Shown here piece by piece: positions 1-64,000 of a stretch of DNA of 64,000 nt. The notes under the pieces are model-generated. The model ran no database searches. It saw only the letters and a list, made by a program, of their open reading frames with translations, and had not been told where the DNA came from. Source of the DNA: Prorocentrum cordatum (Eukaryota). Position 1 is the stretch's first letter, and each line of letters begins with the position of its first letter. The stretch lies in assembly GCA_963575745.1 (NCBI GenBank), contig CAUYUJ010000147.1, forward strand, positions 1 through 64,000, given 5' to 3'. Position numbers and translations under genes: made by a program.

Positions 1-60
1 CCTCTGCTGAAGAGCGGCCATAGCCTGGGACAGCTCGGTTTCGCGGTCGGTGAGGGGCGG

Positions 61-3000
61 CTACCCAGTGCCAGCGGGCGCGGGCCTCGTGGTAGGGACG
101 AGGTCATCGGTGCGCCTGGCCAGGTGGTGGACTAGCGTAGTACGGCACCCCGTGTGCTGACGGCCGTCACCCTTGAGAGGTGACTGGAGGGGAACACACG
201 GCCCCAGAGCTAGAGCCGCTGGGGCCACGCCCCGCGAGGTCGGAAGAGCCGCATCCTCTCGCCCAGCAACAATGGAAGCCTGGACGGGGTGCGACGGCCT
301 GACTGGCTCGGTGCCCTGCGGGGGGGCTGAAGCCGCCCCCGCGGGCTGGCGCTGGTGGGGGGACGGAGTGGTTGGCACGGTAGGACCAATCATGATGCCA
401 TGCGAGGGCTCTGAGGTCGGCCGCGTAGTAGGGTGGCGTCTCGATAGGGCGGCATGGTCGGCAGCGTGGGGTGTCGGTGGAGCGTCGCCAATGCTGCCAC
501 TCAGTCCGAGGGGGTCAACCAGGTCATCGTCGGCGTCTTGACGGTGGGCGACATCATCGTGTGGGTGCGATGTCGCTCTCGGAGACGGAGTCGCGGTAGG
601 CGTCGAGAGGTTGCCCGACGGGGCAGGGTTTTCGCTGACTGGTCCGTCGTCCAAAGCGTCCGATCCCCCACCGAAGCCGAACGGGTCGTCCTCCTGTTCG
701 TCAGCGTCTTGGAGGTGAGCGGCGTCATCATGTGGGTGCGGTGCCGCTCTCGGTGGCGGAGTCGAGGGCGTCGTGCGGATGCCCGACGGGGCAAGGTTGG
801 CGCTGGCTGGCCCGTCGTCCAGGAAGTCTAGTCCCCCGCCGAAGCCGAACGGGTCGTCCTCCTGTTCGTCGTGTATCGCCCGTTGGGCCTCGGCCCAGAG
901 CTCGTCCGGGTTCTGCGGGATGTCTGGTCCAGCCGCGGGTGGTGCCTGGTCCGACAGCAGGGGGTTTGGTTCCATGTTGCTGAGTTCCGCAGCTGTAAAC
1001 CCAGCCCTGCGGTGTGGGAGTGGGGGAGTGCGGTGTCTGCGCTCGTAGATAGCGACAGCGACCCCATGGAGAACGGTCGCTTGGCGATGTCGTGTTTTGG
1101 CAGCTTCGACAATGTCGTCTGGAAGGTTGTGAGTGCGTGCCGCCATTGTGGCAAGGGCGTCAGCCTGACGGTTGAACTCCTCCGCAATGGGCCCGATGAG
1201 CCCAAGGTCGATGCCCATGTCTCCCAGGTGGCTGGCGATTTTTTCGACGCGAAACATGTTGGGCTTGGCCATAACACATCGGTGGATCTTTTCCCAGAGC
1301 TCCGCGTGCGTGCCCTGCGGCGCTGGATGTCCGTCGATGATGCTTTGGAACCCATCGACCACCGCCTGGTTGTCACGAAAACGTGCACGGGCCGTTCGGC
1401 ACATGCCGTAAGGTGGACAATGGCGAGGGTCTCCGCAACCTGGGCGTTCTGCGTTAGGCCGTGAACGCGTGCACTGTAGTTCATGCGGTGGTCGATGCCG
1501 TAGTAGACGCCGTAGCCCGCTCGTGCCAGCAATGGGATGGCTTGGTTGGTGCATGCACCGTCCGTGGCAGCGTAGACCCATGTCCAACCAGTGTCGTGGT
1601 CAAGGTAGGTGGTGCAGGTGTCCTGGGCTGAAGCCGCAGGATCTCCCTCAGGGAGGGGCCGCGGCATGGGCTGCGGCAGCGGGTCCCTCGCGAGGTCGGC
1701 CTGCAGGTCAAGGAGGGCTGGGTCTTCGTCGAAGAGCCCGCAGTGTCTTGTGTGCGGCGGGAGACGGGCCCACTGATCGTCACTGATGAGGGTGGTGAGA
1801 GGGAGTCTTTCTCGGGCCCAGCACTTGCAGTCGCGGACAGTGTGCTCCTGAGTTTCCTCTTCCTCGTCGCAGTATCGGCAGATGGGGCTGGGGTCAGCTG
1901 ACGCGTTTGACCGGGATCGTCGCTGTTGGGTGTGGTCCCCGCCCGATAGGTAGTTCAGGAGAAGCGCCAGCTGCCCGGCAGTGCATTTGGCTGCTCCTTT
2001 AGTTCGGGCGAGCCACGTGCTGGCGAAGAGGTCGAGGCCCTGTCTGACAGAGGCAAGGTATCCAAGGTCGTGACGCCGTGGCTTGATCCTCCGCAGAAAG
2101 GCTCTGCGTTGTGAGGCCCGCAGCATGTGAAGGAAAGCGTTTTGGGGTAAATTCAGCCAGCTGATCTGGCAGCCCCAGTCGTCGTACATGATGCCAAATG
2201 TGGGCCAGGTCCATCGGAGCTGCTGGAGCGACTGGACGAGTCGTCCGACGGGTCCACCACCACACAGGGTCTGGACGTGGTGTTGAAGGTCTCTGGCGAA
2301 CCCGCAGAGTGTAACGTCGCGGTTAACCTGTCGCCGCAGGCACAGGAATGCTTCACGCTGCGTGATGGCGTCGATCTCCAGGGCGTGTCCTGGGACGCAC
2401 ACGGCCATGAGAGTCCAGAACTCGACCCACTTGTTCCACTTGGGGCGGATAGCCGCCTTGAGGGCGTGGTTGTAGGCAGTTTTGGCTGGGCCTGATGGTG
2501 CTTGAATGTCGGTGCCCGTGGTGCAGACGCTGGCAGCCAGGGAACCGGCGTGCCGCGCCTTGATAAGCATCGGCGATGGGAGCTTGCCAATGCGCGGCAG
2601 GCGGATAGTCGCCCTCCGTACACGGGCGTCTGCGGTGGCCGTGAGGTTAAGCGCGGCTGGAGCCGGCGCTGCCTCTGCGTTGATGTAACTCCCGACGAGC
2701 TTGAAGGAATCGACCACCCGTAGGGGGCGATCCGCCAGTGTGAGCTGGGTAACGGCGGCGTGAAGCTCGTCGGTGAGCGCCCACCCTGCCACTTTACCAG
2801 GGTGAATGCGTTGACCTGAGAATCGATCAAACTTGGCGGTTTCGTCAAGAGATTTCTGCAGTTCAGACGCGGTGTGGGTAGTGGAGTTGCTGTCGTCAAC
2901 AAAGGTAGTGCTGAGTGATCGAGGAACGTATCGATGCTGCCTCTTTGTCCACACGCACATGAGCAGCTTGATGTCGTCCAGGGACCACGAGCTTCCCTGG

Positions 3001-3757
3001 AGGTGACCGCTAGCCCTGGCCAAGTCCTTAGAGTACGCTCCGTTCATGCGGATGTAGCGTTTGCGGTGACTGTAGAAATTTCGGCGGACAGTAACGATGT
3101 CTTGAGGGCACCCCGCGTGCAGCGCAAGGTTAAGGCAGATGTCCGTGATGAGGTAGTCGAAGCACTTCTGTCTGTCAAGGGCAGCTCCAGCTAAGGGGAG
3201 GAGTAAAGCCCTGGCATGCTCGATGCGCAGGGCGAGAGAGGTGCTGACATCCCCAATGGTGGCTTTGGGAACAGCGCCGAAGCTCGTGGCGTGGGTCCAT
3301 CCTTTCAGCCAGTCCGTGAGGCTACGGTAGGCTGGCGCTTCCCACGCGTACATCCAAACGGAAAGAACCGAGAGAAGTCGTTGGTCCGTCGGGAGTTCCC
3401 CTCGGCCTTTTCGGAGGCACGGGTTTGGCACGTGAAGGAGGGGTTCTGGGATGGTACCAGTGCGTTGCATAGCACGTAAGACGCTGGCGAAGAGGCGAAG
3501 GATGTCGTCGGGTAACTCCTTAGCCTCCTTAGTTGTCCAGCCGCCAAGTCCCCCCGCACGGCGCGGTGAACGGGTGCGAATGAAGTGGATGAGTTGGTCG
3601 TCGGTGAGGTGGAAAGGGGCAGTTGGTGATGGCGTAGGCAGCTCTTGTCGGTACTCGTCGTAGAAGTCAGCCCACGTCGGCATGGCTTCGGCGTCATGCC
3701 CTGCACGAGCGCGGTACCTGCCCAAAATGGGCTCCCAGGTGTCGACCATGAGCTTAA
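61..3757 (-). mobile_element. Non-LTR retrotransposon (LINE) pol fragment: RT + zinc finger + C-terminal RNase H; 5'-truncated, one frameshift
   Basis: ORF 828..3998 after the SL dipeptide run carries RT motifs RAGGLGGW, LDRQKCFD, GHLQGSSWS and TTFVDD (~2891-2903), then CRYCDEEEETQEH..C and RNase H ATDGACTNQ...AGYGVYY...AQVAE. A frameshift near 1380 continues into ORF 61..1587 (DNQAVVDG, KIASH, NRQADALA). Confidence 0.9.
520..880 (-). repeat. ~168-bp tandem repeat in the LINE C-terminal region (DEQEDDPFGFGGG twice, third copy degenerate)
   Basis: CCGAAGCCGAACGGGTCGTCCTCCTGTTCGTC occurs at 671 and 839; the peptide repeat is visible in ORF 61..1587. Confidence 0.8.
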
Positions 3758-3758
3758 G

Positions 3759-3778
3759 CAGAGAGAGAGAGAGAGAGC

Positions 3779-3843
<65 letters not shown>
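3759..3843. repeat. (GA)n microsatellite at the junction of two LINEs
   Basis: Read directly from the sequence. Confidence 0.95.
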
Positions 3844-3845
<2 letters not shown>

Positions 3846-6800
3846 GAGCGGGTCGCCCTGCTTTGCCCCATGCTGCATCTGGAACTCTCCGTCGGCGCAA
3901 TGGGTCTTCGCGACGGCTTCCCGGCCCTGGCGCATGCGTCGAAGACCTCGGACGCGTCCTTCGTCGACGCCTTGATCAAGCATCCGACGCGCCCCCATGC
4001 GCAGCGCTGTTAAAGGCTTCCTGGAAATCTACCGCGACAGACAAAACAAAGACTTTGTGCTCGCCCGCTGTCTCCCGCCATATTGGGATGGGGAAAAAAA
4101 AACGCGCGGCGGGTCGGAGCGGGCGAAAGAACGCCCGGCAATTGCTTTGTTTTTTGCCCGAAACCGGCACGAGTCCGCCGTGCAATAATCAAGCAAACAA
4201 TTCGCACAGTATAACTATAAAATGCTGATGGGCCTGAAATTATACGGCAGTTTCGCGCTCCCACTTCTGCAGATGTCCTTGACCATGGCGCGCTTCCACT
4301 CTGCTGGCGCTGGGCTTCCAAGATAAGGATATCGCTGCGCAACGTGGGAACAATCTCCCCGATGCCCTTGCCGTCCGCTGCGCTGCCATTCTTCATCGAT
4401 GTCAATGCCGCCTGTAGCTCTTGCGTAGAGAACACATTCGCGTCGACGCCGCAAAAGCCCCGCCCCCCCCGGGCTCTTCGCCCCTGGCGTCGCAATTCGA
4501 TTCGGAAGACAACTTGCCGTACAAATAAACACACGCGTCGACGATCTCTTGTCTCCCCCGCGCAGCCCCCCCCCCCCCCCCACCCCCACTCTCATGCAAC
4601 GCCTGGAACGAAGCCCTGCGATCTCTGCAGCTCGACGCCGGAGATCTCCAAGTTGCGAAACTCCGAAAACATGTTGTAGATCTCCGATCGGCGCTGTTCT
4701 CTCTTCGCGTTCCGGACCTCGTCTCGGATATCTCCGTTGAGAGCTCGCCTTGCCGCGGGGTCGCCTGCGTCGGTCTCGCGTTTCTTCTTCGGCAAAGAAC
4801 CCAACGAACCGCCATCGCACTGAATTGCGCTCGATCGCGGGGCGCTGGAGCCGGCCATGGCCACGCATTCTAATGCTATAATTTCTAGTTGGTCGCAACG
4901 GGGATGTCTGCCCCCTATCGCGCCGCGTAAAAAATCACGAGCTTGCTCTTCGATGCTGGATTGGTATACTTCCCACCTCTGCGGCGGCCGTCGCGCCGGC
5001 TTCGCGACGGCGTTCTTCTTCTGCTTCTTGTGGGCATCCGTCTTGCGCGTCTCCTTCCGCGGGGCAGCGCCCCGCGCCCGCGCCGCAGCGCGGTCGGGTC
5101 CGAGATCTGCAATCCCCGTCCTCCCCACGTCCTTGAATGTTTTTCAAACGCGGCGACTCACCAACAAATAATCGATCTGCTCCTTCGCGCGGCCAGGCTC
5201 GCGGCGCGCGCAGCGGCGCCAGCGTTGTCTCTTGAAAGATGCGCCCGTGACTTTGGATTCGCGGGCCGCCGTCCATCGCGGAACCCACTGCCCCCCGCGC
5301 ATCCGCCAAGCCATTCTCAAATGGGCCCGCGCCGCTGGAATTGCCATACGTTGCCTGGCCCCCTTGAGAGTTGCACTTCGCTCCGATGATGGAGCGATTT
5401 GTCCGACGCCCCGCCTCGCCATGAATTTATTTCAGCATGTTGCGCATTGCCTGCGCATGGAGACGCGCGCAACCCCTGCGGGGGGAATGCGCCGCAACCA
5501 ATATTAGCCGAAACCCTGGGCGATGAACATCAACATGCGCAACTCGTTCCGATGTAATCTCACATTTAGAAATGCCTGTGCCTCACCTCTTGCGAGCCGG
5601 CATTGCAGCTCCCCCAGTTGGTTTGGCACTCCCTGCTGCCATAAGGATGCGCCCGCCTTCGGTTCGCCCAGCGCTCCTTTGGAATCGCCCTAATGGTTTC
5701 GTCGACGGCAATAAAAGCCCACCTCGTGCATCTAAAGTCTTTCAAAAGCTCGCATGATCCGTCGCCATCCGTCATCCCCGATGCGCTCTCGCGGAACAGC
5801 GCGAGGTCGAAGTCTGCGGCGACGTCGGCATGATCGGAGCCCGCCCGATCCGTCGCCCGCTCCTCGGCGACGTTGGCGGGCGAGCCCTGAGACGCACGCG
5901 GAGAAGATCCTCGGGGGGAATCTCCATTTTCGAATCTGCATGTCCCCTGGCCCCCCCCCCAGGCGGGCGACTGGCCCCCGCGTCTTCCGGGGCCCCATGG
6001 CGCTCTGATTCAAGGATGGGCAACGATGCGAATGTGGACGCATTTTCCATCATTGCGCACGCCCCTTCCGGCGCAGGATTCGGCGAAACAGAAACTGCAT
6101 GGGCAGCCGCGGGGGCGCGCGGGGGCGCGGGGGAAGCGACCGGAATAGCGCGTGCCCCAAACCCACGGTTTACAGCAAACCGCCCAAAGCCCAAAAAATC
6201 GCGCGCCCAAGGGCGAGATGTCTGCGTAGCGGCACTCGCGCGCGGCCCCGGCGCTGAGGCCGTCGCTTCTCGCGCTTCCCCCCCCCCATTCCCTCGTGAA
6301 CTGCGCCGCTGTCTCATGTGCTTCGTCTCCGACTCCGCAGGGTCTCTAACTCCCCATCCCCGCCCATTCTCCCCGCCCCCGCCATTTGACGTCGAAGACG
6401 CCCGCGCCCCCGTAGATGCGAACGTCACTTTGTTTATGCCCCTTGTTCATCAATGTGCGCCTTACCTGCCCCGACGTCTTGTCGATAACCCGTTTTTCGT
6501 GTGCGTCGCTGGCTGTGAACCACACCTTTTCTCCACAGGCCCAGTTTATCTCCTGGCCGCGCATTCCCCTCAGGACTCACATGTTCGCCGCCTTGGCCCC
6601 GAAGGTAATGATGCATATCTTCGACGGGTCAATGAGAGTAGATAGGTTGGACGTATTTTATTTCATGATATGATCATCGACTATCGGTTGCATTTGTTTG
6701 ATGATGTTCTCTTCCTCCTCGTCCTCCTTCAACCCACCAGCAATCACCTGCAGGCCCCTTTCTCCAGCGCGTTCGACGTTTTGTGGATGTATTGGGGGCT

Positions 6801-7050
6801 TCTCATGGCTGCTCAAGGCTTCCTGGGTCTTCGCGCCGAGGATGGTCCCCAGCTCGCTTTTGAAGTCAAGCTTTGGGACGTAAAGGTCCAGGTCGCCCTT
6901 CAAATTGTCTACCTGCATTGCATTTCACGGTCGCGCATTGCGTCGTCCATACTCTGCTCCAACATAATGTATGCATGTGTTGCGTCATGTGCCTCATCCT
7001 TCGTTAAATGGATCATGTCTTAAACATCGGTGAGGTCCGTCTCGAAATCC
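3844..7050 (-). mobile_element. Second, heavily decayed LINE (ORF1-like region + APE endonuclease + N-terminal half of RT)
   Basis: Fragments across frames: ORF1-like LQVIAGGLKEDEEEENII (6658-6918); APE-like WAFIAVDETIR (~5700) and KEQIDYLLVSRR (~5170); RT FSTQELQAALTSMKNGSAADGKG, NFRPISIL, AVDFQEAFNS and GAKQGDPLS, ending at the (GA)n tract. Confidence 0.75.
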
Positions 7051-7070
7051 CCGAAACGTTCCGCAACTCT

Positions 7071-7139
7071 CATTTTTTTTAAAAATAAAATATAATATAT
7101 ATATATATATATTATAATATATATATAATATATATAATA

Positions 7140-7178
<39 letters not shown>

Positions 7179-7183
7179 ATAAA

Positions 7184-7229
<46 letters not shown>
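7071..7229. repeat. (TA)n / poly-A low-complexity tract
   Basis: Read directly from the sequence; could be partly an assembly artefact. Confidence 0.9.
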
Positions 7230-8331
7230 ATGGCGGCGCTGCGCTCAGATAGTATCCCGCCGGTGTGGCAGCGACCATCAAAGCATCATCATCATCCTAG
7301 TTCGGCTTCTGTTTTTGGGAGTGGGCCCGGAACACTGAACAGCTCGTTCCGACATCCGTGCCCAGCTCGGCGCCACGAGCGTGCACGAGAACGTGGTGGG
7401 TTTATACGAATGGGAGTCCAAATTGGTTACAGCAGCTTGACTAAAAACAAATAGCAAAAAAAACACCTCATTTTAACAGCAACAGGCGCCGCAAACCCTT
7501 TGTTGGAGGGGATAAACGGCGCAGCAAAAGAGAGCGAGGGGAACGTTGGCACTGAGTGTTCGTTTCATCTCACACGGCCCTCGTGTCTCCACCAGACTGT
7601 ATAGTTTCGGCGATGTCTGTACCATGCTCCGAAACGTCAGATTGACGGTGGAAGTCTGTCCGAACGTGTTCATTCAAAATGTTGAAGTGTTCCTCGCAAT
7701 ACATGTTGCGACTGATGGTCGAAATCATAAGGGCTTCCATGTTGTATCTCATCTGAAACATCGTGAATGCCTCATCGTCGTAAACCGTCCTGGCGCCCAT
7801 GGTAACAATGCGGTCGAACATGATTTCGCGATCGGTTTTGAAGTCGGTGATCCCACCTGAAACCTCCGTTGTCTTAACCGGCGTTGCACATTTCCGTTAA
7901 CCGATTCGTGCAAATTTTGTACCAGGCCTCTCGGACATCAGGGAAGGTTACATTGTAACCCAGGTCGTGGTTGCAAGGGTCCATTTGGGTCGTTCCAGCG
8001 GCCGCCGCTTCCATCTATGCACTGACCCCGTGAGTTAAAAACGAACCCCGCTACTATGAAAATCAGGTTGGAACGTTTTTGCTGAGCAGGCAACAGCGTT
8101 GGAGTCGAACAGTTGCGGCCCATAACTAACATGCACCACTTGAACTCCGAAACAGTGCTGCTCACCCAGACGCATGGCCATGTTCTAACACCTCCTCCAC
8201 CACTTCCTCCTCCTCATCCTTTTCTACCGTTAGGTCCTCCTCCATCCTTCGTGGGGTACGACGGCTTCCCAGCCTTTACTCCACTGCGTGTTCCCCCGCA
8301 TGCCTGACCTGGGCAACTCGTGTGAGCATCG

Positions 8332-8405
8332 TTTCTGGATGGGCTGGTGGGGTCACGCGAAGCGTCTCTGGTCGCTGGATGGGCCGATGGGAACACGCGA
8401 AGCGA
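8332..8405 (+). mobile_element. Two tandem remnants of the family-A Helentron-like 3' terminus (subTIR + ACGC-GAA-GCGT hairpin)
   Basis: TTTCTGGATGGGCTGGTGGGGTCACGCGAAGCGTCT matches 43334-43369; a degenerate second copy follows immediately. Confidence 0.65.
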
Positions 8406-11400
8406 TCAGGGCTGCTGCCCCCGCCACTCCCACCCCCACCCCCACACGCGACGAAGCCAAGCCGCCTCGAAGGCCGCAAATCCGCCATCTCCCGCCACCT
8501 CTCCACGCACTCGTCCGTCAGGCTCAGCTTGTCGGCGTAGTAAAGGGCCTCGAGCAGCCCAGCCGCGTCCCGTGCAGCCTCGGCCTCTCGGGGAGAGGCT
8601 CGGGGTGCACAGTGCGCCCCCTGTTGACAAAACGAAGTACGAACGAGAACGGCCCAAAACGCGACACGGCGGGTGAAGGCCCTGTCGAGAATCAGAAAAG
8701 AAAGGGTTTCTAGTCGACTTGGCAGGGTGAGGGATTGCTTGTAATGCATCAGCGCCGCGCGGCGCATGGATGCCGCCACCCTTCAGGGCGCGGGGGGGGA
8801 CTGGTCCAACGCGTCCCACAAGCATGAAGCAGCGACGGGGCCTGCAGGTCGTCTTAAACGCTTTCGACTCCAAGGACGAGGAGCAAGAGGACGAGGAACA
8901 GGAAAGGAGGAAGACGAAAAGGACGGCGCGCTTCGAACAATATCAGAGAGGGACAAATCCTGAGCCGCCCACTTCGCACACCCGCGCTGCGCGAGGCCAC
9001 GGGCGGGGTTGTTCCTCCGCGCCCTCGCGCGGCCTGCCCGCGCAGCGGAAAAAAAGAGGGCAGCCTTGCGACAGAAGCCGCAAAACGCGAGGCGCGGCCA
9101 TCTTCGCGCCCCTGCAGGGCGATCCAAGAAAGCGGGATCGTCGATTCGGGGGCCTTCCCAGAGCCACTCGCTCCACTCACGCGCCGATGCTGCGTCGAAC
9201 GTCAACCATGGGCCAGACTTGAGTCAAGCTAGGGTCGAACTACCGTCGAACTAAGTTCGAGCCAGAGTCGAACAGGTCTTCTAGGTGGGCCCCAAAAGTC
9301 CCCCCACAAAAAAAAGAAAACGAAAACACCCACTGCCGCCCGATCTGGGCCCCGATCTTCGTGGAGATCGACGCGAGGACTGGCCGCGAGGTCCACAAAG
9401 ACTGGCGCCCCGAATCTGGGTGGGCGGGGGGCCAAGTGGCGGTTCTAGTCTTTCGCCTGGACATTCATAATCCCTGCAACATGTCCCGATGATGTCTCAT
9501 TGTCAGTGGGCTCCGCAGATGGAATGGGCAAGAAAAGGTAACGCCGTCAAGCATGCACTAGGTAACACTGAAGGGAGGAGGCCGGCCCGCCAGCCGACGC
9601 ACGCGCGCGCCGCAGGCTCGCTCCTTTCCCGCTTCCTTAAAGCCAAGTACATAGCTCCGGAGACGCGGGTCAAGAAGGAAGAGCAGAAGCAGCAAACAGC
9701 GCAGGCGCAGGCAAGTCGAGTGAGACGGGCAGGAACCTGGTGGCGCGGAGGGGTGCATTGACTCCCCCCGCGGCGGGATCCGTAGAGCCGCCCCGACCCC
9801 CAGGCCCACCTGGCCCGTGCACATGTACAACCACCGGACCGAAACCCCACAAGAAAAATTATACCGCTCAACGGCGGGTGCCAGGGGGCGGCAGGCCGAA
9901 GAAGCCCAGCGTTTCCCGCGTGAGCGAATGCGCGCAGCTCAGGTCTCAATGCCCGCGCACACCTAGTGCACCCGCTCCACGAAGTAGTACGATCCAGCAA
10001 CGACTGTGTCGCGCCGGCGCAGCAGTTCATCTGCATCATCTCCAGCGGCCTCTCCGTTCACGAGAGTCATCCCAGCGCCACTGGCTCTGGCCCCTGGAGG
10101 AGCTGTCCTCTCTGCCTCTTGAGCTCCAGTCACTTGACTCACTCTTGCCCTGGCCCTTCTCCGACGAACTCGCCTTCGGCGCAGGCGGAGGTGGCGGCGC
10201 GCGGGCAGGTTACTTGGTGATCCACAAGAGCGTTGGAACTTGTCATTATATTCATCAAAGCTAAACCATTGCCGCGTTTTGCTTTGGCCGGTGACTTGCT
10301 GGTGTCGAGATGCATGCGCGTAGAATCCTCGGATTTCTGCAGTCTCGTTCTTGTCTTCGTAGTCTACGGTCGCATCGTAGACGCCGCCCCCGACCGGCCC
10401 GGGGCCGTCGCCATCGCGCGCGAGGCTGCCAACCGGCAGAGTGGCCCGTCTTCGGGGCATGAGTTCCTCAATCCTGCACTCGCCCGCCCGCGATCGAACT
10501 CGGGCGGGGCCAACCCAGCCAGTCTCGTGGCCTGACGCGGCTGCGCCGGCAGACGCAGGCGAATAGGGAGCGGCCCGATGGGACTGCTTTCCGCGCAAGA
10601 ACCGCGGCCGCGAAGGCGGGCGGGGGCGTCGCCGAGCCCGCTGCCCCGAGGCGGCGGTGCCGCTCGGGGCAATGCCTTCAGCAACTCGGGCTGCAGCGCC
10701 TGCCGGCGACTCAGCTGGGACTGTCTCGCTTAGAGAGTCAGCTGCACCGCTCTCCCCCTGTTCTTTTCCAGGAGATTTATGATCCCAATAGCGCCGTCGG
10801 CATTGAAGACCCCAAAGAGGCTGTTAGCACGACAAATCTCGGCACTAATATGAGGTTCCGTCGGCGTACACATGAAGACATTGGCCTCATGAATGCCTGG
10901 GCAATAGTGTCGCACGGTCATTGATACCTCGTTTCCGAATCCATCAAGCGAATTGCGAAGCAAAGAATGTTTCGATTGCAACTCGAGTCCGGCAATCCAA
11001 AGCGCGAGCATTCTGCAGGCGTGCATCCGATTGCGGATTACGCTGCGCCTCACACCCGGGAAACGCAATAGGAATTTCCGCGGACAAAAACGATAATATG
11101 ACCTCACGCACAGCTGGCATGATGCGCCCCCATCTTCCATGAGTAGGGATATGGTCGAACGGTTGGTCATAAACTCGCTATACGGATTTGTGCAATCCCA
11201 GCGGTACAGCATGAAGTACGCCCGTATCCAGTGGTTTCGTAGTTGGGCCAACCAATAAATATTCATGAATAAGTTGTGTTGCCACTTGGAGGACATCTGG
11301 TCTTTGGCACGTTGCGTTGTCGTAAGTGTAACCACACATGCTGCCAGACACGGAAAGCAAGTCGAGCCAGAAGGGCAGAGCTCCACTCGAAACAGTCATT

Positions 11401-12043
11401 GGATGTCGCTGTGCGATATGATTATTAAATACGCCATTCGACATCTCAGCCATCCGTTCAAGTTCTGAGATTACGTCATCACTGCGGCTTGGCCGGTGAT
11501 GAAGTCCGGCAACGCATCGGAAATCAATGTTTCCTATCTGATTCGACGCGGATGCTCGGTCCGCTGGGTTCAAATTATCCGTCAGCACCGGCCTAGATGG
11601 AATAACGAATCCGATGTCCTCCATCTGTCGTTCCCAGTGGGCCCTGCCCGCCTCTGGTTGGATTGGATCTGCACTAACCTGTTCCCAATCGAAAACGGCA
11701 AGTGCAAGGCATTTCATAAGGCGAGCATACTGGTCCAGATCGGGCGTCCAGATCAATGGCCACCAGTGGGCGGCCGCGGGGCGATCGCCCCCATGCTTGT
11801 GCTTCAGCCAATCAACGAATCTAAGCTTAAGAGGTTCAAGATACTGGAAGAAAGGCTCGCGACGCGCCGGCGGCAGTGCCGAGGCGCTGTCAGGACGCCA
11901 GGTTGCAGCAGCCCCCGGCATCGAAGCCATGAAAGTCCCGCCCGCCGATGCCACTTTGGTACGAACTTGCTCCTTATAAACCCATTGGCGCTGATGCTGT
12001 TCGACCTTGCTCAAGTTATCCAAAGCATGAGCGGAGCTCTTGC

Positions 12044-13541
12044 TCATTGTTTCATTCTATTAGCAACGATATTATATATTGCCCCCCCCCTTGGGGCATT
12101 GCCAAGACGTGGATTCAGGCCTAATGTCGCCCATGCAGCAACCAATGCATCTTCTGCAGGCGCTTGTAAGTAATTCGCTCTGACGTGTGTTTTGGCGGTG
12201 CCCTCAGCCTGATATACCCTGGGGGGTGGAGACCCACCGTCCCTCCGCTGGTTGAGCCAGCGAGGAACGCACTGAGCATGTTCCGCAAGAAACTCGCGCT
12301 TCGTTGGTATCAACCTGAGAATTCCGTATCCAAGTGCTTAAATATCTAAATCAAAAACATAAAGACCAATAAAAAAATATAAAAATTAATAAATAAGAAT
12401 CCCACAGACTAACATAATACTAAAAAAAATGAACAAAATAATTATTTAGAAAAAAAAAGGGAAATTAGACATTATTAATAACCAAATAACTAACAACATA
12501 TATTAATTACAAAAAGATGACCATTAACTAAATACAATTAGAATATAAATAACAAATCTATAATACTACAACAATCTAAAAATAGAAAAAATAAGCAAAT
12601 AACAAAACACGATAAACCAAAACCACAAAAAAAATTTAAAAACTGAAATCAATTGAGAAACAAATGAATATAAAAGAAAGAATTTATAATACAATCTAAA
12701 TCCAACATTGAATAAAAAATTATCCATATTCCGTATCCAAGTGCTTTCCACAATCCACTGAACTTGCTTGGGTACTTGATGACCCCTTTTCCCAATGTTG
12801 ATTCCTTATGGTTTCCAAGGGCGGAATGTGCAACTAGTGTCCACGGCGCCGTGCCATTCCAAAACTGCCAGGAGCATACACACGCTCTATGATGTGAGCA
12901 AAACACGAATGTCCCTGACACGAACGAAAGAACAATGGCATGGGCTTGGTAGCCCGTTCAGCTCTGCCGATAATGATGACGAGGTTGTCGCGTTCCTCAT
13001 CAGCGACGGCGTCGCGCGGGGCGTCTGGGTTCAGGAAAGAGTTCCACTGCTCGTGTATATGTGCCCCCTCAAGAATCAAAATCTCACCAGCTCGAACGCC
13101 TAGAACTTCCGCTTCTCCTGATGGCAACAGTGCGAGGGCGTGCATTGCAAGAGCCGTAGTGGCGCGTGTGATACCATCGTTCGTCATCTTCTGAATGAGG
13201 TCGCCCACGTGCACCCGCCCGCCCGATGACCGGGCGTGCCCTGCGCAATGTCTCGCCATGTACACCGCAAACTCGCCTACAGCTAACGCTTGAGGGTGTT
13301 CTCGGTGCCTGCATTTTCACCAGACATCCGAACTTCCTAGCATGACAGTCCCGCGACTATTTTTCGACAGCTTTGCATCTGCTTCCTCGGCTGCGCCCGT
13401 AGCGTCATTCGGCAGCACCAGGGGAATGAGTGCATTGTAGACCTCCTGGGGAATGGAGTCTGGCCTATCATCCGAGTCAAATTCTGTTTTGAGGAATTTG
13501 AGCGCTTGGTCGAACCTTTCTGCTTCTATCTCTCCGAGCAT
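12044..13541 (-). pseudogene. Putative tyrosine recombinase, disrupted by a stop, a frameshift and an AT-rich insert
   Basis: Candidate catalytic motifs occur in the expected order: LGVRAGEILILEGAHI (R), VIIIGRAERATK (K), YGILR (HxxR-like), RWLNQ (LGH/LNH-like), THVRANYLQ (Y). Removing the insert joins the last two ORFs in frame. Confidence 0.5.
12340..12727. other. 388-bp A-rich, G-poor insert flanked by a 19-bp direct repeat
   Basis: ATTCCGTATCCAAGTGCTT occurs at 12321-12339 and 12728-12746. Confidence 0.9.
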
Positions 13542-15394
13542 TGCAAGTATGGCATATTGTACCGTGCGCGCGTTATCTTAAATCGTACTATAGGCACGCC
13601 CACGGACGGCTGTAATGCGGAGGCACTGGACCAGCCACGTGGGCTTCAGTGACCAAGTTTCGCACATCATCGCTCGTGCTATCCCGAACGTTCTCGCGCT
13701 GCTGTGGGGCAGAATACAAAGGTCCTCAATCAACAGTCAATGTCGCGCGACTGACATTCCTAACTCTACCTGGAGGGCCCTGCCCCTCAGGACGGCGTTG
13801 TTTATGATCAGGCGTCGGCGGGAGACTCACGCGCATAAGCTAATTCGTGACTCCTGGACTCACGTCAGCATCCACGTCCTCGCCGAACAGCAAATGCGAC
13901 CTCACCCCTGCAGAGGGGATCCTATATCTATTATCCTGCGGACCAGCTGCTCGTACATCACCGCCCTCCTCCGCCCTTGCTGCAGGCGACACGTCGTTGT
14001 CTGTCGGGAGGGCCACCATCAACCACATTGGTCCGTGCTCCTCCTCCCTCGCCGACATTCGCCCCGACTGCGCCGGTCAACGACATAAGGTCGACGCTCA
14101 TTCTGACGCTGGAGACGCCCACCGTAGGAATGCTGAGTGGCGGGGGCGGAAGAAACTGCGCAAACAATGCCCCATTTTTATATGGCAACGAGTACTCAGA
14201 GGGTTCATTCCTCTTTTCTCTTGCCTGGTTCAGATACCGATGCGCCCATGTCAATATGTCCTCTTTCAGACAAGTCACCTCTCCAACAGCGAGCCCCAGA
14301 ACCTCGTCAAGACGTGAGCGACCGGGGCGAACTTGACGCAGCCGCATGAGTTCATTGCGAAGTGACAAATGCGCTCGGCTTGATCAGGGTCCGACATGTA
14401 TGGCTAGAAGAGTTCTCACCACTTTAACAACTTCTGACACAGGATAGTCGATCGGGAGGTCATATGGAGGCAACGACAAGTCCATATTATACAGATCATC
14501 TACTACATCACCCTCTCCAAGCTTTTCAGGAGAAGGTTCGGGAGATTCAAACTCAAGAGTACTAAGTGATTCTGAAGCATATATTCTGACAGATTTCAAA
14601 TCAGCTTCGGCCCTGACGGGTTGCTTAAGCCGTGCCTCTGACGGAGAACCCGGCTCCTCTTCATTGCGTTGGGGATCGAAGCGTGGTGGGCCCCTTGGAG
14701 GAGGCGTCGGAGGTGCCGGCAGATCCTTCGAGCTTCCAGCGCCCGGTGCGTCTGCTTTTGCCGGAGGTGGGTCATCCCTCAAAGAAGGCTTCCATGTGTT
14801 GAATATACCTGCTGGCGGCGCCTTCGCCTCTCTCTCTTTGGCCTCTGATCAGCGTCACGCGGCTTGGCCGCTGACTTCGGAGCAGGCGCAGGAGGGGGCG
14901 GAGGCGGCTTCAACACATTGCCTGACAACGGCCCCCAAAGATTTCTGCCCCCTGGCGGCGGCGCCGCAGGGGGACACGCCCCCTTCCTGAGAGTCGTCAT
15001 CCGACCCAAGAGCCGCCATTTCCCCGTGGCCTTAGGAATCGGGGGCACAGGAGGTCCAGCAGTTTTGGCACGCGGATGTTTAAGTTCCTGAGGGCCCTGA
15101 AAACGCGGAGGCGGCTTAGCCGCGCGAAGAGCAGACGCGCCCGCTGGCTGCGCCGGCGTGGCGGCTTGGCCTTGGCCTCTTTTTGTCCGTGAGCCGTCTC
15201 CTTTCCCATCTCCTCCGCTCCGTCTAGGAACGGGCGTTCGAAGTCAAGCTCGCAACCTGCGCTCTCCAAGTAGCCCCACACATTCTCCATCGAAGGGTCA
15301 TGCTCAAGATATGGTGAAGCATTTTCTTGCCAATCGATCGGTGAAAGATAGGGAACCATTGGCCTTGCTCTATTCTGACATTATTTGTCGAGTC

Positions 15395-15397
<3 letters not shown>

Positions 15398-15460
<63 letters not shown>

Positions 15461-15469
15461 ATATATATC

Positions 15470-15508
<39 letters not shown>
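15398..15508. repeat. (CT)n-(TA)n-(CT)n microsatellite interrupting the coding block
   Basis: Read directly from the sequence. Confidence 0.95.
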
Positions 15509-15512
<4 letters not shown>

Positions 15513-18500
15513 TCCTCAAACGCTCAACCTTGAAATCTTCATCAGCAGCTTCACCTTCTTCCAACAAATGTCACAAAACATTCCAAACGCCACCCCCGCA
15601 CGCATGGCACGCGGCGGGGCCCCAGTGGTAAATGCGTAACTCGGTCATCACAACCTGATCGGCATTCTTGGTACGCTGCTGCGTTGGACCGCCGTCACCA
15701 GTGAAGCGACGGCTTTTGGAAAACTCCAAAATATTATTTCCGCAGAGTTCCAATATCCATCGCGAAAAGTTATTCCGCCATTGCGCGCCGCGAGTGAGTC
15801 GAAGGATTACCTTCTGAATATGTCAAAGAACATATCCGGACATTCGTATTCTCCACGTTTCTCCCACATTCTCGGTCGGAAGGAGGAACTTGGCATTCAT
15901 CGAGAATCGAGTGGGGCGCCCCAACGGATGTTCCGTGGGACTGCCCAGTCCAATGTTGGCCCGAAATCATCTCTGCCAATTTTTCCTCTTGTACTTTGAG
16001 AGGAAATGTCAATTGGACACGCTGCTCCTTTTCTGCGTGTTCTACAATTGCTGCCTTTTCCCACACGATGCGGTCAACAATCGTCCTCGGTGCCCCGGGC
16101 GCTGCGCGGTCACGTCGCGCGATGAAGAACTTCGCCCAGTTTGGGATCACATATCCTGCACACAAAACCGGCCGTCTCGCACTCTCTCGGAGCATTTGCT
16201 GCGCCAACCACGCATCTCCGTTCGATGCGACGCGCAACCGATCATAAGCTGCACTATGCACGAGCGCTTCATTGTGCAATCATCAGAATCTCCCCCTGGC
16301 CGCATATTATTATTGCTGTAAAGACGTCGGGCTAACTCATTAGCATTCAAGGGCTTCAGGGAGATGAACTCTGCAAGTTGTCCACCCTCTCCTTCAGTCA
16401 GTCCAATCGTCGATGGATGTGGCAATGTGACAGGCGACCTGCGAACATTATCAGACCCGAGTGGAGGATATTTCCTCTTCTTGCCCAGACCTCTTCCCGT
16501 TGCGTTCTCCGGACACTTTCCTCTTATCGTGTTCTCGCAATGTCCAGCAGGGGAAAGAAAAAGCAGTTAATACTCTAACAGGTTCCACTGAGCGTGCCCG
16601 ACTCTCGATTGAACTCGCGGCTGCGCCAGGTCCAACAGAGCCCCCTGCATCGCTCGTAGTTGGCATTGATTGTCCGGCAGGACTGGTAATCGAAGCTGCA
16701 CCAGCGGGGCTGGCCTCCAATTGGCCGCCCTGCCTTGGCGCGGGCTGCGCCCCCGAGGTTCGCCAGGCAATCCGCTTCGCAGACTGCGCAGGTGAGCGAA
16801 AAAATGATCGAGATGCTTCCAGTGAGTCTATTGCTTCCTGCATGAACTGATCTATGAAATTTGTTCGCCACCACGACGCATGGCGCGCCAGTCCAGAGGC
16901 GTGCCGGGAATGCACGGCAAGCTCCTCTTAAGGAAGTGATGGTACTCGCTCCAACGCAAGTACTTTTCACTGCCATGTTCTTTCGAGATACAATATTTCC
17001 AATATTGTGAAAATAAAGAATGCCGCGCCCCCTGTCCTGTCCCATCAGCGTTGACAGGAACGGCATTGAGCACGTCAGCAGAAAGGGAGCGTTCCCAATA
17101 GTGAAATCGGAGCACCGTCCACGGTAGGACACCAGTTGGTCCAATACGAGACGTGCTCTTCATAAGTAGCTTCTGTCTTCGCGAATCCATCTGCTCGCAA
17201 TTCGCCATCGCAAGCCCACTCCTGGGCGGCTGAGCCGCCAGAGGGTTGACACAAAAACCAAGCGGCGAAACGTTTTGCTTGCATCATGTGATCGGCCATT
17301 ATCTTACCCCCTTGAACATTGACTGTTGCACCGTCTCTGTCCAACTTGCACGACTCGTGTTGGTCGACAAAATAGTGCGCGTCGTTCGAGGTGCGACGAA
17401 GTTTCCGACGCAAGCACGCACCGTCCAAAATCATTATTTTGAGCTGAATCCCTGCAGTCTTGCACCGCTCAATCCGCTGATTCATGCGCGCCCGCAACAA
17501 GGTAGCAATGTCGTCCAACATGGGATCCATTTTGACCGTGCAATTCCCCGACTGCCAACATCTATGATCTCCGCCAATCTAATATATATATGTATGGCTC
17601 CCGTCTTGGAACGTTTTACAGCCTCATCTATCATCCTCTCAGCTGTCTCGAAAAATCGGCCAAGTAATGCAATCGGCTTCTGAGGCTCGGCGCTCTTCTT
17701 TTTCGCCCCGGGCAGCCCCATGATGTCGCAAGTGTTTCCGTCAGAGATATCATTCGTGATCTAAGGTACATATTGTATTGGCATATGCTGCCTTGGGGCG
17801 AAATTTCCCAGGGTTGGAGACTTGATTATTCCACATATCTTCATTTCCCATGCATTGCAGAAGCGTCGGCCCGCACTCTCCACATCTGATGTCTGCGTCC
17901 GTTCCCAGAAGACTGCCCCGCCTAAAATATGGAAGGCTCGAACCAGGGCCAAGCCTCTCCTCTTGCGCATTACTGAACTTGCACGAAAGATCAAGGATCA
18001 TATGAATGGCAGCGCCCCAATACTTGTGTCCTCTGCATGAGCTTCGCTCCAAAGGTCAAAGAAAATCGCGCGGGGGTCTGCCGGTCCGCACCATGGCGGC
18101 CAGATCCTCACCACTGTAGGGAATCCACCCATGGCCGCGCGATTCTGCCATTAATGCAACGGCTTGGCACAAACGCTGATTCTTGAGCCACCCCAACGCA
18201 GAATAAAGGGAAATATCGACTACTTCAGCATACAATGCCGCTCTCTTTGACGCAACGAGCCCATTCGTCGGATACTTCGCTGCCCTGCAAGGGCGCGGCT
18301 GTGCTGGCGTCTTTTTGCTCTCTGCGTTGCAGCGCATTCCAAATTCCACGGGCCAAATAAGGCGGATCGGACTCACCACCCACTGCTTCCGAACGGGGAG
18401 GTTCAGGCGGACCCGGATCAGGAGGCCGACCTCCGCCTCCACCCCCATTTGGGGCACCTGGGTTCTGTCCAGCGTTTCCACCGCCAGATCCAGCACCAGA

Positions 18501-20024
18501 CCACGACCCCCAACCCCCGGCTGCGCCGGCGTTGGGATTACTAGAAGAACCACTTCCGCTCGGAGCGCCAACTGCAGCACCAGAGCTCGAGAAACTGCCT
18601 CCCCACGGTGCGTCAACGGGCGCATCTGGAATTGCGATGTCTGAGAAGATCGCATCTTCCTCAACGCGCATGGACGTCTCAGTTTTGGCCACTTTAATGG
18701 GCCGCTGATCTTCCCCGTCGCCCATCCGCCTCAGTGGGGAGTAGGCCTTTTGAGTCGCGACGTTGCCTTCCCTCGAAGGCGGCCCCCCTCGCTCAGGCGA
18801 CTGCGTCGCTCAGCGAAGTTTGGTTCTCTTGATTTGCGGTTATTCCTGCTCCTCGCCCCCGCCGCGGGGTCTGTTTGGAGCGTCCCCGATCAAGGCTTGC
18901 GCAACCACATTCACTTTAACTTCGGCCCCCCCTCCGATTAAGGGACGTGCAAAGTGGGCCCCTCGTCTGTCAACAGCAGGGCTGCGCGAGGGTCTTCACT
19001 TAGATGGTCCACAAATAATGAAGACAACTTGATCAGTGCGTCTGTCAATAGTTTTGATTGCGACAAAATATCCTGCCCCTGCCATGTAGATACGCTGAGC
19101 AGTCCGAAGAACTGGTCCGATGATTTCTCCACGATCGCAGTACCGGACAGGTTTGCTCGTCGGGCCCCCTGGAGGCCCTGTGAAGAATCTAGATCTCAAC
19201 ATGGCGTTTGGCTCAACGTGTGACTGAAAGTACTGCGATTCCTTGATTTGCGCCAAATCTGGAGGCGGACAATCAAAATTGCCTTCGAAACTCCCCTGCG
19301 AGTCCGGCTCGCGCGTTGCCCAGAAGACAATCTGTGGACCAACAGACGCTTTAATATATAATCACTGAATCACTGATTCATTGGCTGACTTCAAGTCCCC
19401 GCTGAGTGCCATTGCAACACTGTCCGCCCGAGAATATGCGCAGCCATTTCGGGTCATCACTTTTTGCTGCGCCCACCGTTCGCGAGGCATTTGTGGCACG
19501 TTTTCCCCACAAAGAAACTCGCTATCATCATCCTCGGGTTCCAAGTGATATTTGTGTTTTAGGTCAACGTTGGTCCATTTGTTGGCAATCTTCTTTTTTT
19601 CTGCAAGAACACTCACCAGCTTCTTCCCCCACTCCGATACGGCATCAAATCCGCTTCCCCTCATGGGGGCTATGCCCGCTTTGTTGGCAATCACTGTCCC
19701 AGAATATTCGTCTCCGTCGGTTTCGGTGTAGCTTCCAAGGTCCTCGGGTAGTTTCCCGACGTATACATAACTGGTACTTTGAACTTCCCTAGCGGCTGCG
19801 CCGTTCGGGGGGCCGAAAGCCTGAAGTTTCTCGGCTACTCTACTCGCAATTTTGCTCGGTCTATTTGCGAGGAAAACATATGTTAGACAATCGTTGTCAT
19901 GAATAGAAGCGCCATGATTGTCGCCCCTATCACAACTGTCCTGGCACACTTTGCAGCGATAGCCTGGGCAATCTACATTATCGTAATATTCCTTCGGCTG
20001 CGCCGTCTTTTGTTCCTCTGCCTT

Positions 20025-22469
20025 TTATCTCCCGCCAGACCGGCGCTCTCCGGTCCTGGCCGCCCTAGCGGACGCCCTCGCCGCCCCCGACGGCGCCCGC
20101 ACCTGCTGGGGGGGAGACGTCAACATGGAATGGCAGGGCCCGCGAGACGGTGAGATTGAGGACGTCGCCTCATGGGTCTCCGGGTCCGCGCGGGCAACGT
20201 GCCAGGCCTGGCCCAGGAGGCAGGCGACGAATCTGGAGCCCAGGTGGTATGCTTCGCAAGGTTCGCCGTCGATGCCAGGTGCGCCTGGGTTCAAAACGAG
20301 GGCGGCTAGGCGGCCACACCGTGGCGCAAGGAGGTCCGGTAGGTGAGTCGTGCGTCCACCCGCGAAGTAGGAGTCCAGGAGGCGTGTGTGGGCGGGCGGC
20401 AAGGGTTGCACCGACTGCCAAATGCCTGCTCGGCTGTTCCATAATACCTTCTCCATTCTGGAGGCGGCGTCGTTCCAGCGGTCACCGGGTCCTCGCGCTC
20501 CTCTTAAGGAGTGCGTCTTCTTGAATATCTCCCGACCAATCCGGTAGTTCGGCGAGCTGGGCCCTCTCCACGCCAGCGCCGCATTCCCGCGGAGTCAGCT
20601 GGGCTGTCCGTCGTTGGGTCTGGTCCGCGCGCCATCTGGTCTCCCAGGCGGCTGCCTCGCTGGGTGACAAGTCGTCGCCGCCCCATCCTGCGCTTGTCAA
20701 CCATGCTGCTGAGGGCCCGGTCGGTCTGAACGCCCCGGTGCCGGTTGCGGCCCTTCGCAGCTGCGCGCCCATCATGGGGGCCAGGCGCCGTCTGACCCAT
20801 ATTTTCACCAGGGCGCGATCGCAGCGCTGAGGGCGTCGCGCCCGTGCTCGGCGAGTGCGTCGATCCGGGGTGGTGCGCGGTCCTTGACTGGCGGGATGAG
20901 GTCGTCGTGGCCGTCTTCTTCATGGTTCAAGTCGTGTCTATCATTGGCAGGAAGATCGTCGGGGAGGCAGCCTGGGGGGGCGGGCCGGGTCCAGTCACTG
21001 GGCTGCACGAGGCCAGTCAGGTCCACTTGCGGCATCTGGAACATCATATCCAGGATGTTGCAGTGTCGTCGCAGGTCGTCATGCGCCTCCCCCGGGAGCC
21101 CTTTGTAGGCCCAGGGTGTGAGCACGTCACATCTCTTGACTGCAGGGTGCGAGGGCGGGTCGGCGCACATCAGAGCGTGGTCGGAAAATGTGCTGGACAG
21201 GCGAAGGTGTCGATCTGCGACTCGCCACTAGCACCTATGCGGGTGGGGCCGTCGTTGGGGGCAGGGTGGGAGGCGCGTCTGAGGGCGCCTCGAGCAAGTC
21301 CTCGGCCCATCCGTTGACCTCCTAGTGTGGATATTGAAGATCCCTGACGCCGAGCGCCCCAACGACTTGCGCCCCCTGCAGTTGCCTACCTGCATGCGTC
21401 TCCTATTCGGCGCATCCCTGGCGGACCTGCTTGGGCCACTGATCTAACCTCAGCTCTCAGGAGATCGGGCAGCCAAGAGAAATGGACCATGCGGGCCCAA
21501 CATCACTGCAGCTACTGACCACCTCGGCAAAGCGCCCGCCCTCAACCCCCCTCCTGTCGCCGCCTGGCATCACTTCTTGGGAGACTACGGTCCTCTGGTA
21601 GACACCTACATCAGGGAAGCAGCGGCGGGGGCCTCGACGTCCACTGCCACGGCGACGTCATTCGCAGACCACAGCAAAGCGTTCGAGAGACTGCCCCATA
21701 CATTGGTAGAGGAGTTACTACGGCGCCGGAGGCTCCCAACCTGGCTCAGGCACGCCCTCATGGCCCTCACCATAGACACGTGCAGACGTGCAAAGGCACC
21801 TACGCCGGACCAAGGAAGCGACTACTGCGGTCCATCAGCATGGGAGGCACCGCCTCCCCCCTCATATGGCGCATGGCATACGACCCCGTCATTGAGGCAA
21901 CTTCTGCTGCCACCGGGGACAGATGCCCCGCCTACGTGGACGACCTTGCTGAACTCCTTACCACCGCCGAGCAGGCCCTGCGCGCCTCCATCCTGCTTCC
22001 GTGGGCCTCGCACATGGCTGGGCTTTGCGTCGACGCCCACGCGTGCCAGGGGCTCGTGCCGCCTGCGTCGCCGGACAATCTACGGCGTGCCTGTGCGCCC
22101 CTGCCTGTGCAGGTTAAACGCCGCTCCAGCGGGAGATCATTTTTTTATTCCGGCCGGTAACGCTCGTTACCCGGGGGGGGGGGGTCGTGCCCCCCGGGTA
22201 ACGGTAACGCTTGGGCTGGGCGGGGTATGGCGAAGCAGGGGCGCTCTGCGATCGCCATAGTATGCGCGCGAGCAGCACTCTCTGCCTGAGAGCACCACAG
22301 TGGCTTGCGATTCGAGTACAAGCGCAAAGCCCGCCGCGTGGTCCCGGCACCACGCCCGCGCCCGCGCGCGCGACGACGATGATCGACGAGCGACGAGCGA
22401 CGAGGTCGACGACGACGACGACGACGTTTGCCGCCTGTTTCGGCCTCCGGAGGCCGTTTTCGGGCGCCG

Positions 22470-22527
<58 letters not shown>

Positions 22528-24812
22528 TTCGAGTACAAGCGCAAAGCCCGCAAGCACCAGCATCGCGCATGCGAGCGCCGCAATGGCCTGCGAGCGCCCA
22601 CAGTGCGCCTGCGACCACCACACCACAGTGCGCATGCCTTCGGGCACCAGCATGTTGGAGGGGAAGACCGAGACCCCCCCCGCGCACGAGCGTTACCGTT
22701 ACGGGGGGGGGGGGGGGAGAGGCCCGGGTAACGAGCGTTACCCCCCAGAGGATAAAAAAACAATCTCCGGAGCACCCGCGGTGATTGGCCTCACTCCAGA
22801 GCTGACAAAGAGGATCCTTACCAACGAACTCGGCCCAAGCGGCACCCGGAACGCCTGGATCTGGCAAGATGATTGCACGTGCACGTTCAAGCCTGCCCTT
22901 GTCCCAGCCGCCGATCACGCCTGGTGGAGGCGAATCATGGCACGCTCTCCGTTCGGCGCGTCGTGCGCCAGGCCACAATGGCCGTGCCTGAGCGCAGCAA
23001 TGGTCTCGCGCACACTGGCTGACGCGGGGCCGCCACGGGGGGCCATGACGCCCGCGCATGTGGACGCTATGATCACTGGCGCCCGGGGACAGGCCATGAG
23101 TAAGATGCGGTCCAGAACCCCCGCGCTCCACGACGCACGGGCCTCTCCCGGGCGGAGAGCGGCGGCGTTAAACGCACGCATCGCCTCCCTGATCCCCTAT
23201 ACGCGCGCCCGCCCCCAACACTTGAAAGGTCTATGAGGTCCCAACTGCGCCTGGCTATTGGGCTGGCTGGTCCCCACTGGGCGCCCGGCCATATCCTCAC
23301 GGGCCTGGACTTCATGCCTCAGATACTGGGGCGCCCTAGTTGCCCCGTCGCCCTGGCCCGCAGCATTTCAGCACTGGCACGCGCGCGGAGCGACGCGCGG
23401 GGACCCTCAACGGCAAAACGGAGGGCACTGACCAGGTGGAACAAGCTCGTCAGATGGGCCAACAGCAACCCGGCGCCACCCGCCCGGCCGCGAAGAGGGG
23501 CCAAGGCCCTCACCCTACCCAAGGCCGCCAGCATTATCATGGCATACACGGCCCAACCTGACCTGCCAAGGGGGCGGCTCCTCGGCCGCGCCCTCTACGC
23601 GGCCGCATGGGCCCAACACCACGGAACCACGGCCAATGACTGGTTCGCAAGGGTCAGCCAACGACGGAGGTGGGCCCCATGACAAGCGAGGGAATGGGGC
23701 ATCCTCGCTCAAGCGGCTGACTTCACCGCTGCTTACCACATTCTCAAGTTTCTCTCCAACGGCCTCCCGGGACGTGCGACATGGCGTAGCGCTCAGGATC
23801 GTTTCCCCCGCCAGTGTAATGAATGTCAATGCGAGGCCGATCGCGTATGGCATACCGCCTCGGCCCAGTACCGAAGCGTCGCCTGGTGCAACCGATGCCT
23901 AGGGCACTGGGCAAGTCCCCAAGCGAAGTGGCCACTGCTTCCACAGCACGCCCTACCTGAACGACCCCGCGCCCTCGCCGCCAACACCCGCAGCGCGCGC
24001 GGCCAAACCTGCGCAACGCCCAGCCCGGCGCCCAGCCCGCACGGCACCTGCCCGTTGTGCGGCATGGGAGAAGCCGGCAGCGAGCACCTGTGGGGATGGC
24101 GCCCTGCCGTCGCGCTGGCTTGGACACTGGTGTGTCCTGGAGATGCACCGGACCTCCCCCCGGAAGCCATCCTCGCCCCTGGCGACCACTTGCGGACATT
24201 TGCCGTCTTTATGCACCAAGTCTCCTATAGATACCATGTCGCGCTTGGCAGGGCACCTCTGGAAGCAGACAGCGCGGCGCAACTCATTCGCACCGGAATG
24301 GTGGTTGACCGATCCAGCGACGCCCCCGAGGACGAGGACATAACCATAAGCATGCCAGGCGCCGACGCTGACAGCGCTGGGCGCGCCCTGACACTGCCTG
24401 CCAGGATTGCCTGCCGCACGGCGCCCCTCCCTGCGCCATGCATGGGCCCACCGCCCTACACGGCGCACGGCTGGCCAACAGGGCTGGCGGCGACTGCAGG
24501 AGGCTGGCTGCCGTCACGGGCGCTAACCTGCCCGGCCAGCACCTCCTGCACCTCCGGTCCACCCACGCAATCGCCGGGCGGCTACTAGCTGGGCCAGGGT
24601 GGCCCCCCTGCCCCCGCGTCACGGACGACAGTCCCACCGCATGCTGGTCAGGCACTTTCTGCAGGACATGCACCAGGCAATGCCTTATATTCATCGCCTC
24701 CCAGTCCATGGAACACGGACAAGAGGTCACCGTCAGTGACTCCCCCATCCCCGATCAGGACCCGCCTCAATGCCCGCGCGAAATCACCTTCGACGGCGGA
24801 GCCCGCCCCGTA
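20025..24812 (+). mobile_element. Third decayed LINE (APE, RT, zinc finger, start of RNase H) with an internally inverted segment
   Basis: Plus strand: YLPP...GGDVN (20026-20125). Minus strand within 20164-21297: PTR..SQIDTF, FSDHAL, APGIDGEP. Plus strand again: DLRPLQLP, FADHSKAFE, MGGTASP, AYVDD, CPLCG...EHLW, then ITFDGG at 24783-24800, where it is cut. Confidence 0.85.
22133..22767. mobile_element. MITE, 635 bp, imperfect TIRs, 3-bp TSD CGG, (GAC)n core
   Basis: Left end GAGATCATTTTTTTATT..GGTAACGCTCGTTACCCGGG; right end CCCGGGTAACGAGCGTTACC..ATAAAAAAACAATCTC. CGG lies at 22130-22132 and 22768-22770. Excision restores the LINE frame KRRSSG-APAVIG. Confidence 0.9.
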
Positions 24813-25337
24813 CCCACACATCCGGACGTCATGAAAAAAAAACAAGACACGAGAGGAAGTCATGGTTTTTAACCAAGACGTGAGCGAAAAACCAAAACAT
24901 AAGGAAAAAAAAAACATGACATGACTATTGCTGGATATGTTGCCCAGTACACATAATTGTATCACAGCAACCGAGAATACCATGTGATAGGTTGTCAGCT
25001 GCACCAGACACGATGATTGATTAATTCGATGCTTTTGTTCAGCGCACAGATCAAGTGGAAGCAGATTTGGGACAAGGCAGCACGACCGCGGTTAGCGCTT
25101 GCATCGCACTTTTTGCACACACGTATGCACAAGTGTTGGCTGCTTGTTTTCTGTATGTTCGTTAACTGCCTGTTGTCTCTGTGTTTTTTTTTCAGAGCCC
25201 AACAGTTGCATGTGCGACATGTCGCACCGCTCTCCGCGGCGAACCTCGAGACGAGACGGTCGCACCGTTCTCGGTCGGAGAGGTGCCCTGGGGCGGGAGG
25301 GGGCGCGCGCGCGCGCGCGTGCGCGTGCGCGTGGGGC

Positions 25338-25368
<31 letters not shown>

Positions 25369-25372
25369 GGGT

Positions 25373-25416
<44 letters not shown>

Positions 25417-25589
25417 ATTATGATGAAGAGAGAACATGTGATTTCATTTCACACGTATGCGCGCCCGAAGGCAAGCGGCCGCGCGGCCACTTTAGCGCCG
25501 CCCCGCATGGCATCGCCACGGAGGCGGGCAGAAACAAGGCCTCTGGAGGCATTAAAATTGCTTTCGTGCACGATCGACGGCGGCTTGCG

Positions 25590-26100
25590 CTAGAAACAGG
25601 CCAGCGCACGAGGGCGGCCTGCACTGGAAACACGCCGCGGCCTGATACATACACGTATGTATATATGCATGTATACATATGTATGTATATGTATTTTAAT
25701 TTATACATTTATATATATGTATGTATATATATACACATACATAACACATCGATCGAGGCCGGCCTGCACCAGATGAGGCCAGCGCATCAATCGAGGGCAG
25801 CCTGCGCCAGATGCAAGCCGGCGCACGAGGGCGGCCTGCACCAGATGAGGCCAGCGCATCGATCGAGGGCGGCCTGCACCAGATGCAAGCCAGCGCACGC
25901 ATACATATATGTTTATATATATGTATATATAGTTATGCGTGTATATATATATATACACAGGCCTGCGCCAGATATATGGCGAGGCCAGCGCATCGATCGA
26001 GGGCGGCCTGCGCCAGAAACAGGCCAGCGCGCGCGATCGAGGGCGGCCTGCGCCAGGCCCAGGCCAGCGCGCGAGGCGCAAGGGCGGCCTGCGCCAGACA
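25590..26100. repeat. Degenerate ~35-40 bp tandem repeat (GAGGGCGGCCTGC(A/G)CCAGATG..GCCAGCGCATCGATC) interleaved with (TA/TG)n
   Basis: Repeated units are visible at 25610-25640 and 25750-26100; a poly-G run lies at 25352-25415. Confidence 0.85.
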
Positions 26101-27193
26101 TGAATGAGACAATGCGAAACAGACATGAAACTACGGTGCGCGCGCTCTCCATGGAGCCAGCGAGCCCGCGACGGGGCGCCGCGGAGGGGCAGGGGGCCAC
26201 GGGCCCCGACACATCAGGCGCCTCGACGTTTAGAATCGTTTTGCGACGGCCCCGAGGGCCTGCGCGCACCCCCCCCCCTCCCCCCCCCCCCCTCCACACA
26301 AGCCGACAAATGCGACTGATTGTCGTCTCGATTTTTTTCGAGACACCCGATGCGTCAGCGCGCGGCCACTTTATCGCCACGCCCAGATGGCATCGGCAGG
26401 TCGTCCTCCTCCTCCTTCCCCTCCCCCCCCCCGCCCTCCCTCCTCCTGCCCCTCATCATCCTCCTCCTTCGTCCTTCAAAAAATAATGCAGGGAACGCGA
26501 TTAAACTCCGCGCCCTCGGACGCAGCGCCGCGCGCCGCTCGCCGTGGGCGCCCGCCCGTGACCTCGAGCGATCTTTCTTAGTTTCTTCCTCCTCCCCCTC
26601 CATCTCCTCCTCCTCGACCCTCGGGGGGCGCGGGTCGGGGTGGCGCGCGCCCCCCGCCCCCAGGGGCAGAAGATACGCACTCCGCGCGGCCACTTGATCG
26701 CCACCGCCAGATGGTCTCGCCCATATCTCTGAACGCAGGCAGCACTCAAGGAAAAAACGGGGCGCGACAACAACGAATTCCATTCGTCATTGACGCTCAT
26801 GCCACACACATGTGTGTTAGCATTGTTGCGTTGGCTTGTGCGTTGGTTGTTTGCGCGTGTTTTGTGAGTGAAAATGCGCGCGCACGCGCGCACCCTGGAC
26901 CCGAGGGGGTCCTCTGACCCGCCCCTGCCCCCCAGGTCCACGGCCGATCCGTCGCGACCACTTTGTCGCCACCCCGTTCGCAGAGACAAAAAAGCAACAT
27001 GAGAAGTGGCAAGACCCATCTGCGCCGTCGCCTGGATAGGGCGGCGCAGGGGCTGGCGCGTCCAATCTGCCGTGTATATATACATGCATAGATGTATGTG
27101 TATATATATACATACATGCATGCATACAAACATACATACAAACATACATACATGCATGGATGCATACATACACACGCACATACATACATACAT

Positions 27194-27241
<48 letters not shown>

Positions 27242-30037
27242 GCATGTGCGTGCGTGCGCGTATGTGTGCGTTTGCCTAATGGCATGCATGCGCGCGCGTG
27301 TCGTTGGCCACCGGAGCGCCGCCTCCACATAGCATCTCGTACATCGCCACTTTAAAGCCACCGCGCGCGGCATCGCTCCAACAAAATATCAAACGGGCGC
27401 GGGCCGAGCCCCAGCGACTGCTCGTAGGGGTGGATCGCGGGCTTCTCGCCGCGCGAATCCGCCCTCGACAAGGTCGTAAAAGACCAAGTCCTCCTCCTCC
27501 CTCCTCCCCCTCCTCGTCGTCTTCCTCCCCCTCCTCCCCCTCTTCCCTCCTCCTCCCTCCCTCCTCCTCCCTCCTCTTCCTCCTCCTCCTCCCTCCTCGT
27601 CCTCCTCCTCCTCTTCCCTCCTCCTCGTCTCCTCCTCCTCTCCCCCCCCCCTCCTCTTCCCTTCTTCCTCCTCCCTCCTCTTCCTCCCCCTCCCTCCTCG
27701 CCCCCCTTACTCCTCCCCCTCCCCCCCCCCCTCCCCCCCCTCCTCCTCCCCCTCCTCCTCCTCCAGGCTTAAGGGGCGAACGGCCAGTGGCGCGCGCGGG
27801 GCGTGCATTCCCGACGTCCTGCCGACCTTCTGCTCCCCTTATCATCCTCATCCTTCCTGTCTTCCTTCGCCCAACCCCGAACAGTTGAGCCCTCTTGGGG
27901 GGGGCGCCCCATGCCTCGACCGCACGCCCCCCTTGGACAAAAAACAGCAAGGTGAAACAGAAGCGCAGCATGGGGCCCTCTGCGCTGTTAGTGTTGGTAT
28001 GTTGCTGTTGGTGTTGTTATTGTTGCTGTTGCTGTTGTTGTACGTGGTGTTGTCGATGGTGTTGTTGATGTTAGTGTTGGTGATGGTGGTGGTGTTGTTG
28101 TTGTCGTTGTTGCTGCTGGTGTTGTTGTGATGCGTGTGTTCTTGTGCATGTTGTTGCTGGTCTGGTTGCTTTTGCTTGTGGCGGGAATGCCCACGGCCAA
28201 AAACAGGGTCCTCGGGGACCCAGAGGACCTTCTCCAGGAAGGCTATATAAAAAGTGCCACCTCCGTGGAGGCTTTTGGCCACAGTGGCCATGCGACGGTT
28301 CATCTCCTCGTCTGCATACGCCCAGTCATGCATAGGGTTCCCGTGGACTTCGGCGCGGCGCACCAGGCCCCACGCACTGTGGAACTTAAAGACGCGATGG
28401 CCGCCAAACCGGCGCCATTCCGAAAGAAAACGTTTCATGCTGCGCTGCAGCGCTGAAATGCTTGCTGCCGGCAGTGCGCGGCGGCGCTGCTCGCGCCGCA
28501 TAATGGCGCGCACCTCGTTCAAATGCTTGCGCGCCCTGTGCAAGGCGGCGCCCTGACCACCTAGAAAGTGAGGGTACTCGGAGCACAAAGTCTCCATGAG
28601 CGGGAGCAAGTGGCGAGTCTGTTGCCACTTCAGCTTTTTGATGACCGCAAGCTGCTTGCGGTTACGCATGCGGCGCAGCCTATAAAACGATTTCATGCGT
28701 CTGCGACTTGCGAACAAATTATCGAATCTGCGCTTCTCGAGCGTGGACGTCCTGGGCCTGCTCGCATCGCTCCGACAGCGATGCGGTAGATGGGGTGGGG
28801 GAGATGGGGGAGGAGATCGATGGGGGGGGGACGCGGCCGCCATATGGCAACGCTAGCAGGCCCAGTACTTTCGTGGATCCAGCGAAACGACTGCGCCCCC
28901 GACGAACTGGGAAACACCCAATACCAGAATGTGCATCGCATCGAGATGCACGCAATCGACGGTGAAACCAGGAAATTCAAAAAGAGGTGCGATCACGTTG
29001 ATATGTGAGCTGATGTTTGCGTCGAAGAGATCCAACCAAGCAGGGGGCTCAATGTCAACGAATGCGTGTATATCACGCACACATTCATTCTCTATGAGGC
29101 GGTGTCCCTTTTTCAGCATGAGCTGAGGGAAGTCTTCAATGAGGCACATGCCTCGCCTGGCGCCGTCGGGCTTCATCTTGCGAGCGAGGCGCCACAACAA
29201 TGGTCTTGAACCGACCATGCGGCGGGTCATTACCTTATTGACCTCCTCACGGTATGTGGCAGAAGCGCGCTGCTGCCATCGGCATGGCGCCATTGAACGA
29301 TCGAAATTAAAAAGGTCGGCTTTGATGGACATGCAACAAGAACACGGGTGCTCAATGTTTTGCCAAGTTTAAAAACCAAGGTTTGTGACAATCTCGAGGA
29401 GATCGGCACTGTATTCACACAGTGCCCCACATGCACCACCTGCGAGCTGAAAGCCTCGATGCGCTGACCGCATCTCGTCCAACGGCTCACCGTTGTGATC
29501 GAACGAGGGCCACGCGCCCTTCGAGAGGGTCGTAAAAGACCGCGTTAAAATGCGGTGAACGCAACCGATCGTGCACCATCCTTGGCAACCGCACGCGCAA
29601 AGGTCTCATTTCTTGATCACGCAAATCAGAAAACGCTTACCTGGCATCAGGTGGCAGGGGTAATAATAACAGATGAACGAGTCTGTTTTTGAAAAAGGGA
29701 CTCCATCTGAGCACAGCGCGAGAGGGCACGAAAGGAGACCGCGCCCCAAGGTTACGGGGCGAGATTCAAAATTCAAAGGAAGGACGCCGCGATTATCTCC
29801 ATTGATGTCGAAAACCGACGGGTCTCGCCCATGCAACAGAGAAGAATGTTCGCGCGGTAACATGAACGGAAAATCAATCATCCCCCGACTTTGCAGATCG
29901 GCATTCCAGAAAGGCACTTTCGCGAAGTACAGAAGATTGCGCACTGACGCCGCCCCGCCGGCATGTCGAAGGCGCTCTGCGCAGTGGGTTCCGCCAGGGG
30001 GCTTTGCCAAGTCACTCGCTCCAGTGGCGCCTGGGAC

Positions 30038-30263
30038 GTGCTCCAAAATGGCTCTGCGGAAGCACGTCGCCCCCATCTCTTCTCGAACGGGGGCGGGGTT
30101 AGCTAAGGGGCCCCTGGGGGGGGGGGGTGCGGCGGAGGAGACGAGGCCGAAAGGTGTAGGGGGGCACATGAGGAGGCGGAGGAGGAGGAGGTGAGGCCCA
30201 TGAGGGGGAGGGCGGGGAACTTGGAAACAGCGCGCTTCCGCTGACCATTTTGGACCACCCAGC
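30038..30263. mobile_element. Small TIR-bearing insertion in the transposase (frame-preserving)
   Basis: TCCAAAATGG..GCGGAAGC (30042-30063) is inverted relative to GCTTCCGC..CCATTTTGGA (30234-30254). A degenerate direct repeat GCGCC(T/A)GG(G/A)AC lies at 30027 and 30264, 237 bp apart. Confidence 0.65.
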
Positions 30264-30369
30264 GCGCCAGGAACAGCGGCATGAAACCTCAGCACACAGA
30301 CGTGCGCGGCTGTCATCAGCCCGTTCTTGTGCTTCTGCAGCAAATGCGAGCGCAAGCCAGCGCCGCCGT

Positions 30370-30580
30370 CCTCCAGCGCGCCAGGGCCGCGCGCAGGTCC
30401 AGGCCCGTCTCCAGCGCGGGGCGCCTCCAGCTGGCCTCCAGGGCCGCGCGCAGGCCCAGGCACGTCTCCAGCGCGGGGCGCCTCCAGGTGGCCTCCGGGG
30501 CCGCGCGCAGGTCCAGACCTGCCTCCAGCGCCGGGCGCCTCGAGCCGTCCTCCAGGGCCGCGCGCAGGTCCAGGCCTGCC
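30370..30580 (-). repeat. 57-bp (19-aa, GPARGPGGxLEAPxAG) minisatellite in the transposase N-terminus
   Basis: About 3.5 tandem units are visible in both the DNA and ORF 29606..30742. Confidence 0.85.
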
Positions 30581-31349
30581 CCCAAACGCAATGAGCGCCG
30601 CCGCGGCAGCTCTCGACATCCTCCGAAAGAACGCGTGAACGTCCACAAAAGCTCGATGTGAACTTCTACGGATGGCGTTTGCTCCAGCCGTGGCTTTCGG
30701 ATTTATCTCGGCCCCTGGGTAACCAACGCAACACCAGACCAAACCACCGCATCATTCAACATTGCCCCTGGGGTCCGAAGCTAGCCCCTAGGAAACGCGT
30801 CACGATGCGCCGCCCCGTGGAGGACCTCGAACAGGAGCCACGTTCGTTCGTTTGCTGACTGTTTGTCGCTATGCGCGCGATGTCCTGACCCTTTTCCTCG
30901 TTGCCCTTCTCCTTCGCATTCCCATCCTCCTCATCCTCCTCATCGCCCTCTTCCTTCTCATCCTCATCCTAATCCTTCTCCCCCTCATCCTCTTCCTCCT
31001 CATCCTCATCCCAATCACTCTCCTTCTCCTACTCATCCTTGGCATCATTATCCCCATCCTCATCCTCCTTCCTCATCCTCATCATCCTCATCATCATCCT
31101 CATCGGCCTCCCTCTCCTCCTCGTCCGCATCCTCCGCATCCTCATCCGCATCCTCGTCATCATCCTTCCCCCCCTCATCCTCAGCATCCTTATCATCGTC
31201 CTCATCCTCCTCCCTCTCCTCCTCCTTCTGCGTATCCTCATCTTCCTTCCTCTCCTCATTCCCAGTATCCTCATCAGTGTCCTCTCTCATCATCATCCTC
31301 ATCATCCCTCTGCTACTCATCCTCCACATCACTCTCCTCATCCGCATCC

Positions 31350-34300
31350 TCGCGGGCCTTCGGACTGGGATCCCTGCCCAAGCGTATCGCGCGAGGATCT
31401 GAGCGCGAACTCTGTTGTCATCATCTTCGCTGGCGCCTTTTCCAGCGACGCCGTCTTGGAACTCGCGGTCCGCACCGAAGTTGACAGAATGCACACGCAC
31501 ACACGGAGGCACACGATCAATCTATATTCCCTCGGGACAGGTCCCGCTCAAACTTGACTAAACAACCTCAGTCGAACATTCAGACCTCATTCAAACCTTG
31601 AACATCGAACGAGCGATTGTTTCGACTGCCTCGCAGCGCAGCCGCCTGCGCTGCGCAGCTCGAGCGCGAGGCGCAGCCCCGCGGCCCCGCGCGCCGCGCA
31701 CGCCATCCCTCGCAAATCAACCTCAATCTAGCTATTAACGACGCCCGCGTCGGCCATCGACACCGACTGCTGCGCGGGGGGGGTGAGCTCGTAGAACTTC
31801 TTGGCCTTGAGGCCAATCGGTTCTTCGAAGGGTGGAGTTGGGCAGCTAACCTCCCAGGAGCGGGCTCGACCCCCTGGAAGGCGCGAGGAGGAGGGGGGGG
31901 GGACCGGGGGGGGGGGGGGGGGGGGGGGGGGTAGGAGGAGGAGGAGATACGGAAGGAAGGAGACGAGGAGGAGGGGGGGGGATGAAAAAGAGGAAACGAG
32001 GAGGAGGAGAGGAAGGAGGAGGAGGTAAATTCCCCATCCCCTCCTCATCCTCCCTCCTTTCATCCTTCCTTGGGGCCCTCCCCTCCTCCTGCCTCCCCTA
32101 CTTCTCCTCCTCCTCCTCCTCCTCCTCCTTCCTCCTCCTCCTCCTCGTTCTCATCTCCATCTTCCTCTCCCTCATTCTCCCCCTCCTCCTCGCCCTCATC
32201 ACCACTACCTCTCTATTCCTGATCCATCCTATCCTCCATGGCCCTCCTCATCGCCCTTCCTCCAGCCTCGTTGATCATGTTCAGGCACTCGGGGTAGGAG
32301 TAGTTCGCCTCGTCGCTCCTCGAGGAGCGAGGGTGGGCCAGAGGGGTGCGGCATCGCCATCCCCTCAGCGAGCCGATGAGGGATGCGCAGGCGCTCATCT
32401 CTCGCGGGCTCGCCAAGGCGATGGATGCGCCGAGCCCTCATCCCCATCATCGTTCCCAGGCTCCGACTCTGCGCGTGCAGCATCAGCGCCTGCTGCACCT
32501 CCTCCACGCAGTGCGAGTGCTGCACCAGCTGGCCGGCCCACGGGGTCAGCCACGGCACCTTGGCCACCTGGTTGCCCAAGCGCGAGCGGGTCCTCGATAT
32601 GTCGGCCAAGCCTCTAGGGAGCGAAATCGGCTTCGCTAAGCAGAGGCTTGACATACATATCAAGTATCTGTCTGCACTCTTGAGTCTGCCCTCGCACGCC
32701 CCAGCCCGAGAGGTGCGCGAAGAGGTTCGCAGCCGTTCCGAGGTTCTCCGAGGCCGTCTGGCCGACGTCGATCCCGTTCGAGCTCGCAGCAGCACCGGAT
32801 GCTGGCTCATCCTGGGGGGGGGGGGGGGTCTCTTCCGCGCCCTCCTCCGCCTCCCCTTCCTCCTCCTCCTCCTCCTCCTCCTCCTCCTCCTCCTCCCCTC
32901 CTCCTCCTCCCCTCCCTTCCTCCCTCCACCTCCTCCTCTCCTCCACTCTCCTCCTCCTCCTCCTCCTCCTCTTCCTTTCCCTCCTCTCCTCCTCCCCCCC
33001 CTCCTCCTCCTCCTTCCCTCCTCCTCCTCCTCCTCCTCTTGCCCCCCCATCATCTCTCGTCGGTTCTCCTCCTCATCCTCCTCCTGATCCTCCTCCTCCT
33101 CCCTCCTTCTCCTCCTCCTCCTCCTCCTCTGTTCCTCAATGGTTTCGCTCTTGCTCATTCCCCATGTCCTCGTCGGCGCTGTTGCTGTAGCTGGGACTCG
33201 CCATCAGAAGCGGGGAGGCACGCGCTGCCTAAGATCACATATGCCCCACCTGCCCTTCACTGTCAGCCTCCCTCTTCGCGATGATAGGGCGCGTCGCGCG
33301 CAGCGTCCCGCCTCGCATCCGCAAAGAGAGCCAACGAAGGTGGTAGAACTTGGGCTCGGTCACAGCCTGCTGGGCGACGCGCTGCTGCGCGGGCTCCAGC
33401 TTCTGACGTTCCGTGCCGAGGCGCGTGCGCATCTCCTGCTCGTGGGCGTGGGCGTTGCTCTCGACCCTCTCCATGCGTTCGTAGACCTCCTCCCCGTGCT
33501 GGCCGTCGACCTCGTGGGGATGGCGCCCCCCCCCCCCCCCCTCCCCCCTACCTCATCATCGATGCGTCCATCGATGATGAGGTTGAGGGAAGAGGCGGAG
33601 GAGGAGGAGGAAGACGAGGAGGAGGAGGAGGTGGAGGAGGAGGAGGAGAGGGGGGAGGAGGAGGAGGCGGAGGAGGAGGAGGAGGATAAGGAAGAGGAGC
33701 AGGAGGAGGAAGAGGTGGAGGAGGAGGAGGAAAGGGAGGAGGAGCTGAAGGCCTCCCCAGGTCATCTTGATCCTCCTCCTCATCTTCATCCTCCTGCTCC
33801 TCTTCCTCCTCCTCCTTCTCTTCCTCATCATCCTTCTCATCCTCATCATATTCTTCCTCCTCGTCCTTCTCATCCTCGTCATATTCCCCCTCGTCCCCCT
33901 TCTCATCTTCCTTCTCTTCCCCCTCATCTTCCTAGCAACCTTCATCGCCCGATCCGCCTTCACGGAGCCGCGCAGGGCCCTGCGCGATGCGATCGTGGCC
34001 TCCGCGCGCGCCAGGGCCCTGAAAGCGGCTTGATACATGGCGCTGCTCGGTCGCCATCCCTTGAACCCATCGTCACCACTCATCCCCCCCATCGTCCCCC
34101 AAAGCCTTCTGATCATCAGCTCTTTCCTGCTCCTCCTCCTCCTCCTCCTCTCCCTCCTCTCCCTCCTCCTCCTCTCCCTCCCCCTCCCCCTCCCCCTCGC
34201 TTCCCCTGCTCCTCCCCATGGCCTCTCTGAGACGGCACTCTGCGGCGATTCCCACTGGAAGCCGAAGAGCGTCATCAACCCATCTTTGGTGTACCAGCGG

Positions 34301-34816
34301 CCCTCGTCGCCGACGTTCTGCGTGAACCCCCTCGCCTCCGCGCGCTCCGTCTCTACGAAGTCGAAGGGCCCTTCGCGTGGGAGCGTGGGGGTGTCCTTCC
34401 TCCGCCTCCCTCATGTTCCTCAACTCCTCCTCCCCTTCCATACCTTCCTCGCCCTCTCCGTTTCCGCACCCTCCTCATTTTCCTCCCACCCTCAGCCCCT
34501 CCTCCTCCCCTCCTCCCTCCTCCTCCTCCTCTCCTCCTCCTCCCCCCCCCCCCCGTATCAGCCTCCCCCCCAATTCCCTCCTCCTCCTCCCTTTCTCCTC
34601 CTCCCCGCTCCCCCATCCTCCCCCCCCCCCCCCTCCCCCCCCTCCTCCTCCTCCTTCTCCTCCTCCTCCTCCTCCCCCTCCCCCATCGAGCCTCCTCCCT
34701 GTTTCGTGAGCGGTCAGCCTGTCTGCTGCCAGCGTTTCAGCCAGCGCTTCTTCTGGGACTGGGAGAGGCGGTCGCACTCCCGGCGCAACGCGTGGCTCTT
34801 CTTCTGGGCGCGGTAG
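31350..34816 (-). pseudogene. Cryptic multi-exon gene B, unknown function, with microsatellite-filled introns
   Basis: Exons 34719-34816, 34223-34370, 33940-34018 and one ending at 33510 join in frame through GC/GC/GT donors and AG|G acceptors: ..KRWLKRWQQTG|PFDFVETERAEARGF..SAVSE R|ALARAEATI..RAMK|VDGQHGEEVYERMERVE. Further exon-like islands at 32260-32810, 31740-31880 and 31350-31480 contain stops or frameshifts. Confidence 0.7.
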
Positions 34817-35527
34817 CTAGGGGGGGAGGGGAACTTAACATGCGATGGAGTAGGATCCTGTGGGCGCGGGCCCAGAACCGCAGGGCCCGCGACCTGCAGG
34901 AGGTCCCAGGGGGGCCCAGGGAGGCCCAGGGGGTCCTGAACGCACCACAGGATCCCACGCCAACGTCGGCGGCCCCCATAGATCGCCCTGCGCCCCGCAA
35001 CCGGGCGAGGGTCTTTGTCCTCGGCCCGCTTGCGTTTGGCAGCGTCGGTGACTCTGCCCGCCTATCGGCGGTCGGTCGCGGGGTGGGGATCCGGAGGGGG
35101 GAAAGGGAAGGGGGGGCGTCGCGTGCGCGCATCCGCCCGCGACTAGCCACCCTTCCCCCCACATGGTATCGGTTCGAACCGTCGGGGCTGCCTTGCCCCG
35201 TGCGTTCTTCTCGCCCCTGCCGCGGCCTTCCGGCGGCATGGCGCCCCGATGCCCGTCACCTCGAGCGATGACCGCGGGCGGGTTCCATGGGGGGCGGGGG
35301 GTGGATGAGGGGGGGGGGGGGGGGGAGGAGGGGGGGGGAGGAAAGGGGGGGGGGGGGGGGGGGCTTATCTTGTTGAGGGTGCGCCGTGCTTGAGTGTGGT
35401 TAATTAGCAAGGAGGTGGGCTGGGAGAATGATGGGTGCGGCGCGCCGACGGAATGCGGGTGGCATTGGCAACATTTCACGAGGTGGGAGACGGCGTCTGG
35501 GGGGCGGGTAGAAGGCAAGGCGCGAAC

Positions 35528-36150
35528 ACATGAAAACACTGGAAAACACTGGAAAACATTGGAAAACACATCGAAAAATATAAAACACCGGAAACACTGG
35601 AAAAACATTGGACACCACTTGGAAAAAAAAAGCTGAAAAACAAACTTGCAAACTGAGAAAAAGCTTAAAACAAAAAATGAAAAACGGGAAAACACATGAA
35701 ACAAATATGAAACACTGGGAAACATAAGAAAACACATGAGAACACGGGATCGGGAAACGTTGAAAAAAAAAACATTGGAAAAAAGTGGAAACATTTGAAA
35801 ACACTTGAAAAAACATGGAAAAAAGAAAAACTGGAAAAAAACTGGAAAACACTATAAAACACTAGAAAACACTCGAAAACAATTGAAAACACTGGGTCTG
35901 GAAACACTGGAAAACACTAGAAAACACTTGAAACAACTGGAAACACTGGAAAACACTAGAAGACACAAGAAAAAATTGAAAACACTGGAAACACTTGGAA
36001 AAAAAAACATTTGGAAACATGGGAAAACACAAGAAAAGGGACACTTGAAACAAAAAATAAAATAAAACATTTGCGAAACTGGAAAAACTGGAAAACACTG
36101 GAAAACACTAGAGAACATTGGAAAACACTGGAAAACACAAGAAAACTAGA
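35528..36150. repeat. ~10-bp satellite (GGAAAACACT)n, degenerate
   Basis: Read directly from the sequence. Confidence 0.9.
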
Positions 36151-36451
36151 GGGCGCTCAAAAAGCTGCGCGTGTTTTCTTTTATCGCGCCCGCGAAACCA
36201 AATTTCTCCGCCCGTGCGCACTTCTCCGCTGCGTAGTCCGCCATCGTACGTCGACGTTGCGCGAATATGTAGGCCCTTTGGCAGATGGTGTAAAGGGCCA
36301 GCACTTTTGCACTGCTTAGTCCGCCACCGAGCTGTTGACATTGCGCGATGGTGTAGGCCCCACCGCCTGCAGGGCAGATTGGCGTGACTTTTGCGCCACG
36401 CGCGCTTCTCCCACCGCCCGTCCTGCCCCGCGCGCGCTACGAGAAATAATA

Positions 36452-36494
36452 ATAGTACTAGTAATGGTAGTAGTAGTAGTGGTACTAGTAGTAC

Positions 36495-36533
<39 letters not shown>

Positions 36534-36567
36534 AAGTAGTAGTAGTAGCAGTAGCAGTAGCAGTAGC

Positions 36568-36602
<35 letters not shown>

Positions 36603-36606
36603 AAGT

Positions 36607-36649
<43 letters not shown>

Positions 36650-36650
36650 A

Positions 36651-36709
<59 letters not shown>

Positions 36710-36746
36710 GACTATACTACTACTACTACCACTACTACTACTACTG

Positions 36747-36785
<39 letters not shown>

Positions 36786-36871
36786 TATCACTTACTACTA
36801 CACTTACTACTTACTACTATAAACACTGACTACTACTGCTACGACTACTATTACTACTGCTACGACTCGCG

Positions 36872-36951
<80 letters not shown>
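36452..36951. repeat. (TAG)n followed directly by (TAC)n: an inverted microsatellite
   Basis: The strand switch occurs at ~36601-36607. Confidence 0.9.
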
Positions 36952-36952
<1 letters not shown>

Positions 36953-37951
36953 TTCTAGACGCTTCGCGTATCCCCACCAGCCCGTCCAGAAATGAGCCCC
37001 AGGGGAGTGGAGGTGATGAGGGAAGCGGGGGAGCATGCAGAAGAACAAAGAGCGGGTTGAGCCGCCATACGCCCCAAGTGGGGGAGGATGTAGGAGGAGT
37101 CGTCGTCGTCGGAGTAGGAGGAGGAAGACGAGGAGCAGGAGGAGGAGCAGGAGGAGGAGGGGGAGGAGGCGGAGGAGGAGGAGGAGGAGGAAGATGAGGA
37201 GGAGGAGATGGAGGAGGGCGAGGACGAGGAGGACGAGAAGGAGGAGGAGGAGGAGGAGAAGGAGGAGGCGGAGGAGGGGGAGGGGGAGGAGGGAGGAGGA
37301 AGAAAAAGAGGAGGAGGAGGAGGACAATGGCGAGCTTGGGGGCCTCTTGGGCCGTCTTTGGGGCCTCTTGGCGGTCCCGGGGGCCTCTTGCGTATCTCGG
37401 GGAGCCTCTTGTGGCCTCTTGGGGGTCTCTTGGGGGCCTCTTGGAGGCCTCTTGGGGGCCTCTTGGGGCCTCTTGGGGCTCTCTTGGGGCGCTCTTGGGG
37501 CGCTATTGGGAGCTTTCGAGGCGCTCTTGGGGCCATCTTGGAGGAGATCTATCAAAGAAGGGGGGGTCCTCAATTAGCGCTGCCCCTCTAGAGTGCCTCG
37601 AATCGCTTCTTGGGCCCTTCTTTAGGCCAAAATCTTTCCAAAACCTAGGTAAAATCAATGTTTTGTGTTTTCTCGCCTTTTCGCTCTTAGAGCCGTCTTG
37701 AGCCGTCTTGGGAGCCTCTTGGGCCTCTTGGAGGTCTCTTGGGAGCCTTTTGGAGGCCTCTTGGGCGCCTCTTGGGGCCTCTTGGGGCGCTCTTGGGGCG
37801 CTCTTGGGAGCCTTCGGGGCGCTCTTGGGGCCATCTTGGAGGAGATCGATCAAAAAAGAGGGGGTCCCCAATTAGCGTTGCCCCTCTAGAGTGCCTCGAG
37901 TCGCCTCTTGGGCCCCCCAAGAGGCCAAAATCCTTCCAAAACCTAGGTAAA

Positions 37952-40113
37952 ATCCGCCGACCCCTTGTGGGTCCCTAGGCGTGTGAGATAGTTCCCCCCC
38001 CTACAGTCCCCCCAGGGACCCCAAACTGGCGATTTGACCCCCCCCCCCATGGCCCCGCCCGAGCGACTCACGGAGCTTCTTTGGGCTCAAAAGTCTCTCA
38101 AGGCGGCCCAAGAAGGCCCCAAGACTCCTCCAAGACGGCCCACGAGGGCCCCGAGACGCCAAACGAACGCTCCAAGGCGCCCAAGATGGCCCCAAGACGG
38201 GCCAAGAGGCCTCCAAGACGGCCCATGAGGCCTCCAAGAGCAGTTCTCAGAAGGGCCGAAGAGCCGAAAATCTTCAAATTCCTATGGAAAACGTACATGT
38301 TGATCATATACGGCTTCTCGGCCTTCACGGCGTTGAACACGGTCCAAGAGCACCCCAAGACCGCCCCAAGACGGCCCAAGAGGCCCCCAACACGCGCCCA
38401 TGTCCGCCCAAGAGGGCGCCAAGACAGCCCAAGAGGCCCCCAGGACGGCCCAAGAGAGCCCCAAGACGGCCCCAAGAGGGGCCCAAGAGAGGGAGCCCGA
38501 ACTGACATCCCGAGCCTTCCGCCCCGAGACGGCCCTAAAAGGCCCCGAGAGGCCCCAAGAGGCCCCCAAGACGCCCCAAGAGGCCCCCCAAGAGGCCCCA
38601 GAACGGCCCCCAAGAGGCTTCGAAACTGCCTCCAAGAGTCCCGCGAGAAGCACCACCAGAGATCCCAGCGATCATCGCACAAGCGGGATTCGCGCTCCCG
38701 AGGCGAAGAATTCCAAAACCATGACCCAGAACATTTCCTCCGCGTCCCCCTCCTCCCCCCCCTCACCCGCCTTGTCCACGTCGGCCCCCCAGTGGCGTCA
38801 AAACTGCTTTCCAGAGGCCCCCGAAAGGAGTGCCGCGAAATTCCGATACACATACAAGAACCTCTCACCCAAAAACCATAACCCAGAGCCTCCTCTCAGT
38901 GTCCCCCTCATCCTCCTCCTCAACCACCCTCTCCTCGTCCCCCTCCTCCTCGTCCCCCTCCTCTTGTTCATGGCCCGTCACCTCGACACGTTCGATGATT
39001 CTCCCCTGTGTCCTCCGCCTCACCCCCCATTCTCCTGTCCGCGTTCTCCTTTTTCCTCAGCGCGCGCGCCCGATTCGGCATCATTTGCAGGTCTTGCACT
39101 TCAGAGTTTTTTTTTTTGCGTCGCGCGGGACATTGTGAGGGTCGGGGAACGCCGACTTCGGTAGTCTTCTCTTGCACGCGCCGCTGCACTGATACGCCTG
39201 GCAACTGCGGGCTGTGAACCCGAGTGCCGCGCAGCTTCCGCACACCACCTTTTTTTGATTCGACCATCGATGATGTTCTTTTTGGCTCTGCCTCAATTGT
39301 TTCGTGTCTGAGAACGCTCCTCCGCACGCCGCGCACGTCAGCGGCTTCGCTTCCGCCTCGGCTCTCCGTTTCCTATTATTGGACTCAAGCGTCGTCCTCT
39401 GACGTTCTTCCGCGCATTTCCGACAAGACGGCACCAAGAGGGGCCCAAGAGGGCAACCAAAAATTCAAAAATCTAGCTTCCCGCCCCCACGAGCCCCAGG
39501 GGGCCCCAAGAGTGCCACAAGAGGCCGCCAGAGGCCCCCAAGAGGCCGCCAAGACGCCCCAAGGAGCCCCCAAGAGGCCCCCAGGAGGCCTCCAAAAGAC
39601 CACCAGACGCTTCCGCATTGCGAGCCGTCAAGCCAACTGCAATGCACTCCGCGCATGCAGCCTTGCTCTTCCTCGCGACGTGCTCACAATCTTGCTCGGC
39701 GCTGTGCTACGCGACGCGCTGCTGCTACGCGAACTGTTTCGTGCGCGCTGCGAACGTCAACAGCCTCTTCACCCGTTTCGACTCATCTGCCACATCTTTC
39801 GCGGTGATGCTTCGCTGATCACAGCTTCCGCACGCTACTCTTGCTCCTTTCGTCTTCCGGTGCTCCTCCACTTGGTTGAGGGGCGAGAGGCCGACCTCCC
39901 AGAAGGACACCCCGCACCCGGGTGCACAGCTCGCAAAGCGCTCGCAAAACACGCCCCAGACCACCGGCATCACGCAAACATGTGGACCCCCTACGTATCT
40001 GCCACCACCCGCGCGCGACACCGCACCCTCACACAAGACGCCGCTGGCCAGAAACTCCTGGCCTCGCAACAGTCACAGAAGGGGTCGGCGGATGTGGCGT
40101 AAGCCTGTAGAAT
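37952..40113 (+). mobile_element. Helentron/Helitron2-like non-autonomous element, family B, nested in family A
   Basis: Perfect 15-bp asymmetric IR ATCCGCCGACCCCTT (37952-37966) / AAGGGGTCGGCGGAT (40079-40093), then hairpin GGC-GTAA-GCC and TGTAGAAT. The host repeat unit resumes after 40113. Confidence 0.75.
39065..39925 (-). pseudogene. Repeated CxxC zinc-finger-like protein fragment carried inside family B
   Basis: CAACGG..VVCGSCAALGFTAR..CSGACK..CKTCK (39081..39437) and CAPGCG..ACGSCDQ..ACAECIAVGLTAR (39620-39925), split by a CCAAGA-type satellite. Confidence 0.6.
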
Positions 40114-40621
40114 CATTGTTTGTTGCTTTCTCGCCTTTTCGCTCTTGGAGCCGTCTTGGGCCATCTTGAACTCTCTTGGGGCCTCTTGGGGGTCTCTTGG
40201 CAGCCTCTTAGAGGCTTCTTGGGGGCCTCTTGGGGTCTCTCGGGGCCCTCTTGGGGCGCTCTTGGGGCGCTCTTGGGAGCCATCGGGGCGCTCTTGGGGC
40301 CATCTTGGAGGAGATCTATCAAAGAAGGGGGGAGCTCCAATTAGGGTTGCCCCTCTAGAGTGCCTCGAAGCGCCTCTTGGCCCCCCCAAGAGGCCAAAAT
40401 CCTTCCAAAACCTAAGGAAAATCAATGTTTTGTGCTTTCTCGCCTTTTCGCTCTTGGAGCCGTCTTGAGCCATCTTGGGCGTCCCTGACACCTCGCGAGA
40501 CGCCTCGTCCAGGTCAGTGGGGAGGGGTAAGGGGAGGGGTAAACCCCCCCCCGAAGGGAAAGAAGGGGGGTTGGCAGAGGAAACGCTCTAGACCACCTAC
40601 GCCCTAAAGGGCTGGTGGGAT

Positions 40622-40622
<1 letters not shown>

Positions 40623-40657
<35 letters not shown>

Positions 40658-40739
40658 GGCGGCGACTACTACTACTATTACTGCTGATGCCGCTACTACC
40701 ACTCCTACTACTACTACAACTACTAGCTATTACTAGCTG

Positions 40740-40799
<60 letters not shown>

Positions 40800-40829
40800 T
40801 TACTCATACTACTGTTATCGCTACTACCT

Positions 40830-40895
<66 letters not shown>

Positions 40896-40899
40896 ATAA

Positions 40900-40934
<35 letters not shown>

Positions 40935-41185
40935 GACTTCACTATTTCTACTACTACTACCACTACTACTACTAGGACGCATAGTCCAGAGTAGTAGCAC
41001 TACCACTACTACGTTACTACTACTACTACTGCTACTACTACTACTACTACTCGACTTCACTATTTCTACTACTACTACCACTACTACTACTACTAGGACG
41101 CATAGTCCAGAGTAGTAGCACTACTACTACTACTACGTTACTACTACTACTACTACTGCTACTACTACTACTACTACTGCTGATA

Positions 41186-41222
<37 letters not shown>

Positions 41223-41416
41223 GACGACGACTACTACTACTACTACTACTACTACTATCAGCGTTATCCCTACCACTACGACTCCTAGTATTGCTACTAC
41301 GAGTGCTCCTGTTATTCTTGTTTCTACCCCTACGAGTATGAGTGCGATTGCGACCACTACGACTTGTATTACTACTACGGTACCACTACTCCTGCTACTC
41401 CTACTACTACTACTAT

Positions 41417-41452
<36 letters not shown>

Positions 41453-41555
41453 GACGATCTACTACTATTACTACTAGTACCACTACTACTACTAGTACCA
41501 CTACTACTACTACTACGACTACTGCTATTACTACGACTACTACTACTACTACTAG

Positions 41556-41588
<33 letters not shown>

Positions 41589-41596
41589 GACTACTA

Positions 41597-41628
<32 letters not shown>

Positions 41629-41700
41629 GCTACTACTACTCCTAGTACTACTACTACTGCTTACAGCTACTACGGGTGCTACTACTACTACGACTACTAT

Positions 41701-41735
<35 letters not shown>

Positions 41736-41762
41736 GTGCTACTACTACTGCTGCTGATGCTG

Positions 41763-41813
<51 letters not shown>

Positions 41814-41815
41814 TC
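40623..41815. repeat. (TAC)n microsatellite with a higher-order ~120-bp unit
   Basis: CTCGACTTCACTATTTCTACTAC...AGGACGCATAGTCCAGAGTAG occurs at ~40932 and ~41050, and again at ~44329. Confidence 0.9.
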
Positions 41816-41879
41816 GTACTACAAGGCACCGCGATACATGCATTTCTATATAATCAGAACGGCGCTAGCACGAAAACGT

Positions 41880-43374
41880 AATCCCACCAGCCCTTTAGGG
41901 CGTAGGTGGTCTAGAGCGTTTCCTCTGCCAACCCCCCTTCTTTCCCTTCGGGGAGGGGTTTACCCCTCCCCTTACCCCTCCCCACTGACCTGGAAGAGGC
42001 GTCTCGCGAGGTGTCAGGGCGCCCAAGATGGCTCAAGACGGCTCCAAGAGCGAAAAAGCGAGAAAGCACAAAACATTGATTCTACCTAGGTTTTGGAAGG
42101 ATTTTGGCCTCTTGGGGGGGGCCCAAGAGGCGCTTCGAGGCACTCTAGAGGGGCAACCCTAATTGGAGCTCCCCCCTTCTTTGATAGATCTCCTCCAAGA
42201 TGGCCCCAAGAGCGCCCCGAAGGCTCCCAAGAGCGCCCCAAGAGCGCCCCAAGAGGGCCCCAAGAGACCCCAAGAGGCCCCCAAGAAGCCTCCAAGAGGC
42301 TGCCAAGAGAACCCCAAGAGGCCCCAAGAGAGTCCAAGATGGCCCAAGACGGCTCCAAGAGCGAAAAGGCGAGAAAACAGAAAACATTGATGTTATCTAG
42401 GTTTTGGAAGGATTTTGGCCTCTTGGGGGGCCCAAGAGGCGACTCGAGGCACTCTAGAGGGGCAACGCTAATTGGGGACCCCCTCTTCTTTGATCGATCT
42501 CCTCCAAGATGGCCCCAAGAGCGCCCCGAAGGCTCCCAAGAGCGCCCCAAGAGCGCCCCAAGAGCGCCCCAATAGGCCCCAAGAGGCGCCCAAGAGGCCT
42601 CCAAAAGGCTCCCAAGAGACCTCCAAGAGGCCCAAGAGGCTCCCAAGACGGCCCAAGACGGCACCAAGAGCGAAAAGGCGAGAAAACACAAAACATTGAT
42701 TTTACCTAGGTTTTGGAAAGATTTTGGCCTCAAGAAGGGCCCAAGAAGCGATTCGAGGCACTCTAGAGGGGCAGCGCTAATTGAGGACCCCCCCTTCTTT
42801 GATAGATCTCCTTCAAGATGGCCCCAAGACCGCCTCGAAGGCTCCCAAGAGCGCCCCAAGAGAGCCCCAAGAGGCCCCAAGAGGCCCCCAAGAGGCCTCC
42901 AAGAGGCCCCCAAGAGACCCCCCAAGAGGCCACAAGAGGCTCCCCGAGATACGCAAGAGGCCCCCGGGACCGCCAAGAGGCTCCAAAGACGGCCCAAGAG
43001 GCCCCCAAGCTCGCCATTGTCCTCCTCCTCCTCTTTTTCTTCCTCCTCCCTCCTCCCCCTCCCCCTCCTCCTCCTCCTCCTCCTCCTCCTCCTCCTTTTC
43101 CTTTTCCTCCTTCTCGTCCCCCTCGTCCTCGCAGTCCTCCATCTCCTCCTCCTTATCTTCCTCCTCCTCCTCCTCCTGCTCCTCCTCCTGCTCCTCCTCT
43201 TCCTCCTCCTACTCCGACGACGACGACTCCTCCTACATCCTCCCCCTCTTGGGGCGTATGGCGGCTCAACCCGCTCTTTGTTCTTCTGCATGCTCCCCCG
43301 CTTCCCTCATCACCTCCACTCCCCTGGGGCTCATTTCTGGACGGGCTGGTGGGGATACGCGAAGCGTCTAGAAT
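41880..43374 (+). mobile_element. Helentron/Helitron2-like non-autonomous element, family A copy 2, apparently complete
   Basis: 5' ATCCCACCAGCCC with hairpin GCCCT-TT-AGGGC; 3' GGGCTGGTGGGGAT (43343-43356), hairpin ACGC-GAA-GCGT, then CTAGAAT. Three internal ~310-bp units built from CCAAGA repeats (42045, 42356, 42664). Confidence 0.78.
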
Positions 43375-43800
43375 TGTGAAAACCCAATGTAAACTTCATT
43401 CTCAGATGTTCAGAGGTGGCCATATACATGTGGAATACCCCCCACGCTACGCTGGGGTCTACGCGCGCGCGCGATCGCGCGCGCCAGACAGCCGACGCCC
43501 TCGCATGGTTTTTCTGATGCAATGGAAGCGATGTTAACTCGGAAACTCACTGTTGAAAACCCAATGTAAAACTTCATTCTCGGGTTTTAAGAGGCGGCCG
43601 TATGAGTGTGGACTGTGCGCAACTCTACTACGCGCGCGCGCATGAAAGCCCACGCCGTTGCACCGTTTTGGTGCAATGGAAGCGATGGCAGCTCAGAAAC
43701 ACAATGGTGAAAACCCAATGTAAAATTTCATTGTCCGGTTTTAACATGCGGTCATGTGAATGTGGCGCGTGCGAAACTCTACGCACCTTAGCGGGGCGCT
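43375..43800. repeat. ~155-177 bp tandem repeat (GAAAACCCAATGTAAA core, three copies)
   Basis: The core occurs at ~43378, ~43555 and ~43710. Confidence 0.8.
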
Positions 43801-43929
43801 GCCGCGCGCGCGGCGGCGCGCCTCCGAGCTTCGCTATGCGTCTGTTTCGCTTGAGATCTTCAGCTCTGTATTATAAACATATAAAAAGCCGACGCGTCCC
43901 TTCATTATTAATGAATTTGAAATATATGC

Positions 43930-44043
43930 AACTACTACTACCATTACTGACACTACTACTTTTTCTTCTGCTGCCACCGTTACATGTACTTCATCCTCTA
44001 GTACCACTACCACTACTACTATTACTACCTCTACTACTACTAT

Positions 44044-44135
<92 letters not shown>

Positions 44136-44262
44136 ACACCACAACAATGCTTCCTATTCTATAATGCTACTGATGCTGTCGTTGCTGCTGCTGCTGCTGC
44201 TAGCGCTACTACTACTGCTGGGAGTACTACTACTACTCATACTACTGTTATCGCTACTACCT

Positions 44263-44331
<69 letters not shown>

Positions 44332-44455
44332 GACTTCACTATTTCTACTACTACTACCACTACTACTACTAGGACGCATAGTCCAGAGTAGTAACACTAC
44401 TACTACTACTACGTTACTACTACTACTACTACTACTACTGCTACCACTACTACTA

Positions 44456-44489
<34 letters not shown>

Positions 44490-44838
44490 GACTACCGCTG
44501 CTACGACTACTACTACTTCTATTACTACTTCTACTGCGACGACGACTACTACTACTACTACTACCACCAGTGCTACTACTACTACTACTATTTTCACTAT
44601 TATTACTTCTACTACTGATACTGCTACTACTATAACTACTACTACTACTGCTACTACTACTACTAACGCTAACACTAAAACTAACACTAACACCACGACC
44701 GTGCTTCCTATTATAAAGTGCTAGGCATGCTGCTGCTACTGCTACCGTCACTACTACCGTTGCTAATATTACTACTACGGGCACTACGTCTACGAGTGCT
44801 ACTATTACTACTACTACTACTACTACGACCACCACTAC

Positions 44839-44896
<58 letters not shown>

Positions 44897-45029
44897 GCTA
44901 CTATTACTACTGCTAATACTACTGCTGATACTACTACTACTACTACTACTACTGCTACTACTACTACTGCTACTACTCCTCCTACTATTACGACTACGAC
45001 TATTACTACCATTAGTACTACTACTACTA

Positions 45030-45084
<55 letters not shown>

Positions 45085-45776
45085 GACTACTACTACGAGC
45101 GCGCGCACATAGATGGTAGTAGTAGTAGTAGTCGTAGTAGTAGTAGTCGCGGTACTAATAGTAGTAGTAGTAGTAGTAATAGTAGTAGTAGTAATAGTAG
45201 CAGTGCCGGCAACAATAGCCATAGCAGCAGCAGTGGCCAGCTCTCCCCCTCCAAGCCCTCCACCAACACTTCCCCCCTGCCCTGCATCCCCCCCCCCCCC
45301 CCTCCCCCTGCACTTCTCCACTGCGTAGTCCGCCAGCGTGTTGTCGACGTCGCGCGTCGATTTAGGCCCCAGCGCCTGCGGAGGAGAGCGGGGGGATGGC
45401 ATATAGACAAAGGCAGGGCGAGCGGGAGAGTGCGTATGTGAGGGCGCGTGTTTGTGTTAGTGAGGGTGCGAATTCGCGGGGCTGGCGCGGGCCGGTGCCA
45501 GTGGTGGCGCGTGTTAATATGAGCGCTAGTGTTCGTGTAAGTGCGGGTTGTGTTGGCGTCGGTGCGTTCGGATTGTGTGCGTGTTAAAGTCAGTGGCAGT
45601 GCTTCTCGTACTGTGGTGGTGGGGAAAGGTGGCAATTGTGCGACTTAGTGCTAGCGCGAGTTAGTGTTAGTAGTGTTGGCGTTAGTCTTCGTGGTGATGT
45701 TAGTGGGATGGCTAATGCATTCGTGGTAGTCGGATGGGTAGTAGTAGTAGTAGAAGTAGTAGTAGCAGCGGTAGTC

Positions 45777-45873
<97 letters not shown>

Positions 45874-45896
45874 CAGTAGCAGTAGCAGTAGCAGTT

Positions 45897-45946
<50 letters not shown>

Positions 45947-45955
45947 CGTAGTAGT
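43930..45955. repeat. (TAC)n/(TAG)n microsatellite fields
   Basis: Read directly from the sequence; strand switch near 45095-45115. Confidence 0.9.
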
Positions 45956-48900
45956 ACACTATTTGCTGCTGTCGTTAAGGCGGAGGGAGGCACGATGAGA
46001 AAGAGGTTAAGGAGAAGTAAAACAACCATAGGCCAGAGGACAACTAGTAGCTCTCATCGTGGGAGTGCGCGTGCGTGGGGCAGTCATTATTAGAGTGTTA
46101 TTGTGTCTCGCGGGCCTCCCCCCTGAACCCCCACCCCCCCAGACAGTTCGAATCAATAGTTGCCCTCGTCACCGCGCGAGGGGCCGATGCCGATCGGATC
46201 CGTCAAGCCGCTGCCAATCCGTCAAGCCGCTGCCAATTCTCGAGGCTGCAGCGGCGACAACGCGCAATCATCGGTCCGAGGAGGACGAGGAGGAGGAGGA
46301 GGAGGAGGAGGAGGAGGAGGAGGAGCTAGGGCAGGAGGAGGAGGAGGAGCGAGGGAGGAGGGGAAGGGAGAGGAGAAGGAGGAGGATGAGGAGGAGGAAG
46401 AGCGAGGGGTGCACTACTTCCTGCTTCTCTGAGGCCTGAAGGGCCAGGGAGGGCGGGTAGACCAGGGGATCAGGAGCAAGTCTGGCCTCGGAGCGTTCAT
46501 TTTCGGCTCGACGCGCTCAGCGTCGAATGTCACGCGCGGGAGGGGGGGGGGGCCCTGTCTCGATGCCGGCTGTCGCCTTCCTTTGCTGCCTCCTCCTGGC
46601 CTCCTCCTCCTGCTCCTCCTCCTCCTCGAGCACCGCCTCGAGCCCCCCCTCCCACTCCTCCCACTCCTCCTCCTCCTCCTGCTCCTCCTCCTCCTCCTCC
46701 TCATCCTCCTTCTTGGTTCTGATCCTCCTCCTTCTTGGTTCCGTCTTGCCCCTCCTGGGGCTCTCCTAAGACCTGAGGTCCACCGCGCGGCGCCCTCGGC
46801 CACGGCGCCCGCGCCCACGGTCGCGGCGCCCTCGTCGCCCACCTCAGGAGGAAGTGGGATGGGGGCCAGGAGGAGGAGGAAGAGGAAGACTGGATGAGAG
46901 GGGGAGGAGGCGGATGCGGAGGAGGAGGAAGAGGATGAGAAAGAGGGACGAGGGACAGGAGGATGAGGAGGAGAAAGAGGAGGAGGAGGAGGAGGAGGAG
47001 GAGGAGGAGGAGGAGGAGGAGGAGGAGGAGGAGGAGGAGGGGGAAGAGGAGGAGGAGGAGGAGGAGGAGTTGAGGAGAGATCCGAGGAGGCTCGAAGCAG
47101 GAGGCAAGAGCAGAAACAGGAGGAGATCGAGGGACATGTGAGACGTGGAGGAGGGGCAAGATGATGAGGAGGGCACCCGCAGACGGAAGCAACGTAATCG
47201 TCGCGGAAGCCGTAGCACATCTGCTTGTCGACCGTGCGGGCCTCCTCGATCTTCTTCTTCGGGGCCTTGCGGGACGGTGCTTAAGACCGCTCGGGGGCCT
47301 CCAGTTCGGGAAACAGCGGCATCCAGGACCCTTCAGTGGGAAACCTCATCCTCGTCCTCGTCCTCATCCTCCTCGTCTTCCTCATCCCCCTCACCCTCCC
47401 TCTCCTCCTTCCCCTCCCTCTCCTCCTCCTACTCCTCATCCTCCTCCCACCTCCTCCCTCCTTCCTCCTCCTCCTCCTCCTCCTCCTCCTCCCTCACCTT
47501 ACCTCATCCCCCTGCTTCGCCTCCTTCTCCTTCCCTCCTGCCTCCTGCTCCTCCTCCTCCTTCCTCCTCCTCCTCCTCCTTCCTCTTCGACCCTCCTCTT
47601 CCTCATGTTTGCCCGCTGGGGCCATCATGCAGATGAACGATTTCTTGGCCAGCGCCTCGGGCCCGCCGCCGTCGTCATCCCACGTGCTGTCTGTCACGGA
47701 GACCAGCTGGAGCGCCTTCCCCGTGGGGAGCTTCTTGTAGTACAGGCACGAGATCGCTTCGGAGGACCTCCTGGGAGGATGGAGGGGAATCATACGGAGG
47801 AAGGAGGACCAGTGGGTTCATGGAGACGACGCGGGGAGAAGGGAGGGATGGGGAGAACTTGGAGGAGGAGGAGGAGGATGAGGAGGAGGAGGAGGAGGAG
47901 GAGGAGGAGGAGTGAGAGGGTTGAGAAGGAGACGGGGAAGGAGAAGGAGGACGAGGAGGAGGAGAAAGACGATGAGGATGGAGGAGGAGGAGAGGAGGAT
48001 GAAGGAAGATACGTAACGGGGAAGGGTGAGGAGGAGCACGCATGATAATGGTTGGTGCAGCTCCTCCTGTAAGTGATCATGTAGTCGGCGCCAGCGCCGT
48101 TCCCCACCGCGGCTGCGAAGCTGACGGGCTTGCGGAGGCCTGCGCTGTGTTCCCCCCTCCTGGCCTCCAGTCCCCTCCTCTTCCTCCTCCTCCTTCTCCT
48201 CCTCCTCTTTCTCTCCTTCTCATCCTCCCTCTCCTCCTCCTCCTCCCCCTCCTCCTCCTCCTCCTCCTCCTCCTCCTCCTCTATTTCCCCTCCTTCTCCT
48301 CCTCCTCCTCCTCTCCCTCCTCCCCCTCCTTCGCCTCCCACTTCAGTCATTGTCTTCACCTCCTTGATCTTTCTCATCATCCTTCGTGCTGCTTCCAACT
48401 GATCCCGCGCCTGCGTCGTCATCGGGCCCCTCCTCCTGCTGGCCGCCGCCCTCGAGCTCCTTGACGCCAGGCTCCTCCTGCTGGTCGCCGCCCTCGAGAT
48501 CCTCAGGCTCCTCCTGCTGGCCGCCGTCGTCGATGACGATCTCGTCCTCAGGCTCCTCCTGCTGGCAGCCGTCCTCGATGCCGATCTCGTCAGGCTCCTC
48601 CTGCTGGCCGCCGTCCTCGATGCCGACCTCTTCCTCAGGCTCCTCCTGCTGGCCGCCGTCCATGATGCCCTCGTCCTCAGGCTCCTCCTGCTGGCCGCCG
48701 TTCTCGATGCCGACCTCGGGCCCCTTGCCGCCGTCCTCGATGCCGACCTCATCGGGCCCCTTGCCGCCGTCCTCGATGCCGACCTCCACGGGCTCCGTCG
48801 CCGCGGCCGCGCCCTTCTTCTTTGCCGTTGGGGAGGAGCAGGGGGGAAAGACGATGAAGGAGGAATGAGGAGGGCTCGGAGGAGACGAGAGCAGAACGGA

Positions 48901-48971
48901 GGAGGAGAGGAGGATGAAGGAGGAGGGGGAGCATGAGAAGAGAAGGAGGAGAAGGAGGATGCTGATGATGG

Positions 48972-49004
<33 letters not shown>

Positions 49005-50380
49005 GGAGGATGAGGAGGAGGAGGAGGACGACGAGGGGCGGAAGAGGAAGGATGAGGAGCAGGAGCAGGAGGAGAAGGAGGAGGAGGATGAGGAGCAGGA
49101 GCAGGGGCATGAGCAAGGGGCACGGAGCATGAGGAGGAGGAGGAGGAGAGGAGGAGGAGGAGGTGGTGCTTGTGTCGCTGCCGCGGCCGCAGGGCGTTTC
49201 ATGGCGGCTGCTGGCCGCCGCGCGCCACGCCCTGCGCCGCTGCCGCGCCCTGCGCCGCGCGCGGCGCCGCAGACCGTGGGCAGGTCTAGCTCCTCCTGCT
49301 TCACGTGCTGGGCCTTGGGCGTCCTGGGGCTGCGCTTCTCGCTGGCGCGCTTCTGCACTGCGCTCCTGTGGGGAGGAGGGGGCAGGAGAAGGACGAGGAG
49401 GATAAGGCGGATGAGGAGCAGGAGGAACGAGGAGAATGAGGAGGAGGAGGAGGGGGGGGAGGAGGAGGGAGGAGGAGGAGGAGGAGGAGGAGGAATGAAG
49501 AGGAGGAGGAGGAGGAGGAGGAATGAGGAAGAGGAGGGGGAGAAGGAGGAGGAAGAGGAGAAGGAGGGTCGATGGATCGACCGATCGATCCAGAAATGAG
49601 TGGATCGACCGATCGATCCATCGATCGACCGACTATCGATCGATCCGTCGATCGACCGACTATGGATCGATCAGTCGATCAACCGAACTACACACAGATT
49701 GACCTCCTCGCCCCCCTCGTCCTGCTCTTCCCCTTCCTCGTTCTCCTCCCGTCTCCTCTTACTTACCCTTCCGCATCCTCTCTTCCTCCTCCCTCATCCT
49801 TGCTTCCTGCTCCTCTTGCTCCCTCCTCTTGTTCCATCTTCCTCTCCTCATTCCCATCATGTCTTCATCCCTCCAGTCCTCTTCCGCTTCCCATAACCGA
49901 GCAGCGACCTGAGGAACGGGATAGTCGCCATCTGTGATCCACGGCCAGCACTCTTCGCCGCGACCAGCTGCTGCTCGATGTGTTCGTGCATCTGAGTCTG
50001 GTCGACCTCGCCTGCGTGCACCTTCGACTCTACCCGACACTTCTTGATCGCCATCCTCCTCAGTCCTGCCTGGCTGCTCTCCTGTCTTCTTGTCCGTCGT
50101 CCTCCTTCCTCCGCGCTTACGCCACCTCCCTCCTCCTCACCCTCTTGTCCTCCTCCGTCCTTCCTATCCCTCCTGCGCCTCCTCCTCCTTCAACTCCTCC
50201 TCGTTCCATCGTCCTCCTGCTTTACCTTCTCCACCATCATCCTCATCCCCTCGTCCCCCTCCTGCCCCCAGCACCTGTCTCAACATAACCTTCAAGTTCT
50301 CCGACGTGAGCTCCTCCTCGTCGTCCGTGTCGTACGGGAACGGGTACTGCTCGTCCGTGTCCGCCTCGCTGGCAAGTTGC

Positions 50381-50448
50381 TTGAACACAGAATATGTTGA
50401 GCTTTCAACAGATTCTGTGTTCAACACTAGTGTTGAACACAGAATCTG
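50381..50448. repeat. Triple inverted repeat including a perfect 40-bp palindrome
   Basis: CAGATTCTGTGTTCAACACT|AGTGTTGAACACAGAATCTG at 50409-50448, preceded by a third arm at 50381-50400. Confidence 0.95.
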
Positions 50449-52170
50449 AATGTGGCCAGACCGAGTCGATCGACTGATGAGTCGATCGGTCGATCGATTG
50501 ATCGACAGATCCACTCACGGATTGCCTCAATCCTTCGTCCTCCTCCTCCTCCTCCTCCGCGTCCACCTTTTCCCCCCTCATTCCCCAACTCCTTCCTCGT
50601 TGTTCTCCTTCCCCCACATTTCCTTCTTCATCTTCCTCTTCCTCTTCCTCCTCCGCCTTCCTCATCATCATCCAAGTTGGTTCCCATCTCGGCCTCCTTC
50701 GGCATCTGGCTGCTGAAGCCAGCGTAGATCTGCCAGTGTGCGTGGATCGTTCGGATCGCCCTCGCCTCCAGGAACCTGAGGCTGGACGAGAAGAAATCGA
50801 TGGAACGGAAGCGGGACAATGGAGTGTGGAACGAAGGAAAGGACGAGGAAGTGCAGTAATTCGGAGAGTGAGGGCACGACTACGACGGGAGAGGACGCTA
50901 GGAATGGCGGCAAGGAGGCTCGGGGTGCGAGAAGGAAACGAGGGAGGAGCAAGAGGGGGAGGAGAGGAGAAGGGATCAGGAAGAGGATGAGGAGGAGGGA
51001 GAAGTAAGAGGAGGAGGAGTGAGAGGAGGAGGAGGATGAGGGGGAGGAAGAGGACGGAACTTGTGAGCATCCACGACTGCTTTCGTGGGCTTCCTGTTCC
51101 TGGCGTCCTCCTTCTTCAGCTTCGCCTCGAACTTCTCTTGGTGCAGTGTCGCCCACGCAGCCTGCTGACGTCCATCGGCCGATGGACTCATCAGTGGATC
51201 GATTCATCGACCCACCGATTGATCCATCGACCGATACGTCGATCGGCCGATTTACGCATCGTCCGAGGTCGTTGATCCACCTCCTCAGTCCTTCCTCCTC
51301 CCAGTCCTCCTCCTCTTCCCTCTTCCTGTTCTTCCTCCTTCCTCCATCGCGTTCCTACCTCGCCTGGCTCCTCCTGCCTTCTCGTCCTCCTCCTCCTCCT
51401 CCTCCTCCTCCTCCTCCTCCCCCTGATCCTCCTCTTCCTCCCCCTCCTCCTGTTCCTCACATGGCCTCCATCTGCTTCTGAGCGAAGCGAGCGCCCTCGC
51501 CGATCTCGTTGAGCTTCTCGCACAATGACTGCCACGGCGAGAGCTGCTCCTTGGAGGGGCGGCGGCTGTCGTACGCCGCATCGTACATGCTGTAGTGCGG
51601 GATCTCAGTCCCTTCGGATGCCAGGGGAGGGGGGGGGCGCTGAACGGGGGCGCGGCGAACACGTCCGACCTCCGACCGAACAGCCAACGGGTGATCGATG
51701 CATCACCGATGCATCATCGATCGATGCATCATCGACCGATGCATCATCGATCGATGCATCATCGATCGATGCATCATCGATCGATGCGCGATCGCCGTCG
51801 GCTTCCAAACCTCCCAATGTTCACAGTTTTCCGTTCTTCCTTCCTCTACTCCTTCAATTCCTCCGTTCCTCCTTCCTTTTCTCGCCTCCTTCCTCCTTCC
51901 TTCTTCCTTCCTCGACCTTCCTTTTTTCCTTCCTCCTCTCCTGCTTTCCTCCTTCCTCTCCTCCTTCTCGCCCTCCTTCTCCTGCCTGGCCACGTGGGCT
52001 CACGCTCTCTGCGCTGCAGCCCCGCGCTGAGCTCGGACGGGGCGATCCTCGAGCACGGCAGCCGCTTGAACGTCTTCTTCTTTTCGACGGACGCGGGCGC
52101 CGACGAGGAAGCGGGAAATGATATACATATATATATATATTATAGCAATGTTGAGAGGGATGGGTGTGAA

Positions 52171-52234
52171 GAAATGAACGAGGCATGGGGGAACCTGAAT
52201 TTAAGTTCAGGTTTCCACATGCCTCGTTCATTTC
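52171..52234. repeat. 64-bp near-perfect hairpin
   Basis: GAAATGAACGAGGCATG..AACCTGAA / TTCAGGTT..CATGCCTCGTTCATTTC. Confidence 0.9.
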
Positions 52235-53029
52235 CAGCAAGTGGACGCAATTCCTCGGGCATCTCAGCTGCCACCGAATAGGGGGAAGCAAGACGGAGAG
52301 AAGGAAGACCAGGAAATGATAACGAGGAAGGGGGTGGAAGAAGGACGGAAGGAAGGAAGGAAGGGAGGAGAAGGGAGGAGAGGAAGGACAAGGAAGGAGA
52401 AGGAAAAAGAAGAAAGGAGGGAAGGAAGGAAGGAAGGTGGAGATCAGCGCCTGCCCCACGTCGGCGGGGCCGTCCATTGCCTGCTGCGCACTTGCCCTGG
52501 CGGGACTGTTCTCCTATACCGCCATAAGTTGGAGGGGGATCCTTATCCTCCTCCCTCGTCCTCCTCCTCCTCCTCTTCCTCCTCCTCCCCTCCTTCTCCT
52601 CCTCTTCTCCTTGTCCTTCTCGTCCTCTTCGTCGTCCTTCTCCTCTTCCTCCCCCCCTCCAACATATGGTAGTGATATCGGATAACAAGCCCAAAATGCC
52701 CCCCCCCCCCCTTGCGCGTGAGCTTGGACCGCAAGCTGCGCGCGCAAGCGCGCGCATCGAGGAGGGGGATCCCGACGAGGAGGAGGAGGAGGAGGAGGAG
52801 GAGGAGGGGAGGTAGGAGGAGGAGATAGGAAGCCACAGGAAGCGCCAGGAGGCCCAATCCTATGTGCTTTATTCCCCATATCCAGATGGGGTTCTTGTTA
52901 TCCTCCGACCGCGCCTCTCTGCAGTAGACAAGGATGATGACTGTCATGGTGATGACCATGTATGGTGATTGTGAGTATGATGGTGATGGGGAATGACGAA
53001 TGATGATGATGATGATGATCATGATGATG

Positions 53030-53061
<32 letters not shown>

Positions 53062-53409
53062 GGTGATGATGATGATGATGATGATGATCATGACGATGAT
53101 GATGATGATGCTGATGATGATGATGAGGTACATGGTTGGCACCACCCCAAAAACCATGACACTGTCATGTCTGTGCAAAAAACCAAGACAAGCCAGAAAA
53201 ACCAAGACAATGAAGGCGTCATGGTTTTACCATGACGGATGGATGTGTGGGGAGCTGGCCCGGCGGCGCGGCAGCGCCGTGCCTCGCGCAGGCTGCGACT
53301 CGAGAAGCAGCGGCCGTCGCGGCAGTCGGGATAGCCCGAAACTTGTGCAGAGGATCGGCCCCGACGCCCGCTGGAATGCCTCCTGCCGCCGCGCCGGGCG
53401 CCGCCTCTA

Positions 53410-54092
53410 AAATGCCCGGCGTTACTCGCAAGCAAGATGACCAAGCGTTCGTGCCAGAGCCGCTGGGCGCAGTTGTAGCGCACGCACACAAAATCGCCAG
53501 CCGCCAGGCCGTAGGTCAACGCAACCGGGTGAGCCGCCATCGCGCCTAGCGGCGAGCCTGTGCCGCTGCTGCTGCCTGGCGCGCCTGTCGCCTCGCCTCC
53601 TCAGCCACGTCCTCGATCGCGGGCGGCGCTGCGGGGCTGGCGACCTCGACCGAGGGCAGCGGCGGGGCCCCGACCGGGGCCGAGGTCGCAGGCGCCGAGG
53701 CCTTCGGCGAGAAAGGCTCCCACGCAAGGCCAACCCCGCGCCGTCCAGCGAGGTAGCCTGCGCCCGTGGCCGCCGCGAGGCAGCCCAGCAAGAAGACGAT
53801 GGAGATGCCCTCCTGGTGGAAGGCGCTGTTCGGCGAGAACTCTAGGCTCGGGCACTGAAGGTGGGGGGGGCGCGCTGGCACTCCGGGCAGCTGGGGCAGT
53901 CCAGCGTCGGGCAGTGGCCGCGGGTCACCACCGGCTCGCAGGCGGGGCGCTGCTGAGAGCCGCCTCGCACGATGAGCGCAGTGGAAACCCCGCGGGCGAT
54001 CTCAGCCCCAGCGAGCGCGAGGAACACGTGCATCGACGGTGTGTGTGTGTGTGTGTGTGACCCGAAGAGCTTGAGCCATAACAAACGCACGG
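53410..54092 (-). mobile_element. 5' fragment of a DIRS-like element: small CPxCP/TM ORF plus the start of a gag-like ORF
   Basis: CPTLDCPSCPEC, hydrophobic ISIVFLLGCLAAATGAGYL, EDVAEEARRQAR, then MAAHP..VCVRYN..LWHERLVIL. This mirrors the plus-strand element at 54218 onward. Confidence 0.6.
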
Positions 54093-54217
54093 CAGAGAAC
54101 AGACACTGCAAGCTTACAGTCCTGAAGACAACCATATATATATATATATATATGGCCGTCTTTCAACAAGCTGAAGTGATGTGCAGAGCAGTTGAATGAT
54201 CGCCGCGTCGACGTTGC

Positions 54218-57200
54218 CCGTCGTACTGCTTGCTCAAGTCTTCGAATGCGCAGCGCCCTCGCCCCATGCAGGCATGTGGGGTCGGGTTTTCGCTCGTCGC
54301 TCACCTCGGCGCGATTGGCCTGGCGCGCCGGCGGTGGCTCTCTACGCCGTCGACACCGCCTTCAGCCAGCGCTGGCCTTGGGCACAGCGCGGGGGGGCCT
54401 GGAAGGCGGGGGCTCGCCGCGCGCCGCTCTCGGAGTGCATCTCGGCCGCCGTGGAGGCTCCCGAGGTGCAGAGCTGCCCCCCGCCGCGCGCCCCTTGCCC
54501 GGCCTGCCCCGCGGCGGGCGGCGCGGGGCTTTCGTGGGTGAGCCAGCTGGTCATCAGCCGGCTCGGCCTGATCTTCCTGGAGGCTGGGAAGCCGCTGCTG
54601 GGGGCTGCAGCGCGACTGCTGCTGCTGTGGCGGCTGTGGCGGCTCGGCGCAGGGCTCAGCCAGCCCGCTCGGGCTCGAGCCTGCGCGGGCCGTGGCGGGG
54701 GCCCCAGCGCTCGTGGAGATCGACTTGGCAGAGTTCGCCGCTGCGCAGGCGCGTGCTAGTGATGGAGGGCTCGTTCTACCTGGTGCGGTACCGCGTTGCG
54801 GGTCCGCTACTGTGGCGCGAGCGCTTGGCGCTCGTGGAGAGGGGTGCCTTGTCGTATATCATGACTCCAGACGGCGACGACTACGACGAGGCGAATGCTC
54901 TTGGGCCCGACGCGGCAGAGGTCATCAGGATCGCGGGCCAGGGGGCGACTCCAGGCGGGCTCGGCGGAGGGCACGTGCATCGGTTACGGCGCCTGCTGGC
55001 TGCCGCTGAGGCCTGGGCCGCCATCGCGCGCGGGGTGGCTTCTGGCCCCCCGCGGCCGCCGGCATGGGTGCTTACCCTGGACTTGGGGGCTGGCAACGTG
55101 CTGGGATTGCCCGCTGGGGTGCACGCACTCGCTCGCTGAGCCTGGAGTTGCAGCTGACCTGCCGCCGCTGGTGGTGGGGGGCCTGGAGGCGGGCCCGCTG
55201 GAGGCTTGGTGGGCGGCGTGGGCGCTCTGGTGGCTGCGCTCGGAGGCCCCGCGGCGGGTGCTGCTGGCCCCGCGGCTGGCTTGCCGCCTGGAGGCGCCGC
55301 GGCCCCTGTCGCGCCCGCGCTGGCTGCTCCCAGTGCTCTGGCCGTCCCGCCGCCGGCGCACGCGGTGCTGCCACTTGCTGGCGGAGGAGCAGTCGCGCCG
55401 GCGGCCCCTGGCGCGGCCGCCCTGCCTGCGGTGGCGCCCGCCGACGGCGCCCCGCTGATGGCGTTCGCGGCTGCCCCTGGTGCAGCTGCTGCCCTGGCCA
55501 CCTGTCCTGATCCCAGAGTGTTGGCTGTTGCGTATGACATGCTTGGGCAGCGCTGCGTCGAGTTCAGAGAGGCGGTCCTTCGGCTGGTGGAATATCCTTG
55601 GCCCGATTGGAAACTTTCGGGGCCCCGGGCCTGTCTCTGGGCGCGTCGCTTGATTTGCGAGCATGGCGGCGCCCCTATGGGCAGGCGCACGCTGTTCAAT
55701 ACCACCTTTCGCCTCACCGATGCCGATCCTGGAGTTGTCGAGCACGAGGAGTGCTGCCGCATCTTGCAGGAGGGTGCGTGCTACCATCAGGTGAGCGCGG
55801 CGCCGCTAACTTCGGTCGAGGTCGTCTGCCGCTGGCTGCAGGTTCAGGAGGAATGGTACCACCACTTCCTCCATGAGGATCAGGACGACGAGAGTTTCGA
55901 CAGGCCCTTGTTCCTTGAGGGGCAGCGCTCACGAGGGAATCTGCGTGTCTGCCCGCTGTTGCAGACGCATGTGGCTGCCGAGCTGGCGCGCGAGGCGGCG
56001 CTGGCGAAGGAGCGCCGCAGGCGCGCGAGGAACGACCCATCCCAAAGCCCAATGCCAAGCGATCTGGCAATAAGGGCCAGCGGGGGCAGGGGGCCGAGGC
56101 GCGATTCCCTTGCAGCGCGGGGGTTGGTCTGCCCGCGCTGCGCTCGCCCTTTGGGCCCGTGGTGACGCCCGTTCTGCGAGGGCATGGTGGGCGGCCGCCA
56201 GCGCGACCTGTCCCCCCTGGCTGCCATGGAGCCGATGTCTCAACAGTTCTGTCATGGACGTGCTAGTTGTTGCGTGGTCCGCCGTCGCCTTCGCGTTGCC
56301 CATGCGGGCAGGTGTGCCTCCGAGGGCGTCACCAAGCTGAACGACTTATATGGCAGGTTTGGTTCCCGCCCCGACGTCGGCCCCAACGCGGGCCAGCGCT
56401 TGGCCCTGGAACATCTTCGCCAGAGTTATCGGCGCCCTGGCCCCCCACCTGCAGATCTACATTCAGGACAAGGATCCCTGTGCGCGCTCCCTGTCAGGCG
56501 CGCCCAGCTCCTCCTGCGGTGGCGGGCCCGTCGCCCCCTTTGACGGCGACGAGATCGCCTGGCCGTCCCTGGCCAGCTAGCCCGTGCACCTGACCGGCTT
56601 GCTGGGGGATGCGGGCGCCTCGTGGCTCGGGGACTGGAAGGGGCGCATGCTGCGACCGCCCCAGGCCGCTCGGAGCCTCCGCGCTGAGGCTTGCCCGCGG
56701 GGCGCATGCGTCGACCCGCTGCCGCAGCGCAACGCTCGCGATTACGCTGCATTTCTGAGAGAGGCCTGCCTGCCCCCTCTACTCGCCCCCGACGCCCCCA
56801 GTCTTCGGGGCGCTGAAGGCCGACGAGAGGGTCTCCATCGCGTCGGGGGACCTGGAGGCTGCATTCTACCACGTGCTGGCGCCGCCCGACATGGTCGACC
56901 ACTTCTCGCCCCCCAGCCTGGGCGCGGGGCTGCTGCTGAGCTGCGGCGTCACTGGATTGCCTGGCGGCGCGGGCGAGCCCATCGCGCCGCGTCTGCGCGT
57001 TCTGCCGGGCGCTGCACCTGTGCCAGGGTGTGCTTCGGCGAGGCCTCAGCCTGGGTGGCTTTTCGCCCAGCCACCTCGTCGAGGATGGGCAGCCTGGGCG
57101 GCGCGCTGAGCGCGGGCAGCCGTCGGCGGCCGCGGGGTGCGTCGACGACTACTTCGCGCTCGACACCGACGCTGGCGTCGCCTACCGCAGGGCCCGGGCC

Positions 57201-57740
57201 GTGCGGTAGCAGCTGGTTGATCTGGGCCTTGTGGTGCACGACCAGGAGCCTGCTTGCCGCGACTCCGAGTTCTTTGGGCTCAGCCTGTCCAAGGGCCGCT
57301 TCCTCGCGACGCGGCCCAGGTGCCTCTGGCGTCATCGGCTCGCGATCGAAAAGCTGCTGCGGGTCGGCAAATGCTGCGGCGCGCTCATGAGGGCCCCCCT
57401 CGGCCATATCACCTGGGCGGCGCTGATGCGTCGCGAGGCGCTCTGCCTGATCCGGGCGGCCTACGCCTTCGCTGCCAAGGCCGGGTCTGAGCCCGTCATG
57501 CTGCGGCAGAGCGCGAGGCGGGAGCTCTGGCAGGTGCGCTGTCTGCTGCCGCTGCTGTAGGCAGACCTGCTGGCGCCCTGGCACTCGCTGGTCGTCGCCT
57601 CCGACGCGTCGGAGTTCGGGCTCGGGCTGGTGCGTCGGCGGCTGCCCCCAGAGCGGGTCGCCGAGATAGGGCGCCAGCCGGAACGCCGGCGATATCGCGT
57701 GGAGGGCGCCGCCCGCGCTCGCGAGAGAGCCCTCGGACAT
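54218..57740 (+). mobile_element. Decayed DIRS/Ngaro-like retrotransposon: small ORF, gag-like ORF, RT, start of RNase H; 3'-truncated, no recombinase seen
   Basis: gag-like MEGSFYLVRY..LWRERL..IMTPDGDDY and DPRVL..WPDWKLSGPR..LAKERR; RT GDLEAAFYH, RLRVLP and CVDDYF (~57139-57156); LGHITWAALMRR; RNase H VVASDASEFGLG. Confidence 0.75.
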
Positions 57741-57789
57741 GCCGTCATCTCATCACCTCCTCTCCCCAGCTCTCTGCAGCTCGGTGTGC

Positions 57790-58905
57790 TTCTGTGCCCC
57801 TGTGTCCCTCTACGTTTCTCTGTGTCTCTCTGTGTCTCTCTATGTCTCTCTCTGTCTCTCTGCGTCTCTCTGCGTCTCTCTGTGTCTCTCTGTGTCCATG
57901 TGTGTCTCTCTCTCTCTCTGTGTCTCTCTGTGACCCTCTGTGTCTCGCTGTGTCTCTCTGTGTCTCTCTGTGTCTCTCTGTGTGTCTCTCTGTGTCCCTC
58001 TGTATTTCTGTCTTTGTCTGTGTCCCTCTGTGTTTCTCTGTGTCCCTCTGTGTTTCTGTCTTTCTCTGTGGCCCTTTGTGTTCCTATGTGTCTCTCAGAG
58101 TCCCCCAGTGTCCCTCAGTGTTTCTATGTGCGCCTCTGTGCCCATGTGTCCCTCTGCGTTTCTCTGTCTCTCTGTGTCTCTCTGTGTCTCTCTCTGTCTC
58201 TTTGTGTCTCTCTGTGTCTCTCTGTGTCCATGTGTGTCTCTCTGTGTCTCTCTGTGACCCTCTGTGTCTCGCTGAGTCTCTCTGTGTCCCTCTGTGTCTC
58301 TCTGTGTCTCGCTGTGTCTCTCTGTGCCCCTCAGTCTCTCTGTGCCTATATGTGTCTCTCTGTGTCTCTCTGTCTCTCTTTGTGTCACCCAGTGTCCCTC
58401 AGTGTCTCTATGTGTCTCTGTATGTCTCTCCGTGTCTCTGTGTGTCTCTCTGTCCCTCTGTGTCTCTCTCTTCCCCTTTTGTGTCTCGTTGTGTCCCTCT
58501 GTGTCTCTCTATGTCCCTCTGTGCCTCTCAGTGTCCCTCTGTGTCTCTCTGTACCTCTCTGTGTCCCTCTGTGTCCCTCTGTACCTCTCTGTGTCCCTCT
58601 GTGTCTGTCTGTGCCTCTCTGTGCCCCTTTGTGTCCCTCTGTGACCCTCTGTGTCCCTCAGTGTCCCTCTGTGTCTCTCTGTGTTCCGCTGTGTCTCTCT
58701 GTGTCCCTCTGTGTCCCTCTGTGTCCCTCTGTGTCTCTCTGTGGCTCGCTGTGTCGCTCTATTTCCCTCTGTGTCCCTCCGTGTCTCTCTGTGACCCTCT
58801 GTGACCCCCTGTGTCCCTCTGTGTCCTTCTATGACTCGCTGTGTCTCTCTATGTCCCTTTGTGTCTCTCTGTGTGTCTCTCTGTGTCTCTCTGTGCCCCT
58901 GTGTG
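57790..58905. repeat. (CTCTGTGTCY)n 10-bp-based satellite
   Basis: Read directly from the sequence. Confidence 0.95.
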
Positions 58906-59526
58906 TCGATCTGTTTCTATCTACGTAGTTTTCGCTGGTTGCGTTTTCGCTTGAACTAGCCAGCTTTTCGCTTGAACGAGCATCTTTTCGTTTGAACGAT
59001 CTGCCCTCGGGTGGGTCCGATCCCCCGCGCCGCCTGTGGACAAGGGGCATTGGGGGAAAACGGGTCCGGTGGCGTGGGTTCCGATGGCGTGGGGGGGGGG
59101 GGGGGAGGGGGGTCCGTGGCGTGCGAGTTTGAAGGGGCCTCACCACAGCCTCGAGGCTGACATTCAGCCTCTGGGGGGGGATGCTGGGGTGGCTCTGCCG
59201 GGGAAGGGGGGGGGTGCGTGCGCGTGTGTGCGGGGTCATGTTTGTCCGTGTACGCGAGAAAGGTATCGGGGAAACAGGGAGAATGAAGTGGAACGGACAA
59301 CAACGGAAAACGGGAAACGAATGGGGGGCAGACGAAAGTGGCGGTGAAATGCGTGTCTGTTGTGTGTGTGGTGTGTGTGTGTGTGTATGTGCTTGTGCGG
59401 TGTGCGTGGTATGTGTGTGTGTGTGTGTGTGTGTATGTGTGTGTGTGTGTGTGTTTGTGCGTTGCCGGCGCGTGCGTGCACATGTGCCTGCGAAGGTGGC
59501 GCGCGTGTGTAACTGTGGTGTGTGTG

Positions 59527-59571
<45 letters not shown>

Positions 59572-59689
59572 GCGTGTGCGTGTGCGTGCGTGTGTGTGCG
59601 CGCGTGTGCGCGTAATGTCTGCGAGCGTGTGCGCGCGTGTCTGTCGGCGAAATGTCGCCGCCCAAGCTGGGGGGCACTCCAAGCGACCC

Positions 59690-59722
59690 GGGTCGGCGGC
59701 ACTGGCCGAAGGCCACTGCAAT
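59690..59722 (+). mobile_element. Third Helentron-like 3' terminus (family C)
   Basis: GGGTCGGCGGC, then hairpin TGGCC-GAA-GGCCA, then CTGCAAT. Same layout as families A and B. Confidence 0.55.
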
Positions 59723-59789
59723 ATACAACTACCTATACGACCACCCTTCGGGTGATAAGGAGGTTCGGGGGGGGGGAGGATGCAGCGTC

Positions 59790-61270
59790 TCACTCGATCG
59801 GTCTCACCATCCATCTCACGATCGGTCCCGCTCGATCGATATCACTCGATCGATCTCACAATCGATCTCACTCGATATATCTCATTCGCTCGGTCTCACA
59901 ATTGATCTGATTATCGATCTCACAATCGATCTCACATTCGGTCTCACTATCGATATCACTACCGATATCACAATCGATCTAACATTCAACGTCATCATCA
60001 TCATCACCAACACCATCATTTTCATCGTCATCGGGACACTGCCGTCATCATCATCATCATCGTCATCATCATCAACGACATCATCATCAGGCCATCATCA
60101 TCATCCCCATCATCATCTCACCATAGTCAGCAACATCATCATCATCGGCACACAGCCTTCGCCATCATCACCATCAACATCATCATCATCATCATCATCA
60201 TCATCGGGACACCATCATGGTCACCATCATTGTCATCGTCAACATCATCAACAACATCGGGACACCATCATCATCATCATCATCGTCATCATCATTTAAT
60301 CATCATCATAATCAACAGCATCACCAACATCATCGGGACACCATCATCATCAGCAGCAGCATCGTCACCAACATCATCATCAATATCATCATCGGAGCAC
60401 CATCACCAGCACCATCATCATCACCACCGTCATAATCATCATCATCGGGATACCATAGTCATCATCAGCAGCATCATCATTACCAACATCATCATCAACA
60501 ACAACGGGCAGAAACATCAACATCATCGTCATCTCATCATCATCATCATCATCAACAACAGCATCAACATCACCAGCGGGACGCAGCCATCGTCATCATC
60601 ACCATCAACATCATCATCATCGGGACACCATCATGGTCACCATCGTTGTCATCGTCAACATCATCAACAACATCGGGACACCATCATCATCACCAGCTCA
60701 TTAGCATCATCATCATCATCATCAGCCGCATCATCAACATCATTGGGACACCATCATCATCAGCAACATCATCATCACCAACATCATCATCAATATCATC
60801 ATCGGTACACCATCACCATCACCATCATCATCACCACCGCCATAATCATCATCATCGGGATACCATAACCATCATCAGCAGCATCAGCATTACCAACATC
60901 ATCATCAACAACAACGGGCAGAACATCAACATCATCGTTTTCTCATCATCATCATCATCAACAACATCATCATCATCATCGTCATCATCATCATCATCAT
61001 CATCATCACCAGGACACCATCATCGTCATCATCATCACCATCAACACAACCATCATGATCATCATCAACATCATCATTATCGGGATACCGACGGGGCACC
61101 GACGGGACACCGGCGGGACACCGCGGGCCCCCGGCCGCCCGGAAGGGAATCATTTGGTCCGGCCGCGCCTCAGCCACACAGGACACCAGCGGGACACCGG
61201 CGGGACACCGCGGGCCCCCGGCCGCCCGGAAGGGAGACACTTGGTCCGGCCGCGCCTCAGCCACAGGAGA
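59790..61270. repeat. CGATCTCAC repeats, then a (CAT)n field with a ~420-bp higher-order duplication, then a ~92-bp GC-rich tandem duplicate
   Basis: Read directly from the sequence; CGGGACACCGGCGGGACACCGCGGGCCCCCGGCCGCCCGGAAGGGA occurs twice. Confidence 0.85.
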
Positions 61271-62024
61271 CTTTCTCTCGCCCGCCCACGCAGCTTCGCC
61301 TCGCCCGCACGGCACGCACGAACACGAAACCGAAATCGATTTCCCGGCGGGGGGGCTTTCCGTTCCACTTCGATCTCACCCCCTCACCTCCGACATATAC
61401 AGCTACATTTTCATCTACATAACACAATCTGAAACACAACTTGCGCCGTATCTTTTCCAGATTGGAAAGGCCCTTCTCTATAGTGTTGCGAAGTTGCGGG
61501 CTGTACTCGTTATCCTCCACCAGCCACTAACACAGACGTGACTAAGCGGGCAAAGCGAATCATAGGCCACAACAGATGAGGCCATCCTAAGGATCAATTC
61601 AAAAGTGATACCAATGATACGGCGCCCCAGATAAGACAACGGAAAACAACACATCGCCGAATGATCACCGATTCAATCGTCTCATGTGAATACGCAAATA
61701 ATCGCACCGCAGGACAATCCTGATACATACTCCTCAGGATGCAGTCCACCTTGCCTCGCCGATCGTCTAGACCAACGGTGACTGCATGAGGTGCAAGCTT
61801 GGAAGGCTACCAGCGGAACCCCCCCAGCCATCCGATGTACTGTTGCTTTTAATCCGCAACACCTTCCTCAGGTGTAGTTCTTGTCCCCGGCCCATGCTTG
61901 ATGACTCTGGGTCCCGAAAATAAGTCCTGAGGCCGAAATGTAAGAACGCGCCAGGGCCCAACTCTCCTGGCGAAGGACTCAACCATATGCAGTTGTGGGC
62001 ACCGCACTTGTGAATATCGCCGCC

Positions 62025-62790
62025 AGTGGATCTCAACATGGGGCCACGAAGCGTGTGAGAGGTGCCGAAATTTGTTTGGGGACGCATGTGAGCTGTGCCA
62101 CTGGGGCCGTCGGTGGAGCTCCCTGTCCTGTGAGGCCCCGAAACGTGTCAGAGTTGTGCCGAAATTGAGATGAACCGCATGCGACCCCCTCCCCCGAGGG
62201 CTTTGGTGGAGCTCCCTGTGGGGCACGAAACGCGTAAAGGAGTGTGAAGAAATGAATTGGGACCCGCATGCGCCCCCCCTGGGGCTTCGGTGGAACTCCC
62301 TGCCTGTGGAGCCACGAAACGTGTGATGGGTGTGCCGATATGTGCAAAAAACGCACGCCTAACCTCCATCCTGTGGGGCTTCAGTGGACCTCCGTGCGGG
62401 GCCACGATGCGTGTGAGTGGTGTGCCATGGTGTGCGGAACCCTCCCCCTCCTGGGGGCTTCGGTGGAGCTCCTGGTAGGGCCACGAAGCGTGTGAGGGGT
62501 GTGCCGAAAGAGGTGACACACCACATGCGAAAGCCCTCTCTAGGGGGCTTCGGTGGAGCTCCCTGTGTGGCTACGAAGCGTGTGAAAGGTGTGGCGAACT
62601 CGGTGGGGAACCGCATGCGACCCCCCCTGGCTGGGACCGTAGGTGGAGCGGAGCTCCCTACGGGGCCACGGAGCACGCGAGGGGTGTGCCGAAATGGGCT
62701 CGGGGACGCAATGTTCCCCCCCTCATCCCCCGAGGCCTTAGTTGAAGCTCCCCATGGGGCCACGAAGCGTGTGAGAGGTCTGCCGACATG
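62025..62790. repeat. Degenerate ~105-120 bp satellite (GGTGGAGCTCCC..GGGCCACGAAGCGTGTGA..GTGCCGAAA)
   Basis: About seven recurrences of the core. Confidence 0.85.
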
Positions 62791-64000
62791 GGCAAAGGAA
62801 AGCAGACTCGAAAGGATGAGAGGAGAAGAAGAGACGAGGGGCGCTGCCTCTTCAAAACGAGGACCCAACGTCCCGCAAGCTATGGAGATGAGGTCATTCA
62901 ACGCATAGTCTGAGACCGGATTCACTCTCAAAACTATGACCTTGCCGCTGCAACGCCGGAGCTTCGCGGCCCTTCGCCTGGACAGCTGAGCGCCTGAGTC
63001 CCAACGAGGAAATACCTACCATTTCAGAGCTGCCTTTTTTTCTGCGCTCCCAACAGCGCGCCAGCTTGCCCCCGTACAAGTCTGAAGGGTTGGAGCGCAC
63101 AGTGCAGCCACCGCACTAACATCAGATGTAACACACCTGGCTCTGACCACCGTAAGTCGTTTGCCCTGTGCCTCCACATCCTTGGCACGTCAAGGATACT
63201 AACCTGGGAGAGCTGGGGTTGAAATTTCGACGAGTATCACATGAGGACACAGACGATAATCCAACCGAAGGCAACTTGTAACGCCTCGCTGTGTGGCACC
63301 TCCGAAAGGCTCCCAATGAATACAAGAAACATCCACGCTCTGCCCGGGGATTCTGACACGCACGACAAGACATCAAGCCATAACCTGAACGGACAAGGGA
63401 GATCCCCTTCGGCTGCGGTCGGGACAGGCCCCCAATCTGATGACGAACGATTTAGAAACCCACGTGGCTTGATTCCAGTACGTAATAGGCTGCGGCCGCT
63501 TCTAGAAGACTTTCGCCCGCCATTCAGGTTGGGGGTGCTCTGAAGGTACATGCGTACACAATGTCTCGAATACGGGGGCGGAGGAGGAGGAGTGGGAGGA
63601 CGATGTGCTCCACGTGCTAAGAACCGCACATCCATTGTGTCCAGACGGGTCTGGATTGCTTCCACTGCTTCACGTCAGGGGTGGCTCGAACCGTTTATCT
63701 GGCCTACTTTTGAAACGCATGGTGCCACAAGGGGCACGATGGTGCTTCGCGTCATCTGATCACAGTCGGTCCATGGGACCCTACCAGACTCTTGTTTGGC
63801 GATTGATCCCGTGCCACCCGCAACCATGGTGACGACAGATGCGGGATTCCCTGAATTATCGCACGGGCACGTAATCCAGGAAATCAGTCCAACATTGCAC
63901 GATGAACAACTAATTAGCCTGAGGTCGGGCACGTCCACCTACAGGCGGAGTTTGGAAGAAAAACAAGACATAGTCAAAAGTATCCAATGATAGTCAAACA

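What the first reader, a model, noticed from the sequence alone, without database searches (positions are those of the whole stretch)
9963..20025. 10-kb intronless minus-strand gene block with a putative tyrosine recombinase and no RT
Seen: a compositionally distinct, repeat-poor run of broken ORFs. It includes a Cys cluster (CPGYRCKVCQDSC), a Gly-rich linker, a segment loosely like an SGNH-type fold (..MNQRI..ILDG..NDAHYF) and a region with R/K/xxLR/WLNQ/Y motifs in tyrosine-recombinase order. No RT, RNase H or DDE motif was recognised. Inference: a large recombinase-mobilised element (Crypton- or Starship-like, or an endogenised virus) of a kind I cannot name. Its right end is cut by a LINE.
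Basis: partly seen in the sequence, partly recalled or inferred. Interest (0 to 1): 0.7.

Follow-up and report, generated by a model that had tools for sequence, protein, structure and literature searches.

The report
Decayed multi-copy block with Tpt1-like gene
This roughly 9-kb stretch is a dead copy of a repeated, probably mobile, DNA unit of a marine alga; its supposed recombinase gene is instead a distant relative of the RNA-repair enzyme Tpt1/KptA, so how the unit moves is still unknown.

Summary
The minus-strand run of broken reading frames is real and lower in G+C than its flanks. At least two of its frames are true protein genes.

- **Frames 18996-20024:** 4 homologous protein fragments at 54-70% identity. 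Their arginine sits where the window has a stop.
- **The "tyrosine recombinase" (12194-13890):** it belongs to a family of 56 representative proteins. The window copy carries three stops, two frameshifts and a 407-bp insertion.
- **Not a recombinase:** the proposed catalytic residues are not conserved (R 12 of 31, K 4 of 25, Y 1 of 8, no HxxR).
- **Tpt1/KptA-like instead:** profile-profile comparison links the family to RNA 2'-phosphotransferase Tpt1/KptA (probability 88-90%, E about 2e-6). Thirty shuffled controls scored at most 22.5 against 48.3. Pfam, PDB sequence searches and a genome search do not see this link.
- **Multi-copy:** contigs of one public DNA run cover the whole block with many diverged copies.
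- **No mobility enzyme found:** no RT, RNase H, integrase, DDE, tyrosine-recombinase, SGNH or viral hallmark domain was detected. No terminal repeats were found either.

Verdict: a decayed copy of an unclassified, lineage-restricted repeated element. The recombinase reading is refuted. The Tpt1-like multi-copy family is a modest novelty.

The parts
18996..20024 (-). Gene family 1 (frames A+B, 343 codons): Cys cluster at the N-terminus, one in-frame stop at 19362-19364. Function unknown.
   Evidence: 4 proteins at E 2e-50 to 3.5e-19, all 4 labelled as a EukProt Pyramimonas sp. set; 54-70% identity; the stop aligns with R in all 4. No Pfam hit. No PDB hit.
18225..18809 (-).
   Evidence: Only a chance-level Pfam hit (Herpes_capsid, E 0.18).
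17750..18730 (-). Frames E+F (one stop between them). Unknown.
   Evidence: G+C by codon position 0.64/0.51/0.64 in E. No Pfam hit at E<=10.
17075..17578 (-). Unknown.
   Evidence: No Pfam hit. No GDS[LIVM] motif anywhere in the block.
15770..16279 (-). Frame M (169 aa). Unknown.
   Evidence: X1 word depth is 66.9 in bin 15616-16216.
15361..15551 (.). Dinucleotide-type microsatellite inside the block.
   Evidence: family D4.
14997..15380 (-). Frame N (127 aa). Unknown, possibly constrained.
   Evidence: Both listed X1 differences (15249, 15297) fall on its third codon positions (table 3).
13958..14848 (-). Frames O+P (one stop between them), Pro-rich N-terminus. Unknown.
   Evidence: No Pfam hit at E<=10.
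12194..13890 (-). Lesions: frameshift near 13616, TAA 13578-13580, TGA 13317-13319, TAG 12834-12836, frameshift near 12810, and an insertion at 12321-12727.
   Evidence: 56 representatives at E<=1e-3; family footprint 12194-13890; lesions against homologs; match to a Tpt1 profile; winged helix.
12321..12727 (.). A 407-bp AT-rich insertion flanked by a 19-bp duplication. It splits the Tpt1-like gene.
   Evidence: sequence. table 5 and record 2: a 395-nt X1 contig joins 12320 to 12728 with 0 other letters, and 19 letters fit both sides.
11178..12047 (-). Frame T: an intact 289-codon ORF. Its ATG (12047-12045) overlaps the TGA (12046-12044) of the Tpt1-like gene. Unknown function.
   Evidence: All 3 listed X1 differences (11637, 11667, 11730) are third codon positions. 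No homolog, no Pfam hit, no PDB hit. AF2 pLDDT 36.7.
20030..22260 (+). LINE-like fragment abutting the right end: endonuclease-like GGDVN and RT-like FADHSKAFERLPH motifs. Decayed.
   Evidence: by eye; the motifs are recalled. Pfam is silent. No target-site duplication found.
27848..30751 (-). Large frames on the same strand, 8 kb upstream, with D..D..E-like motifs. A candidate transposase; its link to the block is not shown.
   Evidence: sequences. The resemblance to CACTA/CMC transposases is recalled only. Pfam is silent, as is PDB. No inverted-repeat pair with 8.5-11.3 kb.

Best explanation
Window 11178-20024 (minus strand) is a decayed copy of a multi-copy, lineage-restricted selfish DNA unit that fits no named class.

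What it carries:
- Several same-strand genes. Two are shown to be real protein families and two more (T, N) are hinted to be constrained.
- The gene read as a tyrosine recombinase encodes a 400-600-aa protein. Its core is a winged-helix domain with the R-H, G-W and R-x-x-Q-G-H-S motifs of RNA 2'-phosphotransferase Tpt1/KptA. A His-x-Thr motif follows where Tpt1 starts its NAD-binding domain.

Inferred, not shown:
- The unit multiplied as DNA, most likely as the internal or cargo part of a cut-and-paste transposon. Its transposase would lie elsewhere, possibly the DDE-like frames at 27848-30751.
- The Tpt1-like protein binds, and perhaps NAD-dependently modifies, nucleic-acid ends.

This copy is dead. 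The Tpt1-like gene has three stops, two frameshifts and one insertion, and family 1 has one stop. A LINE-like sequence abuts its right end.
For: Real genes:
- A full HMMER search with 12837-13577 gave 56 representatives at E<=1e-3, 28 at <=1e-10 and 6 at <=1e-30. They cover both sides of the TGA.
- Family 1 gave 4 hits at E 2e-50 to 3.5e-19, with R at the window's stop.

Multi-copy:
- 2835 X1 contigs were laid on 6000-24000: 141 at >=99% identity, 305 at 95-99%, 1004 at 90-95% and 1385 under 90%.
- Summed word depth is 8.6-85 across 11178-20024, against 3-5 for single perfect contigs.

Constraint:
- 8 of 9 listed X1 differences in frames T, R and N are third codon positions (table 3).

Tpt1 link:
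- hhalign of the 57-sequence family against 11 Tpt1/KptA sequences gave probability 90%, E 1.7e-6 over 49 columns.
- Greedy mode gave 88%, E 3e-6 over 174 columns. It aligns ARH with LRH, GGW with GW, FFRACQGHS with IRAxQGHS and LVHVTS with LYHGTA.
- With the window's own protein first: 89.9%, E 1.7e-6.
- Thirty column-shuffled Tpt1 profiles scored 10.7-22.5 and the reversed profile 15.2, against 48.3 for the real one.
- Motif conservation: H 23 of 24, R 16 of 24, W 18 of 23, R of FFR 20 of 27, G 22 of 27, H 18 of 27, S 19 of 27.
- The AF2 core 122-243 is a winged helix. Tpt1 chains 7kw9_A (Z 4.1, rmsd 2.9, 72 aligned, 21% identity) and 7yw2_A (Z 4.0, rmsd 2.9, 70 aligned) are among the matches.

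No RT, RNase H, integrase or YR domain.
Against: On the element:
- No ends, terminal repeats or target-site duplication of the block were found.
- No full-length second copy could be fetched. No genome is held, and the metagenome and viral scans were empty.
- So 'one element' and 'mobile' are inferred from copy number and decay alone.
- Contig word depth is not a copy number.
- Only 1 of 5 listed X1 differences in the other frames is a third codon position.
- The DDE-like frames are named from memory, and Pfam does not support them.

On the Tpt1 link:
- It is seen only profile against profile.
- Pfam PF01885 matched 0 of 32 members at E<=1.
- The family profile found nothing in PDB at E<=10 and did not find kptA in E. 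coli K-12.
- The smaller alignment A3 gave only 6% and 27% probability.
- Foldseek gave nothing at E<=0.001.
- In VIA-align the Tpt1 chains are tied with many other winged helices; the top match is ScpA at Z 5.2.
- The column that the low-confidence greedy alignment places under Tpt1's catalytic Arg of K-x-R-F holds E or D in 28 of 29 sequences.
- The C-terminal half is not modelled (pLDDT under 50 at 238-265 and 344-398).
Confidence: 0.5

Rival explanations
1. A tyrosine-recombinase-mobilised element (Crypton- or Starship-like). The protein at 12044-13541 would cut and rejoin DNA.
For: By eye the window copy shows R, K, W and Y in recombinase-like order. Two Cre chains appear far down the Foldseek list (E 6.9 and 7.3, probability 0.07-0.11).
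Against: The candidate catalytic residues are not conserved in the family: R 12 of 31 and K 4 of 25, Y 1 of 8 and no HxxR. Pfam gave no Phage_integrase or DUF3435 hit on 32 members or on the window frames. The confident part of the model is a winged helix. The family matches Tpt1/KptA instead.
Confidence: 0.03
2. A host multigene family, or segmentally duplicated gene cluster, of lineage-specific genes. It would not be mobile, and this copy would be a pseudogene cluster.
For: There are no ends, terminal repeats or mobility enzyme. The Tpt1-like family also occurs in metagenome assemblies at 22-50% identity, one as an uninterrupted 591-aa frame on a 1971-bp contig. That looks like an ordinary gene. 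Third-position bias in T, R and N fits any constrained gene.
Against: Diverged X1 contigs cover the whole block, between the frames too, with a broad spread of identity from under 90% to 99%. The Tpt1-like family has 56 representative clusters at 50% identity, mostly short broken pieces. The block sits among LINE-like fragments and itself received an insertion.
Confidence: 0.17
3. An endogenised fragment of a large DNA virus: compact same-strand orphan genes, one an RNA-repair-type enzyme.
For: The genes are same-strand and closely packed, with an ATGA stop/start overlap between the Tpt1-like gene and T. G+C differs from the flanks. Nearly all proteins are orphans.
Against: 4 of 4 scans of viral contigs found no relative. 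No viral structural match at E<=0.001. No capsid, packaging ATPase, polymerase or other hallmark in Pfam, and no Walker A motif in a coding frame. The many diverged copies fit a transposon better than a one-off integration.
Confidence: 0.12
4. The accessory-gene part of one of the giant retrotransposons (LINE or DIRS/Ngaro type) that earlier notes report in this genome. Its RT would be lost from, or lie outside, this copy.
For: Earlier notes describe 16-26-kb retroelements with unusual cargo in the same genome (unchecked AI notes). A 1066-aa minus-strand frame at 831-4028 has weak RVT_1 (E 0.073) and zf-RVT (E 0.091) hits.
Against: No RT or RNase H in any frame of the block. The stretch 6000-7802 between the block and that frame has X1 word depth of only 0.7-4.0, so it is not part of the same repeat. 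The LINE-like fragment on the right is on the opposite strand. Sequence look-ups in the scan's notes found no look-alike in other windows: 6 of 6 empty (for sequences of this window, and P0011).
Confidence: 0.1

Closest known systems
RNA 2'-phosphotransferase Tpt1/KptA (Pfam PF01885, PTS_2-RNA)
   Same: An N-terminal winged helix carrying R-H, G-W and R-x-x-Q-G-H-S in the same order, then H-x-T where Tpt1 has H-G-T. Tpt1 chains are among the structural matches, with the highest sequence identity of the listed rows.
   Different: Two to three times longer (about 400-600 aa against about 180). There is an insertion of roughly 35-45 residues between the second strand and the QGHS strand, and long extra N- and C-terminal parts. 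No conserved Arg was found for two of Tpt1's four catalytic residues; the tetrad is recalled, and the columns come from a low-confidence alignment. It lies below every Pfam and PDB sequence threshold. It is multi-copy and often broken.
CACTA / CMC-type and other large cut-and-paste DNA transposons with accessory genes
   Same: Large size, several same-strand genes, no reverse transcriptase, many diverged and decayed copies. DDE-like frames lie 8 kb upstream on the same strand (the resemblance is recalled).
   Different: No terminal inverted repeats, no CACTA ends and no target-site duplication. Pfam has no transposase hit. The link between the two parts is not shown.
Crypton and Starship elements (tyrosine-recombinase DNA transposons)
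   Same: Only the size class, and that the element has no RT.
   Different: No tyrosine recombinase: the catalytic residues are not conserved and there is no Pfam hit.
Giant LINE and Ngaro-type retrotransposons noted earlier in this genome (e1-7628204, e1-7627974; unchecked AI notes)
   Same: The same genome, a similar length and unusual accessory genes.
   Different: No RT, RNase H, endonuclease or recombinase domain in the block. No shared sequence words with noted windows.

Membership tests
Tyrosine recombinase (Crypton, DIRS, Starship captain) | Invariant catalytic R..K..H-x-x-R..[H/W]..Y (the pattern is recalled) | tested here: not met
   In the family alignment the proposed R is R in 12 of 31 and the K is K in 4 of 25. 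Y is Y in 1 of 8 and no HxxR column exists. Only the W is kept, 10 of 10.
Tyrosine recombinase (Crypton, DIRS, Starship captain) | Match to Pfam Phage_integrase / DUF3435, or an integrase catalytic fold | tested here: not met
   0 of 32 family members and none of the window frames hit these families. The modelled core is a winged helix. The C-terminal half is not modelled, so the fold test there is open.
Tpt1/KptA RNA 2'-phosphotransferase (PF01885) | N-terminal winged helix with the L-R-H and G-W motifs | tested here: met
   hhalign probability 90%, E 1.7e-6 over Tpt1 positions 7-58. Controls scored at most 22.5 against 48.3. R 16 of 24, H 23 of 24, W 18 of 23. Winged helix in the model.
Tpt1/KptA RNA 2'-phosphotransferase (PF01885) | R-A-x-Q-G-H-S strand | tested here: met
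   FFRACQGHS aligns with IRAxQGHS. R 20, Q 17, G 22, H 18 and S 19 of 27.
Tpt1/KptA RNA 2'-phosphotransferase (PF01885) | Full catalytic tetrad R-H-R-R, including the Arg of K-x-R-F and the Arg before V-H-L-S (the tetrad is recalled) | tested here: inconclusive
   R-H are present. The column under K-x-R-F holds E or D in 28 of 29, and no conserved Arg is seen before the LLRL stretch. These columns come from a low-confidence greedy alignment.
Tpt1/KptA RNA 2'-phosphotransferase (PF01885) | C-terminal ADP-ribosyltransferase-type NAD-binding domain beginning H-G-T | tested here: inconclusive
   H-x-T is partly kept (H 13 of 17, T 7 of 18). The AF2 model is below pLDDT 50 at 238-265 and 344-398.
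Tpt1/KptA RNA 2'-phosphotransferase (PF01885) | Score over Pfam's gathering cut-off | tested here: not met
   0 of 32 members at E<=1. P0011 and P0058 give nothing at E<=10. The family HMM finds no kptA in E. coli K-12.
SGNH hydrolase | GDS(L) block and a Pfam Lipase_GDSL match | tested here: not met
   No Pfam hit for 17075-17578 or for any frame. No GDS[LIVM] in three frames of 10700-20100.
Retrotransposon (LINE, LTR, DIRS/Ngaro) | Reverse transcriptase with Y/F-x-D-D, and RNase H | tested here: not met
   No RVT or RNase_H family at E<=0.1 in three-frame read-through. No [YF]xDD in any frame.
CACTA/CMC or other DDE transposon | DDE transposase gene and terminal inverted repeats with a target-site duplication | tested here: inconclusive
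   No DDE family inside the block. The DDE-like frames at 27848-30751 are named from recalled motifs only, and Pfam is silent. No inverted-repeat pair was found.
Endogenous large DNA virus | Hallmark genes (capsid, packaging ATPase, polymerase) or relatives on viral contigs | tested here: not met
   No Pfam hit. 4 of 4 viral-contig scans were empty. BFVD gave nothing at E<=0.001.

The most novel reading that the evidence does not exclude
The block is the conserved core of a new class of large algal mobile element. Its hallmark protein would be a Tpt1/KptA-derived, NAD-dependent enzyme that modifies nucleic-acid ends. It would use this either for its own replication or integration (for example priming or capping DNA or RNA ends by ADP-ribosylation) or to escape host silencing. 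One of the orphan proteins (family 1 with the Cys cluster, or T) would be a transposase of an undescribed fold.
Probability: 0.1. Interest if true: 0.75.

Novelty: new variant of a known kind. Interest (0 to 1): 0.36.

Why it matters
The finding corrects an attractive but wrong reading: there is no new recombinase-driven giant element here.

What remains is still of some use.
- It is a lineage-restricted, multi-copy unit made almost wholly of orphan genes.
- One of those genes is a strongly diverged, expanded relative of the tRNA-splicing and RNA-repair enzyme Tpt1/KptA.
- I found no paper that links this enzyme family to mobile or repeated DNA. Searches: one unrelated paper, passage read; four papers, listing only; none.
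- If the family is active, it would be a new setting for NAD-dependent modification of nucleic-acid ends.
- If it is a binding domain only, it is an example of a housekeeping fold taken over by selfish DNA.
- For genome annotation, it flags a repeat family that standard domain libraries do not recognise.

Tried and rejected
- **Whole genome:** not held.
- **Frame T (11181-12056):**
  - No homolog among 1142 candidates of 160-511 aa.
  - The Atlas gave no usable hit.
  - PDB sequence search gave nothing better than E 0.25.
  - No likeness to P0058.
  - AF2 without an alignment gave pLDDT 36.7, which is unusable and was not searched.
- **Frame R alone:** the 'longer' homolog search was empty. 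PDB gave only CooT at E 0.06.
- **Atlas with P0011:** no usable hit.
- **Metagenome contigs:** two scans (A3, A5) found no relative.
- **Viral contigs:** four scans were empty.
- **In-window paralogs:** none.
- **Rfam and tRNA scans of the window:** nothing.
- **RNA evidence:** no RNA holder listed, so expression and splicing could not be examined.
- **Ends of the block:**
  - No direct or inverted repeat of 40 nt or more around the block in 1-32000.
  - No duplication of the letters at 19980-20070 downstream beyond chance 9-10-mers.
  - No inverted pair longer than 17 nt (with mismatches) between 8500-11300 and 30600-38000.
  - No CACTA-type pair.
- **Motif greps:** no Walker A in a coding frame, no YxDD, DEAD, GDD, DTDS or HUH. 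One HHCC-like spacing in frame F has a 39-residue gap, and I take it as chance.
- **Earlier notes of this scan:** none for this place. None by sequence.
- **Column counts:** They were redone on a C-terminal alignment.
- **Rejected idea:** that T is the C-terminal extension of the Tpt1-like protein. Family members end about 60-70 residues after the WLxQRR motif, as the window's frame does.

Full report
**1. The observation**

Between about 11.2 and 20.0 kb the minus strand carries a chain of stop-bounded frames.
- Several neighbours share a frame and are separated by a single stop: 19362-20024 with 18996-19361, 18056-18730 with 17750-18055, 14384-14848 with 13958-14383, and 13317-13577 with 12834-13316.
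- G+C is 0.385-0.599 per kb here. It is 0.616-0.627 on the left and 0.632-0.674 on the right.
- Frames of 100 aa or more sum to 2960 aa on the minus strand. The maximum in 300 Markov simulations was 2228. The plus strand (2537) is also above the simulations, and the longest frame (292) is only slightly above the simulated 95th percentile of 253. Frame length alone therefore proves little.
- Several frames show the G+C pattern usual for coding sequence, with the first codon position above the second.
- Pfam found no family for 21 separate frames at E<=1, and none for three-frame read-through of 9963-20024 at E<=0.1.

**2. Two frames are real genes of multi-copy families**

The "recombinase" region:
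- A full HMMER search of 1.84 billion representatives with 12837-13577 (TGA read through) returned 56 proteins at E<=1e-3. Of these, 28 were at <=1e-10 and 6 at <=1e-30.
- Most are 60-200-aa fragments. Several span the window's TGA.
- I looked up 20 of them. Twelve bear the label of one EukProt Pyramimonas sp. set. One, 100% identical to the window, is from EukProt without a name. Six are from ENA assemblies and one is from JGI/IMG.
- The longest are 398 aa (P0011) and 591 aa (P0058, on a 1971-bp contig).
- tblastn of all family members maps them to 12194-13890 only.

Against the homologs, the window copy has these lesions:

| Lesion | Position |
|---|---|
| Frameshift | near 13616 |
| TAA | 13578-13580 |
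| TGA (R in relatives) | 13317-13319 |
| TAG | 12834-12836 |
| Frameshift | near 12810 |
| 407-bp AT-rich insertion | 12321-12727 |

The second family:
- 18996-20024 has 4 hits at E 2e-50 to 3.5e-19 and 54-70% identity. All 4 are from the same EukProt set.
- They have arginine where the window has its stop.

**3. The whole block is repeated DNA**
- No genome is held and the window has no second copy.
- One public DNA run (X1) holds 26% of the block's words.
- Laid at 80% likeness or more on 6000-24000, 2835 of its contigs match: 141 at 99% or more, 305 at 95-99%, 1004 at 90-95% and 1385 below 90%.
- Summed word depth across 11178-20024 is 8.6-85 per bin, while perfect single contigs have depth 3-5. 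The tool warns that this is no copy number, but it does show many diverged copies across genes and spacers alike.
- Bin 9606-10206 has depth 182, and 6000-7802 has only 0.7-4.0. So 9963-11177 probably belongs to another repeat, and the unit does not reach the RT-like frame at 831-4028.
- Of the best-supported differences that the tool listed, 8 of 9 in frames T (3 of 3), R (3 of 4) and N (2 of 2) fall on third codon positions. In the other frames the figure is 1 of 5 (table 3). This small sample hints that T, R and N diverged under protein constraint.

**4. The "tyrosine recombinase" is not one**
The Lys of ATKPMP is K in 4 of 25.
- In a separate C-terminal alignment the Tyr is Y only in the window (1 of 8), and no HxxR exists. 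Only the Trp of P-x-W-L is kept, 10 of 10.
- Pfam found no integrase family in 32 members.
- An AF2 model of P0011 built with the 57-row alignment has mean pLDDT 60.8, with a good core at 130-235.
- Foldseek found nothing at E<=0.001 in PDB or BFVD.
- VIA-align over 48,161 chains shows that residues 122-243 form a winged helix. The best match is ScpA (Z 5.2, rmsd 2.7, 69 aligned).

**5. What it resembles: Tpt1/KptA**

The conserved blocks reminded me of RNA 2'-phosphotransferase. They are L-A-R-H-C, S-G-G-W-V, F-F-R-A-C-Q-G-H-S and H-G-x-L-L-H-V-T-S. This was a recalled lead, so I tested it.
- I fetched E. coli kptA and ten annotated plasmid genes from bacteria and archaea, and aligned them.
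- hhalign of the 57-row family against this profile gave probability 90%, E 1.7e-6 over 49 columns (family 129-178 to Tpt1 7-58).
- In greedy mode it gave 88%, E 3e-6 over 174 columns. This placed R-H on R-H, G-W on G-W, RACQGHS on RAxQGHS and HVT on HGT. With the window's own protein as first row it gave 89.9%.
- Thirty column-shuffled Tpt1 profiles scored 10.7-22.5 and the reversed one 15.2, against 48.3 for the real profile.
- Two Tpt1 structures (7kw9_A, 7yw2_A) are among the winged-helix matches. They show 21% and 14% identity, but are tied in Z with many others.

Results against the link:
- The 10-row alignment gave only 6% and 27% probability.
- Against the single KptA sequence it aligned only the QGHS strand.
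- Pfam PF01885 matched 0 of 32 members.
- The family profile found nothing in PDB and no kptA in E. coli.
- Two of the four catalytic residues that I recall for Tpt1 have no conserved counterpart.
- The C-terminal half is not modelled.

I put the chance of true, distant homology of the N-terminal domain at about 70%. The protein is Tpt1-like and is not a member of PF01885 as defined.

**6. The rest of the block**
- Frame T (12047-11178) is an intact 289-codon ORF. Its ATG overlaps the stop of the Tpt1-like gene.
- T has no homolog, family or usable model.
- Frames D, E+F, H, M, N and O+P have no family either.
- A motif grep found no Walker A in a coding frame, no YxDD and no GDS(L).
- Viral contigs (4 scans) and metagenome contigs (2 scans) gave no relatives.

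**7. The surroundings**
- Right of about 20030 the plus strand shows LINE-like endonuclease and RT motifs by eye. Pfam does not confirm them, and I found no target-site duplication.
- Further right, on the same strand as the block, 27848-30751 holds large frames. Their D..D..E-like motifs remind me of CACTA/CMC transposases.
- This is recall only. Pfam and PDB are silent, and no inverted-repeat pair links that region to the left end of the block.

**8. Reading**

Shown:
- a decayed copy of a multi-copy unit with at least two real, lineage-restricted protein families
- no RT, recombinase or viral hallmark
- the "recombinase" is a Tpt1-like winged-helix protein

Inferred:
- the unit is or was mobile as DNA, most likely as the internal part of a cut-and-paste transposon whose enzyme lies elsewhere
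- the Tpt1-like protein binds or modifies nucleic-acid ends

Rivals are a host gene cluster, a viral fragment and a giant retroelement part. They are scored in their own section.

The nearest named homologs carry a prasinophyte (Pyramimonas sp.) label, whereas earlier notes of this scan guessed a dinoflagellate. I did not pursue the window's own source.

**9. Literature**

I saw only search listings, plus one passage.
- No paper in the library joins Tpt1, KptA and 'transposable' in a relevant way. There was 1 hit, PMC4053983; the passage I read is a table of regulated Pfam families.
- 'PF01885' occurs in 4 papers, none about repeats by their titles and abstract starts.
- Tpt1 + ADP-ribosyltransferase + 'mobile element' gave 0 papers.
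- Supplements were not consulted.

Noticed in passing
window 12321-12727: A 407-bp, very AT-rich insertion, A-rich on the plus strand, with a 19-bp flanking duplication. Run X1 holds a contig with the empty site and no mismatch in 395 nt, so the insertion is recent or polymorphic. Its source and mechanism are unknown.
   Followed up: partly
window 831-4028, minus strand: An intact 1066-aa frame with weak RVT_1 (E 0.073) and zf-RVT (E 0.091) hits in the right order. Probably a LINE-type reverse transcriptase too diverged for Pfam's cut-offs.
   Followed up: no
window 27848-30751, minus strand: Large frames (334+171 aa with one stop between, and 381 aa) with D..D..E-like motifs that I recall from CACTA/CMC transposases. 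Pfam and PDB are silent. A possible autonomous partner of the block.
   Followed up: partly
window 20030-22260, plus strand: A LINE-like fragment recognised only by eye (GGDVN, FADHSKAFERLPH). No Pfam support.
   Followed up: partly
window 7803-8403 and 22227-22827: Very high summed word depth in run X1 (5236 and 1330), with many loose ends at 8312-8366. Short, very abundant repeats.
   Followed up: no
window 37400-43400: Long inverted repeats, for example arms 37414-37839 and 42515-42940 (426 nt, 91% complementary), amid tandem arrays.
   Followed up: no
window 12044-12047: An ATGA overlap: the stop of the Tpt1-like gene and the start of frame T share three bases. That is unusual for nuclear eukaryotic genes and may be chance.
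   Followed up: no
whole window / homologs: All 16 named homologs carry a EukProt Pyramimonas sp. label: 12 of the 20 looked up, and 4 of 4. Earlier notes of this scan guess that the genome is a dinoflagellate.
   Followed up: no
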